Below are positions 1 through 64,000 of a stretch of 64,000 nucleotides of DNA, in pieces. Both the position numbers and the translations under genes were made by a program. Origin of the DNA: Bacteroidetes bacterium 2013_40CM_41_45. GTDB taxonomy: Bacteria > Bacteroidota > Bacteroidia > AKYH767-A > 2013-40CM-41-45. A model generated the notes under the pieces. The model was given only the letters and a program-made list of their open reading frames with translations. It was not told the origin of the DNA and did not search any database. Numbering within the stretch: position 1 is the stretch's first letter; every line of letters starts with the position of its first letter. The stretch is taken from NCBI GenBank assembly GCA_002215675.1, contig NGFH01000002.1, positions 221,887-285,886 of the forward strand. The letters are read 5' to 3'.

Positions 1-525
1 ATTGAGAAGCGGGTTAAACCAGTTTGACGAGGTGATTTCAATGGCAGGTGCAGCATTGAAGCGGTCGGCCTGAACCCATTCTGCGCGAATTTGAGAATTG
101 TAATCGGTAATGATCGAAGCAAGGTAACCCGTTCCCACAATGGCTTTCACCCCGTTGATGGCGTTAACGGCAAGGAAAATTTTCTGCTGGTTTTCCCTGA
201 CTAAATTTTTTTCAAACCCTTGTGGAATTTCAATTGCAATATCTGCCTTGTCGCGCTCAATTAATTGATAGGCATCTTTAAATGATGACGTATAGTCCGA
301 ATGAATAAAATACCCTGATGAAAATATTTTAGAAATAAATTTTTCTGAATACGATGAATGGTCGTGGTCAACAATAGCGAGAGAAATATTTTTCACTTCA
401 TAATTTGCCGCCCACGGAAAAATCAAAAGCTGTATAATAGGAACCATCAGGATTTGGCGCAGCAGGTTTTTATCACGGAAAACCTGGCGGAATTCTTTTT
501 GCAATAGAAAGCGGAGCGTCCTCAT
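1..525 (-). CDS. ABC-2 type transporter permease (partial, continues beyond window start)
   Basis: Reverse-strand translation from ATG (cat at 523-525) gives MRTLRFLLQKEFRQVFRDKNLLRQILMVPIIQLL..., paralogous to the N-terminus of the 522..1628 permease; ATGA start/stop overlap with upstream gene; no stop before position 1. Confidence 0.6.
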   Translation of the reverse strand, partial: MRTLRFLLQKEFRQVFRDKNLLRQILMVPIIQLLIFPWAANYEVKNISLAIVDHDHSSYSEKFISKIFSSGYFIHSDYTSSFKDAYQLIERDKADIAIEIPQGFEKNLVRENQQKIFLAVNAINGVKAIVGTGYLASIITDYNSQIRAEWVQADRFNAAPAIEITSSNWFNPLLN

Positions 526-1628
526 GCGAGCCGTATTTTAAATTTTCGTAAGCTCACCGTAAGGAAAAACAACATCATGCCTGTAAGAACCAGCGTCTCT
601 TTCCAGACTACAGAAATACCCGCTCCTTTTATCATAATAGATTTTACGATGATGAAAAACCATTTCGATGGAACAACATTGGAAATAATGCGCAGCGGCA
701 GCGGCATATTTTCTACGGGGAAAATAAAACCGCTCAGTAAAAGTGTCGGCAACATAGTAGCCATAAGCGAACCGAACATAGCCGTTTGCTGCGACTGCGC
801 CTGTATGGAAATAAGCAAGCCAATTGCCAGCGCGGTTACTACAAACAATAAACTTTCGGAATACAGAAGCAAAATGCTGCCCTTGATAGGCAGCTCAAGC
901 GCATAAACGCTTATAAGAAGGATGGAGGTGATGTTGAAAAAGGAAATCAGCAGGTAAGGGATGAATTTTGCGATGATAACCATAAGCGGTTTAAAAGGAG
1001 AAACCAAAAGAATTTCCATGGTACCTAATTCTTTTTCGCGCACAATAGAAATACTGGTCATCATCACGCAGATAAGGAGCATTATCATTGCCATGATTCC
1101 CGGAATGAATGTGTGCTCTCCTTTCAGCTCGGGATTATACAGCATTCTTATTTCGGGAGTAATAGTTAAAGGAATGGACGCATCCTTCATTAACTGCCGC
1201 TGGTAATCTGCGACAATAGCAGAAATATAATTCGTCAGCGTTGTTGCTGTGTTGATGTCCGAGGCATCCGCAATAATTTGTATCTGTGCTTTATGGAGGT
1301 GAAGTAAGTTCTCATTGAAATTTTCGGGAAAGAGAATGGCGAGTTTTATTTTTCCCGTTTTAAATGCTGCTTCAATTTCATCGTGGCTCTTGAGTGATTT
1401 TTCAACGTCAAAATATTTACTCGCCTCAATCTTCTCGGTGATTTGTTTTGTTGCAATGTCTTTAGAATAATCTGCCACAACGATTTTGGCATTCTTCACT
1501 TCATTAGTGAGCGCAAAACCAAACAGCGTAAGCTGAACAACAGGGAGGCCAAACAACAGCATCAACGTTTTCCTGTCGCGGAATACGTGAAGGAATTCTT
1601 TTTTTATGAAGGAGAAAAGTTGTTTCAT
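522..1628 (-). CDS. ABC-2 type transporter permease
   Basis: 368 aa, N-term MKQLFSFIKKEFLHVFRDRKTLMLLFGLPVVQL typical of ABC-2/YhhJ family permeases, multiple TM segments at C-terminus. Confidence 0.8.
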   Translation of the reverse strand: MKQLFSFIKKEFLHVFRDRKTLMLLFGLPVVQLTLFGFALTNEVKNAKIVVADYSKDIATKQITEKIEASKYFDVEKSLKSHDEIEAAFKTGKIKLAILFPENFNENLLHLHKAQIQIIADASDINTATTLTNYISAIVADYQRQLMKDASIPLTITPEIRMLYNPELKGEHTFIPGIMAMIMLLICVMMTSISIVREKELGTMEILLVSPFKPLMVIIAKFIPYLLISFFNITSILLISVYALELPIKGSILLLYSESLLFVVTALAIGLLISIQAQSQQTAMFGSLMATMLPTLLLSGFIFPVENMPLPLRIISNVVPSKWFFIIVKSIMIKGAGISVVWKETLVLTGMMLFFLTVSLRKFKIRLA

Positions 1629-1630
1629 CG

Positions 1631-2374
1631 TTAGTCCTCTTTTCTTTTTGCTTCCCTCGCCAATCCTTGAAATACTTCATCCATAGAAGAAGCGGAAAAA
1701 TGTTTTTTCAGGTTAGCCGGTGAATCAAGCGCACGGATATTTCCGTCTACCATGATAGAAACGCGGTGACAATATTCTGACTCATCCATATAATGTGTAG
1801 TGACAAATGCAGTAATGCCGGTATCAGCGGCTTGATAAATCAAGTCCCAGAATTGCCTGCGCGCTACCGGGTCGACACCGCTGGTAGGTTCATCGAGGAA
1901 AACAATTTTGGGCTGGTGAATAATGGCTACCAGGAAAGATAATTTTTGCTTCCACCCAAGCGGAAGAGAGCGGACTAATTTTTTTGCTGAATCATGCAGT
2001 CCCAATTGGTCCACCAGTTGCACGCTTTTTTCTTTTATCTCCTTATCCGTCAATCCATAAATGCCGGCATAGAAACCGATGTTCTCCATCACGGTCAGGT
2101 CTTCATAGAGAGAAAACTTCTGGCTCATGTAGCCGATATTTCTTTTTATATTTTCTGTTTGCTTGTACACATCATATCCCGCCACACTTGCAGTGCCCGA
2201 TGATGGAACCGATAAGCCGCAAAGCATCCTCATGGCTGTTGTTTTTCCTGCCCCATTTGCTCCGAGGAATCCGAAAATTTCTCCGGCACGAACATCAAAG
2301 GTGAGTTCGTTAGCAGCCACGAAATCGCCATATCGCTTCGTGAGCTTCTCTGCTTTTATTACCGTTGAATTCAT
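1631..2374 (-). CDS. ABC transporter ATP-binding protein
   Basis: Walker A GANGAGKTT, signature LSLGWKQKL, Walker B IVFLDEPTSGVD; 4-nt overlap with upstream ATPase gene. Confidence 0.9.
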   Translation of the reverse strand: MNSTVIKAEKLTKRYGDFVAANELTFDVRAGEIFGFLGANGAGKTTAMRMLCGLSVPSSGTASVAGYDVYKQTENIKRNIGYMSQKFSLYEDLTVMENIGFYAGIYGLTDKEIKEKSVQLVDQLGLHDSAKKLVRSLPLGWKQKLSFLVAIIHQPKIVFLDEPTSGVDPVARRQFWDLIYQAADTGITAFVTTHYMDESEYCHRVSIMVDGNIRALDSPANLKKHFSASSMDEVFQGLAREAKRKED

Positions 2375-3303
2375 GCTTCGCTCTTTTTTTCTTCAACCAT
2401 ATCGATAAAACAATCTTCAATGGCCGGCGTCACAGATTTTATCTCTACTCCCGTATGGCCTTTAGCTTGAAGATAGTTCAGAACTTCTTCTGTGTAATCT
2501 TTATCCCGCTCTTTAAAAGAGATGTGATGATATTCACCAAATGCGAAACAACTTCTCGTATGTTCGAAGGCCCGCAAATCATTCATCAGCTTGTACATTG
2601 CATCTGATTTAATGGCGAATAATTTTCCATGATATGATTTTACAATTCCTGAAGGTGTATCAACAGATAAAATTTTTCCTGACTGAATAAGCGCGATGCG
2701 GTCGCATAGCGTTGCTTCGTCCATGTAAGGTGTTGAAACCATAATGGTGATACCTTGCTGCTTCAATCGCTTCAGCATCTCCCAGAATTCTTTTCTCGAC
2801 ACGGCATCGACACCGGTCGTTGGCTCATCAAGAAAAAGAATAGATGGCTTGTGTATGAGAGCGCAGGAGAGTGCAAGCTTTTGCTTCATTCCACCCGACA
2901 ATTTTCCTGCCCTCCGTTTTTTAAATGGCTCAATTTGTATGTAAATATCTTTTATGAGCTCATAATTTTCTTCAATCGATGTTCCGAACACAGTGGCAAA
3001 AAAGCTCAGGTTTTCTTCAACGGTTAAATCCTGGTAGAGAGAAAATCTTCCCGGCATATAGCCAACATTGCCGCGAATGGTTTTGTAATCTTTAACTACA
3101 TCGTAACCTTCAACGGTTGCTGTTCCGCCATCGGGAAGTAAAAGCGTGGTGAGGATGCGAAAAATGCTTGACTTACCTGCGCCATCGGGGCCAATCAGTC
3201 CGAATAACTCACCCTTGCTGACCGACAGCGAAACATCATCAACGGCAACAACTTTTTCTTTGTCGTATTTCTTGGTGACATTATTTAATTCAACAGAGGT
3301 CAT
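2371..3303 (-). CDS. ABC transporter ATP-binding protein (second ATPase of the exporter)
   Basis: Walker A GPDGAGKSS, LSGGMKQKL signature, ILFLDEPTTGVD Walker B, extra C-terminal domain. Confidence 0.9.
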   Translation of the reverse strand: MTSVELNNVTKKYDKEKVVAVDDVSLSVSKGELFGLIGPDGAGKSSIFRILTTLLLPDGGTATVEGYDVVKDYKTIRGNVGYMPGRFSLYQDLTVEENLSFFATVFGTSIEENYELIKDIYIQIEPFKKRRAGKLSGGMKQKLALSCALIHKPSILFLDEPTTGVDAVSRKEFWEMLKRLKQQGITIMVSTPYMDEATLCDRIALIQSGKILSVDTPSGIVKSYHGKLFAIKSDAMYKLMNDLRAFEHTRSCFAFGEYHHISFKERDKDYTEEVLNYLQAKGHTGVEIKSVTPAIEDCFIDMVEEKKSEA

Positions 3304-3326
3304 AGTTGATAGCCGGCAGCCGTGGG

Positions 3327-4226
3327 CTATTGGCTGAATTTCACTTCTCCATACATACCTATTTTCAAAGCGCCATCGTTAGGAGTTTTTATTTTAATGG
3401 CGTAGACAAGATTCGCTCTCTCTTCTTTTGTCTGAATCGTTTTCGGAGTGAACTCTGCCTTGTCGCTAACCCATGAAATGGTTCCCTCATGCTCTTTATA
3501 TTTATCAGCGCCATCGTCTGTAAGCACTTTTACTTTTTGCGCAAGCTTGATTTGCGCAAGCTGGTCGCCCGTTATGTAAGCTCGCAGAAAAAGAAAAGAC
3601 AAATCGGCAATTTTGTAGAGAGGCTTTCCGGGTGCCGCTACTTCTTTTGCTTCAGCATATTTAGTTAGCACCGTTCCGTTTACAGGATTTATAATCCGGC
3701 ATTTTGCGAGCTGGTCGTTCACCTGTTCCATCTGAACTTTAATCGGTGCTGTTTGCTCGATTATGATGCGCTCTGAAACTCCAAATGATGATAGTTGCGC
3801 AGCGATTTGTTTTTTCAGCACTTCAACCTGGGCATTGATATCATCCATCTGCTTCTGTGTTCCTGCTCCTTCTTTTCGAAGATTAATGTAGCGCTCCTGA
3901 TCGTGTTCGGCAGTTTTTAATTGCTCCTGCAGTGCGGCAATTTGTGCAGGGATATCCGGCCTTCCGCTCAGGATGGCTTTGATTTGTTCCTCGAGTTGTT
4001 TTTTCTTCAGGTACAGTTGAACGCTGTCAATATATCCAACGACTTGCCCCGACTGCAAAACTTGTCCCTCTTCAATATCAAATTGCATGATGGTGCCGGC
4101 AACTTCAGAGGAAATAATGGTCTCCTCTGTTTCGAACGAACCTGATGCATCAAATTTTTTTTTGTTGCTATTGCATGATGCTGTTACAAGTAGTGTAAAA
4201 AGAATCAGCAGTTGATATTTTTTCAT
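3327..4226 (-). CDS. HlyD-family membrane fusion protein (lipoprotein) of the ABC exporter
   Basis: Lipoprotein-type signal MKKYQLLILFTLLVTASC, coiled-coil middle, biotin-lipoyl-like ends; ORF-track start at 4259 is a TTG extension, ATG at 4226 preferred. Confidence 0.75.
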   Translation of the reverse strand: MKKYQLLILFTLLVTASCNSNKKKFDASGSFETEETIISSEVAGTIMQFDIEEGQVLQSGQVVGYIDSVQLYLKKKQLEEQIKAILSGRPDIPAQIAALQEQLKTAEHDQERYINLRKEGAGTQKQMDDINAQVEVLKKQIAAQLSSFGVSERIIIEQTAPIKVQMEQVNDQLAKCRIINPVNGTVLTKYAEAKEVAAPGKPLYKIADLSFLFLRAYITGDQLAQIKLAQKVKVLTDDGADKYKEHEGTISWVSDKAEFTPKTIQTKEERANLVYAIKIKTPNDGALKIGMYGEVKFSQ

Positions 4227-4263
4227 AAGATTGACGTAATTCAAGAATGTAAAATTCAAAAAA

Positions 4264-4629
4264 TTATTTTCCTGTATTTACTTTTCCAATTATTCCGAGG
4301 TGAGTATGGTGAAAACTGTCGGAATATTTTAATCCGTATCCAAATATTCTGTCGAATGATGAATGAGCAAACAGTAAAATGCCTGCAAATTGCAGCTGCG
4401 GTATCGAAAAATAAATTCCGGAGAGATAAATAAGTATAGCCAGCCCCTTGTGGTGCGCAATATTATACATGGCCGCTCCCGTTTTAGAATTAACAAGGTA
4501 GCCAATCATTCCTGAATCGGGCGTGAAAAATAAAATAGCGAACCATGTCCACGAAAAGTTTTCTTGCTTAAAAAGAAAAAGCGATAATGCTAACATCATC
4601 GCCTCTTCAAGTTTTAGTGTGGTTTTCAT
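4264..4629 (-). CDS. small integral membrane protein (DUF4260-like), function unknown
   Basis: 121 aa, 3-4 hydrophobic segments, sits between RND pump and HlyD in same orientation. Confidence 0.4.
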   Translation of the reverse strand: MKTTLKLEEAMMLALSLFLFKQENFSWTWFAILFFTPDSGMIGYLVNSKTGAAMYNIAHHKGLAILIYLSGIYFSIPQLQFAGILLFAHSSFDRIFGYGLKYSDSFHHTHLGIIGKVNTGK

Positions 4630-7600
4630 TTATATCGTTGCTGTTACCAACTCTCCAACCGGTTTTGGAAGCACACCGATATCAATGGGCCTTCCTCGCC
4701 ATTTGCGTATCTGGTTTTTAATTCTTTCGCTCAGCAAGTACATAACAGGAACAAGAATAAGTGTGAGGAATGTTGCAAAGCCCAATCCGAAAATCATGGT
4801 CCATGAAAGCGGCCCCCAGAATGCCGTCATGTCACCACCTAAATAAATATGGGGATTGAGATGGGTGAAGAGCGAATTGAAATCAATATTCAGCCCGATA
4901 GCTAGAGGAATAAGTCCGAGTATAGTGGCACACGCAGTTAGAATTACCGGGGTCATCCTGATTCTTCCCGCTTCAACAATAGCATCAAAAACCGGAACAC
5001 CGCGTGCGCGAAGTTCATCCGTGAATTCAACCAGGAGTATTCCGTTTCTCACCACGATTCCCGCCAGGGCAATGATTCCCACCATGCACATAATGCTTGA
5101 AACTTCCATTTTGAAAATAGAAAATCCTAAAAGAAAACCTATGATGCTGAAAAATATTTCCGTAAGAATAATCAGCGGTTTGGAGAACGAGTTGAACTGG
5201 ATAACAAGAATCAGGATGATGATAAGTATGCTCGCCATAAGAGCCCAGTTGAGAAATGCCTGGTCTTCCGCCTGTGCTTCCTGTTCGCCCGTCATGCTTA
5301 TGCCTACAGTGGGAGGCACCTGGAAATCTTTTATACTTTTCTGAACCTCATTAACGATTTCAAATTTCTTTGCCTCATCGGTAACATTAGATGATATGGT
5401 AACCACGCGCTTCTGGTTTTTTCTTTTGATAATTCCATACGTATTGTCGTATTTAATGTCAGCAAACGAAGCAAGCGGAACATTACGCACCATTCCGTTC
5501 ATTGCCATGTCGCGGTAAAGTATTTTCAGATTCCTGAGCATGTCAACATTATAGCGCTGGTCTTCGCGGTAGCGAACCATTATTTTATAATCGTCATTCA
5601 CGTCGCGGTATTTAGATGCTTCCCAGCCCAGCACCGCTGCTTGTATCTCGCGGCCAATTTGCGTTGTGCTGATGGCTTCACGGTTGGCGCGTTCGCGGTC
5701 AATGTCAAAAGTTACCTGCGGTTTTTTGTCTTGCAAGTCGCTGCGCAATTCTTCCACGCCCTCAATGTGGAGGGAGTCCAAATAGCGTTTCATATTTTTA
5801 CTCACGGCAACTAATTCTTCGTAATTGTCTCCGCTTATTTCAATGTTGATAGGCTTGCCTACCGGCGGGCCGCCTTGTTCCTGGCTCACCGTAATTTCAG
5901 CGCCCGGAACGGAACCGCGCACTGCTTCGCGGATTTTATCAAGATATTCTACAGTGGATGCGCCATTACGTTTTCCATACTCCACAAATGCAACCTGTAT
6001 TTTACTCTTGTTGGGATACGAACCCTGGTCTTCGTCCTGGGGGTCAGTAACGCCAACAGTTACGTTAGTGATGACGGATTTCACCAGCTTGTTTGGCCAA
6101 TCAATCGCTTTGTAAACTTTCGCTTCAATAATTTTTGTAACCGAATCGGTATACGCCTGGTCAGTTCCAACAGGCAGCGATGTAAATACAAAAACAAAAT
6201 TCGGATCGGCCTGCGGGAAGTAGGAGATAGGGCCATGGCGGAATGCAAAGAGCACTATGGAAAAGAAAAGTACTGCTACCGTCCCCATTACCATTTGCCA
6301 TGGGCGGTGCAGGCACCAGGTAACGAGATTGCGATACCGGTTCTGAACCTTTGGCCACGTTTCATTCTTAAATTTTTCAATACGGTGTCTCAGCCAATAG
6401 CGGTTGAGCAGGTTGAGCAGCAGCATGAGTATAGCAAAGTTTCCGAAACCGAAATTGCCGCTTATATAACTCAGTACAATCACAACTCCGAAAATAATAA
6501 GTGACATCTTTAATCCTTTCTTAGGGTCGTACTTATCTTTTTCTGTATGCGGTTTCATGAATCGTACGGCAAATACAGGATTAATAATGTATGCCACAAT
6601 CAACGAGGCAGACAGCGTAATGATTAATGTTACGGGAAGGAAAAACATAAATTTTCCCATCACGCCTTTCCAGAAAAGGAGAGGGAAAAACGGGGCGATG
6701 GTGGTCAAGGTACCGCTAAGTACCGGAGCAAAAACTTCTCCTGCGGCCATCTTAGCCGACTCCATGATGCTTCTGTTTCCGGTGGAGAAAATACGATGCG
6801 TGTTTTCAATTACCACTATGGCATCATCCACAACAATACCTAGTGCCATCAGGAATGAGAATAATACAATCATGTTCAGCGTAAACCCTACGGTGGGCAG
6901 CAGCATGAATGCGAGGCACATGGAAAGCGGAACGGACATAGCAACGAAAAACGCATTGGCAATGCCCATAAAAAACATGAGCACAACAAACACGAGAATA
7001 AAACCTATAATAATGGTGTTGATTAAATCGTGAAGCATGTTGCGGGTCATTTCGCTCTGGTCACCGGTGAGGGTAACCTGTAAATCTTTAGGCCATGCGT
7101 TCGCTTTCAGATCATCTACGAGTGCAACAATTTTATCGGAAGCGTTAATCAGGTTTTCTCCTTTGCGTTTTATAATACTCAGGGTGATAACATTTTTATG
7201 GTCGAGACGCGCATACGATTCCTGCTCTTTGTGCGAATCAACAACCTCGGCAATATCCTTGAGATAAACCGGTTTTCCTTCTATAGAATTGATAACGATA
7301 TTACCGATAAGTTCCGGTGATTTGAATTCTCCTGTTACGCTTAACGAGCGCCTTACTCCATTCATGTTCACTGTACCGCCGGGTATGGTTGCATTCTCGC
7401 TTTTCACAGCATTGTAAATATCGTACATGGAAAGCCCGGCTGCCTGCATCTTAAGCATATCCACATTGACTTGTATTTCGCGCTCCAGCGCACCAATCAT
7501 ATCTATCTGCTTCACTTCGCGCATGGCCTCCAGCTTTTCTTTCGCTTCGTCGGCATACTTTTTCAGCTTGGCTAAATCATAATTACCGGCAATGTTCACG

Positions 7601-8046
7601 TACATCACAGGCAAGTCGGCAAAATTGATGTCTATAATTTGCGGGTCGTTGGGTAAGTCCTGCGGAAGGTCGCTCTTGGCGCGGTCAACAGCATCTTTCA
7701 CCTTCGCTTTAGCATCCTCAATTTTTACATCGCTGTTAAACTCAACAATCACATTGCAATAATCCTGCAGCGAATTGCTTTTTAGTTTTTTTACTCCTGC
7801 AATGCTCTTGCATTGTTTTTCAATAGGGCGTACCACAAGGTTTTCCATATCCTTCGGAGATGTGCCCGGGTAAAGAACACTCACATAAATATTCGGAAGC
7901 GAGATATCAGGGAAACTTTCCTTCGGCAGGTTGTTGTACGTCTGCAACCCGGCAATGATGAGAATAAAAGTGAGAATGAAAATAGCCGTGCGGTTATTGA
8001 TGGCCCACGTACTGGGTTTGAATTCTTTTTTTATTTCGTTGTTCAT
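4630..8046 (-). CDS. RND efflux transporter, AcrB/CzcA family
   Basis: 1138 aa, 12-TM RND architecture, N-term MNNEIKKEFKPSTWAINNRTAIFILTFILIIAG typical of HAE1 family. Confidence 0.9.
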   Translation of the reverse strand: MNNEIKKEFKPSTWAINNRTAIFILTFILIIAGLQTYNNLPKESFPDISLPNIYVSVLYPGTSPKDMENLVVRPIEKQCKSIAGVKKLKSNSLQDYCNVIVEFNSDVKIEDAKAKVKDAVDRAKSDLPQDLPNDPQIIDINFADLPVMYVNIAGNYDLAKLKKYADEAKEKLEAMREVKQIDMIGALEREIQVNVDMLKMQAAGLSMYDIYNAVKSENATIPGGTVNMNGVRRSLSVTGEFKSPELIGNIVINSIEGKPVYLKDIAEVVDSHKEQESYARLDHKNVITLSIIKRKGENLINASDKIVALVDDLKANAWPKDLQVTLTGDQSEMTRNMLHDLINTIIIGFILVFVVLMFFMGIANAFFVAMSVPLSMCLAFMLLPTVGFTLNMIVLFSFLMALGIVVDDAIVVIENTHRIFSTGNRSIMESAKMAAGEVFAPVLSGTLTTIAPFFPLLFWKGVMGKFMFFLPVTLIITLSASLIVAYIINPVFAVRFMKPHTEKDKYDPKKGLKMSLIIFGVVIVLSYISGNFGFGNFAILMLLLNLLNRYWLRHRIEKFKNETWPKVQNRYRNLVTWCLHRPWQMVMGTVAVLFFSIVLFAFRHGPISYFPQADPNFVFVFTSLPVGTDQAYTDSVTKIIEAKVYKAIDWPNKLVKSVITNVTVGVTDPQDEDQGSYPNKSKIQVAFVEYGKRNGASTVEYLDKIREAVRGSVPGAEITVSQEQGGPPVGKPINIEISGDNYEELVAVSKNMKRYLDSLHIEGVEELRSDLQDKKPQVTFDIDRERANREAISTTQIGREIQAAVLGWEASKYRDVNDDYKIMVRYREDQRYNVDMLRNLKILYRDMAMNGMVRNVPLASFADIKYDNTYGIIKRKNQKRVVTISSNVTDEAKKFEIVNEVQKSIKDFQVPPTVGISMTGEQEAQAEDQAFLNWALMASILIIILILVIQFNSFSKPLIILTEIFFSIIGFLLGFSIFKMEVSSIMCMVGIIALAGIVVRNGILLVEFTDELRARGVPVFDAIVEAGRIRMTPVILTACATILGLIPLAIGLNIDFNSLFTHLNPHIYLGGDMTAFWGPLSWTMIFGLGFATFLTLILVPVMYLLSERIKNQIRKWRGRPIDIGVLPKPVGELVTATI

Positions 8047-8095
8047 GGTATTCGTTATTCGTTATGTTACTAAAAGCCAATAGCCAATAGCTACT

Positions 8096-9235
8096 TTACA
8101 ACTTTATCACATCTCCGTCAATCACATTCTGATAACCAATCGTAATCACTTTGTCTCCCGGAGAAAGGCCGCTGCGGATTTCAGCCAAACCATTGTATGT
8201 CATGCCGGATGAAACTGTTTTTCTCTTAGCCACTGTCTTTCCGTTTTCATTGCTGGCGATATAAACAAATTCACCATCACTCGATTTCTGAACGGCACCG
8301 ACAGGAACCACATAGACATTAGGAGCTGCATAGTCGGCAATTTTCAAAACGGCAACCTGGTTGGGATGAAATTCACCGTCCTTAGGGTTTAGCCTGACTT
8401 CAACATTAAATGTTCTGTTCAGCGGGTTGATGGCTTGTCCTGAATATGTAAGCTTAGTCTTTACTTCTTTCGTTAGGTCGGGAAAATAAATTACCGCATC
8501 GCACCCGCTTTTCACCTTGCTGATATATGATTCAGCAACTTCTGCTTTCACTTTCATGCTGGAAAGATTCACAACACGCATAGACTGAAATCCAGGGGCA
8601 ACAGAAGAACCGATTTTTATATTTACAACATCTACCGTTCCATTAATAGGCGACTTAATCCGCGTCATATCCCACTGCTCCTGGAGTGAAGCATATTGCT
8701 TTTCCATGGATTCCTTTTGTGTTTTCGCCTGTATAAACTGAACTTCGCTCCCTATTTTCTGGTCCCACAAATTTTTCTGGCGGTTGAACATGGTAACAGC
8801 CATGTCCATCTGCGCCTGCATCGATTCGAGTTGCTGGTGAATGGCGCGGTCGTCAAGCGTGGCAAGCACCTGTCCTTTCGAAACTTTGTCTCCCGGTTTC
8901 ACAAGAACTGCAGTTACTGTGCCGGGCATTTCTGCACTGAGGGTTACGTCTTCATCGCCATCTACTTTCGCCTGCACTTCTATAAAGTGAATGAATGTTT
9001 GCGGTAGCATTTCGGTTGCCGAAACAATTTTTGACTTGTCGTTTTTCTTTGACGTGTCGTTTTTGGCAATGTCATCTTCCAGCCTTGTAATTTTGTCTTT
9101 CAGTTCTGCCTGTTCTTTTTTCAGCGCATCGAGCTCTGAACGTTTGTCGCCGGCCGGAGATTGATTGCACGAAATAACCGTTGCTCCGATGAGAATGAAT
9201 GCCAGGGAATTTTTAATCATGAACGTTGTTTTCAT
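8096..9235 (-). CDS. efflux RND periplasmic adaptor subunit (MFP)
   Basis: 379 aa lipoprotein signal (..ISCNQS), coiled coil, beta-barrel/MP domains; directly downstream of TolC and upstream of RND. Confidence 0.85.
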   Translation of the reverse strand: MKTTFMIKNSLAFILIGATVISCNQSPAGDKRSELDALKKEQAELKDKITRLEDDIAKNDTSKKNDKSKIVSATEMLPQTFIHFIEVQAKVDGDEDVTLSAEMPGTVTAVLVKPGDKVSKGQVLATLDDRAIHQQLESMQAQMDMAVTMFNRQKNLWDQKIGSEVQFIQAKTQKESMEKQYASLQEQWDMTRIKSPINGTVDVVNIKIGSSVAPGFQSMRVVNLSSMKVKAEVAESYISKVKSGCDAVIYFPDLTKEVKTKLTYSGQAINPLNRTFNVEVRLNPKDGEFHPNQVAVLKIADYAAPNVYVVPVGAVQKSSDGEFVYIASNENGKTVAKRKTVSSGMTYNGLAEIRSGLSPGDKVITIGYQNVIDGDVIKL

Positions 9236-9268
9236 TTTTCTTTTTTCGTTATGTGGTTTTTCAAATAA

Positions 9269-10600
9269 TTATTTAATGTTTCCGAGCGCTTTATCCAGGT
9301 CAACCTTTGCGACAAGCGCATCATAGAGTGCACTGTAATAATTGGTTTGTGCCTCGCGCAAGGATGTTTCTGCGGTAATCACTTCGAGATTGCTGCCAAC
9401 ACCCTGGTCGTATTTTAATTTTGAAACACGTACCACTTCATTGGCTAAATCAAGATTTTCTTTTTGAGTGTTGAGCGATGCAAGAGAATTCAAAAGTTGG
9501 GTCCGGTTTGTTTCCGCTTCAAGTGAAAGTGCGTTCGATGTATTCATCAAATCATTTTCCGTTTTCTGAAGACTCATTTTTGCCTGCTGAATTTTTTTCT
9601 CCCGCTGCAAGCCGTCAAAAAGAGACCATGTAAGAGTAGCCCCTACGAAACCCGTAGGATACCATTTTTCACCTGTATCAAAAATATTAAACTTAGGGCG
9701 CTGTTCCGTGGTAAAAAGGGTACCATACAGCACCAAACTTGGCAGATAATTAGACTTGTATCTTTTCACGTCAAGCGACATGAGGCGTTTTTGAGTTTGC
9801 AGAAGAGAATACTCAACACGCTTGGTCACGTCCGCTTTCTCCGCGCTTACACTTATGTTCCGGATTTGCTCATCGCTCAGGGAATCTGAAAGTGTGACGG
9901 AAGAATTAATATCCATTCCCATTTGGAATTTCAGGTAATAATCGCTCAGCTTCATCAGCCGGGTCACATTCTCACGCTCGGTGTTTATGTTGTTATAGGC
10001 AAGAGCAACCCTGTCATGGTCAATTTTCTCCACGAAACCGTTATCGTACAATGCTTTAGTGTCGTCTCTAAGTTTTTGCACTCTCGTCACATTGGCATCG
10101 AGCAATTTCATACGCTCGCGGTTTACCAGTACGCTGTAATATGCCCTGCTTACTGATACGGCAATATCAATTTTAGTCCGCGCCATATTTTTTTGCGAAA
10201 GCTCTCTGTATGTTTTTGCTGCCTGTAATCCCACCAAATAAGTCCCATCAAAAAGAAGTTGACTTGCCTGCACCCCGGCAGTTGCACTATAAGAAGGTGT
10301 TGTAATCGGGAACCCGACAAATGTTCCCGGCTCACCTCCGGCAAATGCCCCGGGAAAAAGATAGTTCAGCGTAAAATAATCTTTTGCATCAAAGCTTGCG
10401 CTTACCTGGGGCAAACCTATGCCGGCAGTTTCTTTCACCTTAGCATTTGCAATTTTCTCATCAAGCTGTGCATTCAGAGCAGAAGACTGATGCTGGTATG
10501 CATATTCAATCGCTTGCTGAAGGGTAAATGATGAATTCTCTTGCGCCCCAACCGAAAGCTGAAGTATAAGGAAAACCAGGAGTGGAAATATTTTTTTCAT
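9269..10600 (-). CDS. TolC-family outer membrane efflux protein
   Basis: 443 aa, signal peptide, two repeated alpha/beta-barrel halves (LQQAIEYAYQH.., LREAQTNYYSALYD..). Confidence 0.85.
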   Translation of the reverse strand: MKKIFPLLVFLILQLSVGAQENSSFTLQQAIEYAYQHQSSALNAQLDEKIANAKVKETAGIGLPQVSASFDAKDYFTLNYLFPGAFAGGEPGTFVGFPITTPSYSATAGVQASQLLFDGTYLVGLQAAKTYRELSQKNMARTKIDIAVSVSRAYYSVLVNRERMKLLDANVTRVQKLRDDTKALYDNGFVEKIDHDRVALAYNNINTERENVTRLMKLSDYYLKFQMGMDINSSVTLSDSLSDEQIRNISVSAEKADVTKRVEYSLLQTQKRLMSLDVKRYKSNYLPSLVLYGTLFTTEQRPKFNIFDTGEKWYPTGFVGATLTWSLFDGLQREKKIQQAKMSLQKTENDLMNTSNALSLEAETNRTQLLNSLASLNTQKENLDLANEVVRVSKLKYDQGVGSNLEVITAETSLREAQTNYYSALYDALVAKVDLDKALGNIK

Positions 10601-10605
10601 AAAAT

Positions 10606-11211
10606 TTAATTCTTATGTTTATCAATGAGCTTATATCCTTTTAGTGTGACAATACCATAGAGGAAGTGTTCGAGAAGCTGAATATGAACGTCAGCAATAT
10701 CAAATTCTTTGGGAGAAAAAACCTGGGTGTCAAGCGCCCATTCTGCTTCTTTCATCCGCAGCAGCGCAAGGATGCGCGGGTTTAATCCGGGGCGGTACAA
10801 TTCTTCCCTGATTCCTCTTCGTATATTTTTCTGCATCACCTTTACAATGCACTCTTCTTTAAAATTGCTGAATAGTTTCCATGCATTGGGGTGATATTTT
10901 TGCAAGTCATAAATAAGGTAACGGTTCATTTTTGAAAACATCACTGAAAGATATTTTATGATGCCCAGCATTTCTTCAACGGCATTCTGCGTTTTCCCGG
11001 AAATTTTTTCGAGGTCGCCCTGCTGCGATTCGAATTCTTTTCCCGTTAGGCTGCAAACCAGCTTATCCTTGTCTTCAAAAAAACTGTAAATAGTTTTCTT
11101 AGACATGCCCAGGTGCCCGGCAATATCATCCATCGTTACACTCTTGATTCCGTATTGAAAAAACAAATCGTGCGCAGAATCCAGTATCCGTTCTTCGGTG
11201 TTATTAATCAT
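10606..11211 (-). CDS. TetR/AcrR family transcriptional regulator
   Basis: N-terminal HTH RILDSAHDLFFQYGIKSVTMDDIAGHLGMSKKTIYSFF; heads the efflux operon. Confidence 0.85.
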   Translation of the reverse strand: MINNTEERILDSAHDLFFQYGIKSVTMDDIAGHLGMSKKTIYSFFEDKDKLVCSLTGKEFESQQGDLEKISGKTQNAVEEMLGIIKYLSVMFSKMNRYLIYDLQKYHPNAWKLFSNFKEECIVKVMQKNIRRGIREELYRPGLNPRILALLRMKEAEWALDTQVFSPKEFDIADVHIQLLEHFLYGIVTLKGYKLIDKHKN

Positions 11212-11369
11212 TTAATTTAAAAAGTATATTATGATTTGGGGCGGCAAAACTATGGAAACTTTTTTTTGATGCAAAGTTTCCTGAAAATTTTATCTGCCTG
11301 TAAATCAGAATAAAAGATGCTCTTAATCTTTCCTTTACATTTGTATAACAATCCTAAGCCCTACCCCTG

Positions 11370-11684
11370 ATGAAACCAGCCAAACTATTTTTTGCTGTTG
11401 GCATTGCTCTTATTTTTTTCTCCTGTAATAAGGATGATAATCAAGTAGCGAATGCGGTTGCATGCTTCACGGTGGATGCAATAGAAAGTACGGACTCAGC
11501 CCATACTTTTCTTTTCGACCAATGTCCGCCCGCTTATGATTTGTCGTACTGGGATTTTAATGACGGGCAGTATTCTTCCAATCCTAATCCTTCGCATGTC
11601 TTCAATCATTACGGAACGTATAATGTAAAACTCACCGTGACTAATCAGCCGGTCAATCGAATTCTGTTACAAAGACAATTATAA
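11370..11684 (+). CDS. PKD-domain lipoprotein (possibly frameshifted; homologous reading continues in another frame to ~12010)
   Basis: Lipoprotein signal FFSC, PKD motifs WDFNDGQ...HVFNHYGTYNVKLTVTN; stop inside the domain, downstream frame (11645-12010) stays open and protein-like. Confidence 0.5.
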   Translation: MKPAKLFFAVGIALIFFSCNKDDNQVANAVACFTVDAIESTDSAHTFLFDQCPPAYDLSYWDFNDGQYSSNPNPSHVFNHYGTYNVKLTVTNQPVNRILLQRQL

Positions 11685-12116
11685 TAGCTCTCGATACAAC
11701 TCATGTAAATTTTTATGCTGTTGCTAAACATCATGGCGTAACTATTCCTTCGCAGAGTTTTTATCCTGACACACTTTTCCTGAAATACCACGCCACCAAT
11801 TTCCCGTCTTCGCTTGCTGCTTTTGATACTTTTTATGTGGGCATTCCCGGAGACACTTTTGTTTACTTCAGAATACATCAACCCGATTCGATGTTTATCT
11901 ATATGACAGGGTGGGATACTATTATCAGCATGCAGGTAGTGGGCGGAATGCCGTACACAACTACTGCTGATACCGGAAGCATTCACCTCAATGTTCCGGT
12001 AACAGAATAATAATCCGACTGAGCTTATATTCATCATCATGATAGAATAAGGCGACACTTTCCGCTATCTTTGCACGCCCAATTCGCAAATTCATAAAGA
12101 TTTCGCTATTCATACC

Positions 12117-13928
12117 ATGCAGAGCATCAGAAATATCGCCATTATAGCCCACGTAGACCACGGAAAAACCACGTTGGTTGACCGCATTCTTCAGCAAACC
12201 AAAGTATTCCGTGACAACCAGGACATGGGAGAACTCATCCTTGATAGCAACGACCTTGAGCGCGAACGCGGTATTACCATTGTTGCAAAAAATGTTTCGG
12301 TCACATATAAAGACGTTAAGATAAATATCATAGACACTCCCGGCCACGCTGATTTTGGCGGAGAAGTGGAACGCGTGCTCACTATGGCTGATGGAGTTCT
12401 TTTGCTTGTGGATGCTTTTGAAGGGCCGATGCCGCAAACGCGTTTTGTTTTGCAGAAGGCGCTCAACCTGGGGCTCAGACCCATCCTTGTCATCAACAAA
12501 GTGGATAAGCCCAACTGTCGTCCTGACGAGGTGCACGAAGCTGCGTTTGATTTGTTCTACCACCTGGATGCGACAGAAGACCAACTGAACTTTCCAACCA
12601 TCTATGGCTCATCAAAACACGGCTGGATGGGTACCGACTGGAACAATCCCACCGAAGACATCACTGTTCTTCTCGACACCATTTTAAGTTATGTGCCGGC
12701 TGCACCGCACCATGATGGCACACCGCAGATGCTGATTTCATCGCTCGACTATTCAACGTTTGTCGGGCGCATTGCCATCGGCAGATTATATAGGGGAATA
12801 CTGAAAGAGAACATGCCTGTGTCACTAGTGAAGCGTGATGGCGCCATTTCCAAATCGCGCATCAAAGAACTTTTTGTGTTTGAAGGGTTGGGAAGAAAAA
12901 AAGTTTCTGAAGTAACCTCGGGAGAAATATGTGCTATTGTGGGTTTGGAGAATTTTGAAATCACTGATACAGTTGCTGACTTTGAAAATCCGCAGGGACT
13001 TAAAACCATTCCTATAGACGAGCCTACCATGAGTATGTTGTTTACCATCAACACATCTCCGTTCTATGGCAAAGACGGCAGGTTTGTAACGTCACGAAAT
13101 CTGCGCGACCGGTTGTACAAGGAAACGGAAAAAAATCTTGCGCTCAAAGTTGAAGACACTTCTTCTCCCGATTCATATACCGTTTATGGGCGCGGCATAT
13201 TGCATCTTTCTATATTGATTGAAACCATGCGCAGGGAAGGTTATGAATTGCAAGTGGGACAGCCGCAAGTAATCATTAAAGAAATTGACGGGCACAAATG
13301 TGAACCGGTTGAAACGCTTATTGTTGATACACCTGCTGATGTTGCCGGAAAAGTAATTGAGCTTGTGACACAGAAAAAGGGAGAACTCCTGGTGATGGAA
13401 CCGAAAGGTGATTTACAACATTTGGAATTTGAAATTCCATCGCGCGGATTGATTGGCTTGCGCAATGCAGTGCTTACGGTTACCGCAGGCGAAGCGATAA
13501 TGGGACATCGTTTTAAAGAATACCAGCCGCTGAAAGGAAATATTCCCGGAAGAATTAATGGTGTACTTATTTCGGGTGAAACGGGTTCGGCAACAGCTTA
13601 CTCCATTGATAAACTGCAAGAGCGCGGAAGATTTTTTATTGACCCGGGAGATGTAATTTATTCAGGCCAGGTGATTGGAGAGCAAATTCGCCCGGGCGAC
13701 CTTGTGGTGAATGTGATTAAAGCAAAACAGCTTACCAACATGCGCGCTACCGGAAGCGATGAGAATGTTCGCATTACTCCTAAAATAAATTTCTCTCTCG
13801 AAGAAGCGATGGAGTACATCGAGAACGATGAATACCTTGAAGTAACTCCTAAAGCATTACGTCTCCGTAAAATTTATCTTGACGAACACGAAAGGAAGAG
13901 GAGAAGTAAAAAAGAAGTAGCCGGCTGA
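12117..13928 (+). CDS. typA: translational GTPase TypA/BipA
   Basis: IRNIAIIAHVDHGKTTLVD G1 motif, DTPGHADF, NKVDKP; 603 aa. Confidence 0.95.
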   Translation: MQSIRNIAIIAHVDHGKTTLVDRILQQTKVFRDNQDMGELILDSNDLERERGITIVAKNVSVTYKDVKINIIDTPGHADFGGEVERVLTMADGVLLLVDAFEGPMPQTRFVLQKALNLGLRPILVINKVDKPNCRPDEVHEAAFDLFYHLDATEDQLNFPTIYGSSKHGWMGTDWNNPTEDITVLLDTILSYVPAAPHHDGTPQMLISSLDYSTFVGRIAIGRLYRGILKENMPVSLVKRDGAISKSRIKELFVFEGLGRKKVSEVTSGEICAIVGLENFEITDTVADFENPQGLKTIPIDEPTMSMLFTINTSPFYGKDGRFVTSRNLRDRLYKETEKNLALKVEDTSSPDSYTVYGRGILHLSILIETMRREGYELQVGQPQVIIKEIDGHKCEPVETLIVDTPADVAGKVIELVTQKKGELLVMEPKGDLQHLEFEIPSRGLIGLRNAVLTVTAGEAIMGHRFKEYQPLKGNIPGRINGVLISGETGSATAYSIDKLQERGRFFIDPGDVIYSGQVIGEQIRPGDLVVNVIKAKQLTNMRATGSDENVRITPKINFSLEEAMEYIENDEYLEVTPKALRLRKIYLDEHERKRRSKKEVAG

Positions 13929-13932
13929 AAAA

Positions 13933-16584
13933 CTACGCGTTCACATTCGGGATATCTTCTTTTGCGATTTCAAAGTTGTCTTCTTCCTCTTTGTATTTCA
14001 TAATCTGTTCCAGCGCATCGGGAACTACATCGCTGCAGATTACGATGAAAGAATTTTTCTTTGCACTGCGGATGGCAAAATCAATGGCTTCGCTTTCTTT
14101 GGAAAAAATATGAATAGGTTTCTGAGGACCTGCTTTCTTAATTCCGCTCTTCAGCAAACCAACAATTTCTTCCTCCGTTCTTCCGCGCAGGTTTTTATCC
14201 TGGCGGATGATGATTTCATCAAACATTTCTGCTGCCAGCGCACCTAAGCTTATGGTATCTTCATCGCGCCTGTCGCCAACGCCTGCAATGATGCCGACTT
14301 TACGCGACGCTTCCGTCTTCTCCAGGAATTTTCCAATCGCCTGGAAGCCGGCCGGGTTGTGCGCATAATCTACCATGACCGTAAAGTTTTTGAACTGGAA
14401 TAAATTCATTCGTCCCGGTGTTTGCGTAGGTGATGGAATAAATGTTTCCAATGCAAGGCGCATATCTTCCACTTTAAAACCACGTACAAAACCTGCAAGC
14501 ACAGCAGGTAATACATTCTGAATCATAAATGCCGCCTTACCTGAAAATGTAAGCGGAATGTTCACCACTTTGTCTACGCGTATTTTCCACAGTCCTTTGC
14601 AAATAGTGATGTAGCCGTTTTCAACGATAGCAGCAATGCCTCCCGCCTCGCAATGTTTTTTTATGCGCTTGCTGTTTTCATCCATGCTGAAGAGCGCCAC
14701 GTTGCATTCAAGATTTTTTCTCATCTCGTAAACCAAATCATCATCGGCATTTAAAATTGCATATCCCGAAGACAATACACTTTCGACAACTACGGCTTTC
14801 ACCCGCGCCATTTCTTCAACCGTGTTGATGTCTTTCAATCCAAGATGGTCTGCCGCAACGTTGGTAACAATTCCAACGTCACAATTATGAAAACCAAGAC
14901 CGGCTTTCAGAATTCCTCCGCGCGCGCATTCGAGAATGGCATAATCCACCGTTGGGTCTTTAAGAACAAATTCCGTGCTGAGCGGGCCCGTACAATCACC
15001 GCGCTCCACCATGCGGTTCTGAATATAAATTCCGTCTGTTGTGGTAAAGCCGGGCTTATGTCCCATCGTTTTTACAATGTGAGCGATGAGACGTGTAGTA
15101 GTTGTCTTGCCATTCGTTCCCGTTACAGCAATGATGGGGATGCGTGCTGTAGTTCCCGGAGGATATAGCATATCCACTACCGGCTCTGCAACATTACGTG
15201 CAATTCCTTCAGCAGGGGAGACGTGCATACGGAAACCGGGAGCGGCATTCACCTCGAGCACAGCTCCGTTGTTTTCATAAAGCGGAACGCTTATGTCCGG
15301 TGTCATGATATCAATGCCGCATATGTCAAGGTTGATGATTCTTGCAATGCGTTCAGCCATGAAAACATTATCGGGATGAACAATATCTGTGACATCGGTT
15401 GATGTTCCGCCCGTGCTCAAGTTAGCAGTACGCTTCAGGTACAGCGGTTCTCCCTTTTTCAAGACGGTTTCCAACTTGAGATTTTTTTCTTCCAGGATTT
15501 GCTTTGTCATGTCGTCCACTTTAATTGCCGTAAGAACTTTTTCATGACCGTATCCTCTCCGCGGGTCGCTGTTTACGATTTCAATTAATTCATAGATGGT
15601 TGATTTGCCATCTCCCGTTACCATAGCAGGCGTCCGTTTTGCTCCTGCAACAAATTTGAAATTCACGACCAACAGGCGATGGTCCAGGCCGGTGATAAAT
15701 TTTTCAATAATCACACCGCGCGAAATTTTTTTCGCGATGGCAAGAGCAGCAACCGCCTCTTCCCAACTCTTTATATTAATGGTAGCGCCACGTCCGTGGT
15801 TTCCTCCAACCGGTTTTACTACCAGCGGATAGCCGATACGGTGAATCGCTGACACCAGATCTTCTTCATCATAAACAACCCTGCCGCGCGGAACGGGAAT
15901 AGACATTGCTTCAAGCAGATTTTTTGTCTCTTCTTTGTCGCAGGCAATTTCAACGGCTATGCTGCTGGTAGTGCTTGCAACAGTTGCCTGTATACGATGC
16001 TGATTTACTCCATAACCGAGCTGCACCAGGGAATGCCTGTTGAGACGGATCCAAGGAATACCTCTTGATTTAGCTTCATCCACAATAGAACCCGTAGACG
16101 GACCGAGGCGCTCATCTTCGCGTATCTCGCGCATAGTCTGAATGTCTTCAGCAAGGTCATACTCTTTTCCGTCGGTCAATGCCTCAGCAATTCTCACCGC
16201 TGCCTTTGCTGCGTACGCACCAACTTTTTCTTCCATGTAATCGAACACCACGTTGTACATACCGAGCTGTGCCGTGCTGCGTGTTCTGCCGAAACCGCAG
16301 TCCATACCGGCAAGCGTTTGTATCTCCAGCGCAATATGTTCAATCACGTGGCCTATCCATGTGCCTTCGCGTACGCGGTGAAAAAATCCTCCTGCGAAAT
16401 CTTCAGAACAGCGGTGCTCAAACATGCCGGGAAACATTTTTTCCAAACGCTCGGGGAAGCCGGGAATTTTGTTGGTCGGCCTTTGCTCCATGTCTTCAAT
16501 GTCAAGCTTCATTACAATAAGCTTGTGCCTGCGTATGCTCCAGTAGTTAGGGCCGCGCATGGCGCGTATGTCAAGGATTTTCAT
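13933..16584 (-). CDS. cphA: cyanophycin synthetase
   Basis: 883 aa; N-term MKILDIRAMRGPNYWSIRRHKLIVMKLD... characteristic of CphA, ATP-grasp middle, Mur-ligase-like C-terminal half (TGTNGKTTTTRLIAH). Confidence 0.85.
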   Translation of the reverse strand: MKILDIRAMRGPNYWSIRRHKLIVMKLDIEDMEQRPTNKIPGFPERLEKMFPGMFEHRCSEDFAGGFFHRVREGTWIGHVIEHIALEIQTLAGMDCGFGRTRSTAQLGMYNVVFDYMEEKVGAYAAKAAVRIAEALTDGKEYDLAEDIQTMREIREDERLGPSTGSIVDEAKSRGIPWIRLNRHSLVQLGYGVNQHRIQATVASTTSSIAVEIACDKEETKNLLEAMSIPVPRGRVVYDEEDLVSAIHRIGYPLVVKPVGGNHGRGATINIKSWEEAVAALAIAKKISRGVIIEKFITGLDHRLLVVNFKFVAGAKRTPAMVTGDGKSTIYELIEIVNSDPRRGYGHEKVLTAIKVDDMTKQILEEKNLKLETVLKKGEPLYLKRTANLSTGGTSTDVTDIVHPDNVFMAERIARIINLDICGIDIMTPDISVPLYENNGAVLEVNAAPGFRMHVSPAEGIARNVAEPVVDMLYPPGTTARIPIIAVTGTNGKTTTTRLIAHIVKTMGHKPGFTTTDGIYIQNRMVERGDCTGPLSTEFVLKDPTVDYAILECARGGILKAGLGFHNCDVGIVTNVAADHLGLKDINTVEEMARVKAVVVESVLSSGYAILNADDDLVYEMRKNLECNVALFSMDENSKRIKKHCEAGGIAAIVENGYITICKGLWKIRVDKVVNIPLTFSGKAAFMIQNVLPAVLAGFVRGFKVEDMRLALETFIPSPTQTPGRMNLFQFKNFTVMVDYAHNPAGFQAIGKFLEKTEASRKVGIIAGVGDRRDEDTISLGALAAEMFDEIIIRQDKNLRGRTEEEIVGLLKSGIKKAGPQKPIHIFSKESEAIDFAIRSAKKNSFIVICSDVVPDALEQIMKYKEEEDNFEIAKEDIPNVNA

Positions 16585-16713
16585 AAAATATTTTACGAAA
16601 AATGAATGGTGAAAGTAGGGAGAAATAGGGAAACGGAAAATTAGTAAACCGGAAGTAAGTTTTTCCGCATTTTCATCAAGTTACAGGGTAACAGCTCTTG
16701 TATTATTACTCCC

Positions 16714-16950
16714 GTGAGCCTGGCTTCTTTCTGGAAACTCAATTTAGCAGAACGCGCTGAACTTTTGTGGAACAAAGCAACGTTTGTGACATCAGCTTTA
16801 TGCTTTGACCATCGCATCAACCTGTATTATTGGAACGGAAACTTTATCGAAGTCTGGTATGATTCATCGAAAAATAAAATCACCAAAATCACTCCGATGA
16901 AAAACATAAGACTTTTCAAAGGGCATTTTAAATGGAATAAAAAGCCTTAA
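16714..16950 (+). CDS. hypothetical small protein (GTG start, weak)
   Basis: 78-aa ORF in cphA/ilvE intergenic region; no recognisable motif. Confidence 0.15.
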   Translation: MSLASFWKLNLAERAELLWNKATFVTSALCFDHRINLYYWNGNFIEVWYDSSKNKITKITPMKNIRLFKGHFKWNKKP

Positions 16951-17060
16951 AACAATCAGATAATAAGAAAAACAAGGCATTAAAGGGGCCTGTTGATGAA
17001 AAAACCAAGTAGATTACCAGAGAGAAAAGGAAAAAGTACCTTTGCGTCAATCCTAATTTT

Positions 17061-18095
17061 ATGGCACAAGATGTAACACTTGCAACAAGCAATACTGCTG
17101 CAGCGGCAACCTTTGGCATGCAGCCCACAAGCCACATGTATATGGCTGAATATAAAAATGGCTCATGGCACACTGGCCAGTTGCAGGACTTTCATAAAAT
17201 CTCGCTCAGTCCCTTTGCACTTTGCTTCCATTACGGGCAAACTATTTTTGAGGGGATGAAAGCGTTCCGTATGAAAGACGGGCGGCTCAATATTTTCCGT
17301 CCCGAAAAACATTTTGAACGCATTAATGCATCGCTCTCGCGCATGCAAATGCCTGAATTATCGTACGAGCTGTTTTTGAACGGCATTAGGGAAGTTGTGC
17401 AGGCAGACAAAGATTGGTTTGAAAAAGACAGCGACCAGGCTCTTTACTTGCGCCCGCTTGTAATTGCATCGGAAGAGCGGCTGGGCGTAAAAGTTTCTGA
17501 AGAATATTTGTTCATTGTGATGGCAAGCCCAGCCGGAAAATATTTTGTAAATCCTATTAAATCGAAAGTGGAAACCACTTATACCCGTGCTTTTGAAGGT
17601 GGACCGGGTTATGCCAAGTGCGGTGGAAATTATGGTGCTGCTTTTTATCCCGCTCATCTCGCCCGCCTGCAGGGTTTTGACCAGGTAATATGGACCGACG
17701 GAATGGAACATGAATACATTGAAGAGGCAGGCGCCATGAACGTGATGCTTGTAGTGGATGGCACGCTGATGACGCCTGAATTATCCGGAACTATACTGGA
17801 CGGCATTACACGCGATTCCCTTCTCACTCTTGCGGCAAAAAAAGGAATTAAAACAGAAGTGCGCAGAATATCCATAACTGAACTTGAGAAGTGGTTTAAA
17901 GAGGGAAAGAAAGTGGAAGTATTTGGCGCAGGCACGGCTGCGGTGGTGGCGCCCATTAAAAGCCTTGACATTAAGGGAAATAAATATTCACCCTACATGG
18001 GCGATGATGCTACCATGTTTGTTCTTAAAAAAGAATTGAACGATATTAAGTACGGCCTCAATAAAGATGAGTGGGGCTGGAATTATATTTTGTAA
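17061..18095 (+). CDS. ilvE: branched-chain amino acid aminotransferase
   Basis: 344 aa; FG.QPTSHMYMAEY, class IV PLP-dependent aminotransferase pattern, ..EAGAMNVMLVVDG.. Confidence 0.9.
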   Translation: MAQDVTLATSNTAAAATFGMQPTSHMYMAEYKNGSWHTGQLQDFHKISLSPFALCFHYGQTIFEGMKAFRMKDGRLNIFRPEKHFERINASLSRMQMPELSYELFLNGIREVVQADKDWFEKDSDQALYLRPLVIASEERLGVKVSEEYLFIVMASPAGKYFVNPIKSKVETTYTRAFEGGPGYAKCGGNYGAAFYPAHLARLQGFDQVIWTDGMEHEYIEEAGAMNVMLVVDGTLMTPELSGTILDGITRDSLLTLAAKKGIKTEVRRISITELEKWFKEGKKVEVFGAGTAAVVAPIKSLDIKGNKYSPYMGDDATMFVLKKELNDIKYGLNKDEWGWNYIL

Positions 18096-18125
18096 AAAAC
18101 GTCAGACATCCAACGTCAGACAATT

Positions 18126-19046
18126 TTATCTCACCTTTTCTCTCTCCACCTGGAAGATTTCTCTTGTAGCGGCATCAGAAACAAAAGCAACAATATGGCA
18201 CTGGTCAATATTTAAAGCGGGGTTGACGGGATTAATGGCAGTTATATTCAAGAGGTTTAGCGTGAACGGGCTGGTAACAGAATCGTCTACGGCAGCGCTG
18301 CCTGTGAAAATCTGGTCACCTAACGGATCGGTAGTGATGGCTCCTCTCAAAACATGCCGGTGAACATAATCCGGAATATTTTGTGGAACATGCGGAGGAT
18401 ACCAAACCTGCCAGTCAACAACGCTGTCTTCTGTAAGCACAACAGTTAAGTTATAAGCACCGCTCACTGCCTGCAGAACTTTCACTTTCACATTGCAGTT
18501 GAGATTGCCCGAGGTAGAATCATACGCATTGATGATTTCAATTTTAAATTTTGCCGGCTGATGGTAAATGGATTGCGCTGCCGTTGCCCAGGCGCCTGGT
18601 AATTTCACCTGTGCGCTTGTAGGATAATCAATGCGGCTTACCATTCCGTTCGGATTTGCAGTCACATTGAAATCAGTGAGCCATATTTCGCCTACAGGAG
18701 TTCTGAAGTCAGTACCAAACGAACCCACAGGCGCCCCCGCAGGATATGATGCCGGAGGAGTGGTATTAGTGAAAGTACTGCCCGGACTTGCATGCACACC
18801 GATGGAGATAAGTTCTTCGCCATAAAGAGGAACAAGAGTGCTGTATAATGTTACGGCTGCCGGAGGACACGTTCCGCAACGAAAGCCGGTATAATCTTCA
18901 ATTAGAATTTTCCTGAATATGGTATCAGAGTTGTTTTGATTTCCTCCCGATGCTTGTTTATACGGCGGGTCAACCTTATCGCACGATACGAACAAAACCA
19001 AAGCAGCAGCAATGGCGAACAAGTACGCAGAGAATCTTTTTATCAT
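18126..19046 (-). CDS. Omp28-related outer membrane lipoprotein with thioredoxin-like CxxC (CGTC)
   Basis: Lipoprotein signal LFVSCDK, ..EDYTGFRCGTCP.. motif, last gene of TlpA-DUF6029-Omp28 operon. Confidence 0.55.
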   Translation of the reverse strand: MIKRFSAYLFAIAAALVLFVSCDKVDPPYKQASGGNQNNSDTIFRKILIEDYTGFRCGTCPPAAVTLYSTLVPLYGEELISIGVHASPGSTFTNTTPPASYPAGAPVGSFGTDFRTPVGEIWLTDFNVTANPNGMVSRIDYPTSAQVKLPGAWATAAQSIYHQPAKFKIEIINAYDSTSGNLNCNVKVKVLQAVSGAYNLTVVLTEDSVVDWQVWYPPHVPQNIPDYVHRHVLRGAITTDPLGDQIFTGSAAVDDSVTSPFTLNLLNITAINPVNPALNIDQCHIVAFVSDAATREIFQVEREKVR

Positions 19047-19058
19047 GACGTAAATTTA

Positions 19059-20711
19059 CTAAAAGCTGCTTGAGACCGAAAATATAATTCCGTTTGAAGC
19101 CGGAACGGTGCGGCAAACGCCTCCGACGCAAACTATTCCTGCGCGCTGTTTCCCATAACCGAGGCTGAAACGGTTGGCATTTTTTGTGAATGTAACGGTC
19201 CCCGTAAAATAATGTATGCGGTGGTCGGGGTCGTCATTACCGTAATTATACATATCGAAAGCGGCTATGGACCAATAGGGAGCAATGGTAAATTCCTCGA
19301 GCAGCATAGCCCAGCTTTTTTTATCATATCTGGTAAAGAGATGTTGCGCTTCGGTGCGAAGGGTTTTTTTAGAAGTTATTTTCCAGATGATTTCGGCAAC
19401 GCCCGTATGCGTGTAAAAAGTTCCGTAGCCGGGTGAACCCTGGATTACGTCTTTGTTGTAGACAATATAAACGTAATCGAAAATACCCTTCACCTTGCTG
19501 CTGAACTTGTGTGTTACTTCAACATTAAAATCCTCGAAGTACAGTTGATCGCCTACTTTTAAAAAGTCGGAGCGGTAACCTTCTGTTCCCGACACTCCGA
19601 TTACATTGGTGTCTGACGGGGTCGTTCTGTCAATGGAATTCGCCCGTGAATAATTAAAAGCAACATCGGTTCCGTATTTTCCACCCAGTGGTTTCTGCGG
19701 TTTTATTTTGAGAAATAATTCCGCTTGCATTCCCATTTCTCCATTGGGCTGTGTTGCATACGGATACAAAGCGCACAACGCATAGGTATGATTGCGTGTC
19801 ATGGCAGGGAGATAATTGATAAGTAAATCGTTCACAGAAGCCGAGCGGTCGGAACGGAAATTCATATTGTCAATGCGTTTGCCTGCGAGGGTAAAACCAA
19901 AGCCCGGCTTGGAGTAACCCAGATTTACAATCAAGGCTTCACCGTCCTTATATATGAATGAATTATTAAAGGAAGGGTCATTTATTTTATGAGCATATTC
20001 TGCATTAAGCGAATAATTGCCGCGCTGAATATTTATTCTGCCCGAACCCGCTCCCACATTTTCGGGAAGAATGTAAATAGGGTCTTCATCTTTCTGAAAC
20101 TTGCTTACAAAGCTTCCGCCCAGAATAATTCTTGTTTTTGCATCGGCCATTTTTTTGAACGTTTCATTGAGTGACACTTCCGCATCGGCACCACGCACAA
20201 TGCCGGGGCCAAGGGCAAAATATAAACGCTGTTTTCCGGCAAGCGCCTTCAGCGTTATTCCGGGACGGGGCGTATAAGCAATGCGCAATCCTTCAAATGC
20301 GTTATCAAGGCCAAGCCCACGCTCCTCATAGGAACGAAGAAGAATTCCGCTGCCAAATTGCTCGTAGAAATTTCCGACCGTCACATCCAGGCCGTCATTA
20401 TTATAACGGAGAAAACGATACGGGATTCCACTGCCCGTATAACGCGGGTCAAAACCCAAGAGGGGATTGAGATAACTTTCATATCGGAGGCCGGCAGAAA
20501 AATTTCCGCTTTCATAAATGAAGTTAGCAAAACCATTCATCAGCATTTTCTCCTTCACATCGGGAGCACCTATAAGTGAGTCGGGGCGATAGTATTGTGC
20601 ATCGAGTTGAAAATTCCCGTGTAATGCGCCGCCACTTTGTGCAAAACAATAAGCGGCCAAAAAGAAATAAAATATAAAAAGCAGTAATTTTTTTTTCATA
20701 TCATCCGTCAA
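19059..20711 (-). CDS. outer-membrane beta-barrel protein, DUF6029-like
   Basis: 550 aa, signal peptide, alternating amphipathic beta strands, C-terminal aromatic residue (..SSSF). Confidence 0.5.
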   Translation of the reverse strand: MTDDMKKKLLLFIFYFFLAAYCFAQSGGALHGNFQLDAQYYRPDSLIGAPDVKEKMLMNGFANFIYESGNFSAGLRYESYLNPLLGFDPRYTGSGIPYRFLRYNNDGLDVTVGNFYEQFGSGILLRSYEERGLGLDNAFEGLRIAYTPRPGITLKALAGKQRLYFALGPGIVRGADAEVSLNETFKKMADAKTRIILGGSFVSKFQKDEDPIYILPENVGAGSGRINIQRGNYSLNAEYAHKINDPSFNNSFIYKDGEALIVNLGYSKPGFGFTLAGKRIDNMNFRSDRSASVNDLLINYLPAMTRNHTYALCALYPYATQPNGEMGMQAELFLKIKPQKPLGGKYGTDVAFNYSRANSIDRTTPSDTNVIGVSGTEGYRSDFLKVGDQLYFEDFNVEVTHKFSSKVKGIFDYVYIVYNKDVIQGSPGYGTFYTHTGVAEIIWKITSKKTLRTEAQHLFTRYDKKSWAMLLEEFTIAPYWSIAAFDMYNYGNDDPDHRIHYFTGTVTFTKNANRFSLGYGKQRAGIVCVGGVCRTVPASNGIIFSVSSSF

Positions 20712-20838
20712 AACAAAATCAAAAGATTATCGATAAGCCCCGGCGGCTTTCATTATTGCAACATTCCAACTCCCCATATCGTCAGAGATGCTCTATAAAA
20801 TAATGTTCAGTTAAAATTTATTTTCTGTATGAATAATA

Positions 20839-21360
20839 TTATTGAGCAGCAGGAACCTTTTTAACTTGCTCGAACAGTTCGTCTTCATTGCCGTCAACAT
20901 ATCCTACGTGCTGCCATATAATTTCACCCTTGCCGTTAACCAAAAAAGTGTGAGGAGGCATATTTACATTGAGCGAGCGTTTGAAATCTGAATTAGGATC
21001 GAGCAAAAATTCATAGGGCCATTTGCGCCCGTTCACAAACGGAGTTACGCGCTGTGAGGTGCGGGCATCGTCAATAGATACGGCAACGAGTTTTACACCG
21101 GTTTCTTTTTGCCACTGGGGATACACATCAGCAATATTGTTCAACTCTTCAATGCAGGGTTTACACCATGTAGCCCAAAAGCTGATGATGATGGGTTTGC
21201 CATCGTTTGAAATAGAAGACGTATTGGTAGCTTCTCCCTGTAGTGTTTTAACGGCAACAGAAGGAATGCTTCTGCCTTTCGCAGGGCTTTGGGCAAGAGC
21301 GGAAAATGCAAAAAAGCAACCGGCAGCAATAAAAGATGCTATTATACTTTTTAATTTCAT
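20839..21360 (-). CDS. TlpA/ResA-family thiol-disulfide oxidoreductase
   Basis: FWATWCKPC thioredoxin active site, 173 aa with signal peptide. Confidence 0.85.
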   Translation of the reverse strand: MKLKSIIASFIAAGCFFAFSALAQSPAKGRSIPSVAVKTLQGEATNTSSISNDGKPIIISFWATWCKPCIEELNNIADVYPQWQKETGVKLVAVSIDDARTSQRVTPFVNGRKWPYEFLLDPNSDFKRSLNVNMPPHTFLVNGKGEIIWQHVGYVDGNEDELFEQVKKVPAAQ

Positions 21361-21465
21361 GGACCTGTTTTTCTAAGAATTAATTGACAAACCCGGACGA
21401 AAAAACGGAATGATTAGATTTTAACAATATGGAAGTGCAAAGCTATCAAAAATAGTTCCAGCCCA

Positions 21466-21498
21466 TTTGGATATATTAAATTAAATAAGTTATCTTTG
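21466..21498 (+). promoter_or_regulatory. putative Bacteroidota sigma-A promoter (TTTG ...21 nt... TATCTTTG)
   Basis: -33-like TTTG at 21466-21469 and -7 TAnnTTTG at 21491-21498, 47 nt upstream of ATG 21546. Confidence 0.3.
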
Positions 21499-21545
21499 AA
21501 GTTCCATTTTAAACCTGTATTTAATTTAACTTAAAAATCAGTAAC

Positions 21546-23249
21546 ATGAAAAAACATTTACTTGTACTATTATTTGCCACAATGCTTTTAGCTGCAGGGC
21601 AAAACGCCAGTGCACAGTTAGCTAATGGGTGCATTGCCCCCAACTTTATAGCTAATGATATCAATGGCAATCCATGGAACTTGTATTCTATCCTTAGCCA
21701 GGGGAAGACAGTTTTTATTGACATTTCTGCAACCTGGTGCTATCCATGTTGGGTTTATCATAATTCGGGTAATCTTGAAAACCTGTACAACACATATGGA
21801 CCTCCGGGTACCAACGAGGTGATGGTTTTCTACATTGAAGGAGATGCCAATACTTCAACAGCTTGCCTGTACGGGCCTGCCGGTCCGTGCGCTTCCAGTA
21901 CCAGCACACAAGGCGATTGGGTAACGGGAACTCCGTATCCGATTATTGATAATGCATCTATCGCAAACAGTTACCAGATTACATATTTCCCGTCTATCTT
22001 TATGATTACTCCGGACAAAATCTGCAGGGAAAACAGTCAGATTACAACGGCTCAGCATTATGCAGCCATGCAGCAATATTCATTTCCTGCCATTGCTACT
22101 GCCGATGCAGGAGTTAGCTGGGGATGCAGCATGAACCAGAATGTTTCAGGATGCTCTGGCGCTTCCATGACGGTACGCCTTTTCAATTATTCTACCAGCC
22201 CGCTTACATCAGCTACCATTGAAGTTTCTGTCAACAGCGTTGTACAGCAAACCATTCCATGGACCGGAAATCTTGCAACCTATGCTTATGCAACTGTTAA
22301 TATTACAGGAGTTACAGGTTCCGTTGGTCCTAATACTGCTGACATTACTGTTACCGGAGCTAACGGAGGTGCTGATACTCGTGCAGCCAATAACAGTACC
22401 TCTATTCCGTTTACAATTTATGCCAACGCAGGGGGCCCTGCTGTTACAGAGGCATTTCCTACTGCAACTTTTCCTCCGTCAGGATGGACGTTGTCCAATG
22501 GCGGAAGCCCGTATACCTGGGATTATTCATCAGTTGGATCCAGCAACCCCGGTTCTGCAATTATGGATTTCTACGAGGCCACGGCCGGAGATATGGACGT
22601 TCTATCATTGCCCCCAATGAATTTCACAGGTTACAGCGCAGCAACGTTGACGTTTGACCGTTCACATCAGCAGTATGGCTCTGGCAATGTTGACAACCTC
22701 AAAATAAAAGTATCAACAAATTGTGGTGCTTCATGGGCTACTCCTTATAACAAATCAAGCTCCCAAAACTTAGCTACCGGCCTTACCAGCGTACTTGGAT
22801 ATTCCCCCGCAAATACTCCATGGGTACCGAGTCTGTCCACAGATTGGGCTTCTGACAATGTTAATTTGAATTCGTATCTCGGAAATGGTGTGGTGATTAT
22901 TAAGTTTGAAGCCAACAGCGGTTATGGTAACAATTTGTACATTGATAATGTTAATGTGAATCTCATTACCTCAACAGGAGACATTGTTACTGTTCCGGTT
23001 CATTTTGAATTGTATCCAAACCCGGCTACAAACTCTGCTTCGGTTTCATTGCAGCTTAACCGCACAAGCGATGTTACCGTTAATGTTGTCAATGCATTGG
23101 GACAGGTAGTTCAGTCTACTTTGAATCCGAATCTTTCGGCAGCCGAGCATACCTTTACTATTAACACCCGAAATTTAAGCCCGGGTGTTTACAACGTAAA
23201 CATTATTTCTTCTGAAGGCGTTACTTCAAGAAAACTTATTAAAGAATAA
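21546..23249 (+). CDS. secreted thioredoxin-like (Omp28-related) protein with T9SS type-A C-terminal sorting domain
   Basis: Signal peptide, ATWCYPCW motif, C-terminal ..YPNPATNSASVSL..GVYNVNIISSEG..KLIKE Por_Secre_tail pattern. Confidence 0.6.
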   Translation: MKKHLLVLLFATMLLAAGQNASAQLANGCIAPNFIANDINGNPWNLYSILSQGKTVFIDISATWCYPCWVYHNSGNLENLYNTYGPPGTNEVMVFYIEGDANTSTACLYGPAGPCASSTSTQGDWVTGTPYPIIDNASIANSYQITYFPSIFMITPDKICRENSQITTAQHYAAMQQYSFPAIATADAGVSWGCSMNQNVSGCSGASMTVRLFNYSTSPLTSATIEVSVNSVVQQTIPWTGNLATYAYATVNITGVTGSVGPNTADITVTGANGGADTRAANNSTSIPFTIYANAGGPAVTEAFPTATFPPSGWTLSNGGSPYTWDYSSVGSSNPGSAIMDFYEATAGDMDVLSLPPMNFTGYSAATLTFDRSHQQYGSGNVDNLKIKVSTNCGASWATPYNKSSSQNLATGLTSVLGYSPANTPWVPSLSTDWASDNVNLNSYLGNGVVIIKFEANSGYGNNLYIDNVNVNLITSTGDIVTVPVHFELYPNPATNSASVSLQLNRTSDVTVNVVNALGQVVQSTLNPNLSAAEHTFTINTRNLSPGVYNVNIISSEGVTSRKLIKE

Positions 23250-23261
23250 CTGAGTTATAAA

Positions 23262-23298
23262 TCTCCTCACTCTTTGGGTGAGGAGATTTATTTTTATA
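23262..23298 (+). terminator. rho-independent terminator
   Basis: tctcctcac-loop-gtgaggaga hairpin followed by T-run. Confidence 0.6.
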
Positions 23299-23316
23299 AA
23301 ACAGAAAAAAGTTGCT

Positions 23317-24024
23317 ATGAAAAAAGTATTACTCGCGTTATTGCTGGTACTTGCATATGCCGGCAGCCGGGCTCAATCGTTTACTCTGGTAAACCCTCAG
23401 ATCAACTATTCTAACCCAAACCTTTCTCAAGTAACTCAGGGTTTCCTGACCGTTCATAATGGTGCATCGTTTGCAAAAGACGTTAAGGTGCAAAGGATGG
23501 TTAACAATCTTGTACCGGGTCATACCGGTTATTTTTGTTGGGATGTTTGCTATTCACCCCCTATAAGTATATCCGCCAATTCTGTTACTATACAGGCCAA
23601 TACAGATGATTACCATTTTTATTGTGATATAGACCCGCACGGAGTTGCAGGAATGGACACAGTTTGTTATAGGTTTTTTGATGACAATGATGCTAATGAC
23701 TATGTCGACATTTGTCTCTATTTTGATTTAGGCAGTACAGGCGTTGTTTCCCTAAATGCTTCACAGAAAAATCCATTGTCTGTTGCATCGCCCAATCCTG
23801 CAAACACCTTCAGCGGAATAAATTATTATACCGATGTAACTAAAAATCCAATGCTGGTTGTCTACGACTTGCTCGGAGGAAAAGTGTTTGAAACAAACCT
23901 GTTGCAAAGACAAGGTGCTTATATTCTTAATGTCGCAGATTTAAAGCAGGGCATTTATCTCTATTCTTTAATTGAGAATGGAAAAACTGTAGCAACCCAA
24001 AAGCTAGTGGTTGCTCATAAGTAA
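23317..24024 (+). CDS. T9SS type-A CTD secreted protein, unknown function
   Basis: Signal peptide MKKVLLALLLVLAYAGSRAQ, C-terminal ..GIYLYSLIENGKTVATQKLVV sorting-domain pattern. Confidence 0.55.
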   Translation: MKKVLLALLLVLAYAGSRAQSFTLVNPQINYSNPNLSQVTQGFLTVHNGASFAKDVKVQRMVNNLVPGHTGYFCWDVCYSPPISISANSVTIQANTDDYHFYCDIDPHGVAGMDTVCYRFFDDNDANDYVDICLYFDLGSTGVVSLNASQKNPLSVASPNPANTFSGINYYTDVTKNPMLVVYDLLGGKVFETNLLQRQGAYILNVADLKQGIYLYSLIENGKTVATQKLVVAHK

Positions 24025-24050
24025 GAGCATTTTTAAGTTACTTTAAAACG

Positions 24051-24092
24051 GCATCCGCATCCGTCAATCCCGACTGATGCGGATGTTTTTTT
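24051..24092 (+). terminator. rho-independent terminator
   Basis: 10-bp perfect stem catccgcatc / gatgcggatg followed by T7. Confidence 0.6.
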
Positions 24093-24121
24093 AGTAGCTT
24101 TGTCAGCTATCATTTTTTATA

Positions 24122-26395
24122 ATGTCCAAGACAAATCTGAGCCAGGAAGCGCTTGATTACCACTCGCAGGGAAGGCCGGGAAAAATTGAAGTAGTTCCCA
24201 CAAAACCATACAGTTCGCAGCGCGATTTATCGCTCGCCTATTCTCCGGGTGTTGCCGAACCCTGCCGCGAAATTGCGGAGGATAGTTCAAAGGTTTATAA
24301 GTACACAACCAAGGGAAACCTGGTAGCTGTTATTTCCAATGGCACTGCCGTTCTGGGATTAGGCCATATCGGTCCGCTTGCGGCAAAGCCTGTGATGGAA
24401 GGCAAAGGGCTGCTGTTTAAAATCTTTGCCGATATAGATGTGTTCGATATTGAAATCAACGAAACGGATGTGGACGCTTTTGTAAAAACCGTAAAAGCAA
24501 TCTCACCCACTTTCGGAGGAATAAACCTGGAGGATATTAAGGCCCCCGAATGTTTTGAAATTGAAAAGCGGTTAAAAGCCGAGCTCGATATTCCTATTAT
24601 GCATGATGACCAGCACGGAACGGCAATTATTTCAGGCGCTGCTCTTTTAAATGCTCTTGAAGTTGCCGGTAAAAAAATTGATAAGGTTCACATTGTGGTT
24701 AACGGTGCGGGCGCTTCAGCCATTTCATGCGCCAAACTTTACCTGGCACTTGGAGCGAAAAAAGAAAATATGATTATGCTCGACAGCAAGGGAGTGATTC
24801 ACGTTAATTCCAAAAACCTGGATGAGAGCAAAAAGTTTTTCGCCACTGCAAAGCACGTCCGCTCGCTGAAGGATGCGCTGAAGGGCGCTGATGTTTTTCT
24901 TGGTCTTTCGAAAGGAAATGTTCTGAATGCATCCATGATACAGGACATGGCAAAGAACCCTATAATATTTGCGTTGGCTAATCCTGACCCTGAAATTTCT
25001 TACGAGGCAGCACATGCAGCGCGAAAGGATGCCATCATTGCCACCGGCCGTTCCGACTATCCTAACCAGGTGAATAACGTGCTGGGCTTCCCGTTTATTT
25101 TCAGGGGAGCGCTTGATGTCCGCGCAAAACAGATTAACGAAGAAATGAAACTTGCTGCAGTGCGTGCCATCGCAAACCTTGCACGCGAAAGTGTTCCTGA
25201 AATCGTGAACCTGGCATACAATAAAAAAAATATTTCGTTCGGTAAAGAATACATCATACCCAAGCCATTGGACCCGCGGCTCATTACTACAGTGGCCCCG
25301 GCAGTTGCCAAAGCTGCAATGGATTCGGGTGTTGCAAAGCTGGCAATAAAAAACTGGGATGCTTATAATGAAGACCTTATAAAGCGCCTTGGATTGGATA
25401 ATAAAATTATTCGCGTGCTTACTACCAAAGCACGCCAGAATCCTCAACGCGTGGTATTTGCAGAAGCTGATACATATAAGATTCTTAAGGCAGCGCAGAT
25501 TGTGCGCGATGAAGGTATTGCAAAGCCGATACTGCTGGGTAATGTTCAGAAGATTAAGAAAATAATTGAGCAGAATAAACTTGACCTGGGCAATACGCCT
25601 ATGATTAACCCTCGCATGGAAGAGGAAAAAAGAATTGAATACGGGGAATTGTTTTTTGAAAAGCGCAGGAGACGGGGCTATACATTATATGAGGCGCGCA
25701 AAATCATGAACGAAAGAAATTACTACGGAGCCATGATGGTGGAAACCGGTGAAGCCGATGCATTGATTTCCGGGCTGACCAGAAAATACAGTGATACCAT
25801 TCGTCCTTCGCTGCAGATTATCGGCACACAGGAAGGGGTGGGTAAAGTTGCCGGTATGTATATACTGGTTACAAAAAAAGGCCCTGTGTTTTTTGCCGAC
25901 ACCACCATTAATATAGATCCAACGGCAGAAGAGCTGGTAGAAATCACCATGCTCACGGCAAATGCCATTTCACAATTCAATGTAAAGCCGCGCATTGCAT
26001 TGCTCTCGTATTCCAATTTCGGTTCCAATGAAGACCCTAATGCACGTAAGGTGCGCGATGCCGTAGCTATTTTGCATCAACGTTACCCGGGCTTGCTCGT
26101 AGATGGAGAAATGCAGGCAAACTTTGCCTTGAACACACAGCTTTTGAAGGACAATTTTCCGTTCAGTGTGCTTGGTGAGGAAGGCGCCAATACGCTCATC
26201 TTTCCCAACCTGGATGCCGGAAATATTGCCTACAAATTATTGCAGGAAATGGGCGCGGCAGAAGCCATTGGCCCTGTGCTGCTAGGCATTAAAAAACCGG
26301 TTCACGTGCTGCAGTTGGGCAGTTCCGTCCGCGAAATTGTTAATATGATTACTATTGCGGTTGTAGACGCCCAATCGAGGAAATCTGTCGTCTAA
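24122..26395 (+). CDS. maeB: NADP-dependent malic enzyme (malic enzyme + PTA-like domain)
   Basis: 757 aa; malic enzyme N-terminal/NAD-binding domains then phosphate acetyltransferase-like C-terminal half. Confidence 0.9.
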
Positions 26396-26438
26396 ATACT
26401 TATAATAATATCAGTAAAACCACGTTTAAGCGGCTTAA

Positions 26439-27023
26439 ATGTATAATCACCTGTCGGGAAATATAACGCAGTTAAATCCGTCAATGGCAGTCATTGATTG
26501 TAACGGAGTAGGATATGTTTTGTCTATTTCTTTAAACTGCTATACTAAAATTAACGGAAAGAAAAATGCAACGCTTCTCACGCATCTCCAGGTTTCTGAA
26601 GATGCACATGTGCTATACGGATTTCACGATGAGCAAGAGCGCAGGTTATTCCGTCACTTACTTTCTGTATCCGGAATCGGGGCTAAAACAGCAATGGCAA
26701 TTATTTCATCTGCATCGCCTGACCTGATTATGCGTGCCATCATAACCGACAACGTGCAACAGCTTCAGACCTTAAAAGGAGTAAGCGAAAAAACAGCACA
26801 GAAGATTATAATAGAGCTGAAGAAAAAAATAAGCAAGGAAGATTTTCCTTCTGTGGCGATGCGTGAAAAAATCCCTTCGCGCGATGAGGCGCTTGCCGCA
26901 CTTTCCACACTTGGTTTTCCAAGAACCGTTTCCGAAAGGGCAGTGGACACGATTCTTTCATCGAACAACGGAAAAGAAATAGGAGTGGAGGAACTGCTAA
27001 AATTAGCATTGAAAAATATTTAG
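26439..27023 (+). CDS. ruvA: Holliday junction DNA helicase RuvA
   Basis: 194 aa; MYNHLSGNI.., HhH motifs LLSVSGIGAKTA, C-terminal domain III. Confidence 0.9.
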   Translation: MYNHLSGNITQLNPSMAVIDCNGVGYVLSISLNCYTKINGKKNATLLTHLQVSEDAHVLYGFHDEQERRLFRHLLSVSGIGAKTAMAIISSASPDLIMRAIITDNVQQLQTLKGVSEKTAQKIIIELKKKISKEDFPSVAMREKIPSRDEALAALSTLGFPRTVSERAVDTILSSNNGKEIGVEELLKLALKNI

Positions 27024-27037
27024 GAAAAAAATGTTCA

Positions 27038-27057
27038 CGCAAAGGCGCAAAGACGCG
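27038..27057. repeat. left arm of perfect 20-bp inverted repeat (cgcaaaggcgcaaagacgcg) bracketing GxxExxY gene
   Basis: Exact reverse complement of 27450-27469; 7 nt upstream of ATG 27065. Confidence 0.9.
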
Positions 27058-27064
27058 GAGAAAA

Positions 27065-27442
27065 ATGACGGAAAACGAAATATCTGCTGTGCTTGTAAAT
27101 ATGTTTCTAAAAATACATCGGCAGTTAAGGCCGGGATTATTGGAGTCAATTTATGAGGAAGTGATTTGCTACGAGTTAAGGAAGGCTGGCCTTGCATTTA
27201 AGAGACAGCAGGGAATGGTGGTGATGTATGACGAGCTAAAAATGGATTTAGGATTTCGTTCTGATGTTATTGTTGATGATAAAGTAATCATAGAAATAAA
27301 ATCAGTAGATATATTGGCACCTGTACATCATAAGCAATTGCTTACTTATCTTCGGCTTACGAATTTGAAATTGGGATTACTTGTGAATTTCAATGTCGAT
27401 TTAATTAAGAATGGAATAACCAGAATTGTAAATAACCTATGA
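27065..27442 (+). CDS. GxxExxY protein (PD-(D/E)XK nuclease superfamily)
   Basis: GLLESIYEE motif, ..DVIVDDKVIIEIK.. PD-(D/E)XK core; 125 aa. Confidence 0.85.
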   Translation: MTENEISAVLVNMFLKIHRQLRPGLLESIYEEVICYELRKAGLAFKRQQGMVVMYDELKMDLGFRSDVIVDDKVIIEIKSVDILAPVHHKQLLTYLRLTNLKLGLLVNFNVDLIKNGITRIVNNL

Positions 27443-27449
27443 GCGCCTT

Positions 27450-27469
27450 CGCGTCTTTGCGCCTTTGCG
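27450..27469. repeat. right arm of perfect 20-bp inverted repeat (cgcgtctttgcgcctttgcg)
   Basis: Reverse complement of 27038-27057; 7 nt downstream of stop. Confidence 0.9.
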
Positions 27470-27495
27470 AGAAATAAAAAAAACGGATAACCTTC

Positions 27496-30400
27496 ATGCT
27501 CAGAACAGCCGTAAAATATTTTACCATCATCTCTTTGGTTCTTTTTTTGTTGAACTGGGGATGGGCTGCCGTAAACAAGGGCATCACTTCAGCTTCAAAG
27601 TACAAAGAAATTTTCGGGCATAATTTTTCAGTGCGCCTTGATTCCGATACCACATCATTGCCCTATCCTTTCACAGACCGTTACGGAGATAAGTACGGTC
27701 CCACGCAAACCCAGCGCGATTTGTTTTTGCACGACCCTTCCAACGTAAAAGAAACTATAGAATATGACCCGAAGGAAGGCGTTTACAATATTGAAGAGCG
27801 GATGGGAAATCTTTTTTACCGTAATCCGTCTTACCTGACGTTTGATGAGTTTGTAGAAAACGAATTCCGCTCATCCACTAAAAAATACTGGCGCAACCGT
27901 TCTGAAGAAGGGGGAACTGCAAACAAGAAGGGACTGATACCCAAAATATTCGTTAAGAGCCAGGTCTTCGACCGCATTTTTGGCGGCAACACTATTGACA
28001 TCCGCCCGCAAGGCTCTGCGGAACTGACATTCGGAGTAAACATTTCGCGGAATGACAACCCCGCACTTCCCGAAAAGCAAAGGAAGATTACCACGTTCGA
28101 CTTCAAGGAAAAAATACAGATGAATGTGATTGGCAACATTGGTGACAAGATGAAGCTGCAGACCAATTACAACACAGAAGCGACTTTTGATTTCGAGAAT
28201 AAAATGAAACTGGAGTACACCGGTTACGAAGACGAAATCATAAAAAAGATTGAAGCCGGAAACGTAAGCCTGCCGCTGCGCGGAACGCTGATTACCGGTA
28301 GCCAGAGCTTGTTCGGGTTAAAAACAGAATTGCAGTTTGGACGAATGACCGTTACAAGTATTTTCTCCCAGCAAAAAGGCAAAACACAATCCGTAGATGT
28401 GCAGGGAGGGGCGCAGACGAGCTTCTTTGAAATAAAAGGCGACCAGTACGAAGCCAACCGGCACTATTTCCTGGCGCAGTATTTCCGCAACTTGTATGAC
28501 CACGCATTATCAAACTTGCCCATTGTGCAATCGGGGATTAACATTACAAGAATAGAAGTTTGGGTAACCAACCGCACAAGCGTTGTTGAAAACACGCGTG
28601 ATATTGTTGCGTTTATGGATTTGGGAGAATCGAACTTTGATACCAGCGCGCAACTTATCACTTCGTCAATTCCAAATTCTCCTCCCTTTGATAGTTCAAA
28701 CTCATTATATACAAACATAGCTAATAATATCAGTGGCGGCTTGTCAGCATTGCGTAACCTGAATCAATCTCCTGCCTTGACCGGACTAAATCATTTAAGC
28801 AATACATTCAATTTTACCGACCCCAAAAATGTTGTTACTGTAAACTTTGCAAGAAAACTTAACCCGAATGAGTTTACATTAAACAGCCGCCTCGGTTATA
28901 TTTCACTTAACCAGGCATTGAATGCCGATGAAGTTCTTGCCGTTGCCTTTGAATATACTTTGAACGGGCATACCTACCATGTGGGTGATTTTTCTACCGG
29001 AGGTATTAATGCTCCGCAAGCTTTATTTGTAAAGATGCTTAAGAGCACCAACGTTTCCACGAACCTGTTTACGTGGGACCTGATGATGAAAAATATTTAT
29101 TCATTGGGCACCTATAATCTCAGTAACCAGGATTTCCGGCTCGATGTTTTGTTTCTCGATGATAACATTGGTTCATACATCAATTATATTCCTGAAGGTT
29201 GTGCAAGCGCAAAGGGAGTTCCATTGCTCACGCTCTTCAATATGGACCGCCTTAACTCCAACAACGACCAGCAACCCGATGGTGTTTTCGATTTTGTTGA
29301 CGGAGTAACGGTGAACCGCGCCAACGGAAGAATTATTTTCCCGGTGCTGGAGCCCTTTGGTGATTATCTGAAAGGCAAGTTTTGTAATGACACTATTCTT
29401 GCTTCGCGCTATTGCTACTTTGCATTGTACGATTCAACTAAAAGCAAAGCGCAGCAGCAGCCCGAAAAAAATAAATTCTTGCTCAAGGGAAGTTACCAGG
29501 GAAGTTCGGGTTCTGAAATTCCTTTGAACGCGGTAAATATTCCCGAGGGCTCGGTAAAGGTTACTGCCGGCGGTGTTCCGCTCACTGAAAATGTTGACTA
29601 CACCGTTGACTATACGCTGGGCCGGGTTAAAATCATCAATGCAGGATTGCTTAGCTCCAATGCTCCCATTCACGTATCGCTTGAAAGCAATGCGCTCTTC
29701 AGCATACAGACAAAAACACTTTTAGGGTCCCGGTTCGATTATACATTCAACAAGGACTTTGCCGTGGGAGGCACCATTATGCGCCTGTCCGAGCGGCCCC
29801 TCACCAATAAAATTACCATTGGTGACGAGCCCATTGCAAACACTATCTGGGGTGTTGACGGAACGTACCGTACTAGCTCGCGGCTTCTTACAAAGCTGGT
29901 AGACAGAATACCTTTCATCAATACAAAAGAAGAATCCAACATTACCTTCAACGGGGAATTTGCCGATTTAATACCGGGGCATTCAAAAGCAGTTGGGTCT
30001 ACCGGCACCTCTTATATCGATGATTTTGAAGGAAGCAAAACACCTATAGACATCAAGAGCCCATCGAGCTGGATTCTTTCCAGTACACCGCAGGGGCAGT
30101 TTCCCGAAGCAGATTATATTGACAGTTTGCCCTATGGCTTTAACCGCGCAAAACTTGCCTGGTATTATATAGACCCGCTTTTCCAGAAGCGCATCAACGG
30201 TGTGACACCGGATGCTCAATATCTTACAGATGACGACATGCGAAATCATTTTGTCCGTGAGATTCCTGAACAGGAAATTTTCCCCAACAAAGCAGTAAGG
30301 AATAATCAGCCTACAACATTAACCTGCCTTAATCTTGCCTTTTATCCTAAGGAAAGAGGTCCCTACAATTATGATATGAGTTCCACATCCATCAATCCCG

Positions 30401-33400
30401 ATGGTACACTCAAAAACCCCGACAAGCGCTGGGGAGGCATCATGCGCAAAATAGAACCTACCGACTTTGAAGCATCTAACATAGAGTTTATTGAGTTCTG
30501 GCTGATGGACCCGTTTAATTCTGATTACGGCCCGGGAACCAATACACCGGGAGGCGATTTGTATTTCAACCTTGGAAATATTTCCGAGGATATTCTTAAA
30601 GACGGAAGAAAGAGTTTCGAGAACGGATTACCTGCCGTTACCAATAATAACACTACCGACTCGACCGTGTGGGGGGTAGTCCCGGTTATCCAATCTATTG
30701 TCCAGGCATTTGATAACAGCGAAGCAGCAAGAAAACAGCAGGATGTGGGGTTGGATGGGTTATCTGATGCTAATGAACAAAGCTACTTTGGCCCGGTTGT
30801 AAATGCTGCTCAGGGTGTTTTAAATGCATCTGCATATGATGCATACAGAGCAGACCCATCGTCTGATGATTACAATTATTTCCGCTCCACCGCATATGAC
30901 CAAGCAAAATTAAAACCGCTGGAGCGTTATAAAAGATATAACGGTATGGAAGGCAATTCTCCAACACCTCAGGATTATCCTGACGGCTATCCTACCGTGG
31001 CTACAAACATTCCCGATGCGGAAGACATTAACCGCGACAATACGCTGAGCAAGGAAGAAAATTATTACCAGTATAAAATTGAAATAAAACCCGGCAGTAT
31101 GGTAGTGGGGCAGAATTTTATTACGGATATGATTGAAACACCTGTTTCAAATAAGACGGCTATTAAATGGTATCATTTTAAAGTTCCTCTCAAGAGCCCG
31201 GAATCCACATTCGGCAACATTGAAGATTTTAAGTCCATACGCTTTGCACGGATGTACCTGAGGGATTTTTCCGACTCCATCCTTCTGCGATTTGCCCGCC
31301 TGGATTTGGTAAGAAGCGAATGGAGAAAGTACGAGAATTCTCTTCTTGCTCCCGGTGAATCGGTAAACCCCAATACAGGAACAATGTTTGATGTTTCAAC
31401 CGTAAACATCGAAGAAAATGGGCAGCGTTCGCCCGTAAACTATGTTCTCCCTCCCGGAATAGCACGGGAAACCGACATCAGCACCACTAACCTTGCGCAG
31501 CTCAATGAACAATCACTCTCGCTCAAAGTGTGCGACCTTGAGGACGGAGATGCACGTGCTACATACAAGACCACACAGTTTGATGTACGTACCTATAAGC
31601 GTATTAAGATGTACATACATGCTGAGTCGCTCATTGGAAGCGTCCCCTTGCAGGATGGAGAACTCTCAGCTTTTATCCGCCTGGGTAGCGACTTCACCGG
31701 AAACTTTTACGAGTACGAAGTGCCTCTTTATGTTACAGCACCCGGCGCCACATCGCCCGATGCAATCTGGCCGTCGGGAAATTTAATAGACCTTGAAACC
31801 AGCAAGCTGATTAATGCCAAGCTGCAGCGCAATTCCATTAGCTGGAGCAGGACGGCGCCCTTTATTCTTTCTGACGGAAGAAATAAAATAACGGTGATGG
31901 GTAACCCCAACCTGAGCGGCATACGTGTAATTATGATTGGTGTGAGAAACATAAAAGACGGAGGGCTCTCCAAGTGCGGTGAAGTCTGGGTAGATGAGTT
32001 GCGGGTAACTGACTTTGACGAAAGCGGGGGCTGGGCGGCCAACATGCGCATCAATGCACAGCTTGCCGATTTTGGAACGGTGGCGGTGGTTGGAAACCGA
32101 AGTACCATTGGATGGGGTTCCATTGAACAGAAAGTAGGAGAGAGGAAAAAAGAGGACAATATATCATACGACATTTCCACAAGCCTGGAACTCGGGAAAT
32201 TTTTCCCGGAAAAAATCGGCCTGAAAATTCCAATGTATTTTGGTTATGCCGAGTCATTTACTAATCCGCAGTATAATCCGCTGGACCCCGATGTGCTTTT
32301 CAACAATGCTCTCGATGCGGCACCTAATCCTGAATACCGAGACTCTATTAAAAGGGCGGTGCAGGATTATACGCAGCGAAAGAGTGTGAACTTTACCAAT
32401 GTGCGAAAAATTAAAGGCGCTGGAAAGTCTGCAAGCCGGGTGTATGATATAGAGAATTTTAATTTCACGTATTCATACAATGAAATATACAACCGCAACA
32501 TTACCACGCAATATAAAACAGCCAAAACATACCGGGGAGCTGTGGGATACAATTTCTCAACTAAAGTAAGTTCCTTCAGCCCTTTTGGTAAGATGGCAGG
32601 TAAGTCGCCCTATCTGAAGCTCATTAAAGATTTTAATATCAATTATGTTCCGCTGACCAATTTTTCATTCCGCACAGATGTGGACAGGGCATATGCGGAA
32701 ACACAGCTTCGCAATAACAATGTGGGATTGGTGTATACCCAACCGCCGACTTTCGATAAATCGTTTACCATGAACCGGCTCTATGATGTGAAGCTTGATT
32801 TAACGCGCTCCATTAAAATTGACTTCAGCGCCACAGCCAACGCACGCATTGACGAACCGCCCGGCAAGATTGATGACACAGAGATTCGACCCGGATTTAC
32901 AAAGAGAGATTCGGTACGGCAAAATTTCTGGAACCTGGGACGGCTTACCCAATACAGGCATTCGGCCAGTGCAGATTATACGGTGCCGTTTTCCAAGTTC
33001 CCGCTTACCGACTGGGTTACCCTTCCCTTAAAATACACTGCTGACTATAACTGGACTTCGGCCCCACTGCAGTACGATTCAACAACGACAGGCTACAAGC
33101 CCAATTCGCTGGCAAATACAATTTCAAATTCTCAAACCATACAGGTAAGCCCCAATGTGAATTTTGTAACGCTTTATAATAAGGTTCCGTTCCTGAAAAA
33201 GGTCAATCAGCCCTCAGCTCCACCCATCAAACAACCCAAACCGGCTGTACCTAAAAATCCGAACGATACTACCAAGGCAAAAATCCCTGCCCCGAAAGTT
33301 CCCAAGCCCAAAACCATTTCTCCGGTTGTAAAAGGATTTTTCAGAACGCTGATGAGTATACGCACAGCCAGTGTTACTTACAGCGAGACCAATGGAACAC

Positions 33401-34647
33401 TTTTACCCGGATTTAAACCCGAACCCGAATACCTGGGACAGAACTGGGGAAATCCCAATGCACCCGGAACAGGTTTTATTTTCGGAAGCCAGGCGGATAT
33501 TCGTCCCCGAGCTATTGCAAATAACTGGATAACTACCGATACCACGCTCAACAACGCTTATGTTACCACGCAACTTAAAAATCTCTCGGGCCGGATGACC
33601 GTGGAGCCGTTCAGGAATTTTAAAATCGAGCTGAATGCTACAAGAAATTATTCGCTCAATCATCAGGAATATTTCCGCTCCGATGGGGCAGGAGGGTTCC
33701 ATTCATTCAGTCCGACTGAAAGCGGCAACTATACGGTCTCGTGGCTCAGCTACAGAACATCTTTTGTAAAAGATGCAACTGATTATTCCAATGCAACCTT
33801 TACCCAGTTCGACCGCAACCGTACCGTTTTTTCACAGCGTCTTGGCGGCGGCGGCAACGGTTATGGCTTGACTCAACAGGATGTACTGACCTATTCGTTC
33901 CTTGCTGCATATACCGGTAGCGATGCGTCAACATTTAAGATGGACCAGTTTCCGAAAATCCCTAAACCCAACTGGAGAATAACCTATGACGGGCTGGGCA
34001 AATTAAAATGGGCGCAGCAATATGTAACGCAGGTTAACCTGAATCATTCTTACAAATCCACCTACAGTGTAAACTCATTTATTCAGAACCTTCCCTGGGT
34101 AGATTCTGAAGGGCAGGCAACCGATGTAAACGGAAACCTGATTCCGCGGTATGACATACAACAGCTTACCATTACCGAACAATGGGGGCCGCTGATTGGT
34201 ATTGACATAACATGGAAAAACAGTTTGCAAACTCGTGCGGAGGTAAAACGCGACCGCACCGTTTCGTTAAGCTATTCCAACATACAGGTAACGGAAGTGC
34301 GCGGCAACGAATATGTAATCGGGGCAGGATACAGGATTAAAAACTTTAAACTGCCGTTCGGGCTGGGGGCAAAAAATAAATCGAAGAAAAACGACCTGAA
34401 CCTGAAAGCCGATTTCAGCTACAGAAATAATTACACCATTATCCGCCAGTTGATTCAGCATATTAACCAGCCATCACAGGGCAACAAAACACTGTCTATT
34501 AAAACATCGGCAGACTATGTGCTGAATGAACGGCTGAATGTTCGGCTGTTCTACGACCAAACCATTAACCAGCCGTTTGTATCATCTTCTTTCCCCACAT
34601 CAAATACAAATATTGGTTTAAGTTTGCGCTTTACAATAGCACAATAA
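27496..34647 (+). CDS. sprA: T9SS translocon / gliding motility protein SprA
   Basis: 2383 aa giant beta-barrel protein; conserved position between ruvA and gcvH. Confidence 0.9.
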   Translation: MLRTAVKYFTIISLVLFLLNWGWAAVNKGITSASKYKEIFGHNFSVRLDSDTTSLPYPFTDRYGDKYGPTQTQRDLFLHDPSNVKETIEYDPKEGVYNIEERMGNLFYRNPSYLTFDEFVENEFRSSTKKYWRNRSEEGGTANKKGLIPKIFVKSQVFDRIFGGNTIDIRPQGSAELTFGVNISRNDNPALPEKQRKITTFDFKEKIQMNVIGNIGDKMKLQTNYNTEATFDFENKMKLEYTGYEDEIIKKIEAGNVSLPLRGTLITGSQSLFGLKTELQFGRMTVTSIFSQQKGKTQSVDVQGGAQTSFFEIKGDQYEANRHYFLAQYFRNLYDHALSNLPIVQSGINITRIEVWVTNRTSVVENTRDIVAFMDLGESNFDTSAQLITSSIPNSPPFDSSNSLYTNIANNISGGLSALRNLNQSPALTGLNHLSNTFNFTDPKNVVTVNFARKLNPNEFTLNSRLGYISLNQALNADEVLAVAFEYTLNGHTYHVGDFSTGGINAPQALFVKMLKSTNVSTNLFTWDLMMKNIYSLGTYNLSNQDFRLDVLFLDDNIGSYINYIPEGCASAKGVPLLTLFNMDRLNSNNDQQPDGVFDFVDGVTVNRANGRIIFPVLEPFGDYLKGKFCNDTILASRYCYFALYDSTKSKAQQQPEKNKFLLKGSYQGSSGSEIPLNAVNIPEGSVKVTAGGVPLTENVDYTVDYTLGRVKIINAGLLSSNAPIHVSLESNALFSIQTKTLLGSRFDYTFNKDFAVGGTIMRLSERPLTNKITIGDEPIANTIWGVDGTYRTSSRLLTKLVDRIPFINTKEESNITFNGEFADLIPGHSKAVGSTGTSYIDDFEGSKTPIDIKSPSSWILSSTPQGQFPEADYIDSLPYGFNRAKLAWYYIDPLFQKRINGVTPDAQYLTDDDMRNHFVREIPEQEIFPNKAVRNNQPTTLTCLNLAFYPKERGPYNYDMSSTSINPDGTLKNPDKRWGGIMRKIEPTDFEASNIEFIEFWLMDPFNSDYGPGTNTPGGDLYFNLGNISEDILKDGRKSFENGLPAVTNNNTTDSTVWGVVPVIQSIVQAFDNSEAARKQQDVGLDGLSDANEQSYFGPVVNAAQGVLNASAYDAYRADPSSDDYNYFRSTAYDQAKLKPLERYKRYNGMEGNSPTPQDYPDGYPTVATNIPDAEDINRDNTLSKEENYYQYKIEIKPGSMVVGQNFITDMIETPVSNKTAIKWYHFKVPLKSPESTFGNIEDFKSIRFARMYLRDFSDSILLRFARLDLVRSEWRKYENSLLAPGESVNPNTGTMFDVSTVNIEENGQRSPVNYVLPPGIARETDISTTNLAQLNEQSLSLKVCDLEDGDARATYKTTQFDVRTYKRIKMYIHAESLIGSVPLQDGELSAFIRLGSDFTGNFYEYEVPLYVTAPGATSPDAIWPSGNLIDLETSKLINAKLQRNSISWSRTAPFILSDGRNKITVMGNPNLSGIRVIMIGVRNIKDGGLSKCGEVWVDELRVTDFDESGGWAANMRINAQLADFGTVAVVGNRSTIGWGSIEQKVGERKKEDNISYDISTSLELGKFFPEKIGLKIPMYFGYAESFTNPQYNPLDPDVLFNNALDAAPNPEYRDSIKRAVQDYTQRKSVNFTNVRKIKGAGKSASRVYDIENFNFTYSYNEIYNRNITTQYKTAKTYRGAVGYNFSTKVSSFSPFGKMAGKSPYLKLIKDFNINYVPLTNFSFRTDVDRAYAETQLRNNNVGLVYTQPPTFDKSFTMNRLYDVKLDLTRSIKIDFSATANARIDEPPGKIDDTEIRPGFTKRDSVRQNFWNLGRLTQYRHSASADYTVPFSKFPLTDWVTLPLKYTADYNWTSAPLQYDSTTTGYKPNSLANTISNSQTIQVSPNVNFVTLYNKVPFLKKVNQPSAPPIKQPKPAVPKNPNDTTKAKIPAPKVPKPKTISPVVKGFFRTLMSIRTASVTYSETNGTLLPGFKPEPEYLGQNWGNPNAPGTGFIFGSQADIRPRAIANNWITTDTTLNNAYVTTQLKNLSGRMTVEPFRNFKIELNATRNYSLNHQEYFRSDGAGGFHSFSPTESGNYTVSWLSYRTSFVKDATDYSNATFTQFDRNRTVFSQRLGGGGNGYGLTQQDVLTYSFLAAYTGSDASTFKMDQFPKIPKPNWRITYDGLGKLKWAQQYVTQVNLNHSYKSTYSVNSFIQNLPWVDSEGQATDVNGNLIPRYDIQQLTITEQWGPLIGIDITWKNSLQTRAEVKRDRTVSLSYSNIQVTEVRGNEYVIGAGYRIKNFKLPFGLGAKNKSKKNDLNLKADFSYRNNYTIIRQLIQHINQPSQGNKTLSIKTSADYVLNERLNVRLFYDQTINQPFVSSSFPTSNTNIGLSLRFTIAQ

Positions 34648-34675
34648 CTTTAACCCAAAACCATTAAATTTCTTT

Positions 34676-35056
34676 ATGAATTTTCCCGATAATCTTCGTT
34701 ATACCAAAGACCACGAATGGATTAGAACCGAAGGCAAAGAAGCCGTTGTGGGCATCACCGATTTCGCACAGGGCGAGCTGGGTGATATTGTTTTTGTAGA
34801 CCTTAACACTCCTGGAAAACCGCTTGCTGCCGGAGATGTATTCGGTACTATTGAAGCAGTGAAAACCGTATCGGACATGTTTATGCCGGTGAGCGGAAAA
34901 GTGATTGCGGTTAATTCAGCGCTGAAAGATAATGCCGCAGTTGTAAACAGCGACCCTTATGGTGATGGCTGGATGGTTCGCATTGAAATCACCAATGCGG
35001 CTGAATCAGATTCTTTGCTTTCAGCGGCAGACTATAAGAAGCTAATAGGAGCATAA
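34676..35056 (+). CDS. gcvH: glycine cleavage system H protein
   Basis: 126 aa; lipoyl-lysine motif EAVKTVSD. Confidence 0.9.
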   Translation: MNFPDNLRYTKDHEWIRTEGKEAVVGITDFAQGELGDIVFVDLNTPGKPLAAGDVFGTIEAVKTVSDMFMPVSGKVIAVNSALKDNAAVVNSDPYGDGWMVRIEITNAAESDSLLSAADYKKLIGA

Positions 35057-35071
35057 AGGTGCTATGCTAAT

Positions 35072-35146
35072 AGTTATACGTTATTGGTTATGAGTTATAC
35101 GAAAAAAAAATTATGTGCAAAATCGTATAACGTATAACATATAACG
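35072..35146. repeat. cluster of TTATACG heptamers in inverted orientation around an A9 tract
   Basis: ttatacg at 35074 and 35095; cgtataa x2 + catataa at 35124-35144; stem gttatacg/cgtataac. Confidence 0.6.
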
Positions 35147-35155
35147 GTTTCCGAC

Positions 35156-35530
35156 ATGTTTTTTAAAAACACATATCCTGCCTTTCTGTGGGCTGCGTTT
35201 ATATTGGTGCTCACACTTTCTCCCGCTCCTGATTTTCCGAAAGCTACGTGGATAAATGCGTATCATGTGGACAAACTCATTCACGCTGTCCTGTTTGGAA
35301 TACTTTATTTTCTGCTGATACGAGGTTTCGTAAGACAGCAACAGTTGCATGCAGTCCTATGGTCAATCATCATCGTTATTCTTTACGGGGCGGTAACTGA
35401 AATTTTACAAAGTATCGTATCGACGGGCAGAAGCGGTGAATTTACAGACTGGCTTGCCGACTGTGTGGGAACCGGGCTTGCATTTATTGCCTATGAGTTT
35501 CGGTGGAAAATAAAAAAAAATTCCGCCTGA
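35156..35530 (+). CDS. VanZ-like family membrane protein
   Basis: 124 aa, 4 TM, ..VDKLIHAVLFGIL..AVTEILQS.. pattern. Confidence 0.65.
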   Translation: MFFKNTYPAFLWAAFILVLTLSPAPDFPKATWINAYHVDKLIHAVLFGILYFLLIRGFVRQQQLHAVLWSIIIVILYGAVTEILQSIVSTGRSGEFTDWLADCVGTGLAFIAYEFRWKIKKNSA

Positions 35531-35555
35531 AGATTTATATCTTTATTGAATCAAT

Positions 35556-36134
35556 ATGAGCGAAGCAGGCATGAAAAAAAAAGTTGTGTTGGCAATTACC
35601 GGTGCAAGCGGAACGCTGTATGCTTTTCTTCTTCTTAAAAAACTGGAAGCACTCAAAGAGCAAATCGAAGATGTGGGTGTTGTAATGTCAGACAATGCTT
35701 TAACGGTTTGGAAGCATGAGCTTCCCGGAGAAACTCCTGATAAATTTTCGTTCCGTTTTTACAAGCCAACAGATTTCAATGCGCCGTTTGCTTCAGGTTC
35801 TTCGCGTTTCAACACTATGATTGTCTGTCCATGCTCTATGGGAACACTGGGAAGAATCGCTTCCGGAATTTCAGGCGACCTGGTTTCCCGCGCAGCCGAT
35901 GTAATGTTGAAGGAAAGAAGAAAGCTTATCCTGGTTACGCGCGATACACCCCTCAGCTTAATTCATATTAACAATATGAAAACAATTACCGAGGCAGGAG
36001 GAATCATCTGCCCGGCATCGCCTTCCTTCTACAGCCGCCCGGCTGACATCAATGCGCTGGCGCAAACGGTGATTGACCGGGTAATAGACCTTGCAGGGTT
36101 TTCCAATGAATCGTTCCGATGGAATGAGAAATAA
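35556..36134 (+). CDS. ubiX: flavin prenyltransferase UbiX
   Basis: KKVVLAITGASG flavoprotein motif, 192 aa (alternative ATG at 35571). Confidence 0.85.
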   Translation: MSEAGMKKKVVLAITGASGTLYAFLLLKKLEALKEQIEDVGVVMSDNALTVWKHELPGETPDKFSFRFYKPTDFNAPFASGSSRFNTMIVCPCSMGTLGRIASGISGDLVSRAADVMLKERRKLILVTRDTPLSLIHINNMKTITEAGGIICPASPSFYSRPADINALAQTVIDRVIDLAGFSNESFRWNEK

Positions 36135-36273
36135 ATACGGCTTAAGCGCTTAATAAAAATTTTTATAAAAAGCAACAAAATTTATCCACAGATGCCGGTA
36201 AGTTTTTTAGCAAATATTTCTTGCGGAGTTTCGTTAACTATGTTATTTTAGTGCCTCCCAAAAAAATCTGACA

Positions 36274-36462
36274 ATGCTCGAATACACGAAAAAAATTCTC
36301 ACGAAGGTCAGTTTTGACAGAAGCCTTTTCCGCAAAGAACTTTCTAAAGCCGTACGATGGCTGGGAAAAGACGAGTTAAGAATGCTTAAGGTCTGGTGCA
36401 TTACAACGTTCGGCAGTTATTACCGCGATGTGATTCTGGACGTATTCAAGAAGTTTCACTGA
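36274..36462 (+). CDS. hypothetical small protein
   Basis: 62-aa ATG-initiated ORF, no motif. Confidence 0.2.
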   Translation: MLEYTKKILTKVSFDRSLFRKELSKAVRWLGKDELRMLKVWCITTFGSYYRDVILDVFKKFH

Positions 36463-36463
36463 G

Positions 36464-37423
36464 TTAAGTTCCTGTTGAAGTTTCCGTATCAGGTTGCCTT
36501 TTTATAAAGTTTAGATTCCTTGTGAATCCTACGTAGCCGGCACGTTTCATTGCCGATTTGCCGAATACTTTTTTAAAAACTTCTTCTGTAATTTCCTGCC
36601 AGTCCGATTTTTTTATCTGCTTCATTTCAGGCGAAGGTTCGAAACTATTTTCAACATGCGGCTTGGCGAAACGGTTCCACGGGCATACTTCCTGGCATAC
36701 GTCACACCCGAAAACCCAGTCATCAAATTTATCTTTCATAGATGGAGGAATGGGAAAATTTTCTTTCAGCTCTATGGTGAAGTATGAAATGCAGCGGCTG
36801 CCGTCCACAACATTTGGTTTAATGATGGCACCGGTTGGACAAGCATCTATACAGCGCGTACAGGTGCCGCAGTAATCTGCTACAGGTTGGTCGTATTCAA
36901 GTTCAAGGTCCAGGATGATTTCGGCAATAAAAAAATACGAACCGCTTTGCTTATTGATGAGATTAGAATTTTTTCCTATCCATCCCAGTCCGCTTTTTGC
37001 CGCCCATGCTTTTTCAAGAACGGGCGCTGAATCCACAAAACATCTTCCATTTACTTCTCCGATTTTTTCCTCAATCTCCTGCAGCAATAATTTTAGTTTG
37101 TCTTTTATCACCATGTGATAATCTTTACCGTAAGCGTACCGGGAAATTTTTGGAGCAGTTTGGCTCAACGCACTTTCGCGCGGATAATAATTTACCAGCA
37201 GAGACACTACACTTTTTGCACCGGGCACCAGCTTGCGAGGATCCAGCCGCAGGTCAAACCATTTTTCCATGTAGTGCATTTTGCCGTGCATGTTTCCGGC
37301 AAGCCATTGCTCAAGGCGGGGCGCTTCCTGCTCAAGAAAATCTGCACGGGCAATGCCGCAATAGTCAAATCCCAGGCGCTGCGATGCTTCTTTTATGATT
37401 CGGGTATGTGCGGATGGGGACAT
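36464..37423 (-). CDS. queG: epoxyqueuosine reductase
   Basis: 319 aa; two 4Fe-4S ferredoxin Cys clusters ([21 protein letters not shown]), HEAT-like C-term. Confidence 0.85.
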
Positions 37424-37509
37424 TGCATAAAAGTACTGGGAATACTTTTCACTCCAGCAAAAAACCCACCGGTGATTACCGGTGGGTTTTTCTATTCAGG
37501 ATAAAAATC

Positions 37510-38991
37510 TTAGTTGGTTTTTATAGGAGCCGTTTTGCCGCCACCTTTACGTTTGGTGCCTAAGCCAACCGGGCTGCCAAGACGAACCATAGCGCAGCGG
37601 AAACCGATATAATCGGTAGCATGTTTTTCATCAAGGTATCTGCGCGAGCCGGGAGACATCCAGTAAGCGCGGTCTTTCCATGAGCCGCCTTTGTAAACGC
37701 GGGCATGGTCATCAATCATGGTGTTGGCTCCGAATTCGTACTTGATGTAGTCGGGCTCATCACCGTCAAGATAGCTGATGTTGTCGGCACGGTTGTAGTT
37801 TCTGCGTTCAGCGGATTCTTCTTCTGTTACAGGACGCGTAGTTATTCTTCCCAAGCTGTCTTTTTCAGCAACGTTTCCTTCTTCGTCACGCACCTGTGTT
37901 TGGAAAACATTACCGCGGTATGGGTTAAAATCGGTCTCGTCTTCAGGTGTTAGCGGACGGAAAACGTCTGATACCCATTCGGCAACATTGCCACCCATGT
38001 TATATAATCCAAAGTCGTTGGGCCAGTATGCTTTTACAGGAGCCGGGCGGTCGGCATTATCATTCAGGTATCCGGCAACACCCATGTTATCGCCCTTTCC
38101 TCTTTTAAAGTTTGCCATCATATCACCCATAAATTTTGCATCGGCATTACGAACTACGTGTCCGTTCCACGGATATAATTTTCTTTGTGTTACACGCTCA
38201 AAAACGGTATTGCCAATGTATGCAAGCGCTGCATATTCCCATTCCGCTTCGGTAGGCAGGCGATATTCAGGAAGGAATATTCCGTCTTCAATCCGCGCCT
38301 TTCTTGTTCCCGATGAACCCGAGTTAGGATTCAGGTCTTCAAGCATGGTTTTTACAAGCCCTTCGTACTGACCGGAAAGGTATGCATCGGTATTAAAATT
38401 ATCTTCATTAATCTGGTTAGGATTTACACGCAAAATACCTTCGCGAATCAAAATCTGTTCATTCACACGGTCTGTTCTCCAGGCGCAGAAATCATTTGCC
38501 TGTAACCAGTTTACTCCCACAACAGGATAGTATTGATAGGAAGGATGGCGCAGGTAATATTTTATCATCGGCTCATTGTAAGAAAGCTGGTCGCGCCATA
38601 CGAGCGAATCGGGCAATGCATGCTTGTATACTTCGGGATAATCGGCGCCAAACACACGGCTTAGCCAGTAGAGATATTCCAGGTAGTGAATGTTGGCCAC
38701 TTCAGTTTCGTCCATATAAAATGAACTTACCGTAACCCTTCGCGGAATGTTGTTCCATTCTACTGTCACATCCTGCTCGGTTCTTCCCATAGAGAATGTA
38801 CCACCCTGAATAAGAATCAGTCCGGGGCCGGTTTCTTGTTCTTCGTAGGGAACTACTTCAAACCCTCCGTTCTTCGGGTCGTTATAATTCCAACCGGTGA
38901 TAGACGATTTTTGTCTTCCGCAGGAAGTGATGATGAAAACAACACCGGTTGCGAGCAACGCCAACGTGTGAATTTTCAATCTTCTTTTCAT
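37510..38991 (-). CDS. gldJ: gliding motility/T9SS lipoprotein GldJ-like (SUMF1/FGE-domain)
   Basis: Lipoprotein signal IITSCG, GGTFSMG..FYMDETEV..YLEYL FGE-sulfatase-modifying fold; follows a PorP/SprF gene but is not followed by gldLMN, arguing GldJ rather than GldK. Confidence 0.55.
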   Translation of the reverse strand: MKRRLKIHTLALLATGVVFIITSCGRQKSSITGWNYNDPKNGGFEVVPYEEQETGPGLILIQGGTFSMGRTEQDVTVEWNNIPRRVTVSSFYMDETEVANIHYLEYLYWLSRVFGADYPEVYKHALPDSLVWRDQLSYNEPMIKYYLRHPSYQYYPVVGVNWLQANDFCAWRTDRVNEQILIREGILRVNPNQINEDNFNTDAYLSGQYEGLVKTMLEDLNPNSGSSGTRKARIEDGIFLPEYRLPTEAEWEYAALAYIGNTVFERVTQRKLYPWNGHVVRNADAKFMGDMMANFKRGKGDNMGVAGYLNDNADRPAPVKAYWPNDFGLYNMGGNVAEWVSDVFRPLTPEDETDFNPYRGNVFQTQVRDEEGNVAEKDSLGRITTRPVTEEESAERRNYNRADNISYLDGDEPDYIKYEFGANTMIDDHARVYKGGSWKDRAYWMSPGSRRYLDEKHATDYIGFRCAMVRLGSPVGLGTKRKGGGKTAPIKTN

Positions 38992-39065
38992 GGTATTAAT
39001 TTTTGGTTTTGTAATTTAACGTAAACTTTAAATTTTTATTACATTAAAATGCATGGTTTATTACA

Positions 39066-40025
39066 TTAGAACGCAGGGCATTTAATGGCTCTGAAGCGCT
39101 TTGTTTTTGGGCGGCAGGAAAACTGCAACCCGAGCGAAAATTCGTGAGAGCCGGCAGATGCATTTCTGAGTTTTGAAACCGTGATATCATAGCTGTATCC
39201 GAATTTGAAGATTCCCTGCTGCAATCCGACCAAGGCAATAAACGAATCCTTGTTCCTGTACCATAACCCGCCTACCAGCGGACGCTTGGCAACATACAAA
39301 CCAAAGTTCAGTTGTTGGAAATCTTGCTGAAGCTGGAATAAAACATTGGGAGAAATATAGGTTGCGTCTTCGTCATCATTTCCACCCAGCGGAAGCAACG
39401 CACCGGCATGCACAGTATATTTTCTCGGGAGCGGGCTCTCATCGTACGAGAAAAATTTCTCATCCGGCTGGGTAAGGTGATTCACGGCAATGCCTCCATA
39501 CACTCTTGTAGTGTATGCAAGAATGCCTGCCGAAAAATCCATAAAACTTTTTTGTGTCTCGGGCCTTATTTCTGTGGTCTGGTAAACGAATCCGTAGCGC
39601 GGGTCAATCTGGTCGCCAAAGCGCAGTTTGTCCCAGTCAACTTTTTTCTGAACATACATGGCCTGCATGCCGAACTTAATAGAGAACTCGCGGCTTACAT
39701 TAAGGTGATATGCATACATTAAACTTGCATTCAGAGTAGTGAGTGTTCCTTCTCCCGCCTGGTCGTTCAACAAAAGAATTCCCACGCCACCGGCAATGGG
39801 GTCGAAGAACTGGTCGTAAGATGCTGTGTAGGTTACAAAGTTTCCCGACAAAGCAGGCCACTGGTTACGGTAATTTAAAGACAAGCGCGGACACTTCTGC
39901 GAGCCGGCAAATGCGGGGTTCAGGTACAATGGGTTCGCATAAAATTGTGTGAACTCAGGATCCTGACTGAAAGCATTTGCAGAGAAAAAAAGAATAGCAA
40001 TAAGTGTAACTTTTATTCTGCGCAT
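39066..40025 (-). CDS. T9SS membrane protein PorP/SprF family
   Basis: 319 aa; signal peptide then DPEFTQFYANPLYLNPAFAG signature of PorP/SprF. Confidence 0.8.
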   Translation of the reverse strand: MRRIKVTLIAILFFSANAFSQDPEFTQFYANPLYLNPAFAGSQKCPRLSLNYRNQWPALSGNFVTYTASYDQFFDPIAGGVGILLLNDQAGEGTLTTLNASLMYAYHLNVSREFSIKFGMQAMYVQKKVDWDKLRFGDQIDPRYGFVYQTTEIRPETQKSFMDFSAGILAYTTRVYGGIAVNHLTQPDEKFFSYDESPLPRKYTVHAGALLPLGGNDDEDATYISPNVLFQLQQDFQQLNFGLYVAKRPLVGGLWYRNKDSFIALVGLQQGIFKFGYSYDITVSKLRNASAGSHEFSLGLQFSCRPKTKRFRAIKCPAF

Positions 40026-40310
40026 CTATCTTTATTTAAAAGTTCAAATCTTACGGACAAACGAAGGTATTGTTACGGAATACAAATAAACATAAAAATT
40101 GCCTTACAACTGCAATGAAGCAGGCATGTTTCTTACACCGATTTTTTAAGGTAACAAATTAATTGAGCCAAATTTACGAACTTTATTGATAACCGGAAAT
40201 TTTTAACGCAAGCAGCCCTAAATTATTATAAATGAAGTTATAAGAGAAACAATTATGTATCCAATCATGCAAAATTAAGAGATTGCAAATATTTATAATA
40301 ATTTAAAATG

Positions 40311-40334
40311 TTGTGCGTTAAAGACGTAATTTTG
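40311..40334 (+). promoter_or_regulatory. putative promoter for porU (TTG..TAATTTTG)
   Basis: TAnnTTTG -7 box at 40327-40334, 15 nt upstream of ATG 40349. Confidence 0.3.
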
Positions 40335-40348
40335 AAAATTTTCACCAC

Positions 40349-43300
40349 ATGAAATCAATCAACCTTACGGCTTTTTTGCCGTTTGCTGCTGTTATATTTT
40401 TCTGTGCATCAACTGTGCAGGGCCAGGGCGTTAAATCGCAGGCAATGGCGCAGGTGCAGGCGCAAAAAAATATCCGTTGGCTTTCTCCCGGAACCGAATA
40501 CTATGAAGAAAATCATTTTTTCTCGTACCTGCGGTTTGAAGGAGCGGTGTTTGACAAATCGTATACTCCACGTTACAGAGAAAAAATACCTGTACGTTCT
40601 TCCACTCAAAAAGTAACTGCGCAAATAAAAGATGCAGTCTTTTCTCCTGTTGAAGAAATTTCACTGGTCGAAAAATTCAAAGACAAAATTACCAGTTCAA
40701 TTGATGCTCAGGCAGAGGTAGCTTATGAACAGCGTCAGTCGTATGCCATCGTTACTTTTCTTCCGTTCCGAAAAAATCCTTCTACGGGTATCTATGAAAA
40801 AGTAGTTTCGTTTAACATAGCGCTTAGTGAAACTGCCGGAACAGGCAGGCCAAAATCTATCACTTCATCGTTTACGTCTTCTTCAGTTCTTGCTTCGGGA
40901 AACTGGTTTAAGATTGCCGTTGCGCGGGATGGAGTTTATAAGATGGATTTTAATTTTCTTAAGAAACTTGGCATAGATGTTTCACAAATTAATCCGACAT
41001 ACATAAGAGTATACGGCAACGGTGGCGGCTTGCTTCCGTTCGCAAACAGCGCTCCGCGCATAGATGACCTGGCCGAAAATGCAATCTACGTTTCGGGAGA
41101 AAGTGACGGGCAGTTTAACACGGATGATTATGTGCTCTTTTATGGACAAGGTCAGTTGCGCTGGGTATATGATTCAACGAACAGTTTGTTTCACCACCAG
41201 GACAATTATTATTCGGATTCAACTTATTATTTCGTTAACACCGATATGGGGCCCGGCAAAAGAATCATGAGCCAATCGTCTTCCGCTTTGCCCGCCACAC
41301 ATTTTGCAACTACTTTTAATGATTATGCGCTTCATGAGGTTGATATAACAAACTGTGTGAAGTCAGGAAAAGAATGGTACGGTGAAGCATTCGACCCCGT
41401 AAATACTTCGAAAGAATTTACTTTTTCATTTCCGAATATTTCCATGTCAAACCAGGTGTGCATCCGCTCCGATGTTGTTGCTCATGCGGTGAGTCCGCCC
41501 TATCCACCGTCGGGATTTAATGTGTATGCCAACGGGCAGCCCCTCATGACGCAAACGGTTCCCACAGTCGGCAATTTTTATTTTGCGCCTTGCGACAACG
41601 AAGTTTATAACGATAATTGTTTTAGTGTTACTTCTTCAGATATCAACGTAGACCTGGTTTTTAACCCGAGCTATACCGATGCGACAGGGCAGCTCAATTA
41701 TTTAGAGCTTAATGCCATACGTAGCCTTTCCATGTGGGGTAGCCAGATGACATTCCGGAACGCCGGCAATACCGCAGCCGGAAATGTGAAGGAGTATACG
41801 CTTACAGGCGCGCTGCCCTCTACAAAAATATGGGAGGTAACCGACCCCGGTAATGTACGCGAACAACAGGTAACTGTAAGCGGCAATAATTTTATTTTTC
41901 GTTTACCGGCCGATTCTCTTCGTGAGTTTATAGCTTTTACCGGCAACAGCTTTTTTACTCCGAGTGCAATCGGGAAAATTGAAAACCAGAATTTGCACGG
42001 CATCATGTCTGCACAGATGGTTATTGTGACTCACCCGTTATTTATGGCCCAGGCAGAGCGCCTTGCCGAGCATCACCGCAATGTCGATTCGCTCACCGTT
42101 TCTGTTGTTACCACATTCCAGATATATAATGAATTCTCTTCCGGTGCGCAGGATGTTTCTGCCATCCGTGATTTTATGAGGATGCTTTATGAAAGAAATT
42201 TTGCATCCGGCGTTCTTCCCAAATACCTGCTCTTATTTGGCGATGGTTCTTACGATAATAAATACCGCCTTGTAGGTAATACGGATTTTATTGTAACCTA
42301 CCAGTCCGACAATTCGCTCGACCCTACCAGCACCTATATCTCCGATGATTATTTCGGGTTCCTCGACCCAAATGAAGGGTTCTGGCCCGAGAATTCCACA
42401 GCATTGCTCGATATAGGAATAGGACGTTTTCCGGTAAAGACAATTGCAGAAGCGGAGGCAGTGGTAAAGAAAACCATCAATTACGCCATGAACGGAACCA
42501 ACGGAAATTTGTCCAACTGCGATGCGGGCAACAGCGGCTTCGGTGAGTGGAGAAATATTGTAACGTTTGTTGCCGATGACGAGGATAGTAATACGCATTT
42601 TACCCAGGCGCAGCAGCTTGCCACAAAAGTGGATACCACCTACCGCGATTACAACATCGAAAAGATTTACCTCGATGCTTATGTGCAGACATCCACAGTT
42701 GGAGGTGAGCGGTATATAGGAGCAGAAGACGCATTAAGGAACCGTGTGCAGCGTGGCACCTTGCTGCTCTCCTATATCGGGCACGGAGGAGAGGTTGGCC
42801 TTGCGCACGAGCGGGTTTTATCTATAGAAACAATTAACGGTTGGTCCAATTATAACCGCCTTGCCGCTTTTCTTACTGCAACGTGCGAGTTTGCCCGCGT
42901 TGATGACCCTGCCCGCAACTCTGCCGGAGAATTGGTTCTTCTTAACCCCAACGGAGGAGGTGTAGTATTGTTTACCACAACGCGCCTTGCTTTTTCGGGA
43001 AGCAATTTTCAATTAAGCAGGAAATTTTTCGACTGTGTTTTTGAACCGATTAATGGCTCCATGCCTGCCATTGGTGATATTAACCGGATTACAAAAAACG
43101 GTTACCTCGATAGTAATGTCCGGAACTTTATTATGCTCGGCGACCCTGCCATAAAACTTGCTTATCCCAGGTGGAATGTGGTAACTACTTCCATCAACAA
43201 CCACCCGGCAAATCTCCCTGCTGATACTGTACAAGGTTTGAATAGGGTGAGCATAAGCGGAGAAATTCATAACGATAACGGCCAGCTCATGACCAACTTT

Positions 43301-44251
43301 AACGGAACCCTGATTACATCGGCTTACGATAAATACGCTACCATTTATACATTGGCTAATGACCCAAGCAGCCTGGTTGCACCATTTAAAGTAAGAAAGA
43401 ATGTTTTGTTCAAAGGCAAAGCCACCATACAGAACGGAAAATTCAATTACACTTTTGTCCTTCCCAAAGATATTGCCCCGCTGTATGACAATGGTAAAAT
43501 AAGCTATTATGCATACAATGGATTAACAGATGCCAACGGCTATTATGATAATATTATTATCGGCGGTGGGTATGATACATCAGCCGCTAACGACCATAAG
43601 GGGCCTGAAATAAAGCTTTATATGAACGATGAGAAATTTGTAAGTGGTGGAGTCACTAGTGCAAACCCGGTAGTGTATGCAGTTGTTTCCGATACCAGCG
43701 GTATCAATACTTCCGGGAACGGAATAGGACACGATATTACTGTTGTGCTTGATAATAACCCTGACAAACTTTTCATTGCTAACGATTATTTTGAATGCGA
43801 CCTTAACAGCTATCAGAAAGGCAAAGTGCTATTTCCCCTTAGCGGGTTGGAGGACGGAAAGCATTCTGCCGAACTTAAAGTGTGGGATGCATTCAACAAC
43901 TCTTCAAAATCATCCGTTGATTTTTATGTGAACAGTTCAAAGGAAATTACGCTGCAGCATGTTTACAATTACCCTAACCCGTTTACAACCAAGACATCCT
44001 TTATGTTTGAGCATAACCGCGCCTGCGTTCCTATGAGTGTGCAGGTTCAGATTCTCACCGTTAGCGGTAAGCTGGTAAAAACCATAAGCCAGAATATTAC
44101 CTGCGACGGTTTCCGGTATGATAAAATAGAATGGGACGGAAGAGACGATTACGGTGATAAAATCGGGCGAGGCGTTTACATTTACCGCCTTAGAGTAAAA
44201 ACCGAAGACGGGTATACCGCCGACAAAATGGAAAAACTCGTTAAGCTCTGA
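40349..44251 (+). CDS. porU: T9SS C-terminal signal peptidase PorU (C25 gingipain-family peptidase)
   Basis: 1300 aa, signal peptide, peptidase C25 region, adjacent to porV. Confidence 0.8.
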   Translation: MKSINLTAFLPFAAVIFFCASTVQGQGVKSQAMAQVQAQKNIRWLSPGTEYYEENHFFSYLRFEGAVFDKSYTPRYREKIPVRSSTQKVTAQIKDAVFSPVEEISLVEKFKDKITSSIDAQAEVAYEQRQSYAIVTFLPFRKNPSTGIYEKVVSFNIALSETAGTGRPKSITSSFTSSSVLASGNWFKIAVARDGVYKMDFNFLKKLGIDVSQINPTYIRVYGNGGGLLPFANSAPRIDDLAENAIYVSGESDGQFNTDDYVLFYGQGQLRWVYDSTNSLFHHQDNYYSDSTYYFVNTDMGPGKRIMSQSSSALPATHFATTFNDYALHEVDITNCVKSGKEWYGEAFDPVNTSKEFTFSFPNISMSNQVCIRSDVVAHAVSPPYPPSGFNVYANGQPLMTQTVPTVGNFYFAPCDNEVYNDNCFSVTSSDINVDLVFNPSYTDATGQLNYLELNAIRSLSMWGSQMTFRNAGNTAAGNVKEYTLTGALPSTKIWEVTDPGNVREQQVTVSGNNFIFRLPADSLREFIAFTGNSFFTPSAIGKIENQNLHGIMSAQMVIVTHPLFMAQAERLAEHHRNVDSLTVSVVTTFQIYNEFSSGAQDVSAIRDFMRMLYERNFASGVLPKYLLLFGDGSYDNKYRLVGNTDFIVTYQSDNSLDPTSTYISDDYFGFLDPNEGFWPENSTALLDIGIGRFPVKTIAEAEAVVKKTINYAMNGTNGNLSNCDAGNSGFGEWRNIVTFVADDEDSNTHFTQAQQLATKVDTTYRDYNIEKIYLDAYVQTSTVGGERYIGAEDALRNRVQRGTLLLSYIGHGGEVGLAHERVLSIETINGWSNYNRLAAFLTATCEFARVDDPARNSAGELVLLNPNGGGVVLFTTTRLAFSGSNFQLSRKFFDCVFEPINGSMPAIGDINRITKNGYLDSNVRNFIMLGDPAIKLAYPRWNVVTTSINNHPANLPADTVQGLNRVSISGEIHNDNGQLMTNFNGTLITSAYDKYATIYTLANDPSSLVAPFKVRKNVLFKGKATIQNGKFNYTFVLPKDIAPLYDNGKISYYAYNGLTDANGYYDNIIIGGGYDTSAANDHKGPEIKLYMNDEKFVSGGVTSANPVVYAVVSDTSGINTSGNGIGHDITVVLDNNPDKLFIANDYFECDLNSYQKGKVLFPLSGLEDGKHSAELKVWDAFNNSSKSSVDFYVNSSKEITLQHVYNYPNPFTTKTSFMFEHNRACVPMSVQVQILTVSGKLVKTISQNITCDGFRYDKIEWDGRDDYGDKIGRGVYIYRLRVKTEDGYTADKMEKLVKL

Positions 44252-44302
44252 TTCTCAACACAACCATTTTCTATCATTCACGTATATTTGCAAATTAAAT
44301 TT

Positions 44303-45553
44303 ATGGATTTTATGCCCCTAAAAAAAGTAATAGTTTCCTTTTTTCTTTTGAGTATTTTTTCTGCCCATATTTTTGCTCAAAGCAACAGCATTTCCCGCGA
44401 TTCACTTCTGGGGCAAATCAATACCATCACTACTGCTGTACCGTTTCTTCTCATTGCTCCTGACGCACGTGCAGGCGCTATGGGCGATGCCGGTGTAGCA
44501 ACAATGCCCGATGCGAATTCTATCCACTGGAATCCGGCTAAGCTGGCATTCGTTGATAAAACCATAGGGTTTTCTGTTTCGTATACACCCTGGCTGCGCG
44601 CATTGGTTCCTGATATTTACCTGGGGTATCTGTCTGCCTATAAAAAGCTTAAAGGCGACCAAACCCTTGCTCTTGCCTTGCTGTATTTTTCTCTGGGTGA
44701 TATCACCTTCACAGATAATAACGGCAACGTAACAGGCCAGTTTAACCCGAAAGAACTTTCTATTGATGTAGCGTATTCGCGTAAACTTGGAGATGATTTT
44801 TCGGGTGGATTAGCGTTGCGATATATTAATTCCAATCTTACCGGTGGCGCCTATCTTCCTAGCGGCTCTTATTCTCATGCGGGCAATTCTGTTGCTGCCG
44901 ATATATCTGTCTATTACCTGAAGCAGGTTGACCTTTCCAACAAGAAATCTGTATTTACATCCGGAATAAATATTTCAAACATCGGGTCGAAAATTTCTTA
45001 TACCGAATCGGGCAACAAAGATTTTATACCTACCAATTTCCGACTGGGAGCCGGTCTAAAAACAGACCTGGACGAATACAATACGCTTGCCTTTACTGCT
45101 GATATAAATAAATTGCTGGTTCCAACGCCTCCTGTTTACCTGAAAGATGTAAGCGGAAAAGACAGCATTGATGCAAACTCTAATAAAATTGTTCTTTACG
45201 GCAAAGACCCCAACGTTTCTGTGGCATCTGCTATTTTCTCATCGTGGGGCGATGCTCCCGGTGGGTTCAAAGAGGAGCTGAAAGAGTTCACCTATTCACT
45301 CGGATTGGAATATTGGTACGACAAGCAGTTTGCTATCCGTGCCGGTTATTTCCACGAAGCTCCTACCAAAGGCAACAGGCAATTTTTCACCGTAGGCGCG
45401 GGAGTTAAGTACAACGTTTTCGGAATTGATTTTGCATACCTTATTCCCACGCAGCAAAAACATCCCCTGGAAAATACGCTTCGCTTTACATTGTTAGTTG
45501 ATTTTGACTCACTCAAGAGCAGCGACAACAACGAAGAAAAAACAACAGAATAA
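44303..45553 (+). CDS. porV: T9SS outer membrane shuttle protein PorV (LptO)
   Basis: 14-strand FadL-like beta-barrel pattern, immediately downstream of porU; ORF-track start 44288 is TTG, ATG at 44303/44312 preferred. Confidence 0.8.
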   Translation: MDFMPLKKVIVSFFLLSIFSAHIFAQSNSISRDSLLGQINTITTAVPFLLIAPDARAGAMGDAGVATMPDANSIHWNPAKLAFVDKTIGFSVSYTPWLRALVPDIYLGYLSAYKKLKGDQTLALALLYFSLGDITFTDNNGNVTGQFNPKELSIDVAYSRKLGDDFSGGLALRYINSNLTGGAYLPSGSYSHAGNSVAADISVYYLKQVDLSNKKSVFTSGINISNIGSKISYTESGNKDFIPTNFRLGAGLKTDLDEYNTLAFTADINKLLVPTPPVYLKDVSGKDSIDANSNKIVLYGKDPNVSVASAIFSSWGDAPGGFKEELKEFTYSLGLEYWYDKQFAIRAGYFHEAPTKGNRQFFTVGAGVKYNVFGIDFAYLIPTQQKHPLENTLRFTLLVDFDSLKSSDNNEEKTTE

Positions 45554-45573
45554 TTTTATCCGGAAGAGTAAAA

Positions 45574-45607
45574 GCGTCCGTCAGCTGACGGATGCTTTTT
45601 TATTTTT
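45574..45607 (+). terminator. rho-independent terminator after porV
   Basis: gcgtccgtcagc/tgacggatgc palindrome followed by TTTTTTATTTTTATTTT. Confidence 0.65.
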
Positions 45608-45630
45608 ATTTTGTACCGGAAATTTAAAAA

Positions 45631-46104
45631 ATGAGAATCGGTTTTGGATTTGATGTTCATCCGCTTGAAAAAGGGAGAGAACTGCGTTTAGGTGGAATCA
45701 CCGTTCCGCATGACAAAGGCGCCAGGGGGCATTCTGATGCTGATGTATTGATTCATGCTATCTGCGATGCACTGCTGGGAGCGGCAAACCTGGGCGACAT
45801 AGGGAAACATTTTCCCGACACTTCGGCAGAATTCAAAAACATTGACAGCCGCATCCTGCTGAAAAAAGTTATGGAAATGATTCGCCAAAACAAATACGAT
45901 TTGGAAAACACGGACGTAACTCTTTGTCTTGAAAAACCAAAGATAGCACCGCATGTTGACGCCATAAAAAAATCTTTGTCAGAGGTTATGGGTGTTGACA
46001 TAAATTGCATTTCCATTAAGGCAACCACCAATGAAAAACTCGGCTACATCGGAAGGGAAGAAGGTGTTGCATGCTATGCGGTGGTGCTGCTGAAAAACAG
46101 GTAA
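45631..46104 (+). CDS. ispF: 2-C-methyl-D-erythritol 2,4-cyclodiphosphate synthase
   Basis: 157 aa; MRIGFGFDVHPL.., HSDADVLIHAICDALLGA. Confidence 0.9.
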   Translation: MRIGFGFDVHPLEKGRELRLGGITVPHDKGARGHSDADVLIHAICDALLGAANLGDIGKHFPDTSAEFKNIDSRILLKKVMEMIRQNKYDLENTDVTLCLEKPKIAPHVDAIKKSLSEVMGVDINCISIKATTNEKLGYIGREEGVACYAVVLLKNR

Positions 46105-46136
46105 TGTTTCAGTTTAATTTTCTTTGTGAACTCTAC

Positions 46137-46217
46137 GAAACGCTTTGCGAACTTTGCGTGAAATTTTCAAATGGTTCACGCGAAGATCGCAGAGAAAAAA
46201 TAGACGCAAAGCGCGCT
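46137..46217. repeat. cargo-less copy of the CTTTGCG/CGCAAAG inverted-repeat element
   Basis: acgctttgcgaactttgcgtgaa (46139-46162) ... gacgcaaagcgcgc (46203-46216); left arm is near-identical reverse complement of 27034-27057. Confidence 0.6.
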
Positions 46218-46254
46218 AAGTGAAATTGAAATACTTCAGAAAAATATCGGATGT

Positions 46255-46728
46255 ATGAAAAAAGTACAGGTCATTTCAGAATTCAGTGAATATGTGTCAG
46301 CCGCGGAATTGCCGGTTGAGGAAAAAGAATTACTAACGAAAGCAGAAGCAGCGGCAAAAACTGCGTACGCCCCTTATTCAAAGTTTAAAGTTGGCGCTGC
46401 GGTGCTGCTCGATAACGGAGAAATAGTTTGTGGAAGCAACCAGGAAAATGCATCGTACCCATTGGGACTTTGTGCCGAGCGGGTTGCTTTGTTTGCTGCA
46501 TCGGCACAGCATCCCGGCATCCGGATTACGCACATAGCCGTAACATCTTCTTCAAAAAATCCTACGGCTCCGTGCGGTGCCTGCCGGCAGGTAATGGCAG
46601 AATATGAATCTGTTCATAAAAATGAAATGCAAATACTTCTAAAAGGAGCAGCAGGAAAAATTATAGCCGCGGATGGAGTAAAAAATTTGCTTCCCCTTAT
46701 GTTTTCAGGTAAAGATTTAAACGGATGA
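46255..46728 (+). CDS. cdd: cytidine deaminase
   Basis: CAERVALFAA .. PCGACRQ zinc-binding motifs; 157 aa. Confidence 0.85.
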   Translation: MKKVQVISEFSEYVSAAELPVEEKELLTKAEAAAKTAYAPYSKFKVGAAVLLDNGEIVCGSNQENASYPLGLCAERVALFAASAQHPGIRITHIAVTSSSKNPTAPCGACRQVMAEYESVHKNEMQILLKGAAGKIIAADGVKNLLPLMFSGKDLNG

Positions 46729-46787
46729 CGAAGAAGAGATTAAAATTTATTTCTTTTAATCTTATGTTATCAGCATGTGCTTCTCTG

Positions 46788-47453
46788 TCACCGAAGCACG
46801 AATTTTACATCTTGATTGACAATTGAATCTGTGCATGCAACTCCATATTGATGCAATAATTCAGCAAACTTTCTAATTGAATTTATCGCTACCGTATCAC
46901 AGTCCGTGCAAAGTCCTTTGACAAGCTGAATATTGGAAACCGTACAGTTGGTGTTTATCTTATATGACACAACTACAGTCCCTTCAATTCCTTTATCTCG
47001 CGCCATTGGTGGGTAGGATATATTAAGATAAAACAGAGGTTGAAGTTTTAAATTTTTGTCGTAGTCAAATCGTTCAACAACTTGCCCATGTTCTTTAGTG
47101 GTTAGCCAAATGCCTGCTTTTTTGTTATCAATATACTTGCCTTGCGTTTTTACTGTTTCAGGAGATGAGTATTCAATCCAATCACCATTCTTTTTTCCGT
47201 TCTCGTAATTTCCTTTGACCTTAATAAAGTATTCCAATGTCCAGATACCATTTTTTACGTTCTGCATTTCTTCCTCGGAAATTCTAAAATATGAAATGTA
47301 TTCACCATGCTTTATCGTCCCATCAGATTTCAATACATTAAACCGTTCTGATATTTGTTTTGAATAAGGGAATTTGTTAGTTACCAATTCTGTTTGCTGA
47401 CAATAACTTTGTAAAGTTGTCAGCAGAAAGATAATCGTCAAATACTTTTTCAA
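46788..47453 (-). CDS. secreted protein with MORN/YwqK-like repeats and TonB-C-like C-terminal domain
   Basis: Signal peptide; G.W..Y...G repeats; C-term YPPMARDKGIEGTVVVSYKI..G.V.NIQLVKG resembles TonB C-terminal fold. Confidence 0.45.
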   Translation of the reverse strand: MKKYLTIIFLLTTLQSYCQQTELVTNKFPYSKQISERFNVLKSDGTIKHGEYISYFRISEEEMQNVKNGIWTLEYFIKVKGNYENGKKNGDWIEYSSPETVKTQGKYIDNKKAGIWLTTKEHGQVVERFDYDKNLKLQPLFYLNISYPPMARDKGIEGTVVVSYKINTNCTVSNIQLVKGLCTDCDTVAINSIRKFAELLHQYGVACTDSIVNQDVKFVLR

Positions 47454-47634
47454 GGCAATCAGTTTGAATTAGCGATGCACTTCAATCGGAGCGGCTAGCA
47501 TTGCTCATAATATTTAAAATCCGCAACTCCATAATCGGAAGCTGCGCATAGTAAGACAAATATAAAAATATTCCACAGCAGAGATGTAAGCGAAGCCCAG
47601 GACGGAATAGCATATAACTTTCCCTTCCTTCGTT

Positions 47635-47642
47635 TATCTTTG
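47635..47642 (+). promoter_or_regulatory. -7 promoter element TATCTTTG upstream of pdhA
   Basis: TAnnTTTG 14 nt upstream of ATG 47657. Confidence 0.25.
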
Positions 47643-47656
47643 CACTCCTCTTTTTT

Positions 47657-48652
47657 ATGGCGAAAAAATTATTTGGTAAAGATACCTACCTGAAGTGGTA
47701 CGAAAGCATGCTGCTGATGCGGAAATTTGAGGAGCGTGCAGGGCAGCTATATGGTATGCAGAAAATCCGTGGCTTCTGTCATCTTTATATAGGGCAGGAA
47801 GCGGTCGTTGCCGGTGCAATGACTGTTCTTCGTCCCGAAGATGCCATGATAACGGCCTATCGTGACCATGCACATGCCATTGCCAAAGGCATTCCTGCCA
47901 ATGCGGTGATGGCCGAACTCTACGGCAAAGCAACGGGATGTTCTAAAGGCAAGGGGGGGTCTATGCATATGTTTTCTAAAGAGCATCGCTTTTTTGGCGG
48001 GCATGGAATTGTGGGCGGACAAATACCCCTCGGAGCGGGCATTGCTTTTGCAGAACAATATAAAGGTACCGACCATGTGTGCGTATGTTATATGGGCGAT
48101 GGCGCGGTGAGGCAGGGAGCATTTCACGAAACACTCAATATGGCAATGTACTGGAAGCTGCCGGTGATTTTTATTATTGAAAATAATAACTATGCCATGG
48201 GTACATCAGTGGAACGCAGCAGCAACGTTACTGACCTTTACAAGCTTGGGGCCGCTTATGACATGCCTTCAGAACATGTTGACGGAATGAGCGTGGAAGA
48301 TGTGCAGCTTGCGATGGAAAAAGTTGTGGAATATGTCCGCAGCGGCAAAGGACCGTACTTGCTGGAAATGCGAACGTATCGCTACAAAGGACATTCCATG
48401 AGCGACCCTGCAAAGTATCGTACCAAAGAAGAAGTGGAGCATTACAAAGCCGAGGACCCGATTGATACGGTACTGAAAACCATCACGGAGAAAAAACTTG
48501 CAACGGAAAAAGAAATTGAATCAATTAACGAGCGCGTAAAAAATGTTGTGGAAGAAGCAGTAAAGTTTTCAGAGGAATCTCCATTCCCTGATGCAAGCGC
48601 GGTTTACGAAGATGTTTATGTAGAATCAGATTATCCATTTATACTTGACTGA
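47657..48652 (+). CDS. pdhA: pyruvate dehydrogenase E1 component alpha subunit
   Basis: 331 aa; TPP-binding GDGA..N motif, YRDHAHA, GGHGIVG. Confidence 0.9.
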   Translation: MAKKLFGKDTYLKWYESMLLMRKFEERAGQLYGMQKIRGFCHLYIGQEAVVAGAMTVLRPEDAMITAYRDHAHAIAKGIPANAVMAELYGKATGCSKGKGGSMHMFSKEHRFFGGHGIVGGQIPLGAGIAFAEQYKGTDHVCVCYMGDGAVRQGAFHETLNMAMYWKLPVIFIIENNNYAMGTSVERSSNVTDLYKLGAAYDMPSEHVDGMSVEDVQLAMEKVVEYVRSGKGPYLLEMRTYRYKGHSMSDPAKYRTKEEVEHYKAEDPIDTVLKTITEKKLATEKEIESINERVKNVVEEAVKFSEESPFPDASAVYEDVYVESDYPFILD

Positions 48653-48690
48653 AATTGATAATTAAAAAATAAACAGATTGTTAAAAATAA

Positions 48691-48747
48691 CCACAGAGAC
48701 ACGGAGACACAGGGGAAAAAATTCTCTGTGCCACTGTGCCTCTGTGG
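48691..48747 (+). other. imperfect ~23-bp-arm hairpin between pdhA and E2
   Basis: ccacagagacacggagacacagg / ctctgtgccactgtgcctctgtgg, outer 8 bp perfect. Confidence 0.4.
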
Positions 48748-48786
48748 TGAAAATTTTATAACATTTAATTTTTAATCCATTTATAA

Positions 48787-50100
48787 ATGGCTGAGATAGT
48801 TAGAATGCCCAAGATGAGCGACACCATGACAGAAGGTGTCGTTTCTAAATGGCATAAAAAAGTTGGTGATAAAGTAAAGACAGGCGACCTGGTTGCTGAT
48901 ATCGAAACCGACAAGGCTACTATGGAATTTGAATCGTACCAGGAGGGTGTGTTGCTTTACAGGGGCGTTGAAGAAGGACAGGCAGCTCCCGTTGATGGTG
49001 TGCTTGCCATACTGGGTAAGGAAGGAGAAGATTATGCGAAGCTCCTGGAAGAAGAAAAGAAAAAGGTAAGTGCAGTGCAACCCGAAGCAAAGCCGGAAGC
49101 AAAACAGGAAACCAAAAAAGAGGAGCCAAAACCAGAGCCACCAAAAAAGGAAGTTGAACAACCGAAAAAAGAAGTCGTTGCAGAGAAAAAAGTTCCGGAA
49201 CCGCAAGCATCTGCTCCGCAAACAACCGACACCGGATTAAAAGCCTCTCCGCTGGCGCGTAAGCTGGCAAGTGAAAAAGGAATCGACCTGAATTTTGTAA
49301 AAGGTACAGGCGACAACGGCAGAATTGTTAAACGTGATATAGACTGGTTCAAAGAAGGAAATATTGTTGCCGGAAGCTCGGCAGCTATGTCGGGTGCTGT
49401 TACCAAAGAAAGTTACCAGGATGTTACTGTTTCGCAGATGCGCAAAACCATTGCCAGGCGCCTGAGTGAAAGCAAGTTCACTTCCCCGCATTATTATCTT
49501 ACCATGGAGATAAACATGGACAATACCGTAAATGCGCGTGAGAATATAAACAGTGTGCTCGGTGTAAAAATATCTTTCAATGATATCATTATAAAAGCAG
49601 CAGCGGCCGCATTGCGGCAACATCCTAGGGTAAATGCTTCCTGGTATGGCGACTTTATCCGCATGCATGACCATATTCATATTGGCGTTGCAGTTGCCGT
49701 TGAAGATGGCTTGCTGGTACCTGTGGTTCGTTTTGCTGATTCAAAAACTCTTAGACAAATCAATGCGGAGGTAAAAGACCTTTCGCAGCGGGCTCGGGAT
49801 AAAAAACTTCAGCCCCACGATTGGGAAGGAAACACATTCACTATTTCTAATCTTGGAATGTATGGCATCGAAGAGTTCACTGCCATTATCAACCCTCCCG
49901 ACTCGTGCATTCTTGCCATAGGCGGCATTGAGCAGAAACCGGTGGTGAAAAATAATTTGATAGTACCGGGTAATATCATGAAAGTTACCATGAGCTGCGA
50001 CCACCGCGCTGTTGACGGTGCCACCGGGTCCGAATTTTTAAGGACTTTTAAAGGTTTAATGGAGAATCCGGTCATACTCCTTGGGCAGGCGTCCTTGTGA
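48787..50100 (+). CDS. dihydrolipoamide acetyltransferase (E2) of pyruvate dehydrogenase complex
   Basis: Lipoyl domain ETDKATMEFES, Ala/Pro/Lys linker, E3-binding domain, catalytic DHRAVDGA. Confidence 0.9.
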   Translation: MAEIVRMPKMSDTMTEGVVSKWHKKVGDKVKTGDLVADIETDKATMEFESYQEGVLLYRGVEEGQAAPVDGVLAILGKEGEDYAKLLEEEKKKVSAVQPEAKPEAKQETKKEEPKPEPPKKEVEQPKKEVVAEKKVPEPQASAPQTTDTGLKASPLARKLASEKGIDLNFVKGTGDNGRIVKRDIDWFKEGNIVAGSSAAMSGAVTKESYQDVTVSQMRKTIARRLSESKFTSPHYYLTMEINMDNTVNARENINSVLGVKISFNDIIIKAAAAALRQHPRVNASWYGDFIRMHDHIHIGVAVAVEDGLLVPVVRFADSKTLRQINAEVKDLSQRARDKKLQPHDWEGNTFTISNLGMYGIEEFTAIINPPDSCILAIGGIEQKPVVKNNLIVPGNIMKVTMSCDHRAVDGATGSEFLRTFKGLMENPVILLGQASL

Positions 50101-50212
50101 CCACATATCGCTTCAATTCATAGTATTTTTCTTATAAAACGTTTATTTTTGGACGTTGGACATCTGTGCATATTGCGATGCAACTAAAAAGCATTAAATT
50201 GCATCTTAAACT

Positions 50213-50761
50213 ATGAATGAACCGGTACATATGGTGGACGAGGAACTTATCAGGAGTTGCCTTTCGGGTGACAGAAACGCACAGAAAGTTCTGTTTGATA
50301 AGTACACCCGCAGAATGATGGGTATCTGTATGCGATATGCTCCGAGCAGGGAAGAAGCCGAGGATATGTTGCAGGAAGGATGGATAAAAGTTTTCAGAAA
50401 CCTGCACTCATTCCGGTTCGAAGGTTCGGCAGAAGGTTGGATAAAAAGAATAATGGTAAATACGTGTCTTGAAACACTGAGGAAAAATAAAAAGATGGCA
50501 AACCAGGTAGAGCTAGATGATGTTTATGAATCGGTATACACCGAAATAAATTCAGCTGATTTTATGTCTGCCAAAGAGTTGCTTAAACTGATACATAAAT
50601 TGCCAAGTGGTTACCGCACCGTGTTCAATTTATTTGCCATTGAAGGATACAGTCATAAAGAAATTGCAGCAATGCTTTCTATAACAGAAAATACTTCCAA
50701 GTCGCAGTACAGCAGGGCGCGCATGCACCTGCAAAGAATGCTGCTGCTTGAAAATGCATAG
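50213..50761 (+). CDS. RNA polymerase ECF sigma factor (sigma-70 family)
   Basis: 182 aa; region 2 (EDMLQEGWIKVF) and region 4 HTH (YSHKEIAAMLSITENTSKSQYSRAR). Confidence 0.85.
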   Translation: MNEPVHMVDEELIRSCLSGDRNAQKVLFDKYTRRMMGICMRYAPSREEAEDMLQEGWIKVFRNLHSFRFEGSAEGWIKRIMVNTCLETLRKNKKMANQVELDDVYESVYTEINSADFMSAKELLKLIHKLPSGYRTVFNLFAIEGYSHKEIAAMLSITENTSKSQYSRARMHLQRMLLLENA

Positions 50762-50778
50762 TACAAGCGCATAATAAC

Positions 50779-51765
50779 ATGAGAGAACAAAACATAGAAA
50801 AATTATTCAAGGATACTTTCAGCAATTTTGAAGCTGATGTGAATCCCTCTGTGTGGTCAAACATTGAGCAGGGCTTGCCTGCTTCCCCGCAGCACATTCC
50901 GGGCAGTTCACCTGTTGCGAAACCGTCAGGATTTTTTGGAAAAATTAGTTTGAACACTATCGTTCTTGTTGCTGCTATATCAGCCACTATTATCGGAACT
51001 ACACTTTATTTCTCATCTCAGAAACCCACTTCGCAGAATATTCTTGCTCAGCAAGTTCAGGCGCAGCCGCAGGTCATGAAAGACAATTCAATAGCTGTTT
51101 CTAAAGCAGCACCGGTTACATCACTGAGCAACGCTCCAGTTGGAGGATCAAAAAATGTTGCTGAAAAACAAACAGCAGCTAAGGCAAAAGAAAAGGTGTA
51201 TCTGAATCAACCGCCTAGGCAAGCTCCTTCTGAAGCAAAAACAGAAAATGTCTCTAATGCTAATTCTGTACAGGTTTCTGTAGAAAAACCTTCCTCGCCT
51301 GAACCGGTTAATGTTGTTGCACCGCAGCATACATCTTCCTCGTTACAGAAAATGGCTATCGAAAATAATCAGCAGCAAGCTTCCAAAACAAGTGCTCTTC
51401 CTTCAGTTGAAAATCCGGTCGCAACAGCAGCACCTTCCAATAAGGTACCTGCCACTCATGAAGCAACACCAGGCTCTGAAGAGCAGTTCCATTTCTTTGT
51501 TCCCAATGTATTTACTCCGAATGGTGACGGGCTTAACGATAATTTAAAACCGGTGAGCAACTATAATGTGAAGGAATATGAGCTAACCATTTTTGACCGC
51601 TACGGCTTTGAGATATTTAAATCAAAAGACATTGATTTTTCGTGGGATGGTAAATTGAAGAATGGAGAAGAAGCAACCGAGGCGGTTTATGTTTACATCA
51701 TTAAACTGGTAGATTTTAATGACGAAGAGCACAATTATATGGGCTATGTAGCATTACTTAAATAG
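50779..51765 (+). CDS. anti-sigma-like single-pass membrane protein ending in a T9SS type-B (gliding-motility-associated) C-terminal domain
   Basis: Short cytoplasmic N-term, TM ISLNTIVLVAAISATIIGTTLYF, Q/A/P/S-rich linker, C-term FFVPNVFTPNGDGLNDNLKP...YVYIIKLVDFN..GYVALLK. Confidence 0.5.
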   Translation: MREQNIEKLFKDTFSNFEADVNPSVWSNIEQGLPASPQHIPGSSPVAKPSGFFGKISLNTIVLVAAISATIIGTTLYFSSQKPTSQNILAQQVQAQPQVMKDNSIAVSKAAPVTSLSNAPVGGSKNVAEKQTAAKAKEKVYLNQPPRQAPSEAKTENVSNANSVQVSVEKPSSPEPVNVVAPQHTSSSLQKMAIENNQQQASKTSALPSVENPVATAAPSNKVPATHEATPGSEEQFHFFVPNVFTPNGDGLNDNLKPVSNYNVKEYELTIFDRYGFEIFKSKDIDFSWDGKLKNGEEATEAVYVYIIKLVDFNDEEHNYMGYVALLK

Positions 51766-51907
51766 ACTTATCATAGAGAGATTCACCCAGCATTTCAACG
51801 CACTGGTAAGGTCAAATAGACTGTTAATAAATATCAACTTGTTATCTTTTAACCTTTAAATTAAATTACCCTTCAAAATGACTCTGAAATTCAAAATTAC
51901 AAAGGCA

Positions 51908-54586
51908 ATGAAAAAAATATTTAGCCGAAACGCGGCACTTATAATGGGTTTACTGTTTTCCTGTGCATCCATTACCCAGGCGCAAAATAATAATGTTTAT
52001 GCATGGCCTGATACTGCCATTTGCCAGGGAGCATCCGTAACATTGAACGTGAGTGCGGTGCCTGCTATTGTGCCTAATTCTACCGTAATGATTACCCCCA
52101 TTGGTGATGACCAATGGAGTCCTATCGTTAGCCTTCCGTTTCCGTTTACTTTTTATGGAAACATTTACAATCAATGCATCATAGGTTCAAATGGCGAAGT
52201 CGGGTTTAACACTGTAAGTGCCGGTGGATATAATACCTGGCCCATTAATGTGACCATGCCGTCGCCAACTCCTGTGGACCTTCGCAACACCATCATGGGA
52301 CCCTGGCAGGATAATTATCCGCCATTGAGTGGTTCAATACGTGTAGGAACATTCGGAACTGCACCTAACCGGATTTTTGTTGCCGAGTGGGACGATATTC
52401 CTATGTATGCTTGTAATCAAACGTGTATAGGCAACCAGATTCAGTTGTATGAAACATCTAATATTATTGAAATACATATCGCTGCCAAAAATTTGTGCGC
52501 TACCTGGAACCAGGGACGCGCCATTGAAGGACTTAATAATGCAACAGGAACCATAGCGCACATTGTGCCGGGCAGAAATTGCTGTACCCAATGGACGGCA
52601 TTCCAGGATGCTTACAGGTTCACGCCTTCACCGGGTCCTACCTGGTATACAGTTGCACCGACTACCTTTTTACCTAGAATATTTGTTGCTTCAACCAATA
52701 TAAATATAACATGGCTTCTTAATGGTAACCCGGTTGGAAACGGCCCCACTCTGAATGTTTCTCCGGTAACTACTTCAAATTATATTGCTCAGGTATCGTA
52801 TACAAGCTGCGGTAATTATTCTTTCAGTGATACGGTAACCGTTACGGTTAGCCCTCCGTTCACGCTTAACTTCAACCCAATCGTAAATGTATTATGCTTT
52901 GGAGGCAGCACCGGCTCGGCTACTATTAATGCATCAGCCAATGCGGCGCTTCCCCTAGCATACTTGTGGAGCACTACGCCCCCGGAGACTACCGCGACAG
53001 GGAATAGTCTCAATGCTAACACTTATACGGTTACTGTTACCGATAACGGAGGGTGTATTGTAAGCGCCTCCGTAACCATAACGGAGCCGCCCGACCTTAT
53101 TGTTACACCCGACCCTCCTACAAATGTTCAGTGTTTTGGGCAGGGTAATGGAGTAGCTTCTGTTACTGTAAATGGCGGGGTCGCACCATACGCATATTTA
53201 TGGTCGAATGGAGCTAACAGTAATCCCAATACAAGTCTTGGTGGCAATACATATACCGTAACCGTTACCGATGCCAATGGATGTACAAAAACAGCGTCAG
53301 TGACTGTTACTGAACCTACACAATTGGTTATTAATCCTACCACTTCACAAACTATTTGTATCGGCACCTCATTAAATCTTTGCCCTAATGAATCGGGAGG
53401 TACCCCTGGCTATACGTATCTATGGTCTGACGGCTCTATGACGCAATGCATTAATGTGAGCCCAGCTATATCTACAATTTATACGGTAACCGTTACCGAT
53501 GCTAATAACTGCATAATTACTTCCTCTCCAATTTTCATTACGGTTAATCCTCCTCTCACTGTTACTGCGGTAGTAAATGACCCTGACATTTGTGTTGGCA
53601 CGCAGGTATTTCTAAGCGCTGTTGGCGTTAGCGGTGGCGATGGAAATTATTCTTACAACTGGATTCCCGGAATAGGCAGTACTGCAGGACCTCTTGGACA
53701 CTCTCCTGTTGTTACAACCAATTACACTGTTATAGTAACGGACGGATGCGGTACTCCTGCTGCAACCGACACGGTTACAGTTGTCGTAAACCCCTTACCG
53801 TTAGCACTGTTTAGCGGAACAAACCTTAGCGGTTGTGTTCCGTTTGATGCCTGCTTCCAGGATTTGTCAAACGTAAGCACGGGCAGCATTACACAATGGC
53901 TGTGGGATTTCGGAGATGGTTCTTCGGGTGCGGCAACTCAAAATCCGTGTCATACCTATACTTCTCCTTCATCGCCTAACCTGTATAATGTTACGCTCTC
54001 CGTTACATCCAATGCCGGATGCTCTCAATCATTCACCATCAATAATTATGTAGACGCACACCCGGTTACCACAGCATATTTCACAATGTATCCCAAGTTT
54101 ACTACCCTGGCAGAGCCCAATATTAATTTTGATGCGAGTGGAGACCCTCTGTGGATATATCACTGGTCATTCGGAGACGGATATTCTGACACCTCACAGA
54201 GTGTTACACACCCTTACACCGCTGTAGGCAAGTACCAGGTTTGTCTCTACACAACGAATACATATAACTGCGCCGATACGCTTTGCGATTCGGTTGATGT
54301 CCGCGCAGATTTCTCATTCTATGTTCCCAATGCATTTACACCCAACCACGATTTGGTTAACGAAGTATTTACTCCTATGGGCCGTAGCTTCCAGGAGTAT
54401 GACCTTACCATATACGACCGCTGGGGAACTATTATTTTCCGTTCAAAAGACATAAGATTTTCCTGGGATGGTAAACTAAGCAATGGCGATGATGCCCCGA
54501 CAGGTATTTATATTTACAATATCGATTTGCGAGACCTCGATGGCGTAAAGCATAATTTTATCGGCAACGTGGCGTTGATTCGTTAG
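51908..54586 (+). CDS. SprB-repeat/PKD cell-surface protein with T9SS type-B C-terminal domain
   Basis: Signal peptide; repeated C.G...G.A...........YLWSNG......LG.NTYTVTVTD.NGC modules; C-term FYVPNAFTPNHD...IYIYNIDL..GNVALIR. Confidence 0.7.
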   Translation: MKKIFSRNAALIMGLLFSCASITQAQNNNVYAWPDTAICQGASVTLNVSAVPAIVPNSTVMITPIGDDQWSPIVSLPFPFTFYGNIYNQCIIGSNGEVGFNTVSAGGYNTWPINVTMPSPTPVDLRNTIMGPWQDNYPPLSGSIRVGTFGTAPNRIFVAEWDDIPMYACNQTCIGNQIQLYETSNIIEIHIAAKNLCATWNQGRAIEGLNNATGTIAHIVPGRNCCTQWTAFQDAYRFTPSPGPTWYTVAPTTFLPRIFVASTNINITWLLNGNPVGNGPTLNVSPVTTSNYIAQVSYTSCGNYSFSDTVTVTVSPPFTLNFNPIVNVLCFGGSTGSATINASANAALPLAYLWSTTPPETTATGNSLNANTYTVTVTDNGGCIVSASVTITEPPDLIVTPDPPTNVQCFGQGNGVASVTVNGGVAPYAYLWSNGANSNPNTSLGGNTYTVTVTDANGCTKTASVTVTEPTQLVINPTTSQTICIGTSLNLCPNESGGTPGYTYLWSDGSMTQCINVSPAISTIYTVTVTDANNCIITSSPIFITVNPPLTVTAVVNDPDICVGTQVFLSAVGVSGGDGNYSYNWIPGIGSTAGPLGHSPVVTTNYTVIVTDGCGTPAATDTVTVVVNPLPLALFSGTNLSGCVPFDACFQDLSNVSTGSITQWLWDFGDGSSGAATQNPCHTYTSPSSPNLYNVTLSVTSNAGCSQSFTINNYVDAHPVTTAYFTMYPKFTTLAEPNINFDASGDPLWIYHWSFGDGYSDTSQSVTHPYTAVGKYQVCLYTTNTYNCADTLCDSVDVRADFSFYVPNAFTPNHDLVNEVFTPMGRSFQEYDLTIYDRWGTIIFRSKDIRFSWDGKLSNGDDAPTGIYIYNIDLRDLDGVKHNFIGNVALIR

Positions 54587-54610
54587 GCTTAGTTTAGTTT
54601 TCGTGTAAAA

Positions 54611-54641
54611 GTTCTCCCTTTTTGGGGAGAACTTTTTTTTT
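54611..54641 (+). terminator. rho-independent terminator
   Basis: gttctccc-tttttg-gggagaac followed by T9. Confidence 0.7.
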
Positions 54642-54682
54642 GTCTGTGTTCGGATAACTTTGCATCATCTTATTTTCTCATC

Positions 54683-56080
54683 ATGAATTACAGAACCGAA
54701 AAAGATACCATGGGAACCGTCCAGGTTCCTGCCGATAAATACTGGGGCGCACAAACGCAGCGTTCTATAGAGAATTTCAATATCGCCCGCGACATTAACC
54801 GCATGCCCTTGGAAATTATCCGGGCTTTTGCTGTTCTGAAAAAAGCTGCTGCCCTCACCAACCTGGATGCAGGTGTTTTGTCCAAAGAAAAATGTGACCT
54901 CATTTGTAAAGTATGCGATGAAATTCTTGATGGAAAATTAGACGACCAGTTTCCTTTGGTTGTATGGCAGACCGGAAGCGGCACGCAAAGCAATATGAAT
55001 GTTAACGAAGTGATTGCGTACCGCGCTCACGTTCTTAGCGGAGGGAAATTAACGGACGAGAAAAAAATAATTCACCCCAATGATGATGTAAACAAATCGC
55101 AATCGTCTAACGATACATTTCCAACAGCAATGCACATTGCCGCATATAAAACTCTTGCAGAGACTACGCTGGCGGGGATGAAAAAGCTTCGCGATACGCT
55201 GGATAAGAAAGCGAAAGAAAATATGAAGGTGGTAAAAATCGGCAGGACGCACCTGATGGATGCTACCCCGCTAACCCTTGGGCAGGAACTTTCCGGCTAT
55301 GTTTCGCAGCTTGACCATGGAGGGCGCGCCATAGAAAATTCTATGAAGCATCTTTCAGAACTTGCACTGGGTGGCACAGCCGTTGGAACAGGAATCAATA
55401 CACCAAAAAATTATTCAGTGAATGTTGCAAAGAAGATAGCTGAGCTTACCAAGCTTCCTTTTATTACGGCTGAAAATAAATTTGAGGCGCTTGCAGCACA
55501 TGATGCCATAGTGGAATCTCATGGAGCATTGAAAACCGTTGCTGCCTCGCTTATGAAAATTGCAAATGATATCCGCCTGCTGGCATCGGGCCCGCGGTGC
55601 GGTATCGGTGAAATATTTATTCCTGACAACGAACCGGGCTCATCCATTATGCCGGGAAAAGTAAATCCAACGCAGTGCGAGGCCATGACCATGGTTGCTG
55701 CGCAGGTTTTGGGCAATGATGTTGCTATAAACATCGGTGGGGCTTCAGGTCAATTTGAACTGAATGTTTTTAAGCCGATGATAATTTATAATTTTCTTCA
55801 CTCGGCACGACTTATTGGTGAAGTATGTGTATCGTTCAACGACAAATGTGCTGTTGGCATAGAACCTATTCACGAGAACATCCGGAGAAATCTTGAAAAC
55901 TCCCTGATGCTGGTTACAGCTTTAACTCCGCATATCGGTTACGAGAACGCAGGAAAGATTGCCAAGAAGGCCCAAAAGGAAAATAAAACCCTTCGCGAAG
56001 CCGCCATTGAACTGGGACTCCTTACTTCAGAGCAATTTGACGAATGGGTAAATCCTGAAAAAATGGTAGGGGATATTTAA
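54683..56080 (+). CDS. fumC: fumarate hydratase class II
   Basis: 465 aa; [16 protein letters not shown] lyase signature. Confidence 0.9.
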
Positions 56081-56093
56081 AAGGCATTAATCA

Positions 56094-57179
56094 CTACGTA
56101 AACTTTTCGCCCTTCTTTACTTTCACATCGCTTACAAGCTGGCGGATTTCCTGCTCTTGTGATTTGGGGCAGATGAGCAGAATATTTTCTGCTTCCACCA
56201 CAATAAAATCTTCAAGCCCTTTAATTACGGCAAGCTTGTCTTTAGGAATATTGATGATGCAATTTTTAGTGTCATCCAACATTGCATGGTTCCCGGTTAC
56301 AGCGTTTCCATTGGCATCGTGCGGCAGGTGCTCATACAGCGAGGTCCATGTTCCCAAATCGCTCCAACCGAAATCAGAAGCAAGCACGTAAACATTCTTT
56401 GCTTTTTCCATGATACCATAATCAATGGAAATATTTTTGCACTGTGAGTATGCTTTCCTTATGAACTCTGCCTCTTCTGGAGTGTTATAAATATTTGCAC
56501 CGTCTTTAAAAAGAGTAGCTACTTCGGGCAGATATTCTTCAAATGCCCTGAGAATGGCTTTGGCATTCCAGATGAAAATTCCGGAGTTCCATAAAAAGTC
56601 ACCACTGCGTATAAAAAACTTCGCCATCTCCTCGTTGGGCTTTTCGGTAAAAGTTTTTACAGGGCGTATGTGCAACATTTCTGTGGAGCCATCTTCCCTG
56701 AACTGGATATATCCATAACCCGTGTCGGGCCGGTCGGGCCTGATGCCCAGGGTAACAAGCGCATTTTTCTTCTTGGTAAACTCCAGCGCAGAACCGATGG
56801 ATTTAATGAATGACGGCTCATCTTTAATCAGGTGGTCACTGGGAGTTACTACAATGTTAGCCTCACGGTCAAGCGCATAGATTTTATTACAAGCATAGGC
56901 AACGCAGGGAGCTGTATTTCTGCGCTGCGGTTCGGCAATAATCTGCCGGGGTTTTATACCCGGTATTTGCTCCTGCACCAGGTCGGTATAGGATTCGCTG
57001 GTAACAATAATTATGTTTTCTTCAGGACAAATAATCTTAAACCTGTCATACGTTTGGCGGAGCAGCGATTTGCCGGTGCCCAGGATATCGAGAAACTGCT
57101 TAGGGTGCCCGGTGCGGCTTAAAGGCCAGAATCGGCTGCCGATACCACCCGCCATTATCACACAATACCGGTCTTGCAT
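56094..57179 (-). CDS. mannose-1-phosphate guanylyltransferase
   Basis: 361 aa; IMAGGIGSRFWPLS nucleotidyltransferase motif, no PMI domain. Confidence 0.85.
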   Translation of the reverse strand: MQDRYCVIMAGGIGSRFWPLSRTGHPKQFLDILGTGKSLLRQTYDRFKIICPEENIIIVTSESYTDLVQEQIPGIKPRQIIAEPQRRNTAPCVAYACNKIYALDREANIVVTPSDHLIKDEPSFIKSIGSALEFTKKKNALVTLGIRPDRPDTGYGYIQFREDGSTEMLHIRPVKTFTEKPNEEMAKFFIRSGDFLWNSGIFIWNAKAILRAFEEYLPEVATLFKDGANIYNTPEEAEFIRKAYSQCKNISIDYGIMEKAKNVYVLASDFGWSDLGTWTSLYEHLPHDANGNAVTGNHAMLDDTKNCIINIPKDKLAVIKGLEDFIVVEAENILLICPKSQEQEIRQLVSDVKVKKGEKFT

Positions 57180-57349
57180 GAGCGCAAAGTAAAGAAAAAT
57201 GCAGGAGTGATTTTAAATAACCTAAATACCTCAGGTCAATATTTTTCTCCCATTTGAGCGGCTCAAAGAAGAAAAAGTATTTTTGAGAACGAAAAATTAC
57301 ACAAATCCTGAATTTTAATGGCACGGAAATTTAATTCTATTTTTGCAAG

Positions 57350-58789
57350 ATGAAAATTACTCGTTTTGTCCTTTCTGATTACCATCAGTTTAGGTATCTC
57401 AATATTAATTTGACTTATCCAAAAGAGCATGTAAAAGCAGGGCAACCTTTAGATAAAGTTTGCTTCATTGGAAAAAATGGAACGGGAAAAACTACAATTC
57501 TTAAAACAATAAAACAGTTCCTGCTCATTTTTGAGTTAAATGCACTTCATCAAGGGCTTCTTGAAGATAGTCACGAGCCTACCCAATTTTGCTTTGAGGT
57601 TGAATATAAAAATAAAAAATTTTTATTTGGGAAATTCATTCTTTTTTTACCTAATGCAGAAACTAGAATAAGGGCTAATGTGCAAGTATTAGAGAGAAGT
57701 TTTTACGAACAAATACCTGACTTCTTTGAGAATGTTTTTGTAAAAAAAGATTCTAATCTTATTCAAAAAATATTTGAGGAAAGCAGAAAGCCAGATCATG
57801 TTGCATCAGATGCCATTATAAGAAACGAAATAAAAGCCAAACTATCTAGAGAGAGTTTGTTAGTTTATGCACCAACAGAATATAATATTAATAAATCAGG
57901 TTCAGAAATTTATTCTTTAACTGATTTGAATGAAGGGTTGAAATTTGGAAATGCGTTGCCTTATTACCACGAAATCTCTTTTGATTACTTGAAAAACTTT
58001 TGGTCTTTACTGATTTATCAAGTACAACTTAGAGAAAGGGAAAGAAATGAATTTGAAAATACAAAAGATAATCGTAAAAGAACAAAGGAAGAATTAATAG
58101 AAATTTTTGAAAAAGAACATCCGGAAATTTTAAAAATAATTGCAAAAAAATGGGATATTATTTTAGGCCAGGTCGGACTTTATTTAGATGCTGAAAATGC
58201 AAAGAAACCTATTGTCTTAACCGATCAATTAATTGCTTACATAAAAGATAAAAAAAATCATAAAAATATTCCCTTTGGAGCTTTAAGTTCAGGAATCAAA
58301 AATTTGATTTATAGTCTTGGTTACTTGACTTCTCTCTATTTTAATCGCTCAATTAAATCATCAACAGTAATATTTGATGAACCAGAATTTAGTTTGTTTC
58401 CTGATATATTGTTAAAATTAATTGACTTTTATACAAATCCAAAAGATTTTCCTAACACACAATTTTTCTTTGCAACTCATAGTCCACTTATTGCCTCACA
58501 ATTTGAACCTGAAGAACGAGTTTGTTTACATTTTGACGATGAGAGAAAAGTTTATTCTACGACGGGTATCGCTCCGCTTGGAGATGATTCATCGGATTTA
58601 TTGCTGAAAGATTTTGGACTAGAGGAGGTTATGCCTGCTTATGGAGTATCAATGTGGAAAAAGTATCTTGAGCTAAAACGAAAAATTGATAAAGAACCTA
58701 ATCCAGATAAAATTAAAAATATCCTGAAAGAATTTGCTGATTTAAGACAAGATTACAATTTCCCAGATCTTTATGAACCGAATAAGTAA
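57350..58789 (+). CDS. ABC-like/SMC-like ATPase (AAA_15/AAA_21-type), PtuA-like candidate defence ATPase
   Basis: Walker A GKNGTGKTT (res 42-50), signature LSSGIKN, Walker B VIFDEPE, H-loop FATHSPL; AT-rich; TAnnTTTG box 57338-57345 4 nt before ATG. Confidence 0.75.
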   Translation: MKITRFVLSDYHQFRYLNINLTYPKEHVKAGQPLDKVCFIGKNGTGKTTILKTIKQFLLIFELNALHQGLLEDSHEPTQFCFEVEYKNKKFLFGKFILFLPNAETRIRANVQVLERSFYEQIPDFFENVFVKKDSNLIQKIFEESRKPDHVASDAIIRNEIKAKLSRESLLVYAPTEYNINKSGSEIYSLTDLNEGLKFGNALPYYHEISFDYLKNFWSLLIYQVQLRERERNEFENTKDNRKRTKEELIEIFEKEHPEILKIIAKKWDIILGQVGLYLDAENAKKPIVLTDQLIAYIKDKKNHKNIPFGALSSGIKNLIYSLGYLTSLYFNRSIKSSTVIFDEPEFSLFPDILLKLIDFYTNPKDFPNTQFFFATHSPLIASQFEPEERVCLHFDDERKVYSTTGIAPLGDDSSDLLLKDFGLEEVMPAYGVSMWKKYLELKRKIDKEPNPDKIKNILKEFADLRQDYNFPDLYEPNK

Positions 58790-59342
58790 GCCAGCGAATT
58801 CAGAAATAATCACACGTGGCATTGTTTATAAAGAGGGTGGTGATAACTCAGGACTTAGAGAGATTTTAATTAGGGAGCAAAAAAATGTCTGTGCTTATAC
58901 TCAAGCGAGGGTCACAGAAGCTTTTTCTGTTGACACAGAACATTTTAATCCTACTCTAAAGAATACTGATGATGATAATTATAACAATTGGTTTGCGGTT
59001 AGTACAAAATGGAACCGTCAAAAAAGGAGTGTAGAAAAGTGGAATGAATACCAAGAAATCTTACATCCAACAGACGAAGAATTTGAAAAAAGAATAATCT
59101 ATAAAAACGGTGTGTATGAATGGAACGAAGGGGATGATGAAGCAAGACATCTTATAGAGTACTTAAACTTAAATCAAGAAAATCTTGTTAGGGATAGGAA
59201 AAGTCATTTAAAAACTTTGCAATTACTCCTTGAAAAATTTGGTAATGATACAGAACAGTTGAGAAATTATCTAGAAACTGAAGATCCTAATCAAATCCAA
59301 TATATCCGTGCTATACAAGAGGAGTTAGGAATTACTTTTTAA
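58773..59342 (+). CDS. HNH-like small protein (PtuB-like), partner of upstream ATPase
   Basis: 17-nt overlap with ATPase gene; ..VCAYTQARVTEAFSVDTEHFNP..N..W.. resembles degenerate HNH (CxxC...D/EH..P...N) core. Confidence 0.5.
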   Translation: MNRISKPANSEIITRGIVYKEGGDNSGLREILIREQKNVCAYTQARVTEAFSVDTEHFNPTLKNTDDDNYNNWFAVSTKWNRQKRSVEKWNEYQEILHPTDEEFEKRIIYKNGVYEWNEGDDEARHLIEYLNLNQENLVRDRKSHLKTLQLLLEKFGNDTEQLRNYLETEDPNQIQYIRAIQEELGITF

Positions 59343-59466
59343 AAAACATCACAAGAATTCTCTCCCCCGCCAAATTAAGCCCGATGGAGCGACCTTTTCG
59401 GGAGCGAGAGCGGGACGGGAGGTTGTGAGGGCTACAAAAGGGTGCTTCATGATCTTTTTTCTTCAG

Positions 59467-59517
59467 TTATTCTATTCCTAACAGCTTCAGATAGGCAGGG
59501 TCAACTTTGAATTTCAC
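59467..59517 (-). pseudogene. 3'-terminal remnant of a TPR-membrane-protein paralog
   Basis: Minus-strand reading VKFKVDPAYLKLLGIE* closely parallels C-terminus RKIDPAYLKLLGVQ* of the gene at 60872-62794; ~38/45 nt identity. Confidence 0.4.
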
Positions 59518-59522
59518 GCTTT

Positions 59523-60212
59523 TCATTGTTCATTATTTTCATCAACCGGCGGGGCAGGTGTATTTTTATCCGCACCAAACATATATTGTAAAATAAAATG
59601 CCATACAAGATTATTTCCGTTATTAAAGGTTGAAGTAAAATAGAAAGGCGGAGGGGAGTTGCGTTTAAAAACAGGTATCAGAGAATTGCTGTAGCGAAAA
59701 GAGAAATTAAAATGCTGAGAAAAATTATACCCTATTCCAGCAAGCAAACTCACATCCGTTTTGTTGAGATAGCTATCGTTACCATATGAATAAAAATTAT
59801 CACCGTCTGCCTTGTGACTGATTAATTTTCCCAGTGAAATTCCTGTGTGAAAATCAAATCTGTTTATAGGTTTTTTACCAATGTTGAAATTGAGACGCCA
59901 TTTAATAATAAGCGGAAATTCAAGATAGTTAAAAGAAATTTTATAGTAGCCGTTGCCGTTGGAGTCAGCGGGCTGCTGAGTTCCTTTTTGAATGTAATTA
60001 AGCTCTAACCTTAGGGTCGCTTTTTGACTTAAAACAGTGCTTACCGTGCCTCCAAAAGTAAAACCGGCTTTATGAAAATCGGTGTCATAATCATACAGGT
60101 CAGAGGCGTACACATCGGTAGCAACAAGTCCGCCGGAAATGCCTGCGTTGAAGCGTTGGGCATTCGCATGAATTGCAACCGGCAATAAGAGCACACAGAG
60201 AATTTTTTTCAT
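59523..60212 (-). CDS. outer membrane beta-barrel protein (porin-like, OMP_b-brl family)
   Basis: 229 aa, signal peptide, alternating beta strands, AT-rich. Confidence 0.55.
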   Translation of the reverse strand: MKKILCVLLLPVAIHANAQRFNAGISGGLVATDVYASDLYDYDTDFHKAGFTFGGTVSTVLSQKATLRLELNYIQKGTQQPADSNGNGYYKISFNYLEFPLIIKWRLNFNIGKKPINRFDFHTGISLGKLISHKADGDNFYSYGNDSYLNKTDVSLLAGIGYNFSQHFNFSFRYSNSLIPVFKRNSPPPFYFTSTFNNGNNLVWHFILQYMFGADKNTPAPPVDENNEQ

Positions 60213-60233
60213 TTGTCATTCCATCAATTGCGT

Positions 60234-60650
60234 TCATCCATATTTGGTCATTAATTCATCAACTTCTTCTGCCAATGTTTTCTTTGCATGATGCTCTTCC
60301 TGATTTTTAATATAACTGATTAGCGATTGAACTTGTGATTCGCTGACAGATACTGCAAAGTAATCATCTTGCCAGAAAAACTTTTCTTTAGTCAGTTTAT
60401 TTTTATTTATCCAATAAGAAGATTCGCCTTTTATTAATTGAGATACTTTTGAAATGGATAGGTCTTTTCCTAATGAAATCAAGCAATGCATATGTTCGGT
60501 ATGTCCGTTGATGGCTTGAAGAAATATTTATTTTTCCTTACAGTTGCTGATGACGTGTTTTTGAACATCAATTTTGACTTCTTTGGTGAGCCAAGGCATT
60601 CTGTTCTTAGTTGAGAATACTAAATGAACCCAGATTTTAACGTAAGACAT
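60234..60650 (-). pseudogene. tnpA: IS200/IS605-family (Y1 HuH) transposase tnpA with a single in-frame TAA at codon 41
   Basis: MSYVKIWVHLVFSTKNR...KEK*IFLQAINGHTEHMHCLISL...ISYIKNQEEHH: HuH motif and catalytic Tyr region present, one nonsense codon (tta at 60528-60530). Confidence 0.7.
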
Positions 60651-60811
60651 GATATTTGATTTTAATATTTTTTATTCGGCTAAAGCCAATTTTTCTTTTA
60701 ACACATTCACAGTTGGCTGAAGCCAACTGCAATGAATCAATAGGATTTATCCATTGCCGTCAGCTTTAGCTGACGGATAAAATAGAATATAATTAATTGG
60801 CTTTAGCCAAA
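60234..60811 (-). mobile_element. IS200/IS605-like (or RAYT/REP-like) element: tnpA plus upstream hairpin block
   Basis: Hairpins agttggctgaagccaact (60711-60728), ccgtcagctttagctgacgg (60757-60776) and inverted pair cggctaaagccaat (60677-60690)/attggctttagccaa (60796-60810); no room for a right-end hairpin. Confidence 0.5.
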
Positions 60812-60871
60812 TCCATTAGTTTTTTAATTAATTTTCTTAATCAATTTTTCCATCAAAAATCTATGTTTCCA

Positions 60872-62794
60872 TTATTGCACTCCTAATAGCTTAAGATAGG
60901 CAGGGTCTATCTTTCGGCCCAGCTGCCGGGCTTTAAGCACATCGGCCCTTGCCGCCTCTATTTGTCCCAATTGGTTGTAGGAATAAGAGCGGTTTTGCCA
61001 GTAGACAGGTTCTGAAGGCATCAACTCAATGGCTTTTGAAAAGTCCGCAAGCGATTCTTTATGCTTGCCCATTTTCTGAAGCGCCACACCCCGTGAATTA
61101 TAAATGCCATCATCGGTCGGAACAAGTTTTAGATACTTTGTAAAGTCATCTACCGCTTTTTGGTATTGACCTACCTGGTCATAATATATTCCTCTGTTAA
61201 AGTATGTTTTGGCAAAAGTTGAGTCAATCACTTCGGCTTTCGCAAAATCATCTTCCGCTTTGGCATATTCATTTTTGCGGATGTAGATTAATGCGCGGTT
61301 GGCATACGTGGTAACTTTTTTTGCATCCAACGCAATGGCCTGGTTGTAATCAGACAGCGCAAGGTCATCCTGCCCGCGCTCGAAATAAATATTGCCCCGG
61401 TTGTTATAGGTTAATGCATATTTAGGATTGATGGATAATACCTTATTATAGTTCTCCAACGCCTTATCGTTTTGCTTTAAGCTGCGGTAATAAACTCCGA
61501 GATTATCATATCCCACATCAGAGCCGGGATATTTTGCAACGTTATCTCTCCACAATGTCCCGCTGTTTTTCCATACCAGGCAGCGCTGGTAACTCATCAC
61601 CGCAAAGACAACGGCATAAATCACAAAAATGCTTTTTACAAGAAATGAAATGTTCGCCTTTCGTTCCGTTAAATTCTGTAAAGAAGTCGCAGCAATAAAA
61701 AATAATCCGAAGTAAGAAACATAGGTAAAACGTTCTGCCATAAATGCTTTGCCCGCGCCAACCACCTGCAGCACAAACATTACATTGACTAAAAAGAACA
61801 GAAGCCCGAAGACTACATTTCTATCCGTGCGGAATTTTTTAATAACCCAAACAACACCGGCAATAAGAAGCAACGGTGTTATGTAATACAGCGTAGGAAG
61901 CACTCCCTCCGTCTTTTGCGGATAGGGATAATAGGCAGACAAGTTTACAGGGGCGAAGAATCGCACCAGGTAACTTGTAAGCGCATAACATGCATACAAG
62001 ATGCGCTCATACAAGGGATACGTTTCATTCATAATAAGCGAATCACCTGTCTTAAGGAAATATATTCCGGCTATTCCCGTTGCAGCCGACAAAATAAAAA
62101 ATGGAATTTTTTCCATGATGAGAGAAAACTTTAACGGGCGTTTTTCCAGATAATCAATAAGAAGCATGGAAAGCGGAAGTGATACCGCCTGTATTTTTGA
62201 AAGCATTGAAAGAACGGCAAGCACAAGCATCAGCAAGTAAAGAAGAACTTGTGCACCGGGCTTTCGTACCCATTTTATGTACGCAATAAGGGCTCCGAAA
62301 TAAAACGAAGCAAACATTACATCTTTTAATTCTGTAATCCATGCTACCGATTCCACACGCATGGGATGAATGGCAAAAAGCAATGTGATGGCACCGACAA
62401 CAAAAGATTTTTTGGTGAGAAGCCGTGCCGTCCAAAAGACAAGCGCAGTACAAACCAGGTGCAATAAAATATTAACCAGGTGATACAGGTATGGTTCTAA
62501 CCCCACCTGTGAACGTATCAAAGCAAAGACAAGGATGGGAAGCGGGTTGTAGTTATTGCCAACAGACTGCGTAAATATTGCTTTTACATTTTGAGAATTA
62601 AGGTTTACGGTCAGGTGGTTATCGGTAATGTTAAGCCCGTCATCCCAGGTGTAAATGAGGTCGTTTTTCAGGGCGGGATAAAAGACTATGAATGTAACCG
62701 CCAGGATGGCAGGAAGCAGCCATACAGGGAATTTTTTTAGCTGAATTGTAGCCGTTTTAGCGGGTTGATGAATTTTCTTTTTATCTTTTTTCAC
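60872..62794 (-). CDS. membrane-anchored TPR-repeat protein (multi-TM N-terminal domain + C-terminal TPR array)
   Basis: 640 aa; ~10 TM helices then repeated TPR motifs (..YNNRGNIYFERGQDDLALSDYNQAIALD..). Confidence 0.7.
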   Translation of the reverse strand: MKKDKKKIHQPAKTATIQLKKFPVWLLPAILAVTFIVFYPALKNDLIYTWDDGLNITDNHLTVNLNSQNVKAIFTQSVGNNYNPLPILVFALIRSQVGLEPYLYHLVNILLHLVCTALVFWTARLLTKKSFVVGAITLLFAIHPMRVESVAWITELKDVMFASFYFGALIAYIKWVRKPGAQVLLYLLMLVLAVLSMLSKIQAVSLPLSMLLIDYLEKRPLKFSLIMEKIPFFILSAATGIAGIYFLKTGDSLIMNETYPLYERILYACYALTSYLVRFFAPVNLSAYYPYPQKTEGVLPTLYYITPLLLIAGVVWVIKKFRTDRNVVFGLLFFLVNVMFVLQVVGAGKAFMAERFTYVSYFGLFFIAATSLQNLTERKANISFLVKSIFVIYAVVFAVMSYQRCLVWKNSGTLWRDNVAKYPGSDVGYDNLGVYYRSLKQNDKALENYNKVLSINPKYALTYNNRGNIYFERGQDDLALSDYNQAIALDAKKVTTYANRALIYIRKNEYAKAEDDFAKAEVIDSTFAKTYFNRGIYYDQVGQYQKAVDDFTKYLKLVPTDDGIYNSRGVALQKMGKHKESLADFSKAIELMPSEPVYWQNRSYSYNQLGQIEAARADVLKARQLGRKIDPAYLKLLGVQ

Positions 62795-62853
62795 GGAGCG
62801 AATAACGAATCGATTCGAATATACGTATTAAAGAAAGTTAACGTTGATATATC

Positions 62854-63513
62854 ATGGCGCATCAAAAGTATTTATACATTTTCCTGTTTACCATTCTTTC
62901 GGTAAAATGTTTTTCTCAGACGGACGGTTTGCCCGTTGACGATTCCCCATCAAAGAAAGTATTTTTTTCAATGGATTATCGCAATGGCTTTATCAGGTCA
63001 ACGGAAGCTCATGTAGTTGGTTTTCGCGCGGGGGTGGAAGTAGGGCAAAAATATCGTTTGGGAGTGGGGTATCATTATCTTTCTTCAGAAATTATCCGCG
63101 GCATACCTGTGATGCAGGAAGGTGCAACCATAAACACCAATGCGCGCGTTCATCTCAGGTATGGAAGCGTTTCTGCCGAATATATTTTGTTCACCAGCGA
63201 GCTTTGGCAGGTATCAGCACCGCTTATTCTTGGCATTGGCTCTTCGTATTATGAGCCGCCTTCCAACAAATATCCTGAAACCAACAGGCAATTTACACTT
63301 GTCATCGAGCCCGCTGTAACGGTGCAGTATAATATCATTCCTTTCATCGGAATCGGCACCGGCATAGGGTACCGCTTTATGCCCGCAGGCGATGGCAATT
63401 TACGTTCGGTATTTGCAACTCCTGTCTATGACTTGCGGCTTAAGCTGCTCATGAACGAAGTGGCTGAAGCGCTCTTCCCTAACGGCTTGTGGAAAAAGAA
63501 AAGGCAGGAATAA
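62854..63513 (+). CDS. hypothetical exported beta-rich protein
   Basis: 219 aa with signal peptide, no recognisable motif. Confidence 0.4.
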   Translation: MAHQKYLYIFLFTILSVKCFSQTDGLPVDDSPSKKVFFSMDYRNGFIRSTEAHVVGFRAGVEVGQKYRLGVGYHYLSSEIIRGIPVMQEGATINTNARVHLRYGSVSAEYILFTSELWQVSAPLILGIGSSYYEPPSNKYPETNRQFTLVIEPAVTVQYNIIPFIGIGTGIGYRFMPAGDGNLRSVFATPVYDLRLKLLMNEVAEALFPNGLWKKKRQE

Positions 63514-63546
63514 GAAAGTAGAGCATCATAATATTATTTTTGTTCG

Positions 63547-64000
63547 ATGCCTTCAAAAAACCTTAACCCGGATTCCGAAGCAGGTGATTCCACGCCATCT
63601 TTGGCAGAAAAGGAATTTGAAAAAGTTCTGCGCCCATCGGTTTTTGATGACTTCGCAGGGCAGCGGAAAGTAGTGGACAACCTGCTGGTGTTTGTAAAAG
63701 CAGCGCAGCAAAGAAAAGAATCACTTGACCACGTTTTGCTTCACGGCCCTCCCGGACTGGGAAAAACAACACTGGCATATATCATAGCCAACGAGCTGGG
63801 AGTAAATATACGTACCACTTCGGGTCCTGTTATAGATAAGCCGGGCGACCTTGCCGGGCTGTTGACTAACCTGGAACCGAACGATGTTTTATTCATTGAT
63901 GAGATTCATCGCCTGAGCCCTGTGGTGGAAGAATACCTCTATTCTGCAATGGAGGATTATCGTATCGATATCATGATTGAATCAGGCCCCAATGCGCGCT
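63547..64000 (+). CDS. ruvB: Holliday junction DNA helicase RuvB (partial, runs off window end)
   Basis: [12 protein letters not shown]..., Walker [12 protein letters not shown], Walker [10 protein letters not shown]; no stop within window. Confidence 0.9.

Follow-up and report, generated by a model that had tools for sequence, protein, structure and literature searches.

A GxxExxY nuclease gene framed by short inverted repeats at the ruvA-sprA junction, and like-armed relatives in many phyla

In the spacer between ruvA and sprA, the 64 kb stretch of DNA analysed here (hereafter the window) carries a cassette of about 440 bp in which an exact 20-nt inverted repeat brackets a 125-aa GxxExxY / PDDEXK_3 open reading frame (ORF). 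The cassette and its neighbours are listed below, together with two gene-less copies of the repeat found further along the window.

26439 to 27023, + strand: ruvA, upstream and co-oriented, ending 10 nt before the left arm
27034 to 27060, + strand: left arm, TTCA + CGCAAAGG CGCAAAGA CGCGGAG, three 8-nt units
27065 to 27442, + strand: 125-aa GxxExxY / PDDEXK_3 ORF, supported by profile matches, conserved residues and dN/dS
27447 to 27473, + strand: right arm, CTTCGCG TCTTTGCG CCTTTGCG + AGAA, the reverse complement of the left arm
27496 to 34647, + strand: sprA, downstream and co-oriented, beginning 22 nt past the right arm
46131 to 46212, no strand assigned: degenerate gene-less copy with reversed arm order, CTTTGCGAACTTTGCGTGAA, 12 nt, TTCACGCGAAGATCGCAGAG ... 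CGCAAAG
48690 to 48753, no strand assigned: gene-less hairpin of like repeat family, CACAGAGA CACGGAGA CACAGGGG, 8-nt loop, CTCTGTGC CACTGTGC CTCTGTGG

The repeat CGCAAAGGCGCAAAGACGCG occupies 27038-27057 and its exact reverse complement 27450-27469; a gap of 7 nt separates each from the ORF, 27058-27064 on the side of the ATG (27065) and 27443-27449 on that of the TGA (27440-27442). A repeat search extends the inverted pair to 27 nt at 93% (27034-27060 / 27447-27473, spacing 386 nt). It is the longest inverted repeat within a 3 kb span anywhere in the window; with up to three mismatches allowed, the 20-mer occurs at these two sites only. Each arm consists of two CGCAAAG units and a third, degenerate unit (CGCGGAG on the left, CGCGAAG on the right), and the third unit of the left arm holds an SD-like GGAG 7 nt ahead of the ATG. 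An earlier note on this DNA had described, at 27034-27470, a span that takes in the feature, a GxxExxY gene set between ruvA and sprA and flanked at 7 nt on either side by a 20-bp inverted repeat with two CGCAAAG units per arm. Direct reading of the sequence bears out the repeat, its spacing and its units, while profile searches agree on the neighbours (RuvA, TIGR00084, E 8.7e-56; SprA, PF14349, E 3.9e-202) and on the family of the ORF.

The ORF matches PF13366 (PDDEXK_3; E 3.9e-36, 124.4 bits, cutoff 22), its sole Pfam match, and TIGR04256 (GxxExxY; E 1.6e-38, 131.7 bits, cutoff 35). Its GxxExxY motif reads G24-L-L-E27-S-I-Y30, with E27 conserved in at least 90% of 26 homologs, and D67, E77 and K79 are invariant across the same 26, giving an intact D...ExK. 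A QxxxY motif is also present (Q91..Y95, Y95 invariant), and the AF2 model has an alpha-beta-beta-beta-alpha-beta core. The product is a minimal Cas4/RecB-like PD-(D/E)XK nuclease, with the reservation that no activity has been shown for any GxxExxY protein and that, to our knowledge, the function of the family is unknown. Cas4 shares the RecB-like nuclease core and the QxxxY motif; it differs in its four-Cys Fe-S cluster module, which must be absent from this 125-aa ORF because the latter has a single Cys (C35), and in its association with cas1/cas2, in place of which the cassette has ruvA and sprA. Searches by sequence returned no PDB chain at E<=1, no family among the PADLOC defence-system models at E<=1, and only a weak Cas4-like match in PHROGs. 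The family comprises 24,425 clusters at 50% identity, and its homologs are absent from 50,697 phage records and found in only 4 of 72,556 plasmid records. The searchable literature mentions GxxExxY / PDDEXK_3 only in passing, and searches of it with motif strings, STRR with S23 and family names found no description of the cassette.

Like arms are found with GxxExxY genes whose surroundings are unrelated and whose hosts span many phyla. Cultured carriers include Flavobacterium sp. 2755 (L029), Mariniflexile aquimaris (L066) and Nostoc sp. 106C (L075). Across 80 GxxExxY loci from Bacteroidota, Acidobacteriota, Verrucomicrobiota, Cyanobacteria, Planctomycetota, Deltaproteobacteria and other phyla, the arm is built from two or three 8-nt units of the form TCW-CGCAAAGN, with the consensus TC(A/T)-CGCAAAG(G/A) in tandem 2-3x. 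A census of 83 genes counted 160 CGCAAAG, 34 CGCAGAG, 33 CGCTAAG and 24 CGCCAAG units, bounded by TC(A/T). Within 150 nt of a GxxExxY gene there are 5.18 arms per kb, and elsewhere 0.156, a 33-fold difference; arms stand on both sides of 44 of 82 genes, on one side of 20, and are not recognisable at 18. The inverted-repeat score between upstream and downstream flanks reaches at least 12 in about half of the loci (shuffle mean ~6.4), and the repeats at this half are one common motif. Their primary sequence has been kept from phylum to phylum, even though protein identity is only 50-60%. Tight bracketing by opposite arms was seen for 36 ORFs over all loci, 31 of which are GxxExxY genes and the other 5 of which have nothing in common, although sampling was biased, most loci having been found by way of the GxxExxY gene. 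The earlier note had proposed a search for CGCAAAG repeats beside other GxxExxY genes and had held that its reading would fall if the repeat flanked many unrelated genes; for this motif that is not the case, given the 33-fold concentration at GxxExxY genes and the lack of a recurrent alternative cargo enclosed by arms in 74 IMG/VR loci.

The two arms of one cassette covary. Of the cells scored, 87.3% are paired (79.3% after shuffling) and 55 are double changes (19.2 after shuffling); none of 500 shuffles reaches these values, although relatedness among the 23 sequences inflates this test. The repeat score is also higher within one cassette than across cassettes (18.6 vs 12.2), and in the orthologous pair L069/L075 all units have changed from CGCAGAG to CGCAAAG in both arms. 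Such covariation could reflect template-switch correction of quasi-palindromes and not selection. If the arms were selected as sense RNA, G.U-type mismatches would be expected to exceed A.C-type mismatches; this asymmetry is absent (37 vs 42). Together with the primary sequence kept between phyla, this points to constraint at the DNA level rather than in the sense RNA, which we count as support for the main reading set out below. The order of the arms varies: the CGCAAAG arm precedes the gene in 26 cases and follows it in 6, and the proteins of the two groups are closely related. We considered whether the two orders reflect two protein specificities and dropped the idea because protein clades do not cluster by arm topology or unit type (identities A-A 0.59, B-B 0.64, A-B 0.60).

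The ruvA-sprA junction itself is not always occupied. The informative empty sites were reached by searching with the RuvA protein and then looking up the contigs; a metagenome scan with RuvA returned mostly human-gut Bacteroidales (~44% identity) without sprA, and yielded only one distant empty junction (L110/L118). Junctions without arms measure 19, 26, ~17 and 99 nt in L147, L149, L110 and L148, respectively, and L147, L149 and L148 share the gene order of the window (Por_Secre_tail, malic enzyme, ruvA, sprA). Occupied junctions are known from three lineages, namely the window, L005 and L002. The comparison of relatives that the earlier note had called for thus gives an arrangement that is not universal. 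None of the other GxxExxY loci (L006-L088) lies at ruvA or sprA, and a 77%-identical homolog with like arms sits in an unrelated context (HAD hydrolase / glycosyltransferase). These comparisons show that the cassette entered a short ruvA-sprA spacer in an ancestor of the lineage. The empty junctions come from fairly distant relatives (RuvA 42-77% identical), and no exact insertion boundary can be defined because the empty sites are too diverged; no bare-hairpin intermediate was found among the junctions examined. Although the arms of the cassette are TIR-like, no consistent target-site duplication was found beside those of 27 cassettes.

The gene has a dN/dS of 0.05-0.10 at dS 0.9-1.5, like RuvA, which shows vertical inheritance under strong purifying selection after the insertion, and the cassette at this site is old (dS ~1) and not recently mobile. 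Between the window and L005 the arms are nearly identical despite dS 0.9-1.5, and they include a compensatory A:T to G:C change; in L002 the arms have decayed and the gene is still under selection.

Copies of the arms without the gene also exist, with only one or two in the 64 kb of the window. In it, the hairpin at 48690-48753 sits between two + strand ORFs (DNA fold z -4.6), and the degenerate copy at 46131-46212 lies in the ispF-cdd spacer. A gene-less hairpin in L002 corresponds to nt 3-42 of the cassette (36/40, including the first 8 nt of the ORF) and to its last ~56 nt, and is an internally deleted cassette. A search of IMG/VR with an arm-derived 17-mer gave 88 occurrences at 74 loci; 56 of these occurrences have no partner arm within 2 kb and 15 are short hairpins, and none of the 74 contigs has a GxxExxY gene near the 17-mer or a recurrent alternative cargo inside the arms. 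Complex multi-hairpin arrays flank some GxxExxY genes (L016, L080, L059, L073).

With regard to transcription, no sigma-70-like promoter was found between ruvA and the ORF, and in many cassettes only 0-11 nt separate the arms from the start and stop codons, too little for one to fit. The upstream neighbour is co-oriented with the GxxExxY gene in 58 of 71 cases (p 6e-8). Given a promoter-less cassette co-oriented inside an operon, read-through transcription from ruvA is inferred. The earlier note had suggested a transcript able to fold into a long stem around the ORF, and this suggestion survives as a prediction, since in both the MFE and the centroid fold a 23-bp stem with 3 further pairs closes the whole ORF (z -5.1). 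In Rfam, no family reaches its gathering threshold anywhere in the window, and relaxing the search to E<=10 brings up nothing meaningful near the cassette.

Taken together, we favor a reading in which this is a compact (~440 bp), promoter-less, selfish cassette consisting of a minimal nuclease gene and family-specific inverted arms; the mechanism is inferred and not shown, and our belief and our doubt in it are evenly matched. The arms would be the cis-acting sites of the cassette, read at the DNA level by its own nuclease either as duplex half-sites or as a hairpin or cruciform, and the nuclease would promote the spread or retention of the cassette. One candidate route is a homing-like break in uninterrupted hairpin copies followed by repair from a gene-bearing copy; another is excision and insertion of the hairpin unit. 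Transcription would come by read-through from ruvA, and in that RNA the arms would pair as a ~23-26-bp stem around the ORF and its SD-like GGAG, a geometry like that of the ORF-bearing 23S rRNA intervening sequences (IVSs) excised by RNase III. The presence of cassette and arms across phyla points to an undescribed, probably self-propagating mini-element, and the mobile or recombination-delivered module of the earlier note is supported by the empty sites and by the like-armed homologs in other contexts and phyla. Several points stand against the selfish-cassette reading. No result here places the protein on the arms, and the gene shows the conservation of a housekeeping gene, when a purely selfish homing endonuclease gene should decay. 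Both arm orders occur with closely related proteins, which a single dimer-on-palindrome model fails to explain. Furthermore, 18 of the 82 genes lack recognisable arms and the 17-mer occurs in 74 IMG/VR contigs without a GxxExxY gene.

The strongest alternative is one in which the arms act purely at the RNA level, as in an IVS, serving only a double-stranded stem in the read-through transcript with no recognition by the nuclease; the stem might allow RNase III excision from the operon mRNA, protect the ends of the excised mRNA or mask the SD-like GGAG. The close placement of the arms at start and stop codons in many cassettes, the co-orientation of the upstream gene (58/71), the predicted stem in MFE and centroid folds (z -5.1) and the GGAG within it are all in keeping with this, and the Coxiella IVS, which is cut by RNase III, is a close architectural precedent. 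Cassettes with four-helix-bundle genes have the same layout with different repeat units, so complementarity outweighs particular sequence in that family. A stem alone could drift in sequence, however, yet CGCAAAG-type sequence is kept across phyla, and the sense strand does not prefer G.U over A.C (37 vs 42). Moreover, gene-less hairpins and single arms occur without an ORF that would need processing, and the L002 gene is still under selection although its arms have decayed. We therefore think it rather unlikely that an RNA-level role is the whole explanation.

It is less probable still that the arms are independent, generic REP-like or terminator-like hairpins into which GxxExxY genes insert or between which they survive best. 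The 74 IMG/VR contigs that carry the 17-mer without a GxxExxY gene (15 of 88 occurrences being short hairpins), the two gene-less copies in the window, the multi-hairpin arrays at four loci and the occurrence of both arm orders would all fit such a picture. It does not account for empty ruvA-sprA junctions that lack a hairpin, nor for the fact that the sole traceable gene-less hairpin, in L002, is an internally deleted cassette that keeps the ends of the ORF; arms are 33-fold enriched at GxxExxY genes and rare elsewhere in those loci, and 31 of the 36 bracketed ORFs are GxxExxY genes, with the sampling bias noted above. Finally, that a GC-rich, low-complexity repeat became inverted around a small ORF by accident has only the shortness of the unit in its favor and is already refuted, as none of 100 dinucleotide-preserving shuffles gives the pair and dozens of unrelated genomes have the motif around homologs.

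The closest known architecture is that of the 23S rRNA IVSs of Coxiella and Leptospira, which carry an S23p ORF and resemble the cassette in length (~430-440 nt), in a 23-28-bp terminal stem, in an ORF of ~120 aa, in tandem short repeats just before the ATG and in the lack of their own promoter. The Coxiella IVS is 428-444 nt long with a 28-bp terminal stem, the ORF in the loop and tandem heptamers before the ATG; its excision by RNase III has been demonstrated, and the IVS ORF, having no promoter of its own, is expressed via the host transcript (PMC4990558). The cassette differs in lying between protein-coding genes and not in a 23S rRNA helix, and none of the 83 GxxExxY loci (L006-L088) matched a 23S rRNA probe made from the flanks of an Azospirillum IVS locus (L234). 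The cargo differs as well, a PD-(D/E)XK nuclease as opposed to a four-helix bundle, and so do the arms: GxxExxY cassettes keep to octamers of one conserved family (CRCNRAG) across phyla, and the units of S23p cassettes are of many kinds. Genes for four-helix-bundle (23S IVS) proteins also occur outside rRNA, where inverted 7-8-nt arrays bracket 8 of the 12 examined, some of them inside operons (cas6-cas4, cas10-cmr3, ribonucleotide reductase genes).

REP / BIME elements with their RAYTs are alike in pairing a small nuclease-type gene, flanked by inverted short repeats, with gene-less hairpins elsewhere, which for the cassette rests on one or two copies in 64 kb, and in vertical inheritance of a gene kept under selection. 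A RAYT as such, an HUH (Y1) IS200/IS605-like transposase, is ruled out by the PD-(D/E)XK fold and the sole Pfam match to PDDEXK_3. In addition, a REP is self-palindromic whereas the cassette arm is a tandem 8-mer array, RAYTs are usually single-copy whereas GxxExxY genes are multi-copy in diverse contexts, and the gene-less copies of the cassette are sparse (1-2 per 64 kb). Free-standing homing endonuclease genes and pairs of MITEs and autonomous elements resemble the cassette in presence or absence at a conserved junction, in a nuclease gene and in gene-less derivatives that keep the termini, as in the L002 internal deletion. The cassette contains no known homing-endonuclease or transposase family, shows no consistent target-site duplication (27 cassettes) and has been under long-term purifying selection at a fixed site, in contrast to both. 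An integron gene cassette was rejected, as repeats lie on both sides of the ORF, there is no GTTRRRY core and only one cassette is present; no integrase gene was found between 24 and 36 kb of the window. An intrinsic terminator was also rejected, as 386 nt separate the arms and the right arm is followed by a run of A and not of T; terminator prediction gave only a 7-bp minus-strand stem within the left arm, no more than shuffles give. A type III toxin-antitoxin system was rejected on anatomy.

More broadly, we raise the tentative possibility, which we ourselves would not yet bet on, that GxxExxY cassettes belong with four-helix-bundle (S23p/Avd-like) ones in a class of minimal mobile elements that has gone unrecognised, for which we suggest the term 'hairpin cassettes'. 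In such an element, the gene for a ~120-aa protein acting on nucleic acid would sit in a hairpin loop, the hairpin itself consisting of 7-8-nt units in tandem, and the protein would recognise its own arms and home into, or copy between, gene-less hairpins. The ORF-bearing 23S rRNA IVSs would then be one special landing site of the class. If this is true, rRNA IVSs gain an origin and a 24,000-cluster family of unknown function gains a role; the architecture shared with four-helix-bundle cassettes already ties the long-unexplained rRNA IVSs to wider, operon-dwelling cassettes. It also calls for caution: 23S_rRNA_IVP genes in cas loci were once suggested to be functional partners of their neighbours (PMC3936711), and such genes inside cas or other operons need not be. 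A nuclease this small (125 aa) that recognises a repeated 8-nt module, the recognition being inferred, could serve as a tool. For the GxxExxY family, the conserved cis element across phyla, the covariation of the arms, the empty sites and the deletion derivatives together provide, in place of a 'hypothetical nuclease', the concrete and testable hypothesis of a protein with a defined DNA or RNA substrate.

The ruvA-sprA junction holds a discrete unit of ~440 bp in which a short ORF is tightly enclosed by inverted arms. The earlier note had described an exact 20-bp inverted repeat 7 nt from the ATG and 7 nt from the stop codon of a 125-aa ORF, and the coordinates confirm this:

27034-27060 and 27447-27473, extended inverted pair, 27 nt, 93% complementarity
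27038-27057, left 20-mer CGCAAAGGCGCAAAGACGCG, 7 nt 5' of the ATG
27065 (ATG) to 27440-27442 (TGA), + strand, GxxExxY ORF, 125 aa, PF13366 PDDEXK_3 and TIGR04256 GxxExxY
27450-27469, right 20-mer, exact reverse complement of CGCAAAGGCGCAAAGACGCG, 7 nt 3' of the TGA

With 3 mismatches allowed, the 20-mer has only these two sites in the whole window; the pair was absent from all of 100 dinucleotide-preserving shuffles, and no longer inverted repeat with arms within 3 kb exists anywhere in the 64 kb. Both arms are runs of 8-nt units, reading from the outside inward TTCA-CGCAAAGG-CGCAAAGA-CGCGGAG on the left and TTCT-CGCAAAGG-CGCAAAGA-CGCGAAG on the right. The ORF lies on the + strand, as do its neighbours ruvA and sprA, and is AT-richer than they are (34.7% GC vs 41.5-45%).

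The ORF scores well over both cutoffs in profile matches to PF13366 (PDDEXK_3) and TIGR04256 (GxxExxY). Among homologs, residues D67, E77 and K79 do not vary and at least 90% retain E27 of the GxxExxY motif; the protein also has a QxxxY motif (Q91..Y95). On these residues the product is predicted to be a minimal RecB/Cas4-like nuclease core; with a single Cys, it lacks the Fe-S module. The protein had no match among PDB sequences or in PADLOC; phage records yielded no homolog, and 72,556 plasmid records just 4. The GxxExxY family itself comprises 24,425 clusters at 50% identity (E<=1e-3). Several representative proteins of these clusters, including P0241, P0242, P0245 and P0249, are 266-295 aa long (mostly 270-295) and carry two GxxExxY stretches each; either fusion of tandem cassettes or read-through in gene calling might explain them.

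The gene had been read as inserted into the junction, and comparison with relatives bears this out. Empty sites were sought by a RuvA search followed by contig look-ups, which recovered relatives with the common gene order Por_Secre_tail protein, malic enzyme, ruvA, sprA.

Junctions between ruvA and sprA in the window and in fetched comparison loci
Window, L005, L002: RuvA identity 92%; spacers 472, 460 and 551 nt; cassette present
L147: RuvA identity 72-77%; spacer 19 nt; no arms
L148: RuvA identity 72-77%; spacer 99 nt; no arms
L146: RuvA identity 72-77%; spacer 263 nt, unrelated AT-rich tandem repeat; no arms
L149: RuvA identity 54%; spacer 26 nt; no arms
L110/L118: RuvA identity 42%; spacer ~17 nt; no arms

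Armless empty sites of ~17-99 nt thus stand against three occupied lineages. Among the latter, the cassette gene has a dN/dS of 0.05-0.10 at a dS of 0.9-1.5, and RuvA one of 0.04-0.06 at similar dS; entry of the cassette therefore predates the split of these lineages, and strong purifying selection acts on the encoded protein. The cassette is an insertion that is old and under selection, and long retention is likewise seen in the orthologous pairs L069/L075, L031/L044 and L048/L054. The other occupant of the junction, in L146 (3589-3851), is a tandem repeat of ~263 nt with units such as AAAATTTACYCWWGTAAAAA.

Gene-less relatives of the cassette also exist, two of them in the window:

46131-46212, degenerate gene-less copy with arms reversed (CTTTGCGAACTTTGCGTGAA, 12 nt, TTCACGCGAAGATCGCAGAG, then another CGCAAAG), in the spacer between ispF (45631-46104) and the cytidine deaminase-like ORF cdd (46255-46728)
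48690-48753, CACAGAG-variant hairpin, 3 units per arm, 8-nt loop, DNA fold z -4.6, in the 134-nt spacer of two + strand ORFs (47657-48652 and 48787-50100)

In L002, a third hairpin (1175-1262) lies directly 5' of the full cassette. It matches cassette positions 3-42 (36/40), which reach ~8 nt into the ORF, and also the last ~56 nt, comprising the right arm and ~12 nt of the ORF end, and is therefore an internally deleted copy. In the full cassette of L002, ATA replaces the orthologous ATG, and an upstream ATG within the degenerate left arm lengthens the ORF.

The arms are not particular to this junction. A 77%-identical homolog in another context (HAD hydrolase/glycosyltransferase) has the same arm type, TCTCGCAAAGACGCCAAGGCGCAAAG ... 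CTTGGCGTCTTTGCGCCTTGGCGAGA. We sampled 80 GxxExxY loci, with contigs from one genome per species, from Bacteroidota, Acidobacteriota, Verrucomicrobiota, Cyanobacteria, Planctomycetota, Nitrospirota, Deltaproteobacteria, Chloroflexota and others; none of the 80 has a ruvA or sprA context. An inverted repeat score of at least 12 was found in about half of the loci (90-100 nt either side of the ORF; shuffle mean ~6.4), and one arm motif is common to all loci with arms. Arms are exact over 28 nt in a Verrucomicrobiia locus (TCACGCAAAGGCGCAAAGGCGCGAAGAA) and over 31 nt in a Chroococcales locus (TGTCACGCAGAGGCGCAGAGGCGCAGAGAGT), where they lie 1 nt from both start and stop; a Desulfobacteraceae example is CTCACGCAAAGGCGCAAAGACGCTAA. 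A strict pattern of at least two tandem C[GA]CN[AGT]AG units gives 5.18 arms per kb up to 150 nt from GxxExxY genes and 0.156 per kb over the remainder of the loci, a 33-fold difference; arms occur on both sides of 44/82 genes, on one side of 20/82 and on neither side of 18/82. CGCAAAG is the commonest unit (160), followed by CGCAGAG (34), CGCTAAG (33), CGCCAAG (24), CGCGAAG (18) and CACAGAG (7); G or A predominates at position 8, and arms consist of 2-3 units bounded on the outside by TC(A/T). The purine-rich arm is 5' and the CTTTGCG arm 3' in 26 genes, with the opposite order in 6, and the protein tree predicts neither arm order nor unit variant among the GxxExxY proteins compared. Across all loci gathered, a set biased toward the GxxExxY gene, 36 ORFs are closely enclosed by opposite arms; 31 encode GxxExxY proteins, and nothing is common to the remaining 5.

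In five loci (L016, L059, L073, L079 and L080), GxxExxY genes have regularly spaced arrays of hairpins or arms around them (~158 nt apart in L016 and ~234 nt in L079, for example), resembling BIME-like clusters. Outside the sampled loci, the arm 17-mer CACGCAAAGGCGCAAAG was found in 74 IMG/VR contigs, none with a GxxExxY protein gene. Its 88 occurrences comprise 15 short hairpins (loops 16-143 nt), 10 with a partner 150-2000 nt away and unrelated small ORFs inside, 7 with a reverse-order partner only and 56 without a partner within 2 kb. Four of the contigs (L167, L168, L173, L190), putatively viral and GC-rich, carry 8-13 intergenic arms in 12-15 kb and no GxxExxY gene.

Paired arms also covary. 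When 23 cassettes were aligned on the outer arm boundary, 87.3% of cells were paired, against 79.3% with partners shuffled among cassettes; double-change cells numbered 55 (19.2 shuffled) and pairs varying on both sides 15 (9.4 shuffled). None of 500 shuffles matched these values, slid controls dropped to 32-56%, and the mean repeat score was 18.6 within and 12.2 across cassettes. The window and its ortholog L005 differ at the terminal pair of unit 2, where one has A:T and the other G:C, and in the orthologous cyanobacterial pair L069/L075 all three units differ jointly in both arms (CGCAGAG vs CGCAAAG). The cassettes of L069 (Chroococcales) and L075 (Nostoc) seem to occupy the same site, since homologous coding sequence flanks them on either side; L075 has ~40 nt extra between stop codon and right arm. 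Kinship among the sequences inflates the significance of the test, and the covariation could have arisen from template-switch correction of quasi-palindromes, for which selection is not required. The arms are a sequence-conserved, covarying, family-wide feature.

Some observations point to a role in RNA and others to a constraint on DNA. Favouring an RNA role, only 7 nt separate the left arm from the ATG, leaving no room for a promoter in the cassette; a scan that did not include Bacteroidota-type promoters found no sigma-70-like site between ruvA and the ORF; and in 58/71 cases the gene 5' of a GxxExxY gene has the same orientation (p 6e-8). The whole ruvA-sprA spacer RNA is predicted to form a long-range stem in both MFE and centroid folds (z -5.1), covering an SD-like GGAG. 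Together these fit read-through transcription and a panhandle RNA, and the fold supports the proposal in the earlier note of a transcript folding into a long stem around the ORF; that note's interpretation is supported and extended by the insertion, the family-wide arms and this predicted stem. Favouring a DNA-level constraint, G.U-type mismatches on the sense strand (37) are not preferred over A.C-type ones (42), and the primary sequence of the arms is conserved across phyla in which the GxxExxY proteins are only 50-60% identical. These sequence patterns suggest that a conserved factor recognises the arm motif, and the nuclease is the sole gene to accompany the arms.

No description of the cassette was found in the searchable literature, which did not cover curators' notes on TIGR04256, where flanking repeats might be mentioned. 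The closest precedent is the ORF-bearing intervening sequence (IVS) of 23S rRNA. In Coxiella, RNase III cuts out such an element of 428-444 nt, whose terminal stem is 28 bp long, whose loop holds an S23p ORF, and in which GACAGAT heptamers are repeated in tandem ahead of the ATG (PMC4990558). Bracketing outside rRNA was examined in 12 plasmid four-helix-bundle genes (L225-L236). Inverted arrays of 7-8-nt tandem units flank 8/12, with units that vary among loci (GGGTGTA/TACACCC, GGGAGTA/TACTCCC, GGGAAAA/TTTTCCC, GGAGATAA/TTATCTCC, AAGGTTCA/TGAACCTT), and the true 23S rRNA IVS among the eight is L234, from Azospirillum; direct arrays flank 2/12, and 2/12 are unclear. The architecture is therefore common to both, although GxxExxY cassettes use one unit family and four-helix-bundle cassettes many. 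Several four-helix-bundle genes lie inside operons (cas6-cas4, cas10-cmr3, ribonucleotide reductase genes); 18 in cas loci have been interpreted as possibly associated (PMC3936711). REP/RAYT systems offer a second analogue, a gene bracketed by a dispersed hairpin repeat in inverted orientation, but the protein fold is different and gene-less copies are sparse in the window. Membership of the IVS or RAYT class fails on at least one defining feature, as does that of the protein in Cas4, of the arms among intrinsic terminators, and of the cassette among integron cassettes or known defence systems.

Two roles can be inferred. The nuclease may recognise the arms of its cassette as DNA, and such recognition would serve the spread or maintenance of the cassette. 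The arms may also pair in a read-through transcript, which would make the cassette an IVS-like module that RNase III could process.

Follow-up and report, generated by a model that had tools for sequence, protein, structure and literature searches.

The window, by which we mean the whole 64-kb stretch of DNA analysed, contains at 57180–60871 an interval bordered by two conserved anchor genes, namely manC, coding for a mannose-1-phosphate guanylyltransferase, and a gene encoding a membrane TPR protein (Table 1). Some sources name homologs of the latter gene protein O-mannosyl-transferase; the gene is called PMT-like here. Synteny of manC was observed in all relatives, its nucleotide identity to manC of L025 being 89%, and orthologs of the TPR gene, with amino acid identities of 80–83%, likewise occur in syntenic contexts. 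Because the TPR gene and manC are separated by only 37–119 bp in six related lineages (L019, L020, L021, L022-24, and the P0294 contig), where manC directly follows the TPR gene, the interval at 57.2–60.9 kb is accessory in this group, as presumed in a preliminary description of the locus made from the sequence. The TPR–manC spacer, normally ~40–120 bp long, is filled in layers among this group of uncultured Bacteroidota. It harbors an intact IS200-type tnpA alone in L016, a hairpin relic of the tnpA element in L020, and the series tnpA–OMP–Nramp in the closest relatives L025 and L026, while the window shows a tnpA pseudogene, an OMP gene, the remnant of a TPR-gene tail, ptuB, and ptuA. The empty and the alternative states of the slot, like the identities of its genes, are directly evident from these loci, and the interval is layered, not one island.

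Table 1. Features of the TPR–manC interval and its borders (positions in the window)
Feature	Position	Strand	Evidence or remark
manC (mannose-1-phosphate guanylyltransferase), conserved anchor on one side of the slot	56094–57179	-	PF00483 (5e-39), PF22640
Conserved manC upstream region, 39 nt; collinearity with L025 resumes	57180–57218	-	39 nt upstream of the manC ATG identical in window and L025
AT-rich 2.3-kb replacement segment (leader, ptuA, ptuB, GC-rich spacer, TPR-tail remnant, ~10-nt junction filler)	57219–59518		Takes the place of Nramp in L025/L026
ptuA, predicted Septu ABC-type ATPase, 479 aa	57350–58789	+	PADLOC PDLC00274 (1.3e-85), profile positions 1–438 of 438
ptuB, predicted Septu HNH nuclease partner, 189 aa	58773–59342	+	PADLOC PDLC00347 (9.4e-57), profile positions 1–187 of 195
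GC-rich 109-nt spacer, ptuB stop to remnant	59343–59451		GC 0.541 (54%)
TPR-gene tail remnant: last 14 codons KVDPAYLKLLGIE plus stop (59467–59508), ~15 nt of 3' flank	59452–59508	-	~57 nt; 34/41 to resident tail
ATGAAAAG, identical to the initial 8 nt of Nramp in L025, overlapping the OMP stop	59519–59526	-	End of blastn block and junction comparison
Outer-membrane beta-barrel (porin-family) gene (OMP), 229 aa, older slot resident	59523–60212	-	PF13568 (2.8e-20)
IS200/IS605-type Y1 transposase (tnpA) pseudogene	60234–60650	-	PF01797 (1.3e-26)
Four-hairpin block, left-end-like, upstream of tnpA	60675–60812	-	Sequences seen only here in the 64-kb window
Tail of the resident, intact TPR gene, second copy of the repeat	60867–60913	-	Direct repeat
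Intact membrane and TPR protein gene, 640 aa, anchor on the other side of the slot	60872–62794	-	TPR_1 (2.5e-39), further TPR families

The inactivated IS200-type tnpA with its hairpins and the AT-rich beta-barrel gene, both pointed out in the preliminary description as lying between the remnant and the intact TPR gene, represent the older content of the slot. Premature stops interrupt tnpA at codon 41 (TAA, 60528–60530) and codon 139 (TGA, 60234–60236); intact orthologs of 144 aa are present in L016 and in L025, the latter scoring 68.3 bits on the NCBIfam IS200 model NF033573 (cut-off, 55 bits). Like members of the IS200/IS605 family, the window copy has a Y1 HUH transposase gene (PF01797) following subterminal hairpins, but it is not an intact element comprising a transposase and both hairpin ends. 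The L016 element possesses hairpin repeats on both sides of tnpA, whereas in the window they are confined to the upstream side, the right-end repeat of L016 is absent, and there are no other copies within the 64 kb. Its occurrence at the same site in three lineages suggests that the element behaves as an old resident rather than as an active IS. The hairpins are ordered A-C'-B'-A' in the window and A-B-C-A' in L025, L026, and L016, the inner pair being inverted as judged from minus-strand blastn matches. This inversion spans 110 bp. Classification as a RAYT gene with REP repeats was rejected on account of a score of 33.5 bits on model NF047646, as compared to a cut-off of 80, and of the restriction of the hairpins to 60675–60812 in the window. 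The OMP gene begins 21 nt after the truncated tnpA ORF and shares 84% amino acid and 87% nucleotide identity with the gene that occupies the same position after tnpA in L025 and L026. Since the identities of tnpA and OMP to their L025 counterparts (0.86–0.87) are similar to those of the core genes manC and fumC (0.88–0.89), the data fit vertical inheritance of both genes.

Comparison with L025 by blastn defined the limits of the variable part. One collinear block (82.3% identity) covers window positions 61209–59519 and ends at position 1724 of L025; the other (88.6% identity) covers 57218–54600, corresponding to L025 3058–5673. Between them, the window contains 2300 bp and L025 the 1333 bp of Nramp (1725–3057), which share no homology. 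Collinearity breaks exactly at 59518/59519 and at 57218/57219, and the segment 57219–59518 therefore takes the place of Nramp. The short match to the start of Nramp at 59519–59526, of which about 5 nt lie past the OMP stop, is possibly a last trace of an Nramp gene that would have been deleted. Alignment of manC with its L025 counterpart revealed no mosaic break, so that a homologous crossover on the manC side is not visible. The segment is identical in L015 and L031, both of the window's population, and is found only in this population. Its AT-richness, already mentioned in the preliminary description, is reflected in a GC content of 0.322, as compared to 0.43 for the window and 0.42 for the L025 Nramp, which suggests that it came recently from a foreign source and has yet to approach the base composition of the host.

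The ATPase and HNH genes that make up most of the segment (57350–59342) are adjacent on the same strand, overlap by 17 nt, and form one operon. PtuA shows Pfam matches above the cut-offs to AAA_15 (4.8e-20) and AAA_21 (1.2e-14) and has the motifs Walker A (GKNGTGKT, residue 41), signature (LSSG, 312), Walker B (VIFDE, 340), and H-loop (THS, 376); in the PDB, weak matches (E~1e-5) to the PtuA protein of retron I-A cover the C-terminal ~100 residues. PtuB contains the HNH-like motifs EHF (56), NYNN (69), and WNRQK (80); as read off the sequence, not all of the cysteines usually involved in zinc binding are present (CAYTQ, WNRQK). Its matches to NCBIfam PtuB/TIGR02646 were below cut-off, and neither a Pfam match nor a PDB sequence match was found. 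Based on the full-length PADLOC matches, the overlapping co-oriented arrangement, and the same pairing in L029 and L030, where a PtuB homolog likewise follows PtuA, the two genes are assigned to a stand-alone Septu system with a predicted anti-phage function. The NCBIfam models of retron-Ec78 PtuA and PtuB scored far under their cut-offs, no additional ORF (≥40 aa) similar to reverse transcriptases was found in 57180–59520, and the Rfam search of 56900–61100 (E≤1) gave no match, so that no retron ncRNA was seen. Doron and colleagues reportedly described Septu in 2018 as a stand-alone pair of a PtuA ATPase and a PtuB HNH nuclease. Publications on Septu portray PtuA and PtuB as an ATPase–nuclease complex that is kept in check before infection and cleaves nucleic acid once infection occurs, with DNA nicking and tRNA-Tyr cleavage among the reported activities (PMC12819146, PMC13096335, PMC12640716). 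By analogy to the family, the pair in the window may form such an infection-triggered complex. It shares with Septu (PMC12819146) the two-gene overlapping operon, the ABC-type motifs of PtuA, an HNH-type PtuB of ~190 aa, and the absence of an adjacent retron reverse transcriptase or ncRNA. In contrast, it is very divergent from the characterized members, has a PtuB with fewer than the usual zinc-binding cysteines, resides in an uncultured member of the Bacteroidota, and is known from sequence. The nearest non-self relatives of PtuA are 55–56% identical and occur in unrelated contexts; relatives in viral contigs or plasmids were not found. For the spacer downstream of ptuB, no copy was detected elsewhere in the window or in the fetched loci and no match in Rfam, and its fold z-score was 0.39.

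The remnant forms the inner end of this segment. The minus strand at 59467–59517 reads VKFKVDPAYLKLLGIE followed by a stop codon, and the intact TPR gene ends in the same orientation with KIDPAYLKLLGVQ and a stop. The top direct repeat within 56000–63600 pairs 59462–59502 with 60867–60907 at a spacing of 1405 nt, with 34 of 41 nt (83%) identical, and the 14-mer AGATAGGCAGGGTC occurs at just these two places in the window. Elsewhere in the window, the TPR tail matched without gaps at no more than 24/41, and the maxima obtained from 20 shuffled windows were 22–26/41. When the remnant was aligned locally with the tails of orthologous TPR genes, five of them gave scores of 33–60 (60 for the L025 tail), and the resident tail scored 51 (shuffle maxima, 23–26); the score of 21 for the L021 tail was no better than those of shuffles. 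The repeat itself is real, and the C-terminal copy proposed in the preliminary description stands for the last 14 codons and the stop, with homology extending ~15 nt beyond the stop codon. Its first four codons (VKFK, 59509–59517), however, are not demonstrably TPR-derived; they fall within the junction filler (59509–59518, ~10–13 nt). An integrase-borne island with att duplication was dismissed as well, because no integrase was found among the ORFs of 57180–60871 and the repeats, only 83% identical, flank the old tnpA and OMP layers, not the variable segment.

The last codons of the remnant, GGA ATA GAA TAA, are those of L019 and L025, whereas the resident tail has GGA GTG CAA TAA. Over 42 nt, the remnant differs from the resident tail by 7 and from the L025 tail by 7–8 mismatches, distances so nearly equal that its source lineage is not statistically assignable. 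Being as close to the ortholog tails of other lineages (best, L025) as to the resident tail, it looks like the tail of an allele or ortholog that came along with the Septu cassette, or else like a duplicate of the resident tail. It retains frame, stop, and 83–85% identity to functional tails, as compared to 70% identity between window and L025 for the neighboring non-coding hairpin block; this low decay argues for a young remnant.

We consider it reasonably probable that a Septu cassette together with a foreign TPR tail recombined into the slot, replacing Nramp. The IS200/IS605-type element constitutes the first layer; it is intact in L016, survives in L020 as a hairpin relic, and in the window has two stops and no right end. 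The porin-family gene abutting the tnpA stop, common to L025 and L026, where Nramp comes next, is the second. The 2.3-kb segment with the stand-alone Septu pair, exactly at the Nramp position, is the third layer, and the 57-nt TPR-tail copy at its inner edge is a recombination scar, which indicates that the cassette was once located immediately downstream of a TPR gene. This former neighbor would most likely have been an ortholog in another lineage, the tail arriving with the cassette at the shared locus. Septu may thus have inserted into the short TPR–manC spacer of a related lineage, from which a fragment extending from the TPR tail through the manC side would have recombined into the ancestor of the window. 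On the manC side, the exchange would have been a homologous or near-homologous one; at the OMP/Nramp boundary, an illegitimate join would have deleted Nramp and left the foreign tail as non-coding DNA. Events in which one end joins by homologous and the other by illegitimate recombination have been documented (PMC3240628), and such recombination has been invoked for sequential gene displacement leaving gene fragments (PMC5361080). Since no donor-type locus (TPR–Septu–manC) was found, we infer in which direction the exchange ran, that the tail is of foreign origin, and by which mechanism recombination took place; the 5–8 nt of Nramp, the base composition, and the low decay of the 57-nt piece weakly point to this polarity. 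The absence of a mosaic break in manC and the filler at the junction count against this scheme.

Alternatively, the remnant could be the original end of the window's own TPR gene, with Septu already downstream, if a 1405-bp block was inserted 13 codons ahead of the stop, through Campbell-type integration of a circular molecule or through a recombination event anchored within the TPR gene. Together with the hairpins, tnpA, and OMP, the block would have supplied a new tail that displaced the old one, and L025 and L026 would derive from the same ancestral state, with a later exchange of remnant and Septu for Nramp. Such a duplication in situ, which we judge rather unlikely, would explain why same-orientation repeats flank exactly the 1405 bp with hairpins, tnpA, and OMP, why the remnant (V...GIE and stop) is nearer to the ortholog consensus than the resident tail (KI...GVQ and stop), and why its 3' flank resembles the L025/window type rather than the L019/L021/L022 type. 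However, it calls for another replacement in L025/L026, placed so precisely that Nramp starts right at the OMP stop, and the succession TPR–hairpin–tnpA also occurs in L016 and, in relic form, in L020, both without remnant or Septu, so that this layer looks old. The foreign base composition of the Septu segment, as opposed to that of Nramp, which matches the genome, likewise disagrees with it, as do the divergence of the repeats and the lack of an integrase. Transposition of IS200/IS605 elements, moreover, produces no target duplication. Even more speculative, and hardly to be expected, is a role of the TPR tail and the IS200-type hairpin block as a reusable recombination site or cassette-capture platform, at which single genes or operons (porin, Nramp, Septu) would be swapped via the Y1 transposase or the hairpins, with the inversion and the duplicated tail as by-products.

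The preliminary description had ascribed the whole 57.2–60.9 kb island to a single event that truncated a former TPR paralog, of which the last codons survive. Its reading of the fragment as the footprint of a rearrangement or insertion holds, and the fragment is a true TPR-tail homolog, diverged from the resident copy, in an interval that the six lineages lack entirely. A single event is nevertheless very improbable, as the interval is a composite of which L016, L020, and L025/L026 show intermediate states, and the breakpoints against the closest relative enclose 57219–59518 only; the remnant does not bound the island, but marks the inner end of its newest layer. Nor does a truncated paralog agree with the data: just ~57 nt are present, including a 3' flank that resembles the one at the orthologous locus, no TPR paralog is found in the 64-kb window, and every 80–83% relative with a readable context is a syntenic ortholog. 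Chance similarity or convergence on a conserved C-terminal motif, implying no history at all, might be suggested by the shortness of the fragment and the wide conservation of DPxYLxxLG at the C-terminus of this protein family, but is refuted almost beyond doubt by the shuffle test and the local alignments. The match extends at the DNA level to synonymous positions, the stop codon, and the non-coding 3' flank, and the remnant, being non-coding, is under no selection that could drive convergence.

The acquisition of Septu by recombination, as favored here, has parallels in other systems. As in defense hotspots between core genes, for example the pan-genome islands of E. coli (PMC10121019), a fixed slot is either empty or variously filled, including with a defense system. 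The slot in the window, however, is tiny, is devoid of an integrase, tRNA, or recognizable mobile-element borders, and has also held non-defense genes (porin, Nramp transporter) and a decayed IS200-type element. Similarly, in sequential gene displacement by homology-facilitated illegitimate recombination (PMC3240628), as seen with T6SS effectors of Vibrio cholerae (PMC5361080), the resident gene of a syntenic locus gives way to a module coming from a related genome, and a short 3' fragment of the flanking gene stays behind as a scar; in the window, by contrast, such a mechanism is presumed, and no microhomology is definable at the junctions.

The locus thus appears to be an ordinary case of defense-gene turnover, which leaves the current understanding of defense islands and of Septu unchanged. 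It would nevertheless provide a clean, base pair-resolved example of a defense system moving between related genomes without a visible mobile element, in which the cassette keeps 57 nt of its previous neighbor, so that the scar may reveal its former address. In addition, the locus contributes a divergent predicted Septu pair of uncultured Bacteroidota, with 56% identity to the nearest other PtuA, and documents a small hotspot of gene turnover between the PMT-like TPR gene and manC.

The interval between the TPR gene and manC (the slot) is organized as listed in the table. SprB/CHU_C and Por_Secre_tail genes near the locus point to an uncultured member of the Bacteroidota; by TPR protein, the nearest named relatives are Chitinophagales and Sphingobacteriales MAGs (≤47% identity). 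One cell-surface adhesin gene (902-aa SprB/PKD/CHU_C protein) diverges much faster than its flanks: its N-terminal half shows 52-67% nucleotide identity to L025, a locus of the closest relatives (51900-52900 versus L025 7400-8370), whereas the flanking genes are 85-90% identical.

Features of the TPR-manC slot and its borders, in window coordinates
Feature	Coordinates	Strand or order
TPR gene	62794-60872	minus
Block of four hairpins	60812-60675	minus-strand order, after TPR gene
Y1_Tnp gene (tnpA) with internal stop	60650-60234	minus
Porin-family beta-barrel gene (OMP)	60212-59523	minus
TPR-tail remnant	59452-59508	minus-strand order, after OMP
GC-rich spacer (109 nt, 54% GC)	59343-59451	between remnant and PtuB
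PtuB	59342-58773	opposite to TPR gene
PtuA	58789-57350	opposite to TPR gene
manC	57179-56094	minus-strand order, last

The preliminary description had treated 57180-60871 as a single AT-rich island that truncated a TPR paralog. Comparison with slots of relatives, fetched as the contexts of TPR orthologs at 80-83% identity, argues for a layered interval. In L019, L020, L021, L022-24, and the P0294 contig, TPR gene and manC are separated by 37-119 bp without any gene. L016 contains an intact tnpA alone, flanked on both sides by hairpin repeats; L025 and L026, the closest relatives, contain hairpins, an intact tnpA, OMP, and an Nramp transporter gene; and the window contains hairpins, a tnpA pseudogene, OMP, the TPR-tail remnant, PtuB and PtuA. 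The 57.2-60.9 kb segment is indeed absent in six lineages, but it is partly filled in L016 and L025/L026, and so is not a single island. Truncation of a former TPR paralog is likewise unsupported: none was seen in the window, and close homologs with readable context are all syntenic orthologs. Searching the genome contigs with the TPR protein yielded relatives at ≤40% identity only. In L020 (3755-3908), the 119-bp spacer retains two relic hairpins of the IS200-type element without tnpA, and loss of the TPR stop codon extends the protein (GIENTIRPPHK). The TPR gene of L025 (205-215; equivalent in L026) carries an in-frame TGA about 45 codons before the gene end (tac tgA caa versus tac tgG caa in the window), at which the gene caller therefore ends it; either the gene has become a pseudogene or the assembly is wrong here.

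Alignment of the window with L025 (blastn) revealed two collinear blocks, 61209-59519 corresponding to L025 1-1724 (82.3%) and 57218-54600 corresponding to L025 3058-5673 (88.6%). The breakpoints enclose 57219-59518 only, i.e., 2300 bp (Septu and remnant), unrelated to the 1333 bp (Nramp) at this position in L025. The left block extends 8 nt into Nramp, of which the window retains ATGAAAAG, and the right block begins 39 nt upstream of manC. At 32%, the GC content of the replacement segment is below that of the window (43%) and of Nramp (42%). Nucleotide identities to L025 are 0.89 for manC, 0.88 for fumC, 0.87 for OMP, 0.86 for tnpA, 0.84 for the TPR tail and 0.70 for the hairpin block; judged by these per-gene values, the tnpA-OMP layer looks vertically inherited along with its flanks.

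The Y1 gene matches PF01797 (1.3e-26; IS200/IS605-type), and its L025 ortholog scores above the NCBIfam IS200 cut-off and below the RAYT cut-off, so that the window copy is a degenerate IS200/IS605 element rather than a RAYT. Relative to intact 144-aa orthologs it is interrupted by TAA (codon 41) and TGA (codon 139), and four hairpins lie alongside; the earlier recognition of an inactivated IS200-type tnpA with hairpins was correct. In L016, a direct repeat of ~57 nt with hairpins A and B occurs on both sides of the intact tnpA (11932-11998 and 12525-12581); these repeats likely are the complete ends of this IS200-type element. The window and L025/L026 lack the right-end copy, and OMP starts directly after tnpA there. 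An IS-with-cargo model is unsupported, because right-end hairpins were found neither behind Nramp in L025 nor behind Septu in the window. The inner two hairpins are inverted as a block of ~110 bp, bounded by the short inverted repeats ttggctaaagcc / ggctttagccaa, in the window (60675-60812) and in L031 from the same population (order A-C'-B'-A'), as compared to L025 (400-565), L026 and L016 (11936-12065; order A-B-C-A'); the inversion may be fixed, or the block may be invertible.

The ATPase and HNH genes noted in the preliminary description encode homologs of PtuA (PDLC00274, 1.3e-85, whole profile covered) and PtuB (PDLC00347, 9.4e-57). Septu combines an ABC ATPase, PtuA, with an HNH nuclease, PtuB, that nicks DNA (PMC12819146); cleavage of tRNA-Tyr has been reported as well (PMC13096335). 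The window cassette is likewise a PtuA-PtuB pair, but a divergent one: neither protein is close to characterised members, and by sequence the pair is a new member of the Septu systems. Walker A, signature, Walker B and H-loop motifs are present in PtuA, and EH and N-rich HNH-like motifs in PtuB; the reading frames overlap by 17 nt, and PtuB also follows the PtuA homologs of loci L029 and L030. Neither a retron reverse transcriptase (ORFs) nor an ncRNA (Rfam) was found beside the pair. P0171 derives from the same population as the window (L031, 99.9-100% identical) and provides no strain-level variation. Promoter and terminator scans detected sites no more numerous than in shuffled sequences, and Bacteroidetes-type -7 motifs were dropped, the matches being inexact or too near start codons. 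The divergent manC/PtuA region of 170 nt contains a perfect 7+1+7 palindrome (TTTGAGC C GCTCAAA, 57253-57267), which lies within the replacement segment and might be an operator or terminator-like element. The GC-rich spacer lies between two AT-rich regions; no repeat copy of it was found, nor an Rfam family, a significant fold or a clear ORF.

The copy of the TPR C-terminus proposed earlier is real. Positions 59462-59502 match 60867-60907 in the same orientation at 34/41 nt, 1405 nt apart, which is the top direct repeat of the region; the 14-nt core occurs at these two sites only in the window. Elsewhere in the 64 kb, the TPR tail has no match better than 24/41, and the maxima in shuffled windows are 22-26/41. 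In gapped local alignment, the remnant scores 51 against the resident tail and 60 against that of the L025 ortholog (shuffle maxima 23-26), and homology extends ~15 nt beyond the stop codon, placing the remnant at 59452-59508. An extension of the homology into 59509-59518 was rejected, as it needs two gaps in 19 nt. Of the peptide first described as copied, the tail codons and stop hold, but TPR origin of the first four codons (VKFK) is not demonstrable. The remnant keeps frame and stop at 83-85% identity to functional tails, and its peptide is nearest to the C-terminus of protein P0003 (NVDPAYLKLLGLE).

Together with its 3' flank, the remnant is robustly inferred to record a time when a TPR gene had spacer, PtuB and PtuA immediately downstream of it, a position corresponding to the slot seen empty in six lineages. 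We consider it rather probable that Septu was imported from the TPR-manC slot of a related lineage, replacing Nramp by one-sided recombination. Septu would have entered the short spacer of that lineage, and a fragment reaching from the TPR tail of that lineage across Septu to its manC side would then have been taken up by an ancestor of the window already carrying tnpA-OMP-Nramp. Homologous recombination at the manC side would have been coupled with an illegitimate event at the OMP/Nramp boundary, deleting Nramp. One-sided recombination of this type is documented (PMC3240628), and T6SS effector genes displaced one after another have been explained by it (PMC5361080). The direction from Nramp to Septu is suggested because the window retains the Nramp start, the cassette has a foreign base composition, the remnant is well preserved next to neutral DNA with only 70% conservation versus L025, and the remnant fits the tails of other lineages slightly better than the resident tail, albeit its source cannot be told from mismatch counts in 42 nt.

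The import model is weakened by these undiagnostic mismatches, by manC and fumC, in which sliding identity versus L025 revealed no mosaic break marking a crossover, and by the donor locus, which was not found: metagenome contigs searched with PtuA contained two loci only, at 55-56% identity and without TPR or manC nearby, and viral contigs (scan) and plasmids (tblastn) gave no match. In the main rival reading, which fits the 1405-nt direct-repeat geometry, the remnant would be the TPR gene's own original tail; a block consisting of a new tail, the hairpins, tnpA and OMP would have inserted into it, L025 later exchanging remnant and Septu for Nramp. This sequence of events appears unlikely, since it requires one more precisely placed event and since L016 and L020 imply an age for the tnpA layer that does not agree with it. 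A reusable site for cassette exchange, made up of TPR tail and hairpin block and served by the Y1 enzyme, is very improbable; its positive support is limited to co-location and the hairpin inversion.

The remnant is a textbook-type recombination footprint, with nothing categorically new at the locus, and the TPR-manC slot is a small example of the defence and accessory hotspots located between core genes (PMC10121019).

Follow-up and report, generated by a model that had tools for sequence, protein, structure and literature searches.

An AT-rich segment of the window (the whole 64-kb stretch of DNA that was analysed) carries two overlapping genes, ptuA and ptuB, together with a promoter-like site. 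The features of the segment are as follows.

57197..59461, no strand assigned: inserted AT-rich segment with the cassette, approximately 2.27 kb, boundaries uncertain by a few tens of bases
57253..57285, plus strand: promoter-like site of Bacteroidota type, TTTG-N21-TATTTTTG, within the inserted DNA and 65 nt 5' of the ptuA ATG
57350..58789, plus strand: ptuA, encoding a 479-aa ABC/SMC-type ATPase
58773..58789, plus strand: 17-nt overlap of the end of ptuA with the start of ptuB
58773..59342, plus strand: ptuB, encoding a 189-aa HNH (H-N-N) nuclease

The two open reading frames have exactly the coordinates and lengths (479 and 189 aa) given for them in an initial annotation of this DNA, and the 17-nt overlap that it described is present. 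This overlap suggests translational coupling of the two genes, and in relatives the spacing at the ptuA-ptuB junction lies between -44 and +8 nt at all loci but one. The same annotation had noted that both genes are unusually rich in AT and this was borne out, with a GC content of 0.300 for ptuA, 0.332 for ptuB and 0.309 for the whole segment compared with 0.434 in the remainder of the window (31% versus 43%). The consensus TTTG-N21-TATTTTTG is that of Bacteroides and Flavobacterium promoters. It is matched three times in the 64-kb window where 1.8 matches would be expected, a number that is not above chance, and all three matches sit 34-65 nt 5' of a start codon on the same strand; the site upstream of ptuA is regarded as a candidate promoter for that gene. 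A scan for sigma-70-type promoters returned matches at chance level, a scan for intrinsic terminators returned none and found no terminator-like hairpin, and the sequence 3' of ptuB (59340-59470) has a predicted fold with no advantage over that of shuffled sequence (z 0.18).

The motifs of an ABC-type ATPase (Walker A, LSSG, Walker B and H-loop) were located in PtuA at the positions previously proposed for them, and the predicted structure adds a helical extension at the C-terminus.

57470-57493: Walker A, GKNGTGKT, residues 41-48
58283-58294: signature, LSSG, residues 312-315
58367-58387: Walker B and catalytic glutamate, VIFDEPE, residues 340-346
58478-58480: H-loop histidine H377, within the ATHSP that starts at residue 375
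58589-58756: C-terminal three-helix extension, residues 414-469

Nine residues of these motifs (G41, G46, K47, S313, G315, D343, E344, T376 and H377) do not vary among 36 relatives that share 29-56% identity. The AAA_15/AAA_21 architecture suggested for this protein was confirmed by Pfam, where both matches exceed threshold (AAA_15, E 4.8e-20, 73 bits with a cut-off of 32.1; AAA_21, E 1.2e-14, 55.6 bits with a cut-off of 27). The match to the PADLOC model PDLC00274 (E 1.3e-85) covers residues 1-471 and all 438 positions of the profile. A search of the PDB with the PtuA sequence alone gave retron PtuA chains as the best matches, and a PtuA-family profile matched solved PtuA chains including that of the stand-alone Septu structure 8ee4 (3e-13). 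The AlphaFold model of PtuA (pLDDT 86.4) was used in a fold search of the PDB in which the best 50 matches were all PtuA chains, the best being 8eea_D (1.9e-15). In this model the C-terminal extension consists of helices at residues 414-422, 430-448 and 452-469.

The initial annotation had described the core of the partner protein as a partly degenerate HNH motif. The features of PtuB are given below.

58929-59024: beta-beta-alpha-Me core, residues 53-84
58938-58943: E56-H57
58986-58988: N72
59013-59015: N81
59178-59327: three-helix C-terminal domain, residues 136-185

PtuB matches the PADLOC model PDLC00347 (E 9.4e-57) over residues 1-188 and 187 of the 195 profile positions. Identification in the PDB required family profiles and a fold search; the sequence alone gave a single marginal match to a Cas9 HNH domain (E 0.38), and the PtuB-family profile had as its best match the solved Septu PtuB 8ee7 (1.9e-4). 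The AlphaFold model (pLDDT 95.7) places the strands of the core at residues 53-57 and 73-77 and its helix at 78-84, with C-terminal helices at 136-155, 160-169 and 178-185. When this model was compared with the PDB the best eight matches were PtuB chains and Cas9 HNH domains came next; the 189-aa protein does have a nuclease fold, HNH (beta-beta-alpha-Me). The catalytic positions are conserved across relatives (H57 and N72 in 125 of 125 sequences, N81 in 122 of 125) and the HNH core is therefore not degenerate. What does stand of the earlier description is the incompleteness of the zinc ligands. The Cys4 zinc finger is absent because the protein has a single cysteine, C40; the residue equivalent to C46 of Eco7 is threonine or serine in 118 of 125 sequences, and a CxxC anywhere in the protein was found in only five of 124 sequences. 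As judged from these sequences, the lack of zinc ligands is stably maintained in the lineage. This shows that a zinc finger on which retron-type PtuB depends can be dispensed with throughout a lineage that retains the catalytic triad, a point of use in the comparison of Septu structures.

With full-length PADLOC matches for both proteins, an HNH fold in the second and the order ATPase then nuclease, the Septu-like PtuA/PtuB reading of the locus was upheld. The heads of several defence ATPases are related, and secondary PADLOC matches of PtuA to AriA (7.8e-19), AbiLi (1.5e-14) and GajA (9.3e-11), as well as a match of the PtuA-family profile to AriA structures (7e-16), could be taken to mean that the pair belongs not to Septu but to another AAA_15/AAA_21 family such as PARIS (AriA/AriB), Gabija (GajA/GajB), AbiL or the OLD-family nucleases. 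This is most improbable. These matches fall short of that to the PtuA model by tens of orders of magnitude and reflect the common ABC head, and the fold search with PtuA recovered PtuA chains throughout its top 50. The partner, moreover, is an HNH nuclease with 24 PtuB-type PADLOC matches, unlike the Toprim/DUF4435 protein AriB, the UvrD-like GajB or AbiLii; neither protein of the pair has a Toprim or helicase domain, and the ATPase carries no Toprim fusion.

A split IS200-like transposase gene adjoins the cassette, the match of PtuB to Pfam HNH_4 (15.3 bits) lies under the gathering threshold (22 bits) and the zinc ligands are missing, all of which might be expected of an inactive Septu remnant in the course of decay. 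There is little probability in this reading, slightly more than can be given to membership of a different ATPase family. Both open reading frames are full length for their families with M1 aligned to the family start, all of the catalytic and structural invariant residues are retained, and long open frames in DNA of 30% GC are unlikely without selection. Three contigs that were assembled independently encode one and the same PtuB, and the stretches of PtuA recovered from them are 99-100% identical, which also argues against decay.

Evidence for the origin of the segment came from a metagenome contig of a close relative (L084). In this contig the gene order is fumC-manC-TPR with nothing separating manC from the TPR gene, whose stop lies approximately 70 nt from the manC start. 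The encoded proteins are similar to those of the window (manC 89%, fumC 94% and TPR 70% amino acid identity), and positions 57171-57196 and 59466-59503 of the window match the two sides of the manC-TPR spacer of L084. This empty site shows that the cassette is an insertion, and the inserted segment contains two genes only. Further features lie to its right.

59462..59502, minus strand: relic of the ancestral TPR 3' end, first copy of a 41-nt direct repeat
60234..60491, minus strand: transposase open reading frame, matching Pfam Y1_Tnp positions 54-121 (E 1.1e-13)
60528..60647, minus strand: transposase open reading frame of 39 aa, matching Y1_Tnp positions 3-38 (E 2.5e-4)

The relic encodes DPAYLKLLGIE* on the minus strand, where the TPR gene of the empty site ends in DPAYLKQLGIE*, and it is 83% identical to the 3' end of the present TPR gene (60867-60907). 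It shows where the right-hand side of the original manC-TPR spacer lay. A search around ptuAB for the flanking termini of a mobile element gave no convincing repeats, inverted or direct; the sole strong repeat, that of 41 nt, brackets the neighbouring block of an OMP gene and the IS200 remnant, and this block is a second, separate insertion. The IS200-type tnpA remnant reported in the initial annotation is real, and since its two open reading frames match separate parts of Y1_Tnp the transposase gene is split. The single island in which this remnant and the ptuAB pair had been placed was not substantiated: the locus consists of two separate insertions between housekeeping genes, and no other defence gene was found within 10 kb on either side of the cassette. 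The contig with the empty site affords an unusually clean before-and-after view of the acquisition of a 2.3-kb defence cassette between housekeeping genes.

The linkage of the two genes is maintained among relatives. A clear PtuA is encoded directly upstream of ptuB in 79 of 80 related genomic loci, and in the 80th a divergent PtuA-type ATPase occupies that place. It had been considered that the ATPase might be found regularly with unrelated neighbours outside defence islands, for example as a component of a transporter. It is true that most of the relatives were not found in a defence-island setting, the common neighbours across the 80 loci being housekeeping genes, but the nuclease partner is present in all 80 and in none is the ATPase a transporter component. 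Two arrangements recur, purK-ptuAB-purE (35 loci) and GH3-ptuAB-dxr (approximately 17 loci), and in all 11 loci that were checked ptuB ends with its stop overlapping the start of dxr, an essential gene. No relatives were found in IMG/VR viral contigs.

It is this residence within housekeeping operons, together with the lack of neighbouring defence genes and the toxicity of freed retron-derived PtuAB (PMC12819146, PMC13376987), that might point to a role other than anti-phage defence: the pair would be a selfish or entrenched toxin-like module, kept because its loss is costly, or would have been co-opted for housekeeping and kept for host nucleic-acid metabolism. Against this the same site is empty in a close relative, and the cassette is always richer in AT than its flanks (at least 3 GC points under the flanks in 89% of 70 loci). 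It also evolves or is exchanged much faster than they do, being more diverged at shared sites (56% identity compared with 80%), and is carried by only a scattering of species. A test for vertical co-inheritance with purK/purE gave only a weak correlation (Mantel r 0.31), and simple vertical descent of the cassette with these genes is therefore unsupported. Given the empty site, the AT-richness, the fast change and the scattered occurrence, accessory defence DNA fits better than housekeeping; furthermore, phage protection is conferred by the stand-alone Septu systems that have been characterised (PMC13096335). A toxin-like or housekeeping role is accordingly considered unlikely. With equally little confidence, it may be proposed that the locus belongs to a distinct Bacteroidota Septu clade that has a zinc-less, TIGR02646-like PtuB and is elsewhere wired into core metabolic operons, with purK/purE in Flavobacteriaceae and by the dxr overlap in Spirosomataceae. 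If such wiring were functional, it could link the expression or activation of an ATP-gated nuclease to purine or isoprenoid metabolism, or else the cassette could have become entrenched, with an essential gene relying on it for translation. The substrate or trigger in the Bacteroidota clade might differ from that of E. coli Septu.

No reverse transcriptase (RT) gene or domain lies within 10 kb on either side of the pair and no Rfam family reaches gathering threshold in the 64 kb, and the system is therefore assigned to stand-alone Septu type I. The locus is probably an anti-phage system of this type, with ptuA followed by ptuB in a self-contained cassette of approximately 2.3 kb that arrived by horizontal transfer. 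Direct observation covers what the two proteins are, how they fold and that their motifs are intact, together with their strict gene linkage, the missing retron parts and the insertion history. As regards annotation, the pair is settled as a complete stand-alone Septu system. The proteins are divergent, with 15-20% identity to solved PtuA and PtuB, but they are already recognised by annotation tools in the form of the PADLOC Septu models. The locus offers clear targets for mutation in K47 and E344 of PtuA and H57 and N72 of PtuB; beyond that little is added, PADLOC calls of Septu type I already existing for the phylum (PMC12781566).

A mechanism may be put forward by analogy with E. coli homologues, from which oligomeric state, control by ATP, trigger, substrate and anti-phage activity are all extrapolated; the mechanistic statements draw on three studies (PMC12640716, PMC12819146, PMC13096335). 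PtuA would oligomerise, and its three-helix C-terminal extension would clamp the three-helix C-terminal domain of PtuB such that the HNH nuclease is restrained while ATP is bound. PtuA and PtuB have been described as forming a PtuA6:PtuB2 assembly in which ATP inhibits the nuclease (PMC12640716, PMC12819146), and the three C-terminal helices predicted in each of our two models fit the published nine-helix bundle, which is formed by two PtuA extensions and one PtuB domain (PMC12819146). Upon phage infection the assembly would be loosened by a phage protein, a drop in ATP or both, and the freed PtuB would cut nucleic acid using E56/H57, N72, N81 and a divalent metal. It has been shown that the E56A and H57A mutations of Ec78 PtuB abolish DNA cleavage (PMC13376987) and that the immunity conferred by E. 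coli Septu is lost upon mutation of K43 or D316 in PtuA or of H75 or N91 in PtuB (PMC13096335). The action of PtuB could be DNA nicking or the cleavage of host tRNA; published substrates conflict, with plasmid nicking, ssDNA and tRNA-Tyr all having been put forward (PMC12640716). The outcome would be a halt to phage replication, paid for in host growth.

Among known systems there is a resemblance to PARIS AriA, Gabija GajA and the OLD ATPases, which share the AAA_15/AAA_21 ABC-type head with an inserted helical domain and differ in having a Toprim nuclease, either fused or on a partner, in place of the HNH partner seen here; the matches to them are far weaker. The Cas9 HNH domain (Pfam HNH_4), the next match after PtuB by both sequence and fold, is likewise a zinc-less beta-beta-alpha-Me nuclease with an H...N...N triad. 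This is a resemblance at the level of the domain only, as the present pair has neither a RuvC domain nor a guide RNA and its nuclease is paired with an ABC ATPase regulator.

A further comparison is with the effectors of type I-A retrons (Septu type II), namely the PtuAB of Retron-Eco7/Ec78 and Retron-Eco4/Ec83, which have homologous ATPase and HNH folds (TM 0.5-0.65). [quoted passage not shown] The pair might on this basis be the effector half of such a retron whose RT and ncRNA have been lost or lie elsewhere, and it is retron PtuA chains that come first in the single-sequence PDB search. The PtuB motif C-A-Y-x...EHF-x-P is also like that of retron-type TIGR02646 proteins, and the weak NCBIfam matches are to the retron Ec78 equivalogs. 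These last, however, reach only 41.2 bits for PtuA (cut-off 500) and 36.8 bits for PtuB (cut-off 150), and the match of PtuB to TIGR02646 itself only 25 bits (cut-off 52). The RT, ncRNA and msDNA of a type I-A retron are all missing, the inserted segment holds its two genes only, and the families that commonly neighbour the 80 related loci include no RT family. The PtuA Walker A begins at residue 41 as opposed to approximately 90 in retron PtuA (position 38 of the PtuA-family profile aligns to residue 90 of retron PtuA chains), and the protein therefore lacks the N-terminal extension by which retron PtuA contacts RT and ncRNA. Retron-Eco7 PtuB has a Cys4 zinc finger (C43/C46/C78/C90) that is essential (PMC12673091), in contrast to the single C40 found here. 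With no Rfam match, RT, N-terminal extension or zinc finger, identity as a type I-A retron was rejected; a retron origin of the pair with its partners lost or elsewhere is given hardly any weight.

The agreement is best with stand-alone Septu type I (8EE4/8EE7/8EEA/8SUX, Septu Ec-B88), which likewise consists of two genes, ATPase then HNH nuclease, without an RT. The E. coli proteins are distant in sequence (approximately 15-17% identity, the host here being an uncultured member of the Bacteroidota), their PtuB is longer (243 aa as against 189 aa) and their core motif reads C-C-Y-S...EHVEN where that of the present protein reads C-A-Y-T...EHFNP. The E. coli PtuA also has no N-terminal extension, position 1 of the family profile aligning to residue 1 of 8ee4, and a zinc finger is also absent from its PtuB, as it is from Cas9 HNH domains (PMC12673091). 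The 8eea structure provides both the best fold match for PtuA and, in chain 8eea_G, one of the top matches for PtuB, and the catalytic positions shared with the present pair, the PtuA Walker A and B motifs and the PtuB H...N, are those required for the immunity of the E. coli system (PMC13096335).

ORF calling recovered the two genes proposed in the initial annotation as a candidate Septu-like pair, and the overlap of 17 nt between them was confirmed:

57350..58789, + strand: ptuA, 479 aa, ABC/SMC-type ATPase
58773..59342, + strand: ptuB, 189 aa, HNH nuclease

The ATPase motifs that had been read in PtuA were all found (GKNGTGKT at residue 41, LSSG at 312, VIFDEPE at 340 and ATHSP at 375). The AT-richness claimed for the pair was borne out by windowed GC content, which was 0.27-0.31 in ptuA and 0.33-0.37 in ptuB against 0.41-0.48 on both sides, the whole cassette (ptuA followed by ptuB) having a GC of 0.309 versus 0.434 for the remaining window.

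PtuA exceeds the Pfam thresholds for both AAA_15 and AAA_21 and gives a full-length match to one specific PADLOC Septu PtuA model (E 1.3e-85), the PADLOC models for AriA, AbiLi and GajA being poorer by tens of orders of magnitude. PtuB likewise has a full-length match to one specific PADLOC PtuB model (E 9.4e-57) and matches more than 20 further PADLOC PtuB models, but in Pfam only HNH_4, below threshold. PADLOC models already cover the window subfamily, and PADLOC v2 routinely calls 'Septu type I' in Flavobacterium genomes (PMC12781566). When profiles built from 36 relatives were compared with solved structures, that of the PtuA family matched retron PtuA, AriA and the stand-alone Septu PtuA 8ee4, and that of the PtuB family matched, in rank order, Septu PtuB 8ee7, Cas9 HNH domains and retron PtuBs. 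AlphaFold models of both proteins were of high confidence (pLDDT 95.7 for PtuB and 86.4 for PtuA). When both models were searched against the PDB with Foldseek, the fifty best matches of the PtuA model were PtuA chains, the best being E. coli Septu 8eea_D, at a sequence identity of only 15-20% between the window pair and any solved PtuA or PtuB. The absence of an HNH fold from the small protein, which had been named as grounds for abandoning the proposal, is contradicted by the same searches, in which the top eight matches of the PtuB model were PtuB chains and Cas9 HNH domains came next.

The HNH motif had been described as partly degenerate, and here the initial annotation is not upheld. Among 36 PtuB relatives (36-57% identity) the core residues H57, N72 and N81 are invariant, as are F58, N59, P60, W73 and K84, and E56 is nearly so. 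A search of 1.84 billion cluster representatives gave a wider set of 125 full-length sequences, in which H57 and N72 are conserved in 125/125 and N81 in 122/125, the remaining three carrying His instead. In the predicted secondary structure H57 ends a strand (53-57), N72 starts another (73-77) and N81 lies within a helix (78-84), a layout that in the model is beta-beta-alpha-Me. The E56-H57 dyad is common to Ec78 PtuB, in which DNA cleavage was abolished in E56A and H57A mutants (PMC13376987). The nuclease core of the window PtuB is not degenerate.

All motifs underlying the activities of the homologues are present and conserved in the window proteins. In E. coli Septu, which behaves like an abortive-infection system, PtuA Walker A/B and PtuB H75/N91 are needed (PMC13096335). 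A pair of PtuA C-terminal extensions sandwiches the three-helix C-terminal domain of PtuB to form a nine-helix bundle (PMC12819146), and the three-helix elements required for this interface are present in both AlphaFold models. In the passage of PMC12640716 that cites Li et al. (2024) the Septu nuclease is described as inhibited by ATP binding; the substrates reported for Septu homologues disagree, being plasmid nicking, ssDNA or tRNA-Tyr (PMC12640716). Oligomeric state, ATP control, trigger and substrate in the window organism may be inferred by analogy with these homologues.

The history of the locus can be read against a metagenome contig, L084 (Ga0209488_10040577, 3410 nt), which represents the empty site. 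Its genes are related to those of the window (fumC 94%, manC 89% and TPR 70% amino acid identity; 84% nucleotide identity over manC and fumC) and its TPR stop lies only ~70 nt from the manC start. The relevant features of the window are:

57171-57196: match to the first 26 nt of the L084 manC-TPR spacer
57253-57285, inside inserted DNA: Bacteroidota-type promoter-like motif, TTTG-N21-TATTTTTG
59462-59502 and 60867-60907: 41-nt direct repeat, copies 83% identical
59466-59503: match to the 3' end of the L084 TPR gene
59523-60212, - strand: OMP beta-barrel gene
60234..60491, - strand: tnpA remnant part, 85 aa (Y1_Tnp profile positions 54-121)
60528..60647, - strand: tnpA remnant part, 39 aa (Y1_Tnp profile positions 3-38)

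The first repeat copy encodes DPAYLKLLGIE*, the empty-site TPR gene ends in ...DPAYLKQLGIE*, and the second copy is the current TPR terminus (DPAYLKLLGVQ*); the first copy is left over from the 3' end of the ancestral TPR gene. The spacer matches and the repeat copies therefore record two separate insertions. In one, a ptuAB segment of ~2.27 kb (about 57197-59461) entered the manC-TPR spacer; in the other, the TPR gene was interrupted within its last 12 codons by a separate block of ~1.36 kb (59503-60866), which carries the OMP gene and the IS200-like tnpA and is bracketed by the two repeat copies. The tnpA remnant noticed initially does exist, in split form as Y1_Tnp matches in two ORFs, and since its insertion was separate it lies beside the cassette with no evident role as its vehicle. 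The motif at 57253-57285 is no more than suggestive of a promoter: three such motifs occur in the window, each preceding a start codon on its own strand by 34-65 nt, and three is not above chance.

The remaining window resembles the chromosome of a gliding, T9SS-bearing member of the Bacteroidota (27496-34647, 40349-44251, 21546-23249, 51878-54586, 13933-16584), with SprA (2383 aa), a Peptidase_C25 protein (1300 aa), a Por_Secre_tail protein and an SprB/PKD/CHU_C adhesin; a cyanophycin synthetase-like gene (883 aa) is also present. No tRNA genes were found in the 64 kb. A 219-aa ORF (62854-63513, + strand) has no Pfam family, and weak homologues (31% identity) adjoin manC in two metagenome loci, one of them L095.

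When one genome was scanned for each species, 80 loci encoding a PtuB relative were obtained, all from Bacteroidota by record title except one MAG labelled Limnohabitans. In 79 of these the end of a PtuA homologue and the start of PtuB are within a few bases of one another, and the ptuA-ptuB junction lies between -44 and +8 nt in all loci but one. The fumC, OMP, tnpA and TPR neighbours of the window are common to none of the 80, and a manC homologue lies near the cassette in one only (L073). Neighbours of the related cassettes are housekeeping, not defence, genes. The subfamily is of modest size, with 116 clusters (50% identity) at E up to 1e-30 and 1,505 at E up to 1e-3; a search of viral contigs found no relative.

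What is more unusual is found outside the window, in other genera. In 35 loci, mainly of Flavobacteriaceae, the order is purK-ptuAB-purE (e.g. L011 7501-11083, L016, L017, L020, L036, L053), all on the same strand, with median gaps of 75 nt and 24 nt. This may simply be an integration hotspot. Location within a purine-biosynthesis operon is curious for a nuclease that is reportedly ATP-inhibited. In about 17 loci, mainly of Spirosomataceae (Spirosoma, Fibrella, Fibrisoma, Rudanella, Arsenicibacter), a GH3-family gene lies upstream and dxr downstream:

~10585-10600 of the locus (full-flank loci): ptuB/dxr junction, ATGA overlap

The ptuB stop overlaps the dxr start codon in 11/11 loci checked (L005, L008, L009, L010, L012, L022, L025, L030, L034, L038, L052). 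This start is genuine because the Dxr protein begins MT..RHIAILGSTGSIG, and translation of dxr, an essential gene of the MEP pathway, is therefore coupled to that of a Septu-type nuclease gene. Cassette GC is at least 3 points under that of the flanks in 89% of 70 loci (among L004-L083; median difference -7.2 points), independently of host GC (flanks 0.29 to 0.58); low GC is a family trait of the cassette, not the mark of a single recent transfer. Median identity is 0.56 for the cassette versus 0.80 for the flanks at the purK/purE site and 0.54 versus 0.85 at the GH3/dxr site, and divergence of cassette and flanks is weakly correlated (Mantel r 0.31 and 0.25, respectively). This fits a fast-evolving or often-exchanged accessory cassette lodged in conserved sites.

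Some relatives are variant or doubtful. Long PtuA variants of ~560-570 aa occur in Runella and Arcicella (L045 8328-10001, L033 4573-6288, L069 8298-9986). That of L045 (Runella), the 80th locus, is a more divergent PtuA-type ATPase encoded upstream of ptuB; the N-terminus of the window PtuA aligns from about residue 196, which implies ~190 extra N-terminal residues, and identity is only ~28%, over the C-terminal half. In the Limnohabitans-labelled contig (L061, JASGCW010000005.1) the cassette lies between purK and purE, as in Flavobacterium, and these two genes are 73-80% identical to the Flavobacteriaceae reference; the contig is probably mis-binned rather than a real transfer to Betaproteobacteria. 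In six loci (L029, L051, L054, L071, L081, L082) ORF calling gave no intact ptuB across the tblastn match, which in L081 and L082 is limited to residues 23-187; the ptuB copies may be disrupted, or the result may be an artefact of greedy ORF picking.

PtuAB homologues are also known as effectors of type I-A retrons, tied to a reverse transcriptase and an ncRNA. The NCBIfam retron Ec78 PtuA and PtuB models match the window pair, at scores far under their cut-offs. No reverse transcriptase was found among genes within 10 kb either side of ptuAB, which are housekeeping and cell-surface genes (E2 acyltransferase, ECF sigma factor, CHU_C/SprB adhesins, fumC, manC, OMP beta-barrel, TPR protein, ruvB, T9SS substrate, EamA, YicC and gmk), and an Rfam scan of the whole window gave zero families at gathering. 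The Walker A motif begins at residue 41, in agreement with Septu 8ee4; an N-terminal extension, which binds the reverse transcriptase and ncRNA, shifts the equivalent position to about residue 90 in retron PtuA (PMC12819146). A Cys4 zinc finger (C43, C46, C78, C90) is present in Retron-Eco7 PtuB, where it is required for defence, and according to the authors it sets this protein apart from Septu PtuB and SpCas9 (PMC12673091). In a residue-level alignment the retron-type motif C-A-Y-C...IEHFRP corresponds to C40-A-Y-T43...EHFNP in the window family. The zinc ligands had been noted as incomplete; their absence is correct, the window PtuB containing a single cysteine, but it does not indicate degeneracy. 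The family is a stable zinc-less lineage rather than a gene in decay: Thr or Ser occupies the second ligand position in 118/125 PtuB sequences, and CxxC occurs at any position in only 5/124. Identity as a retron type I-A effector was rejected, the window pair departing from the retron systems in the four defining features tested. The ptuAB pair is stand-alone, not retron-linked, and belongs to Septu type I on every criterion tested.
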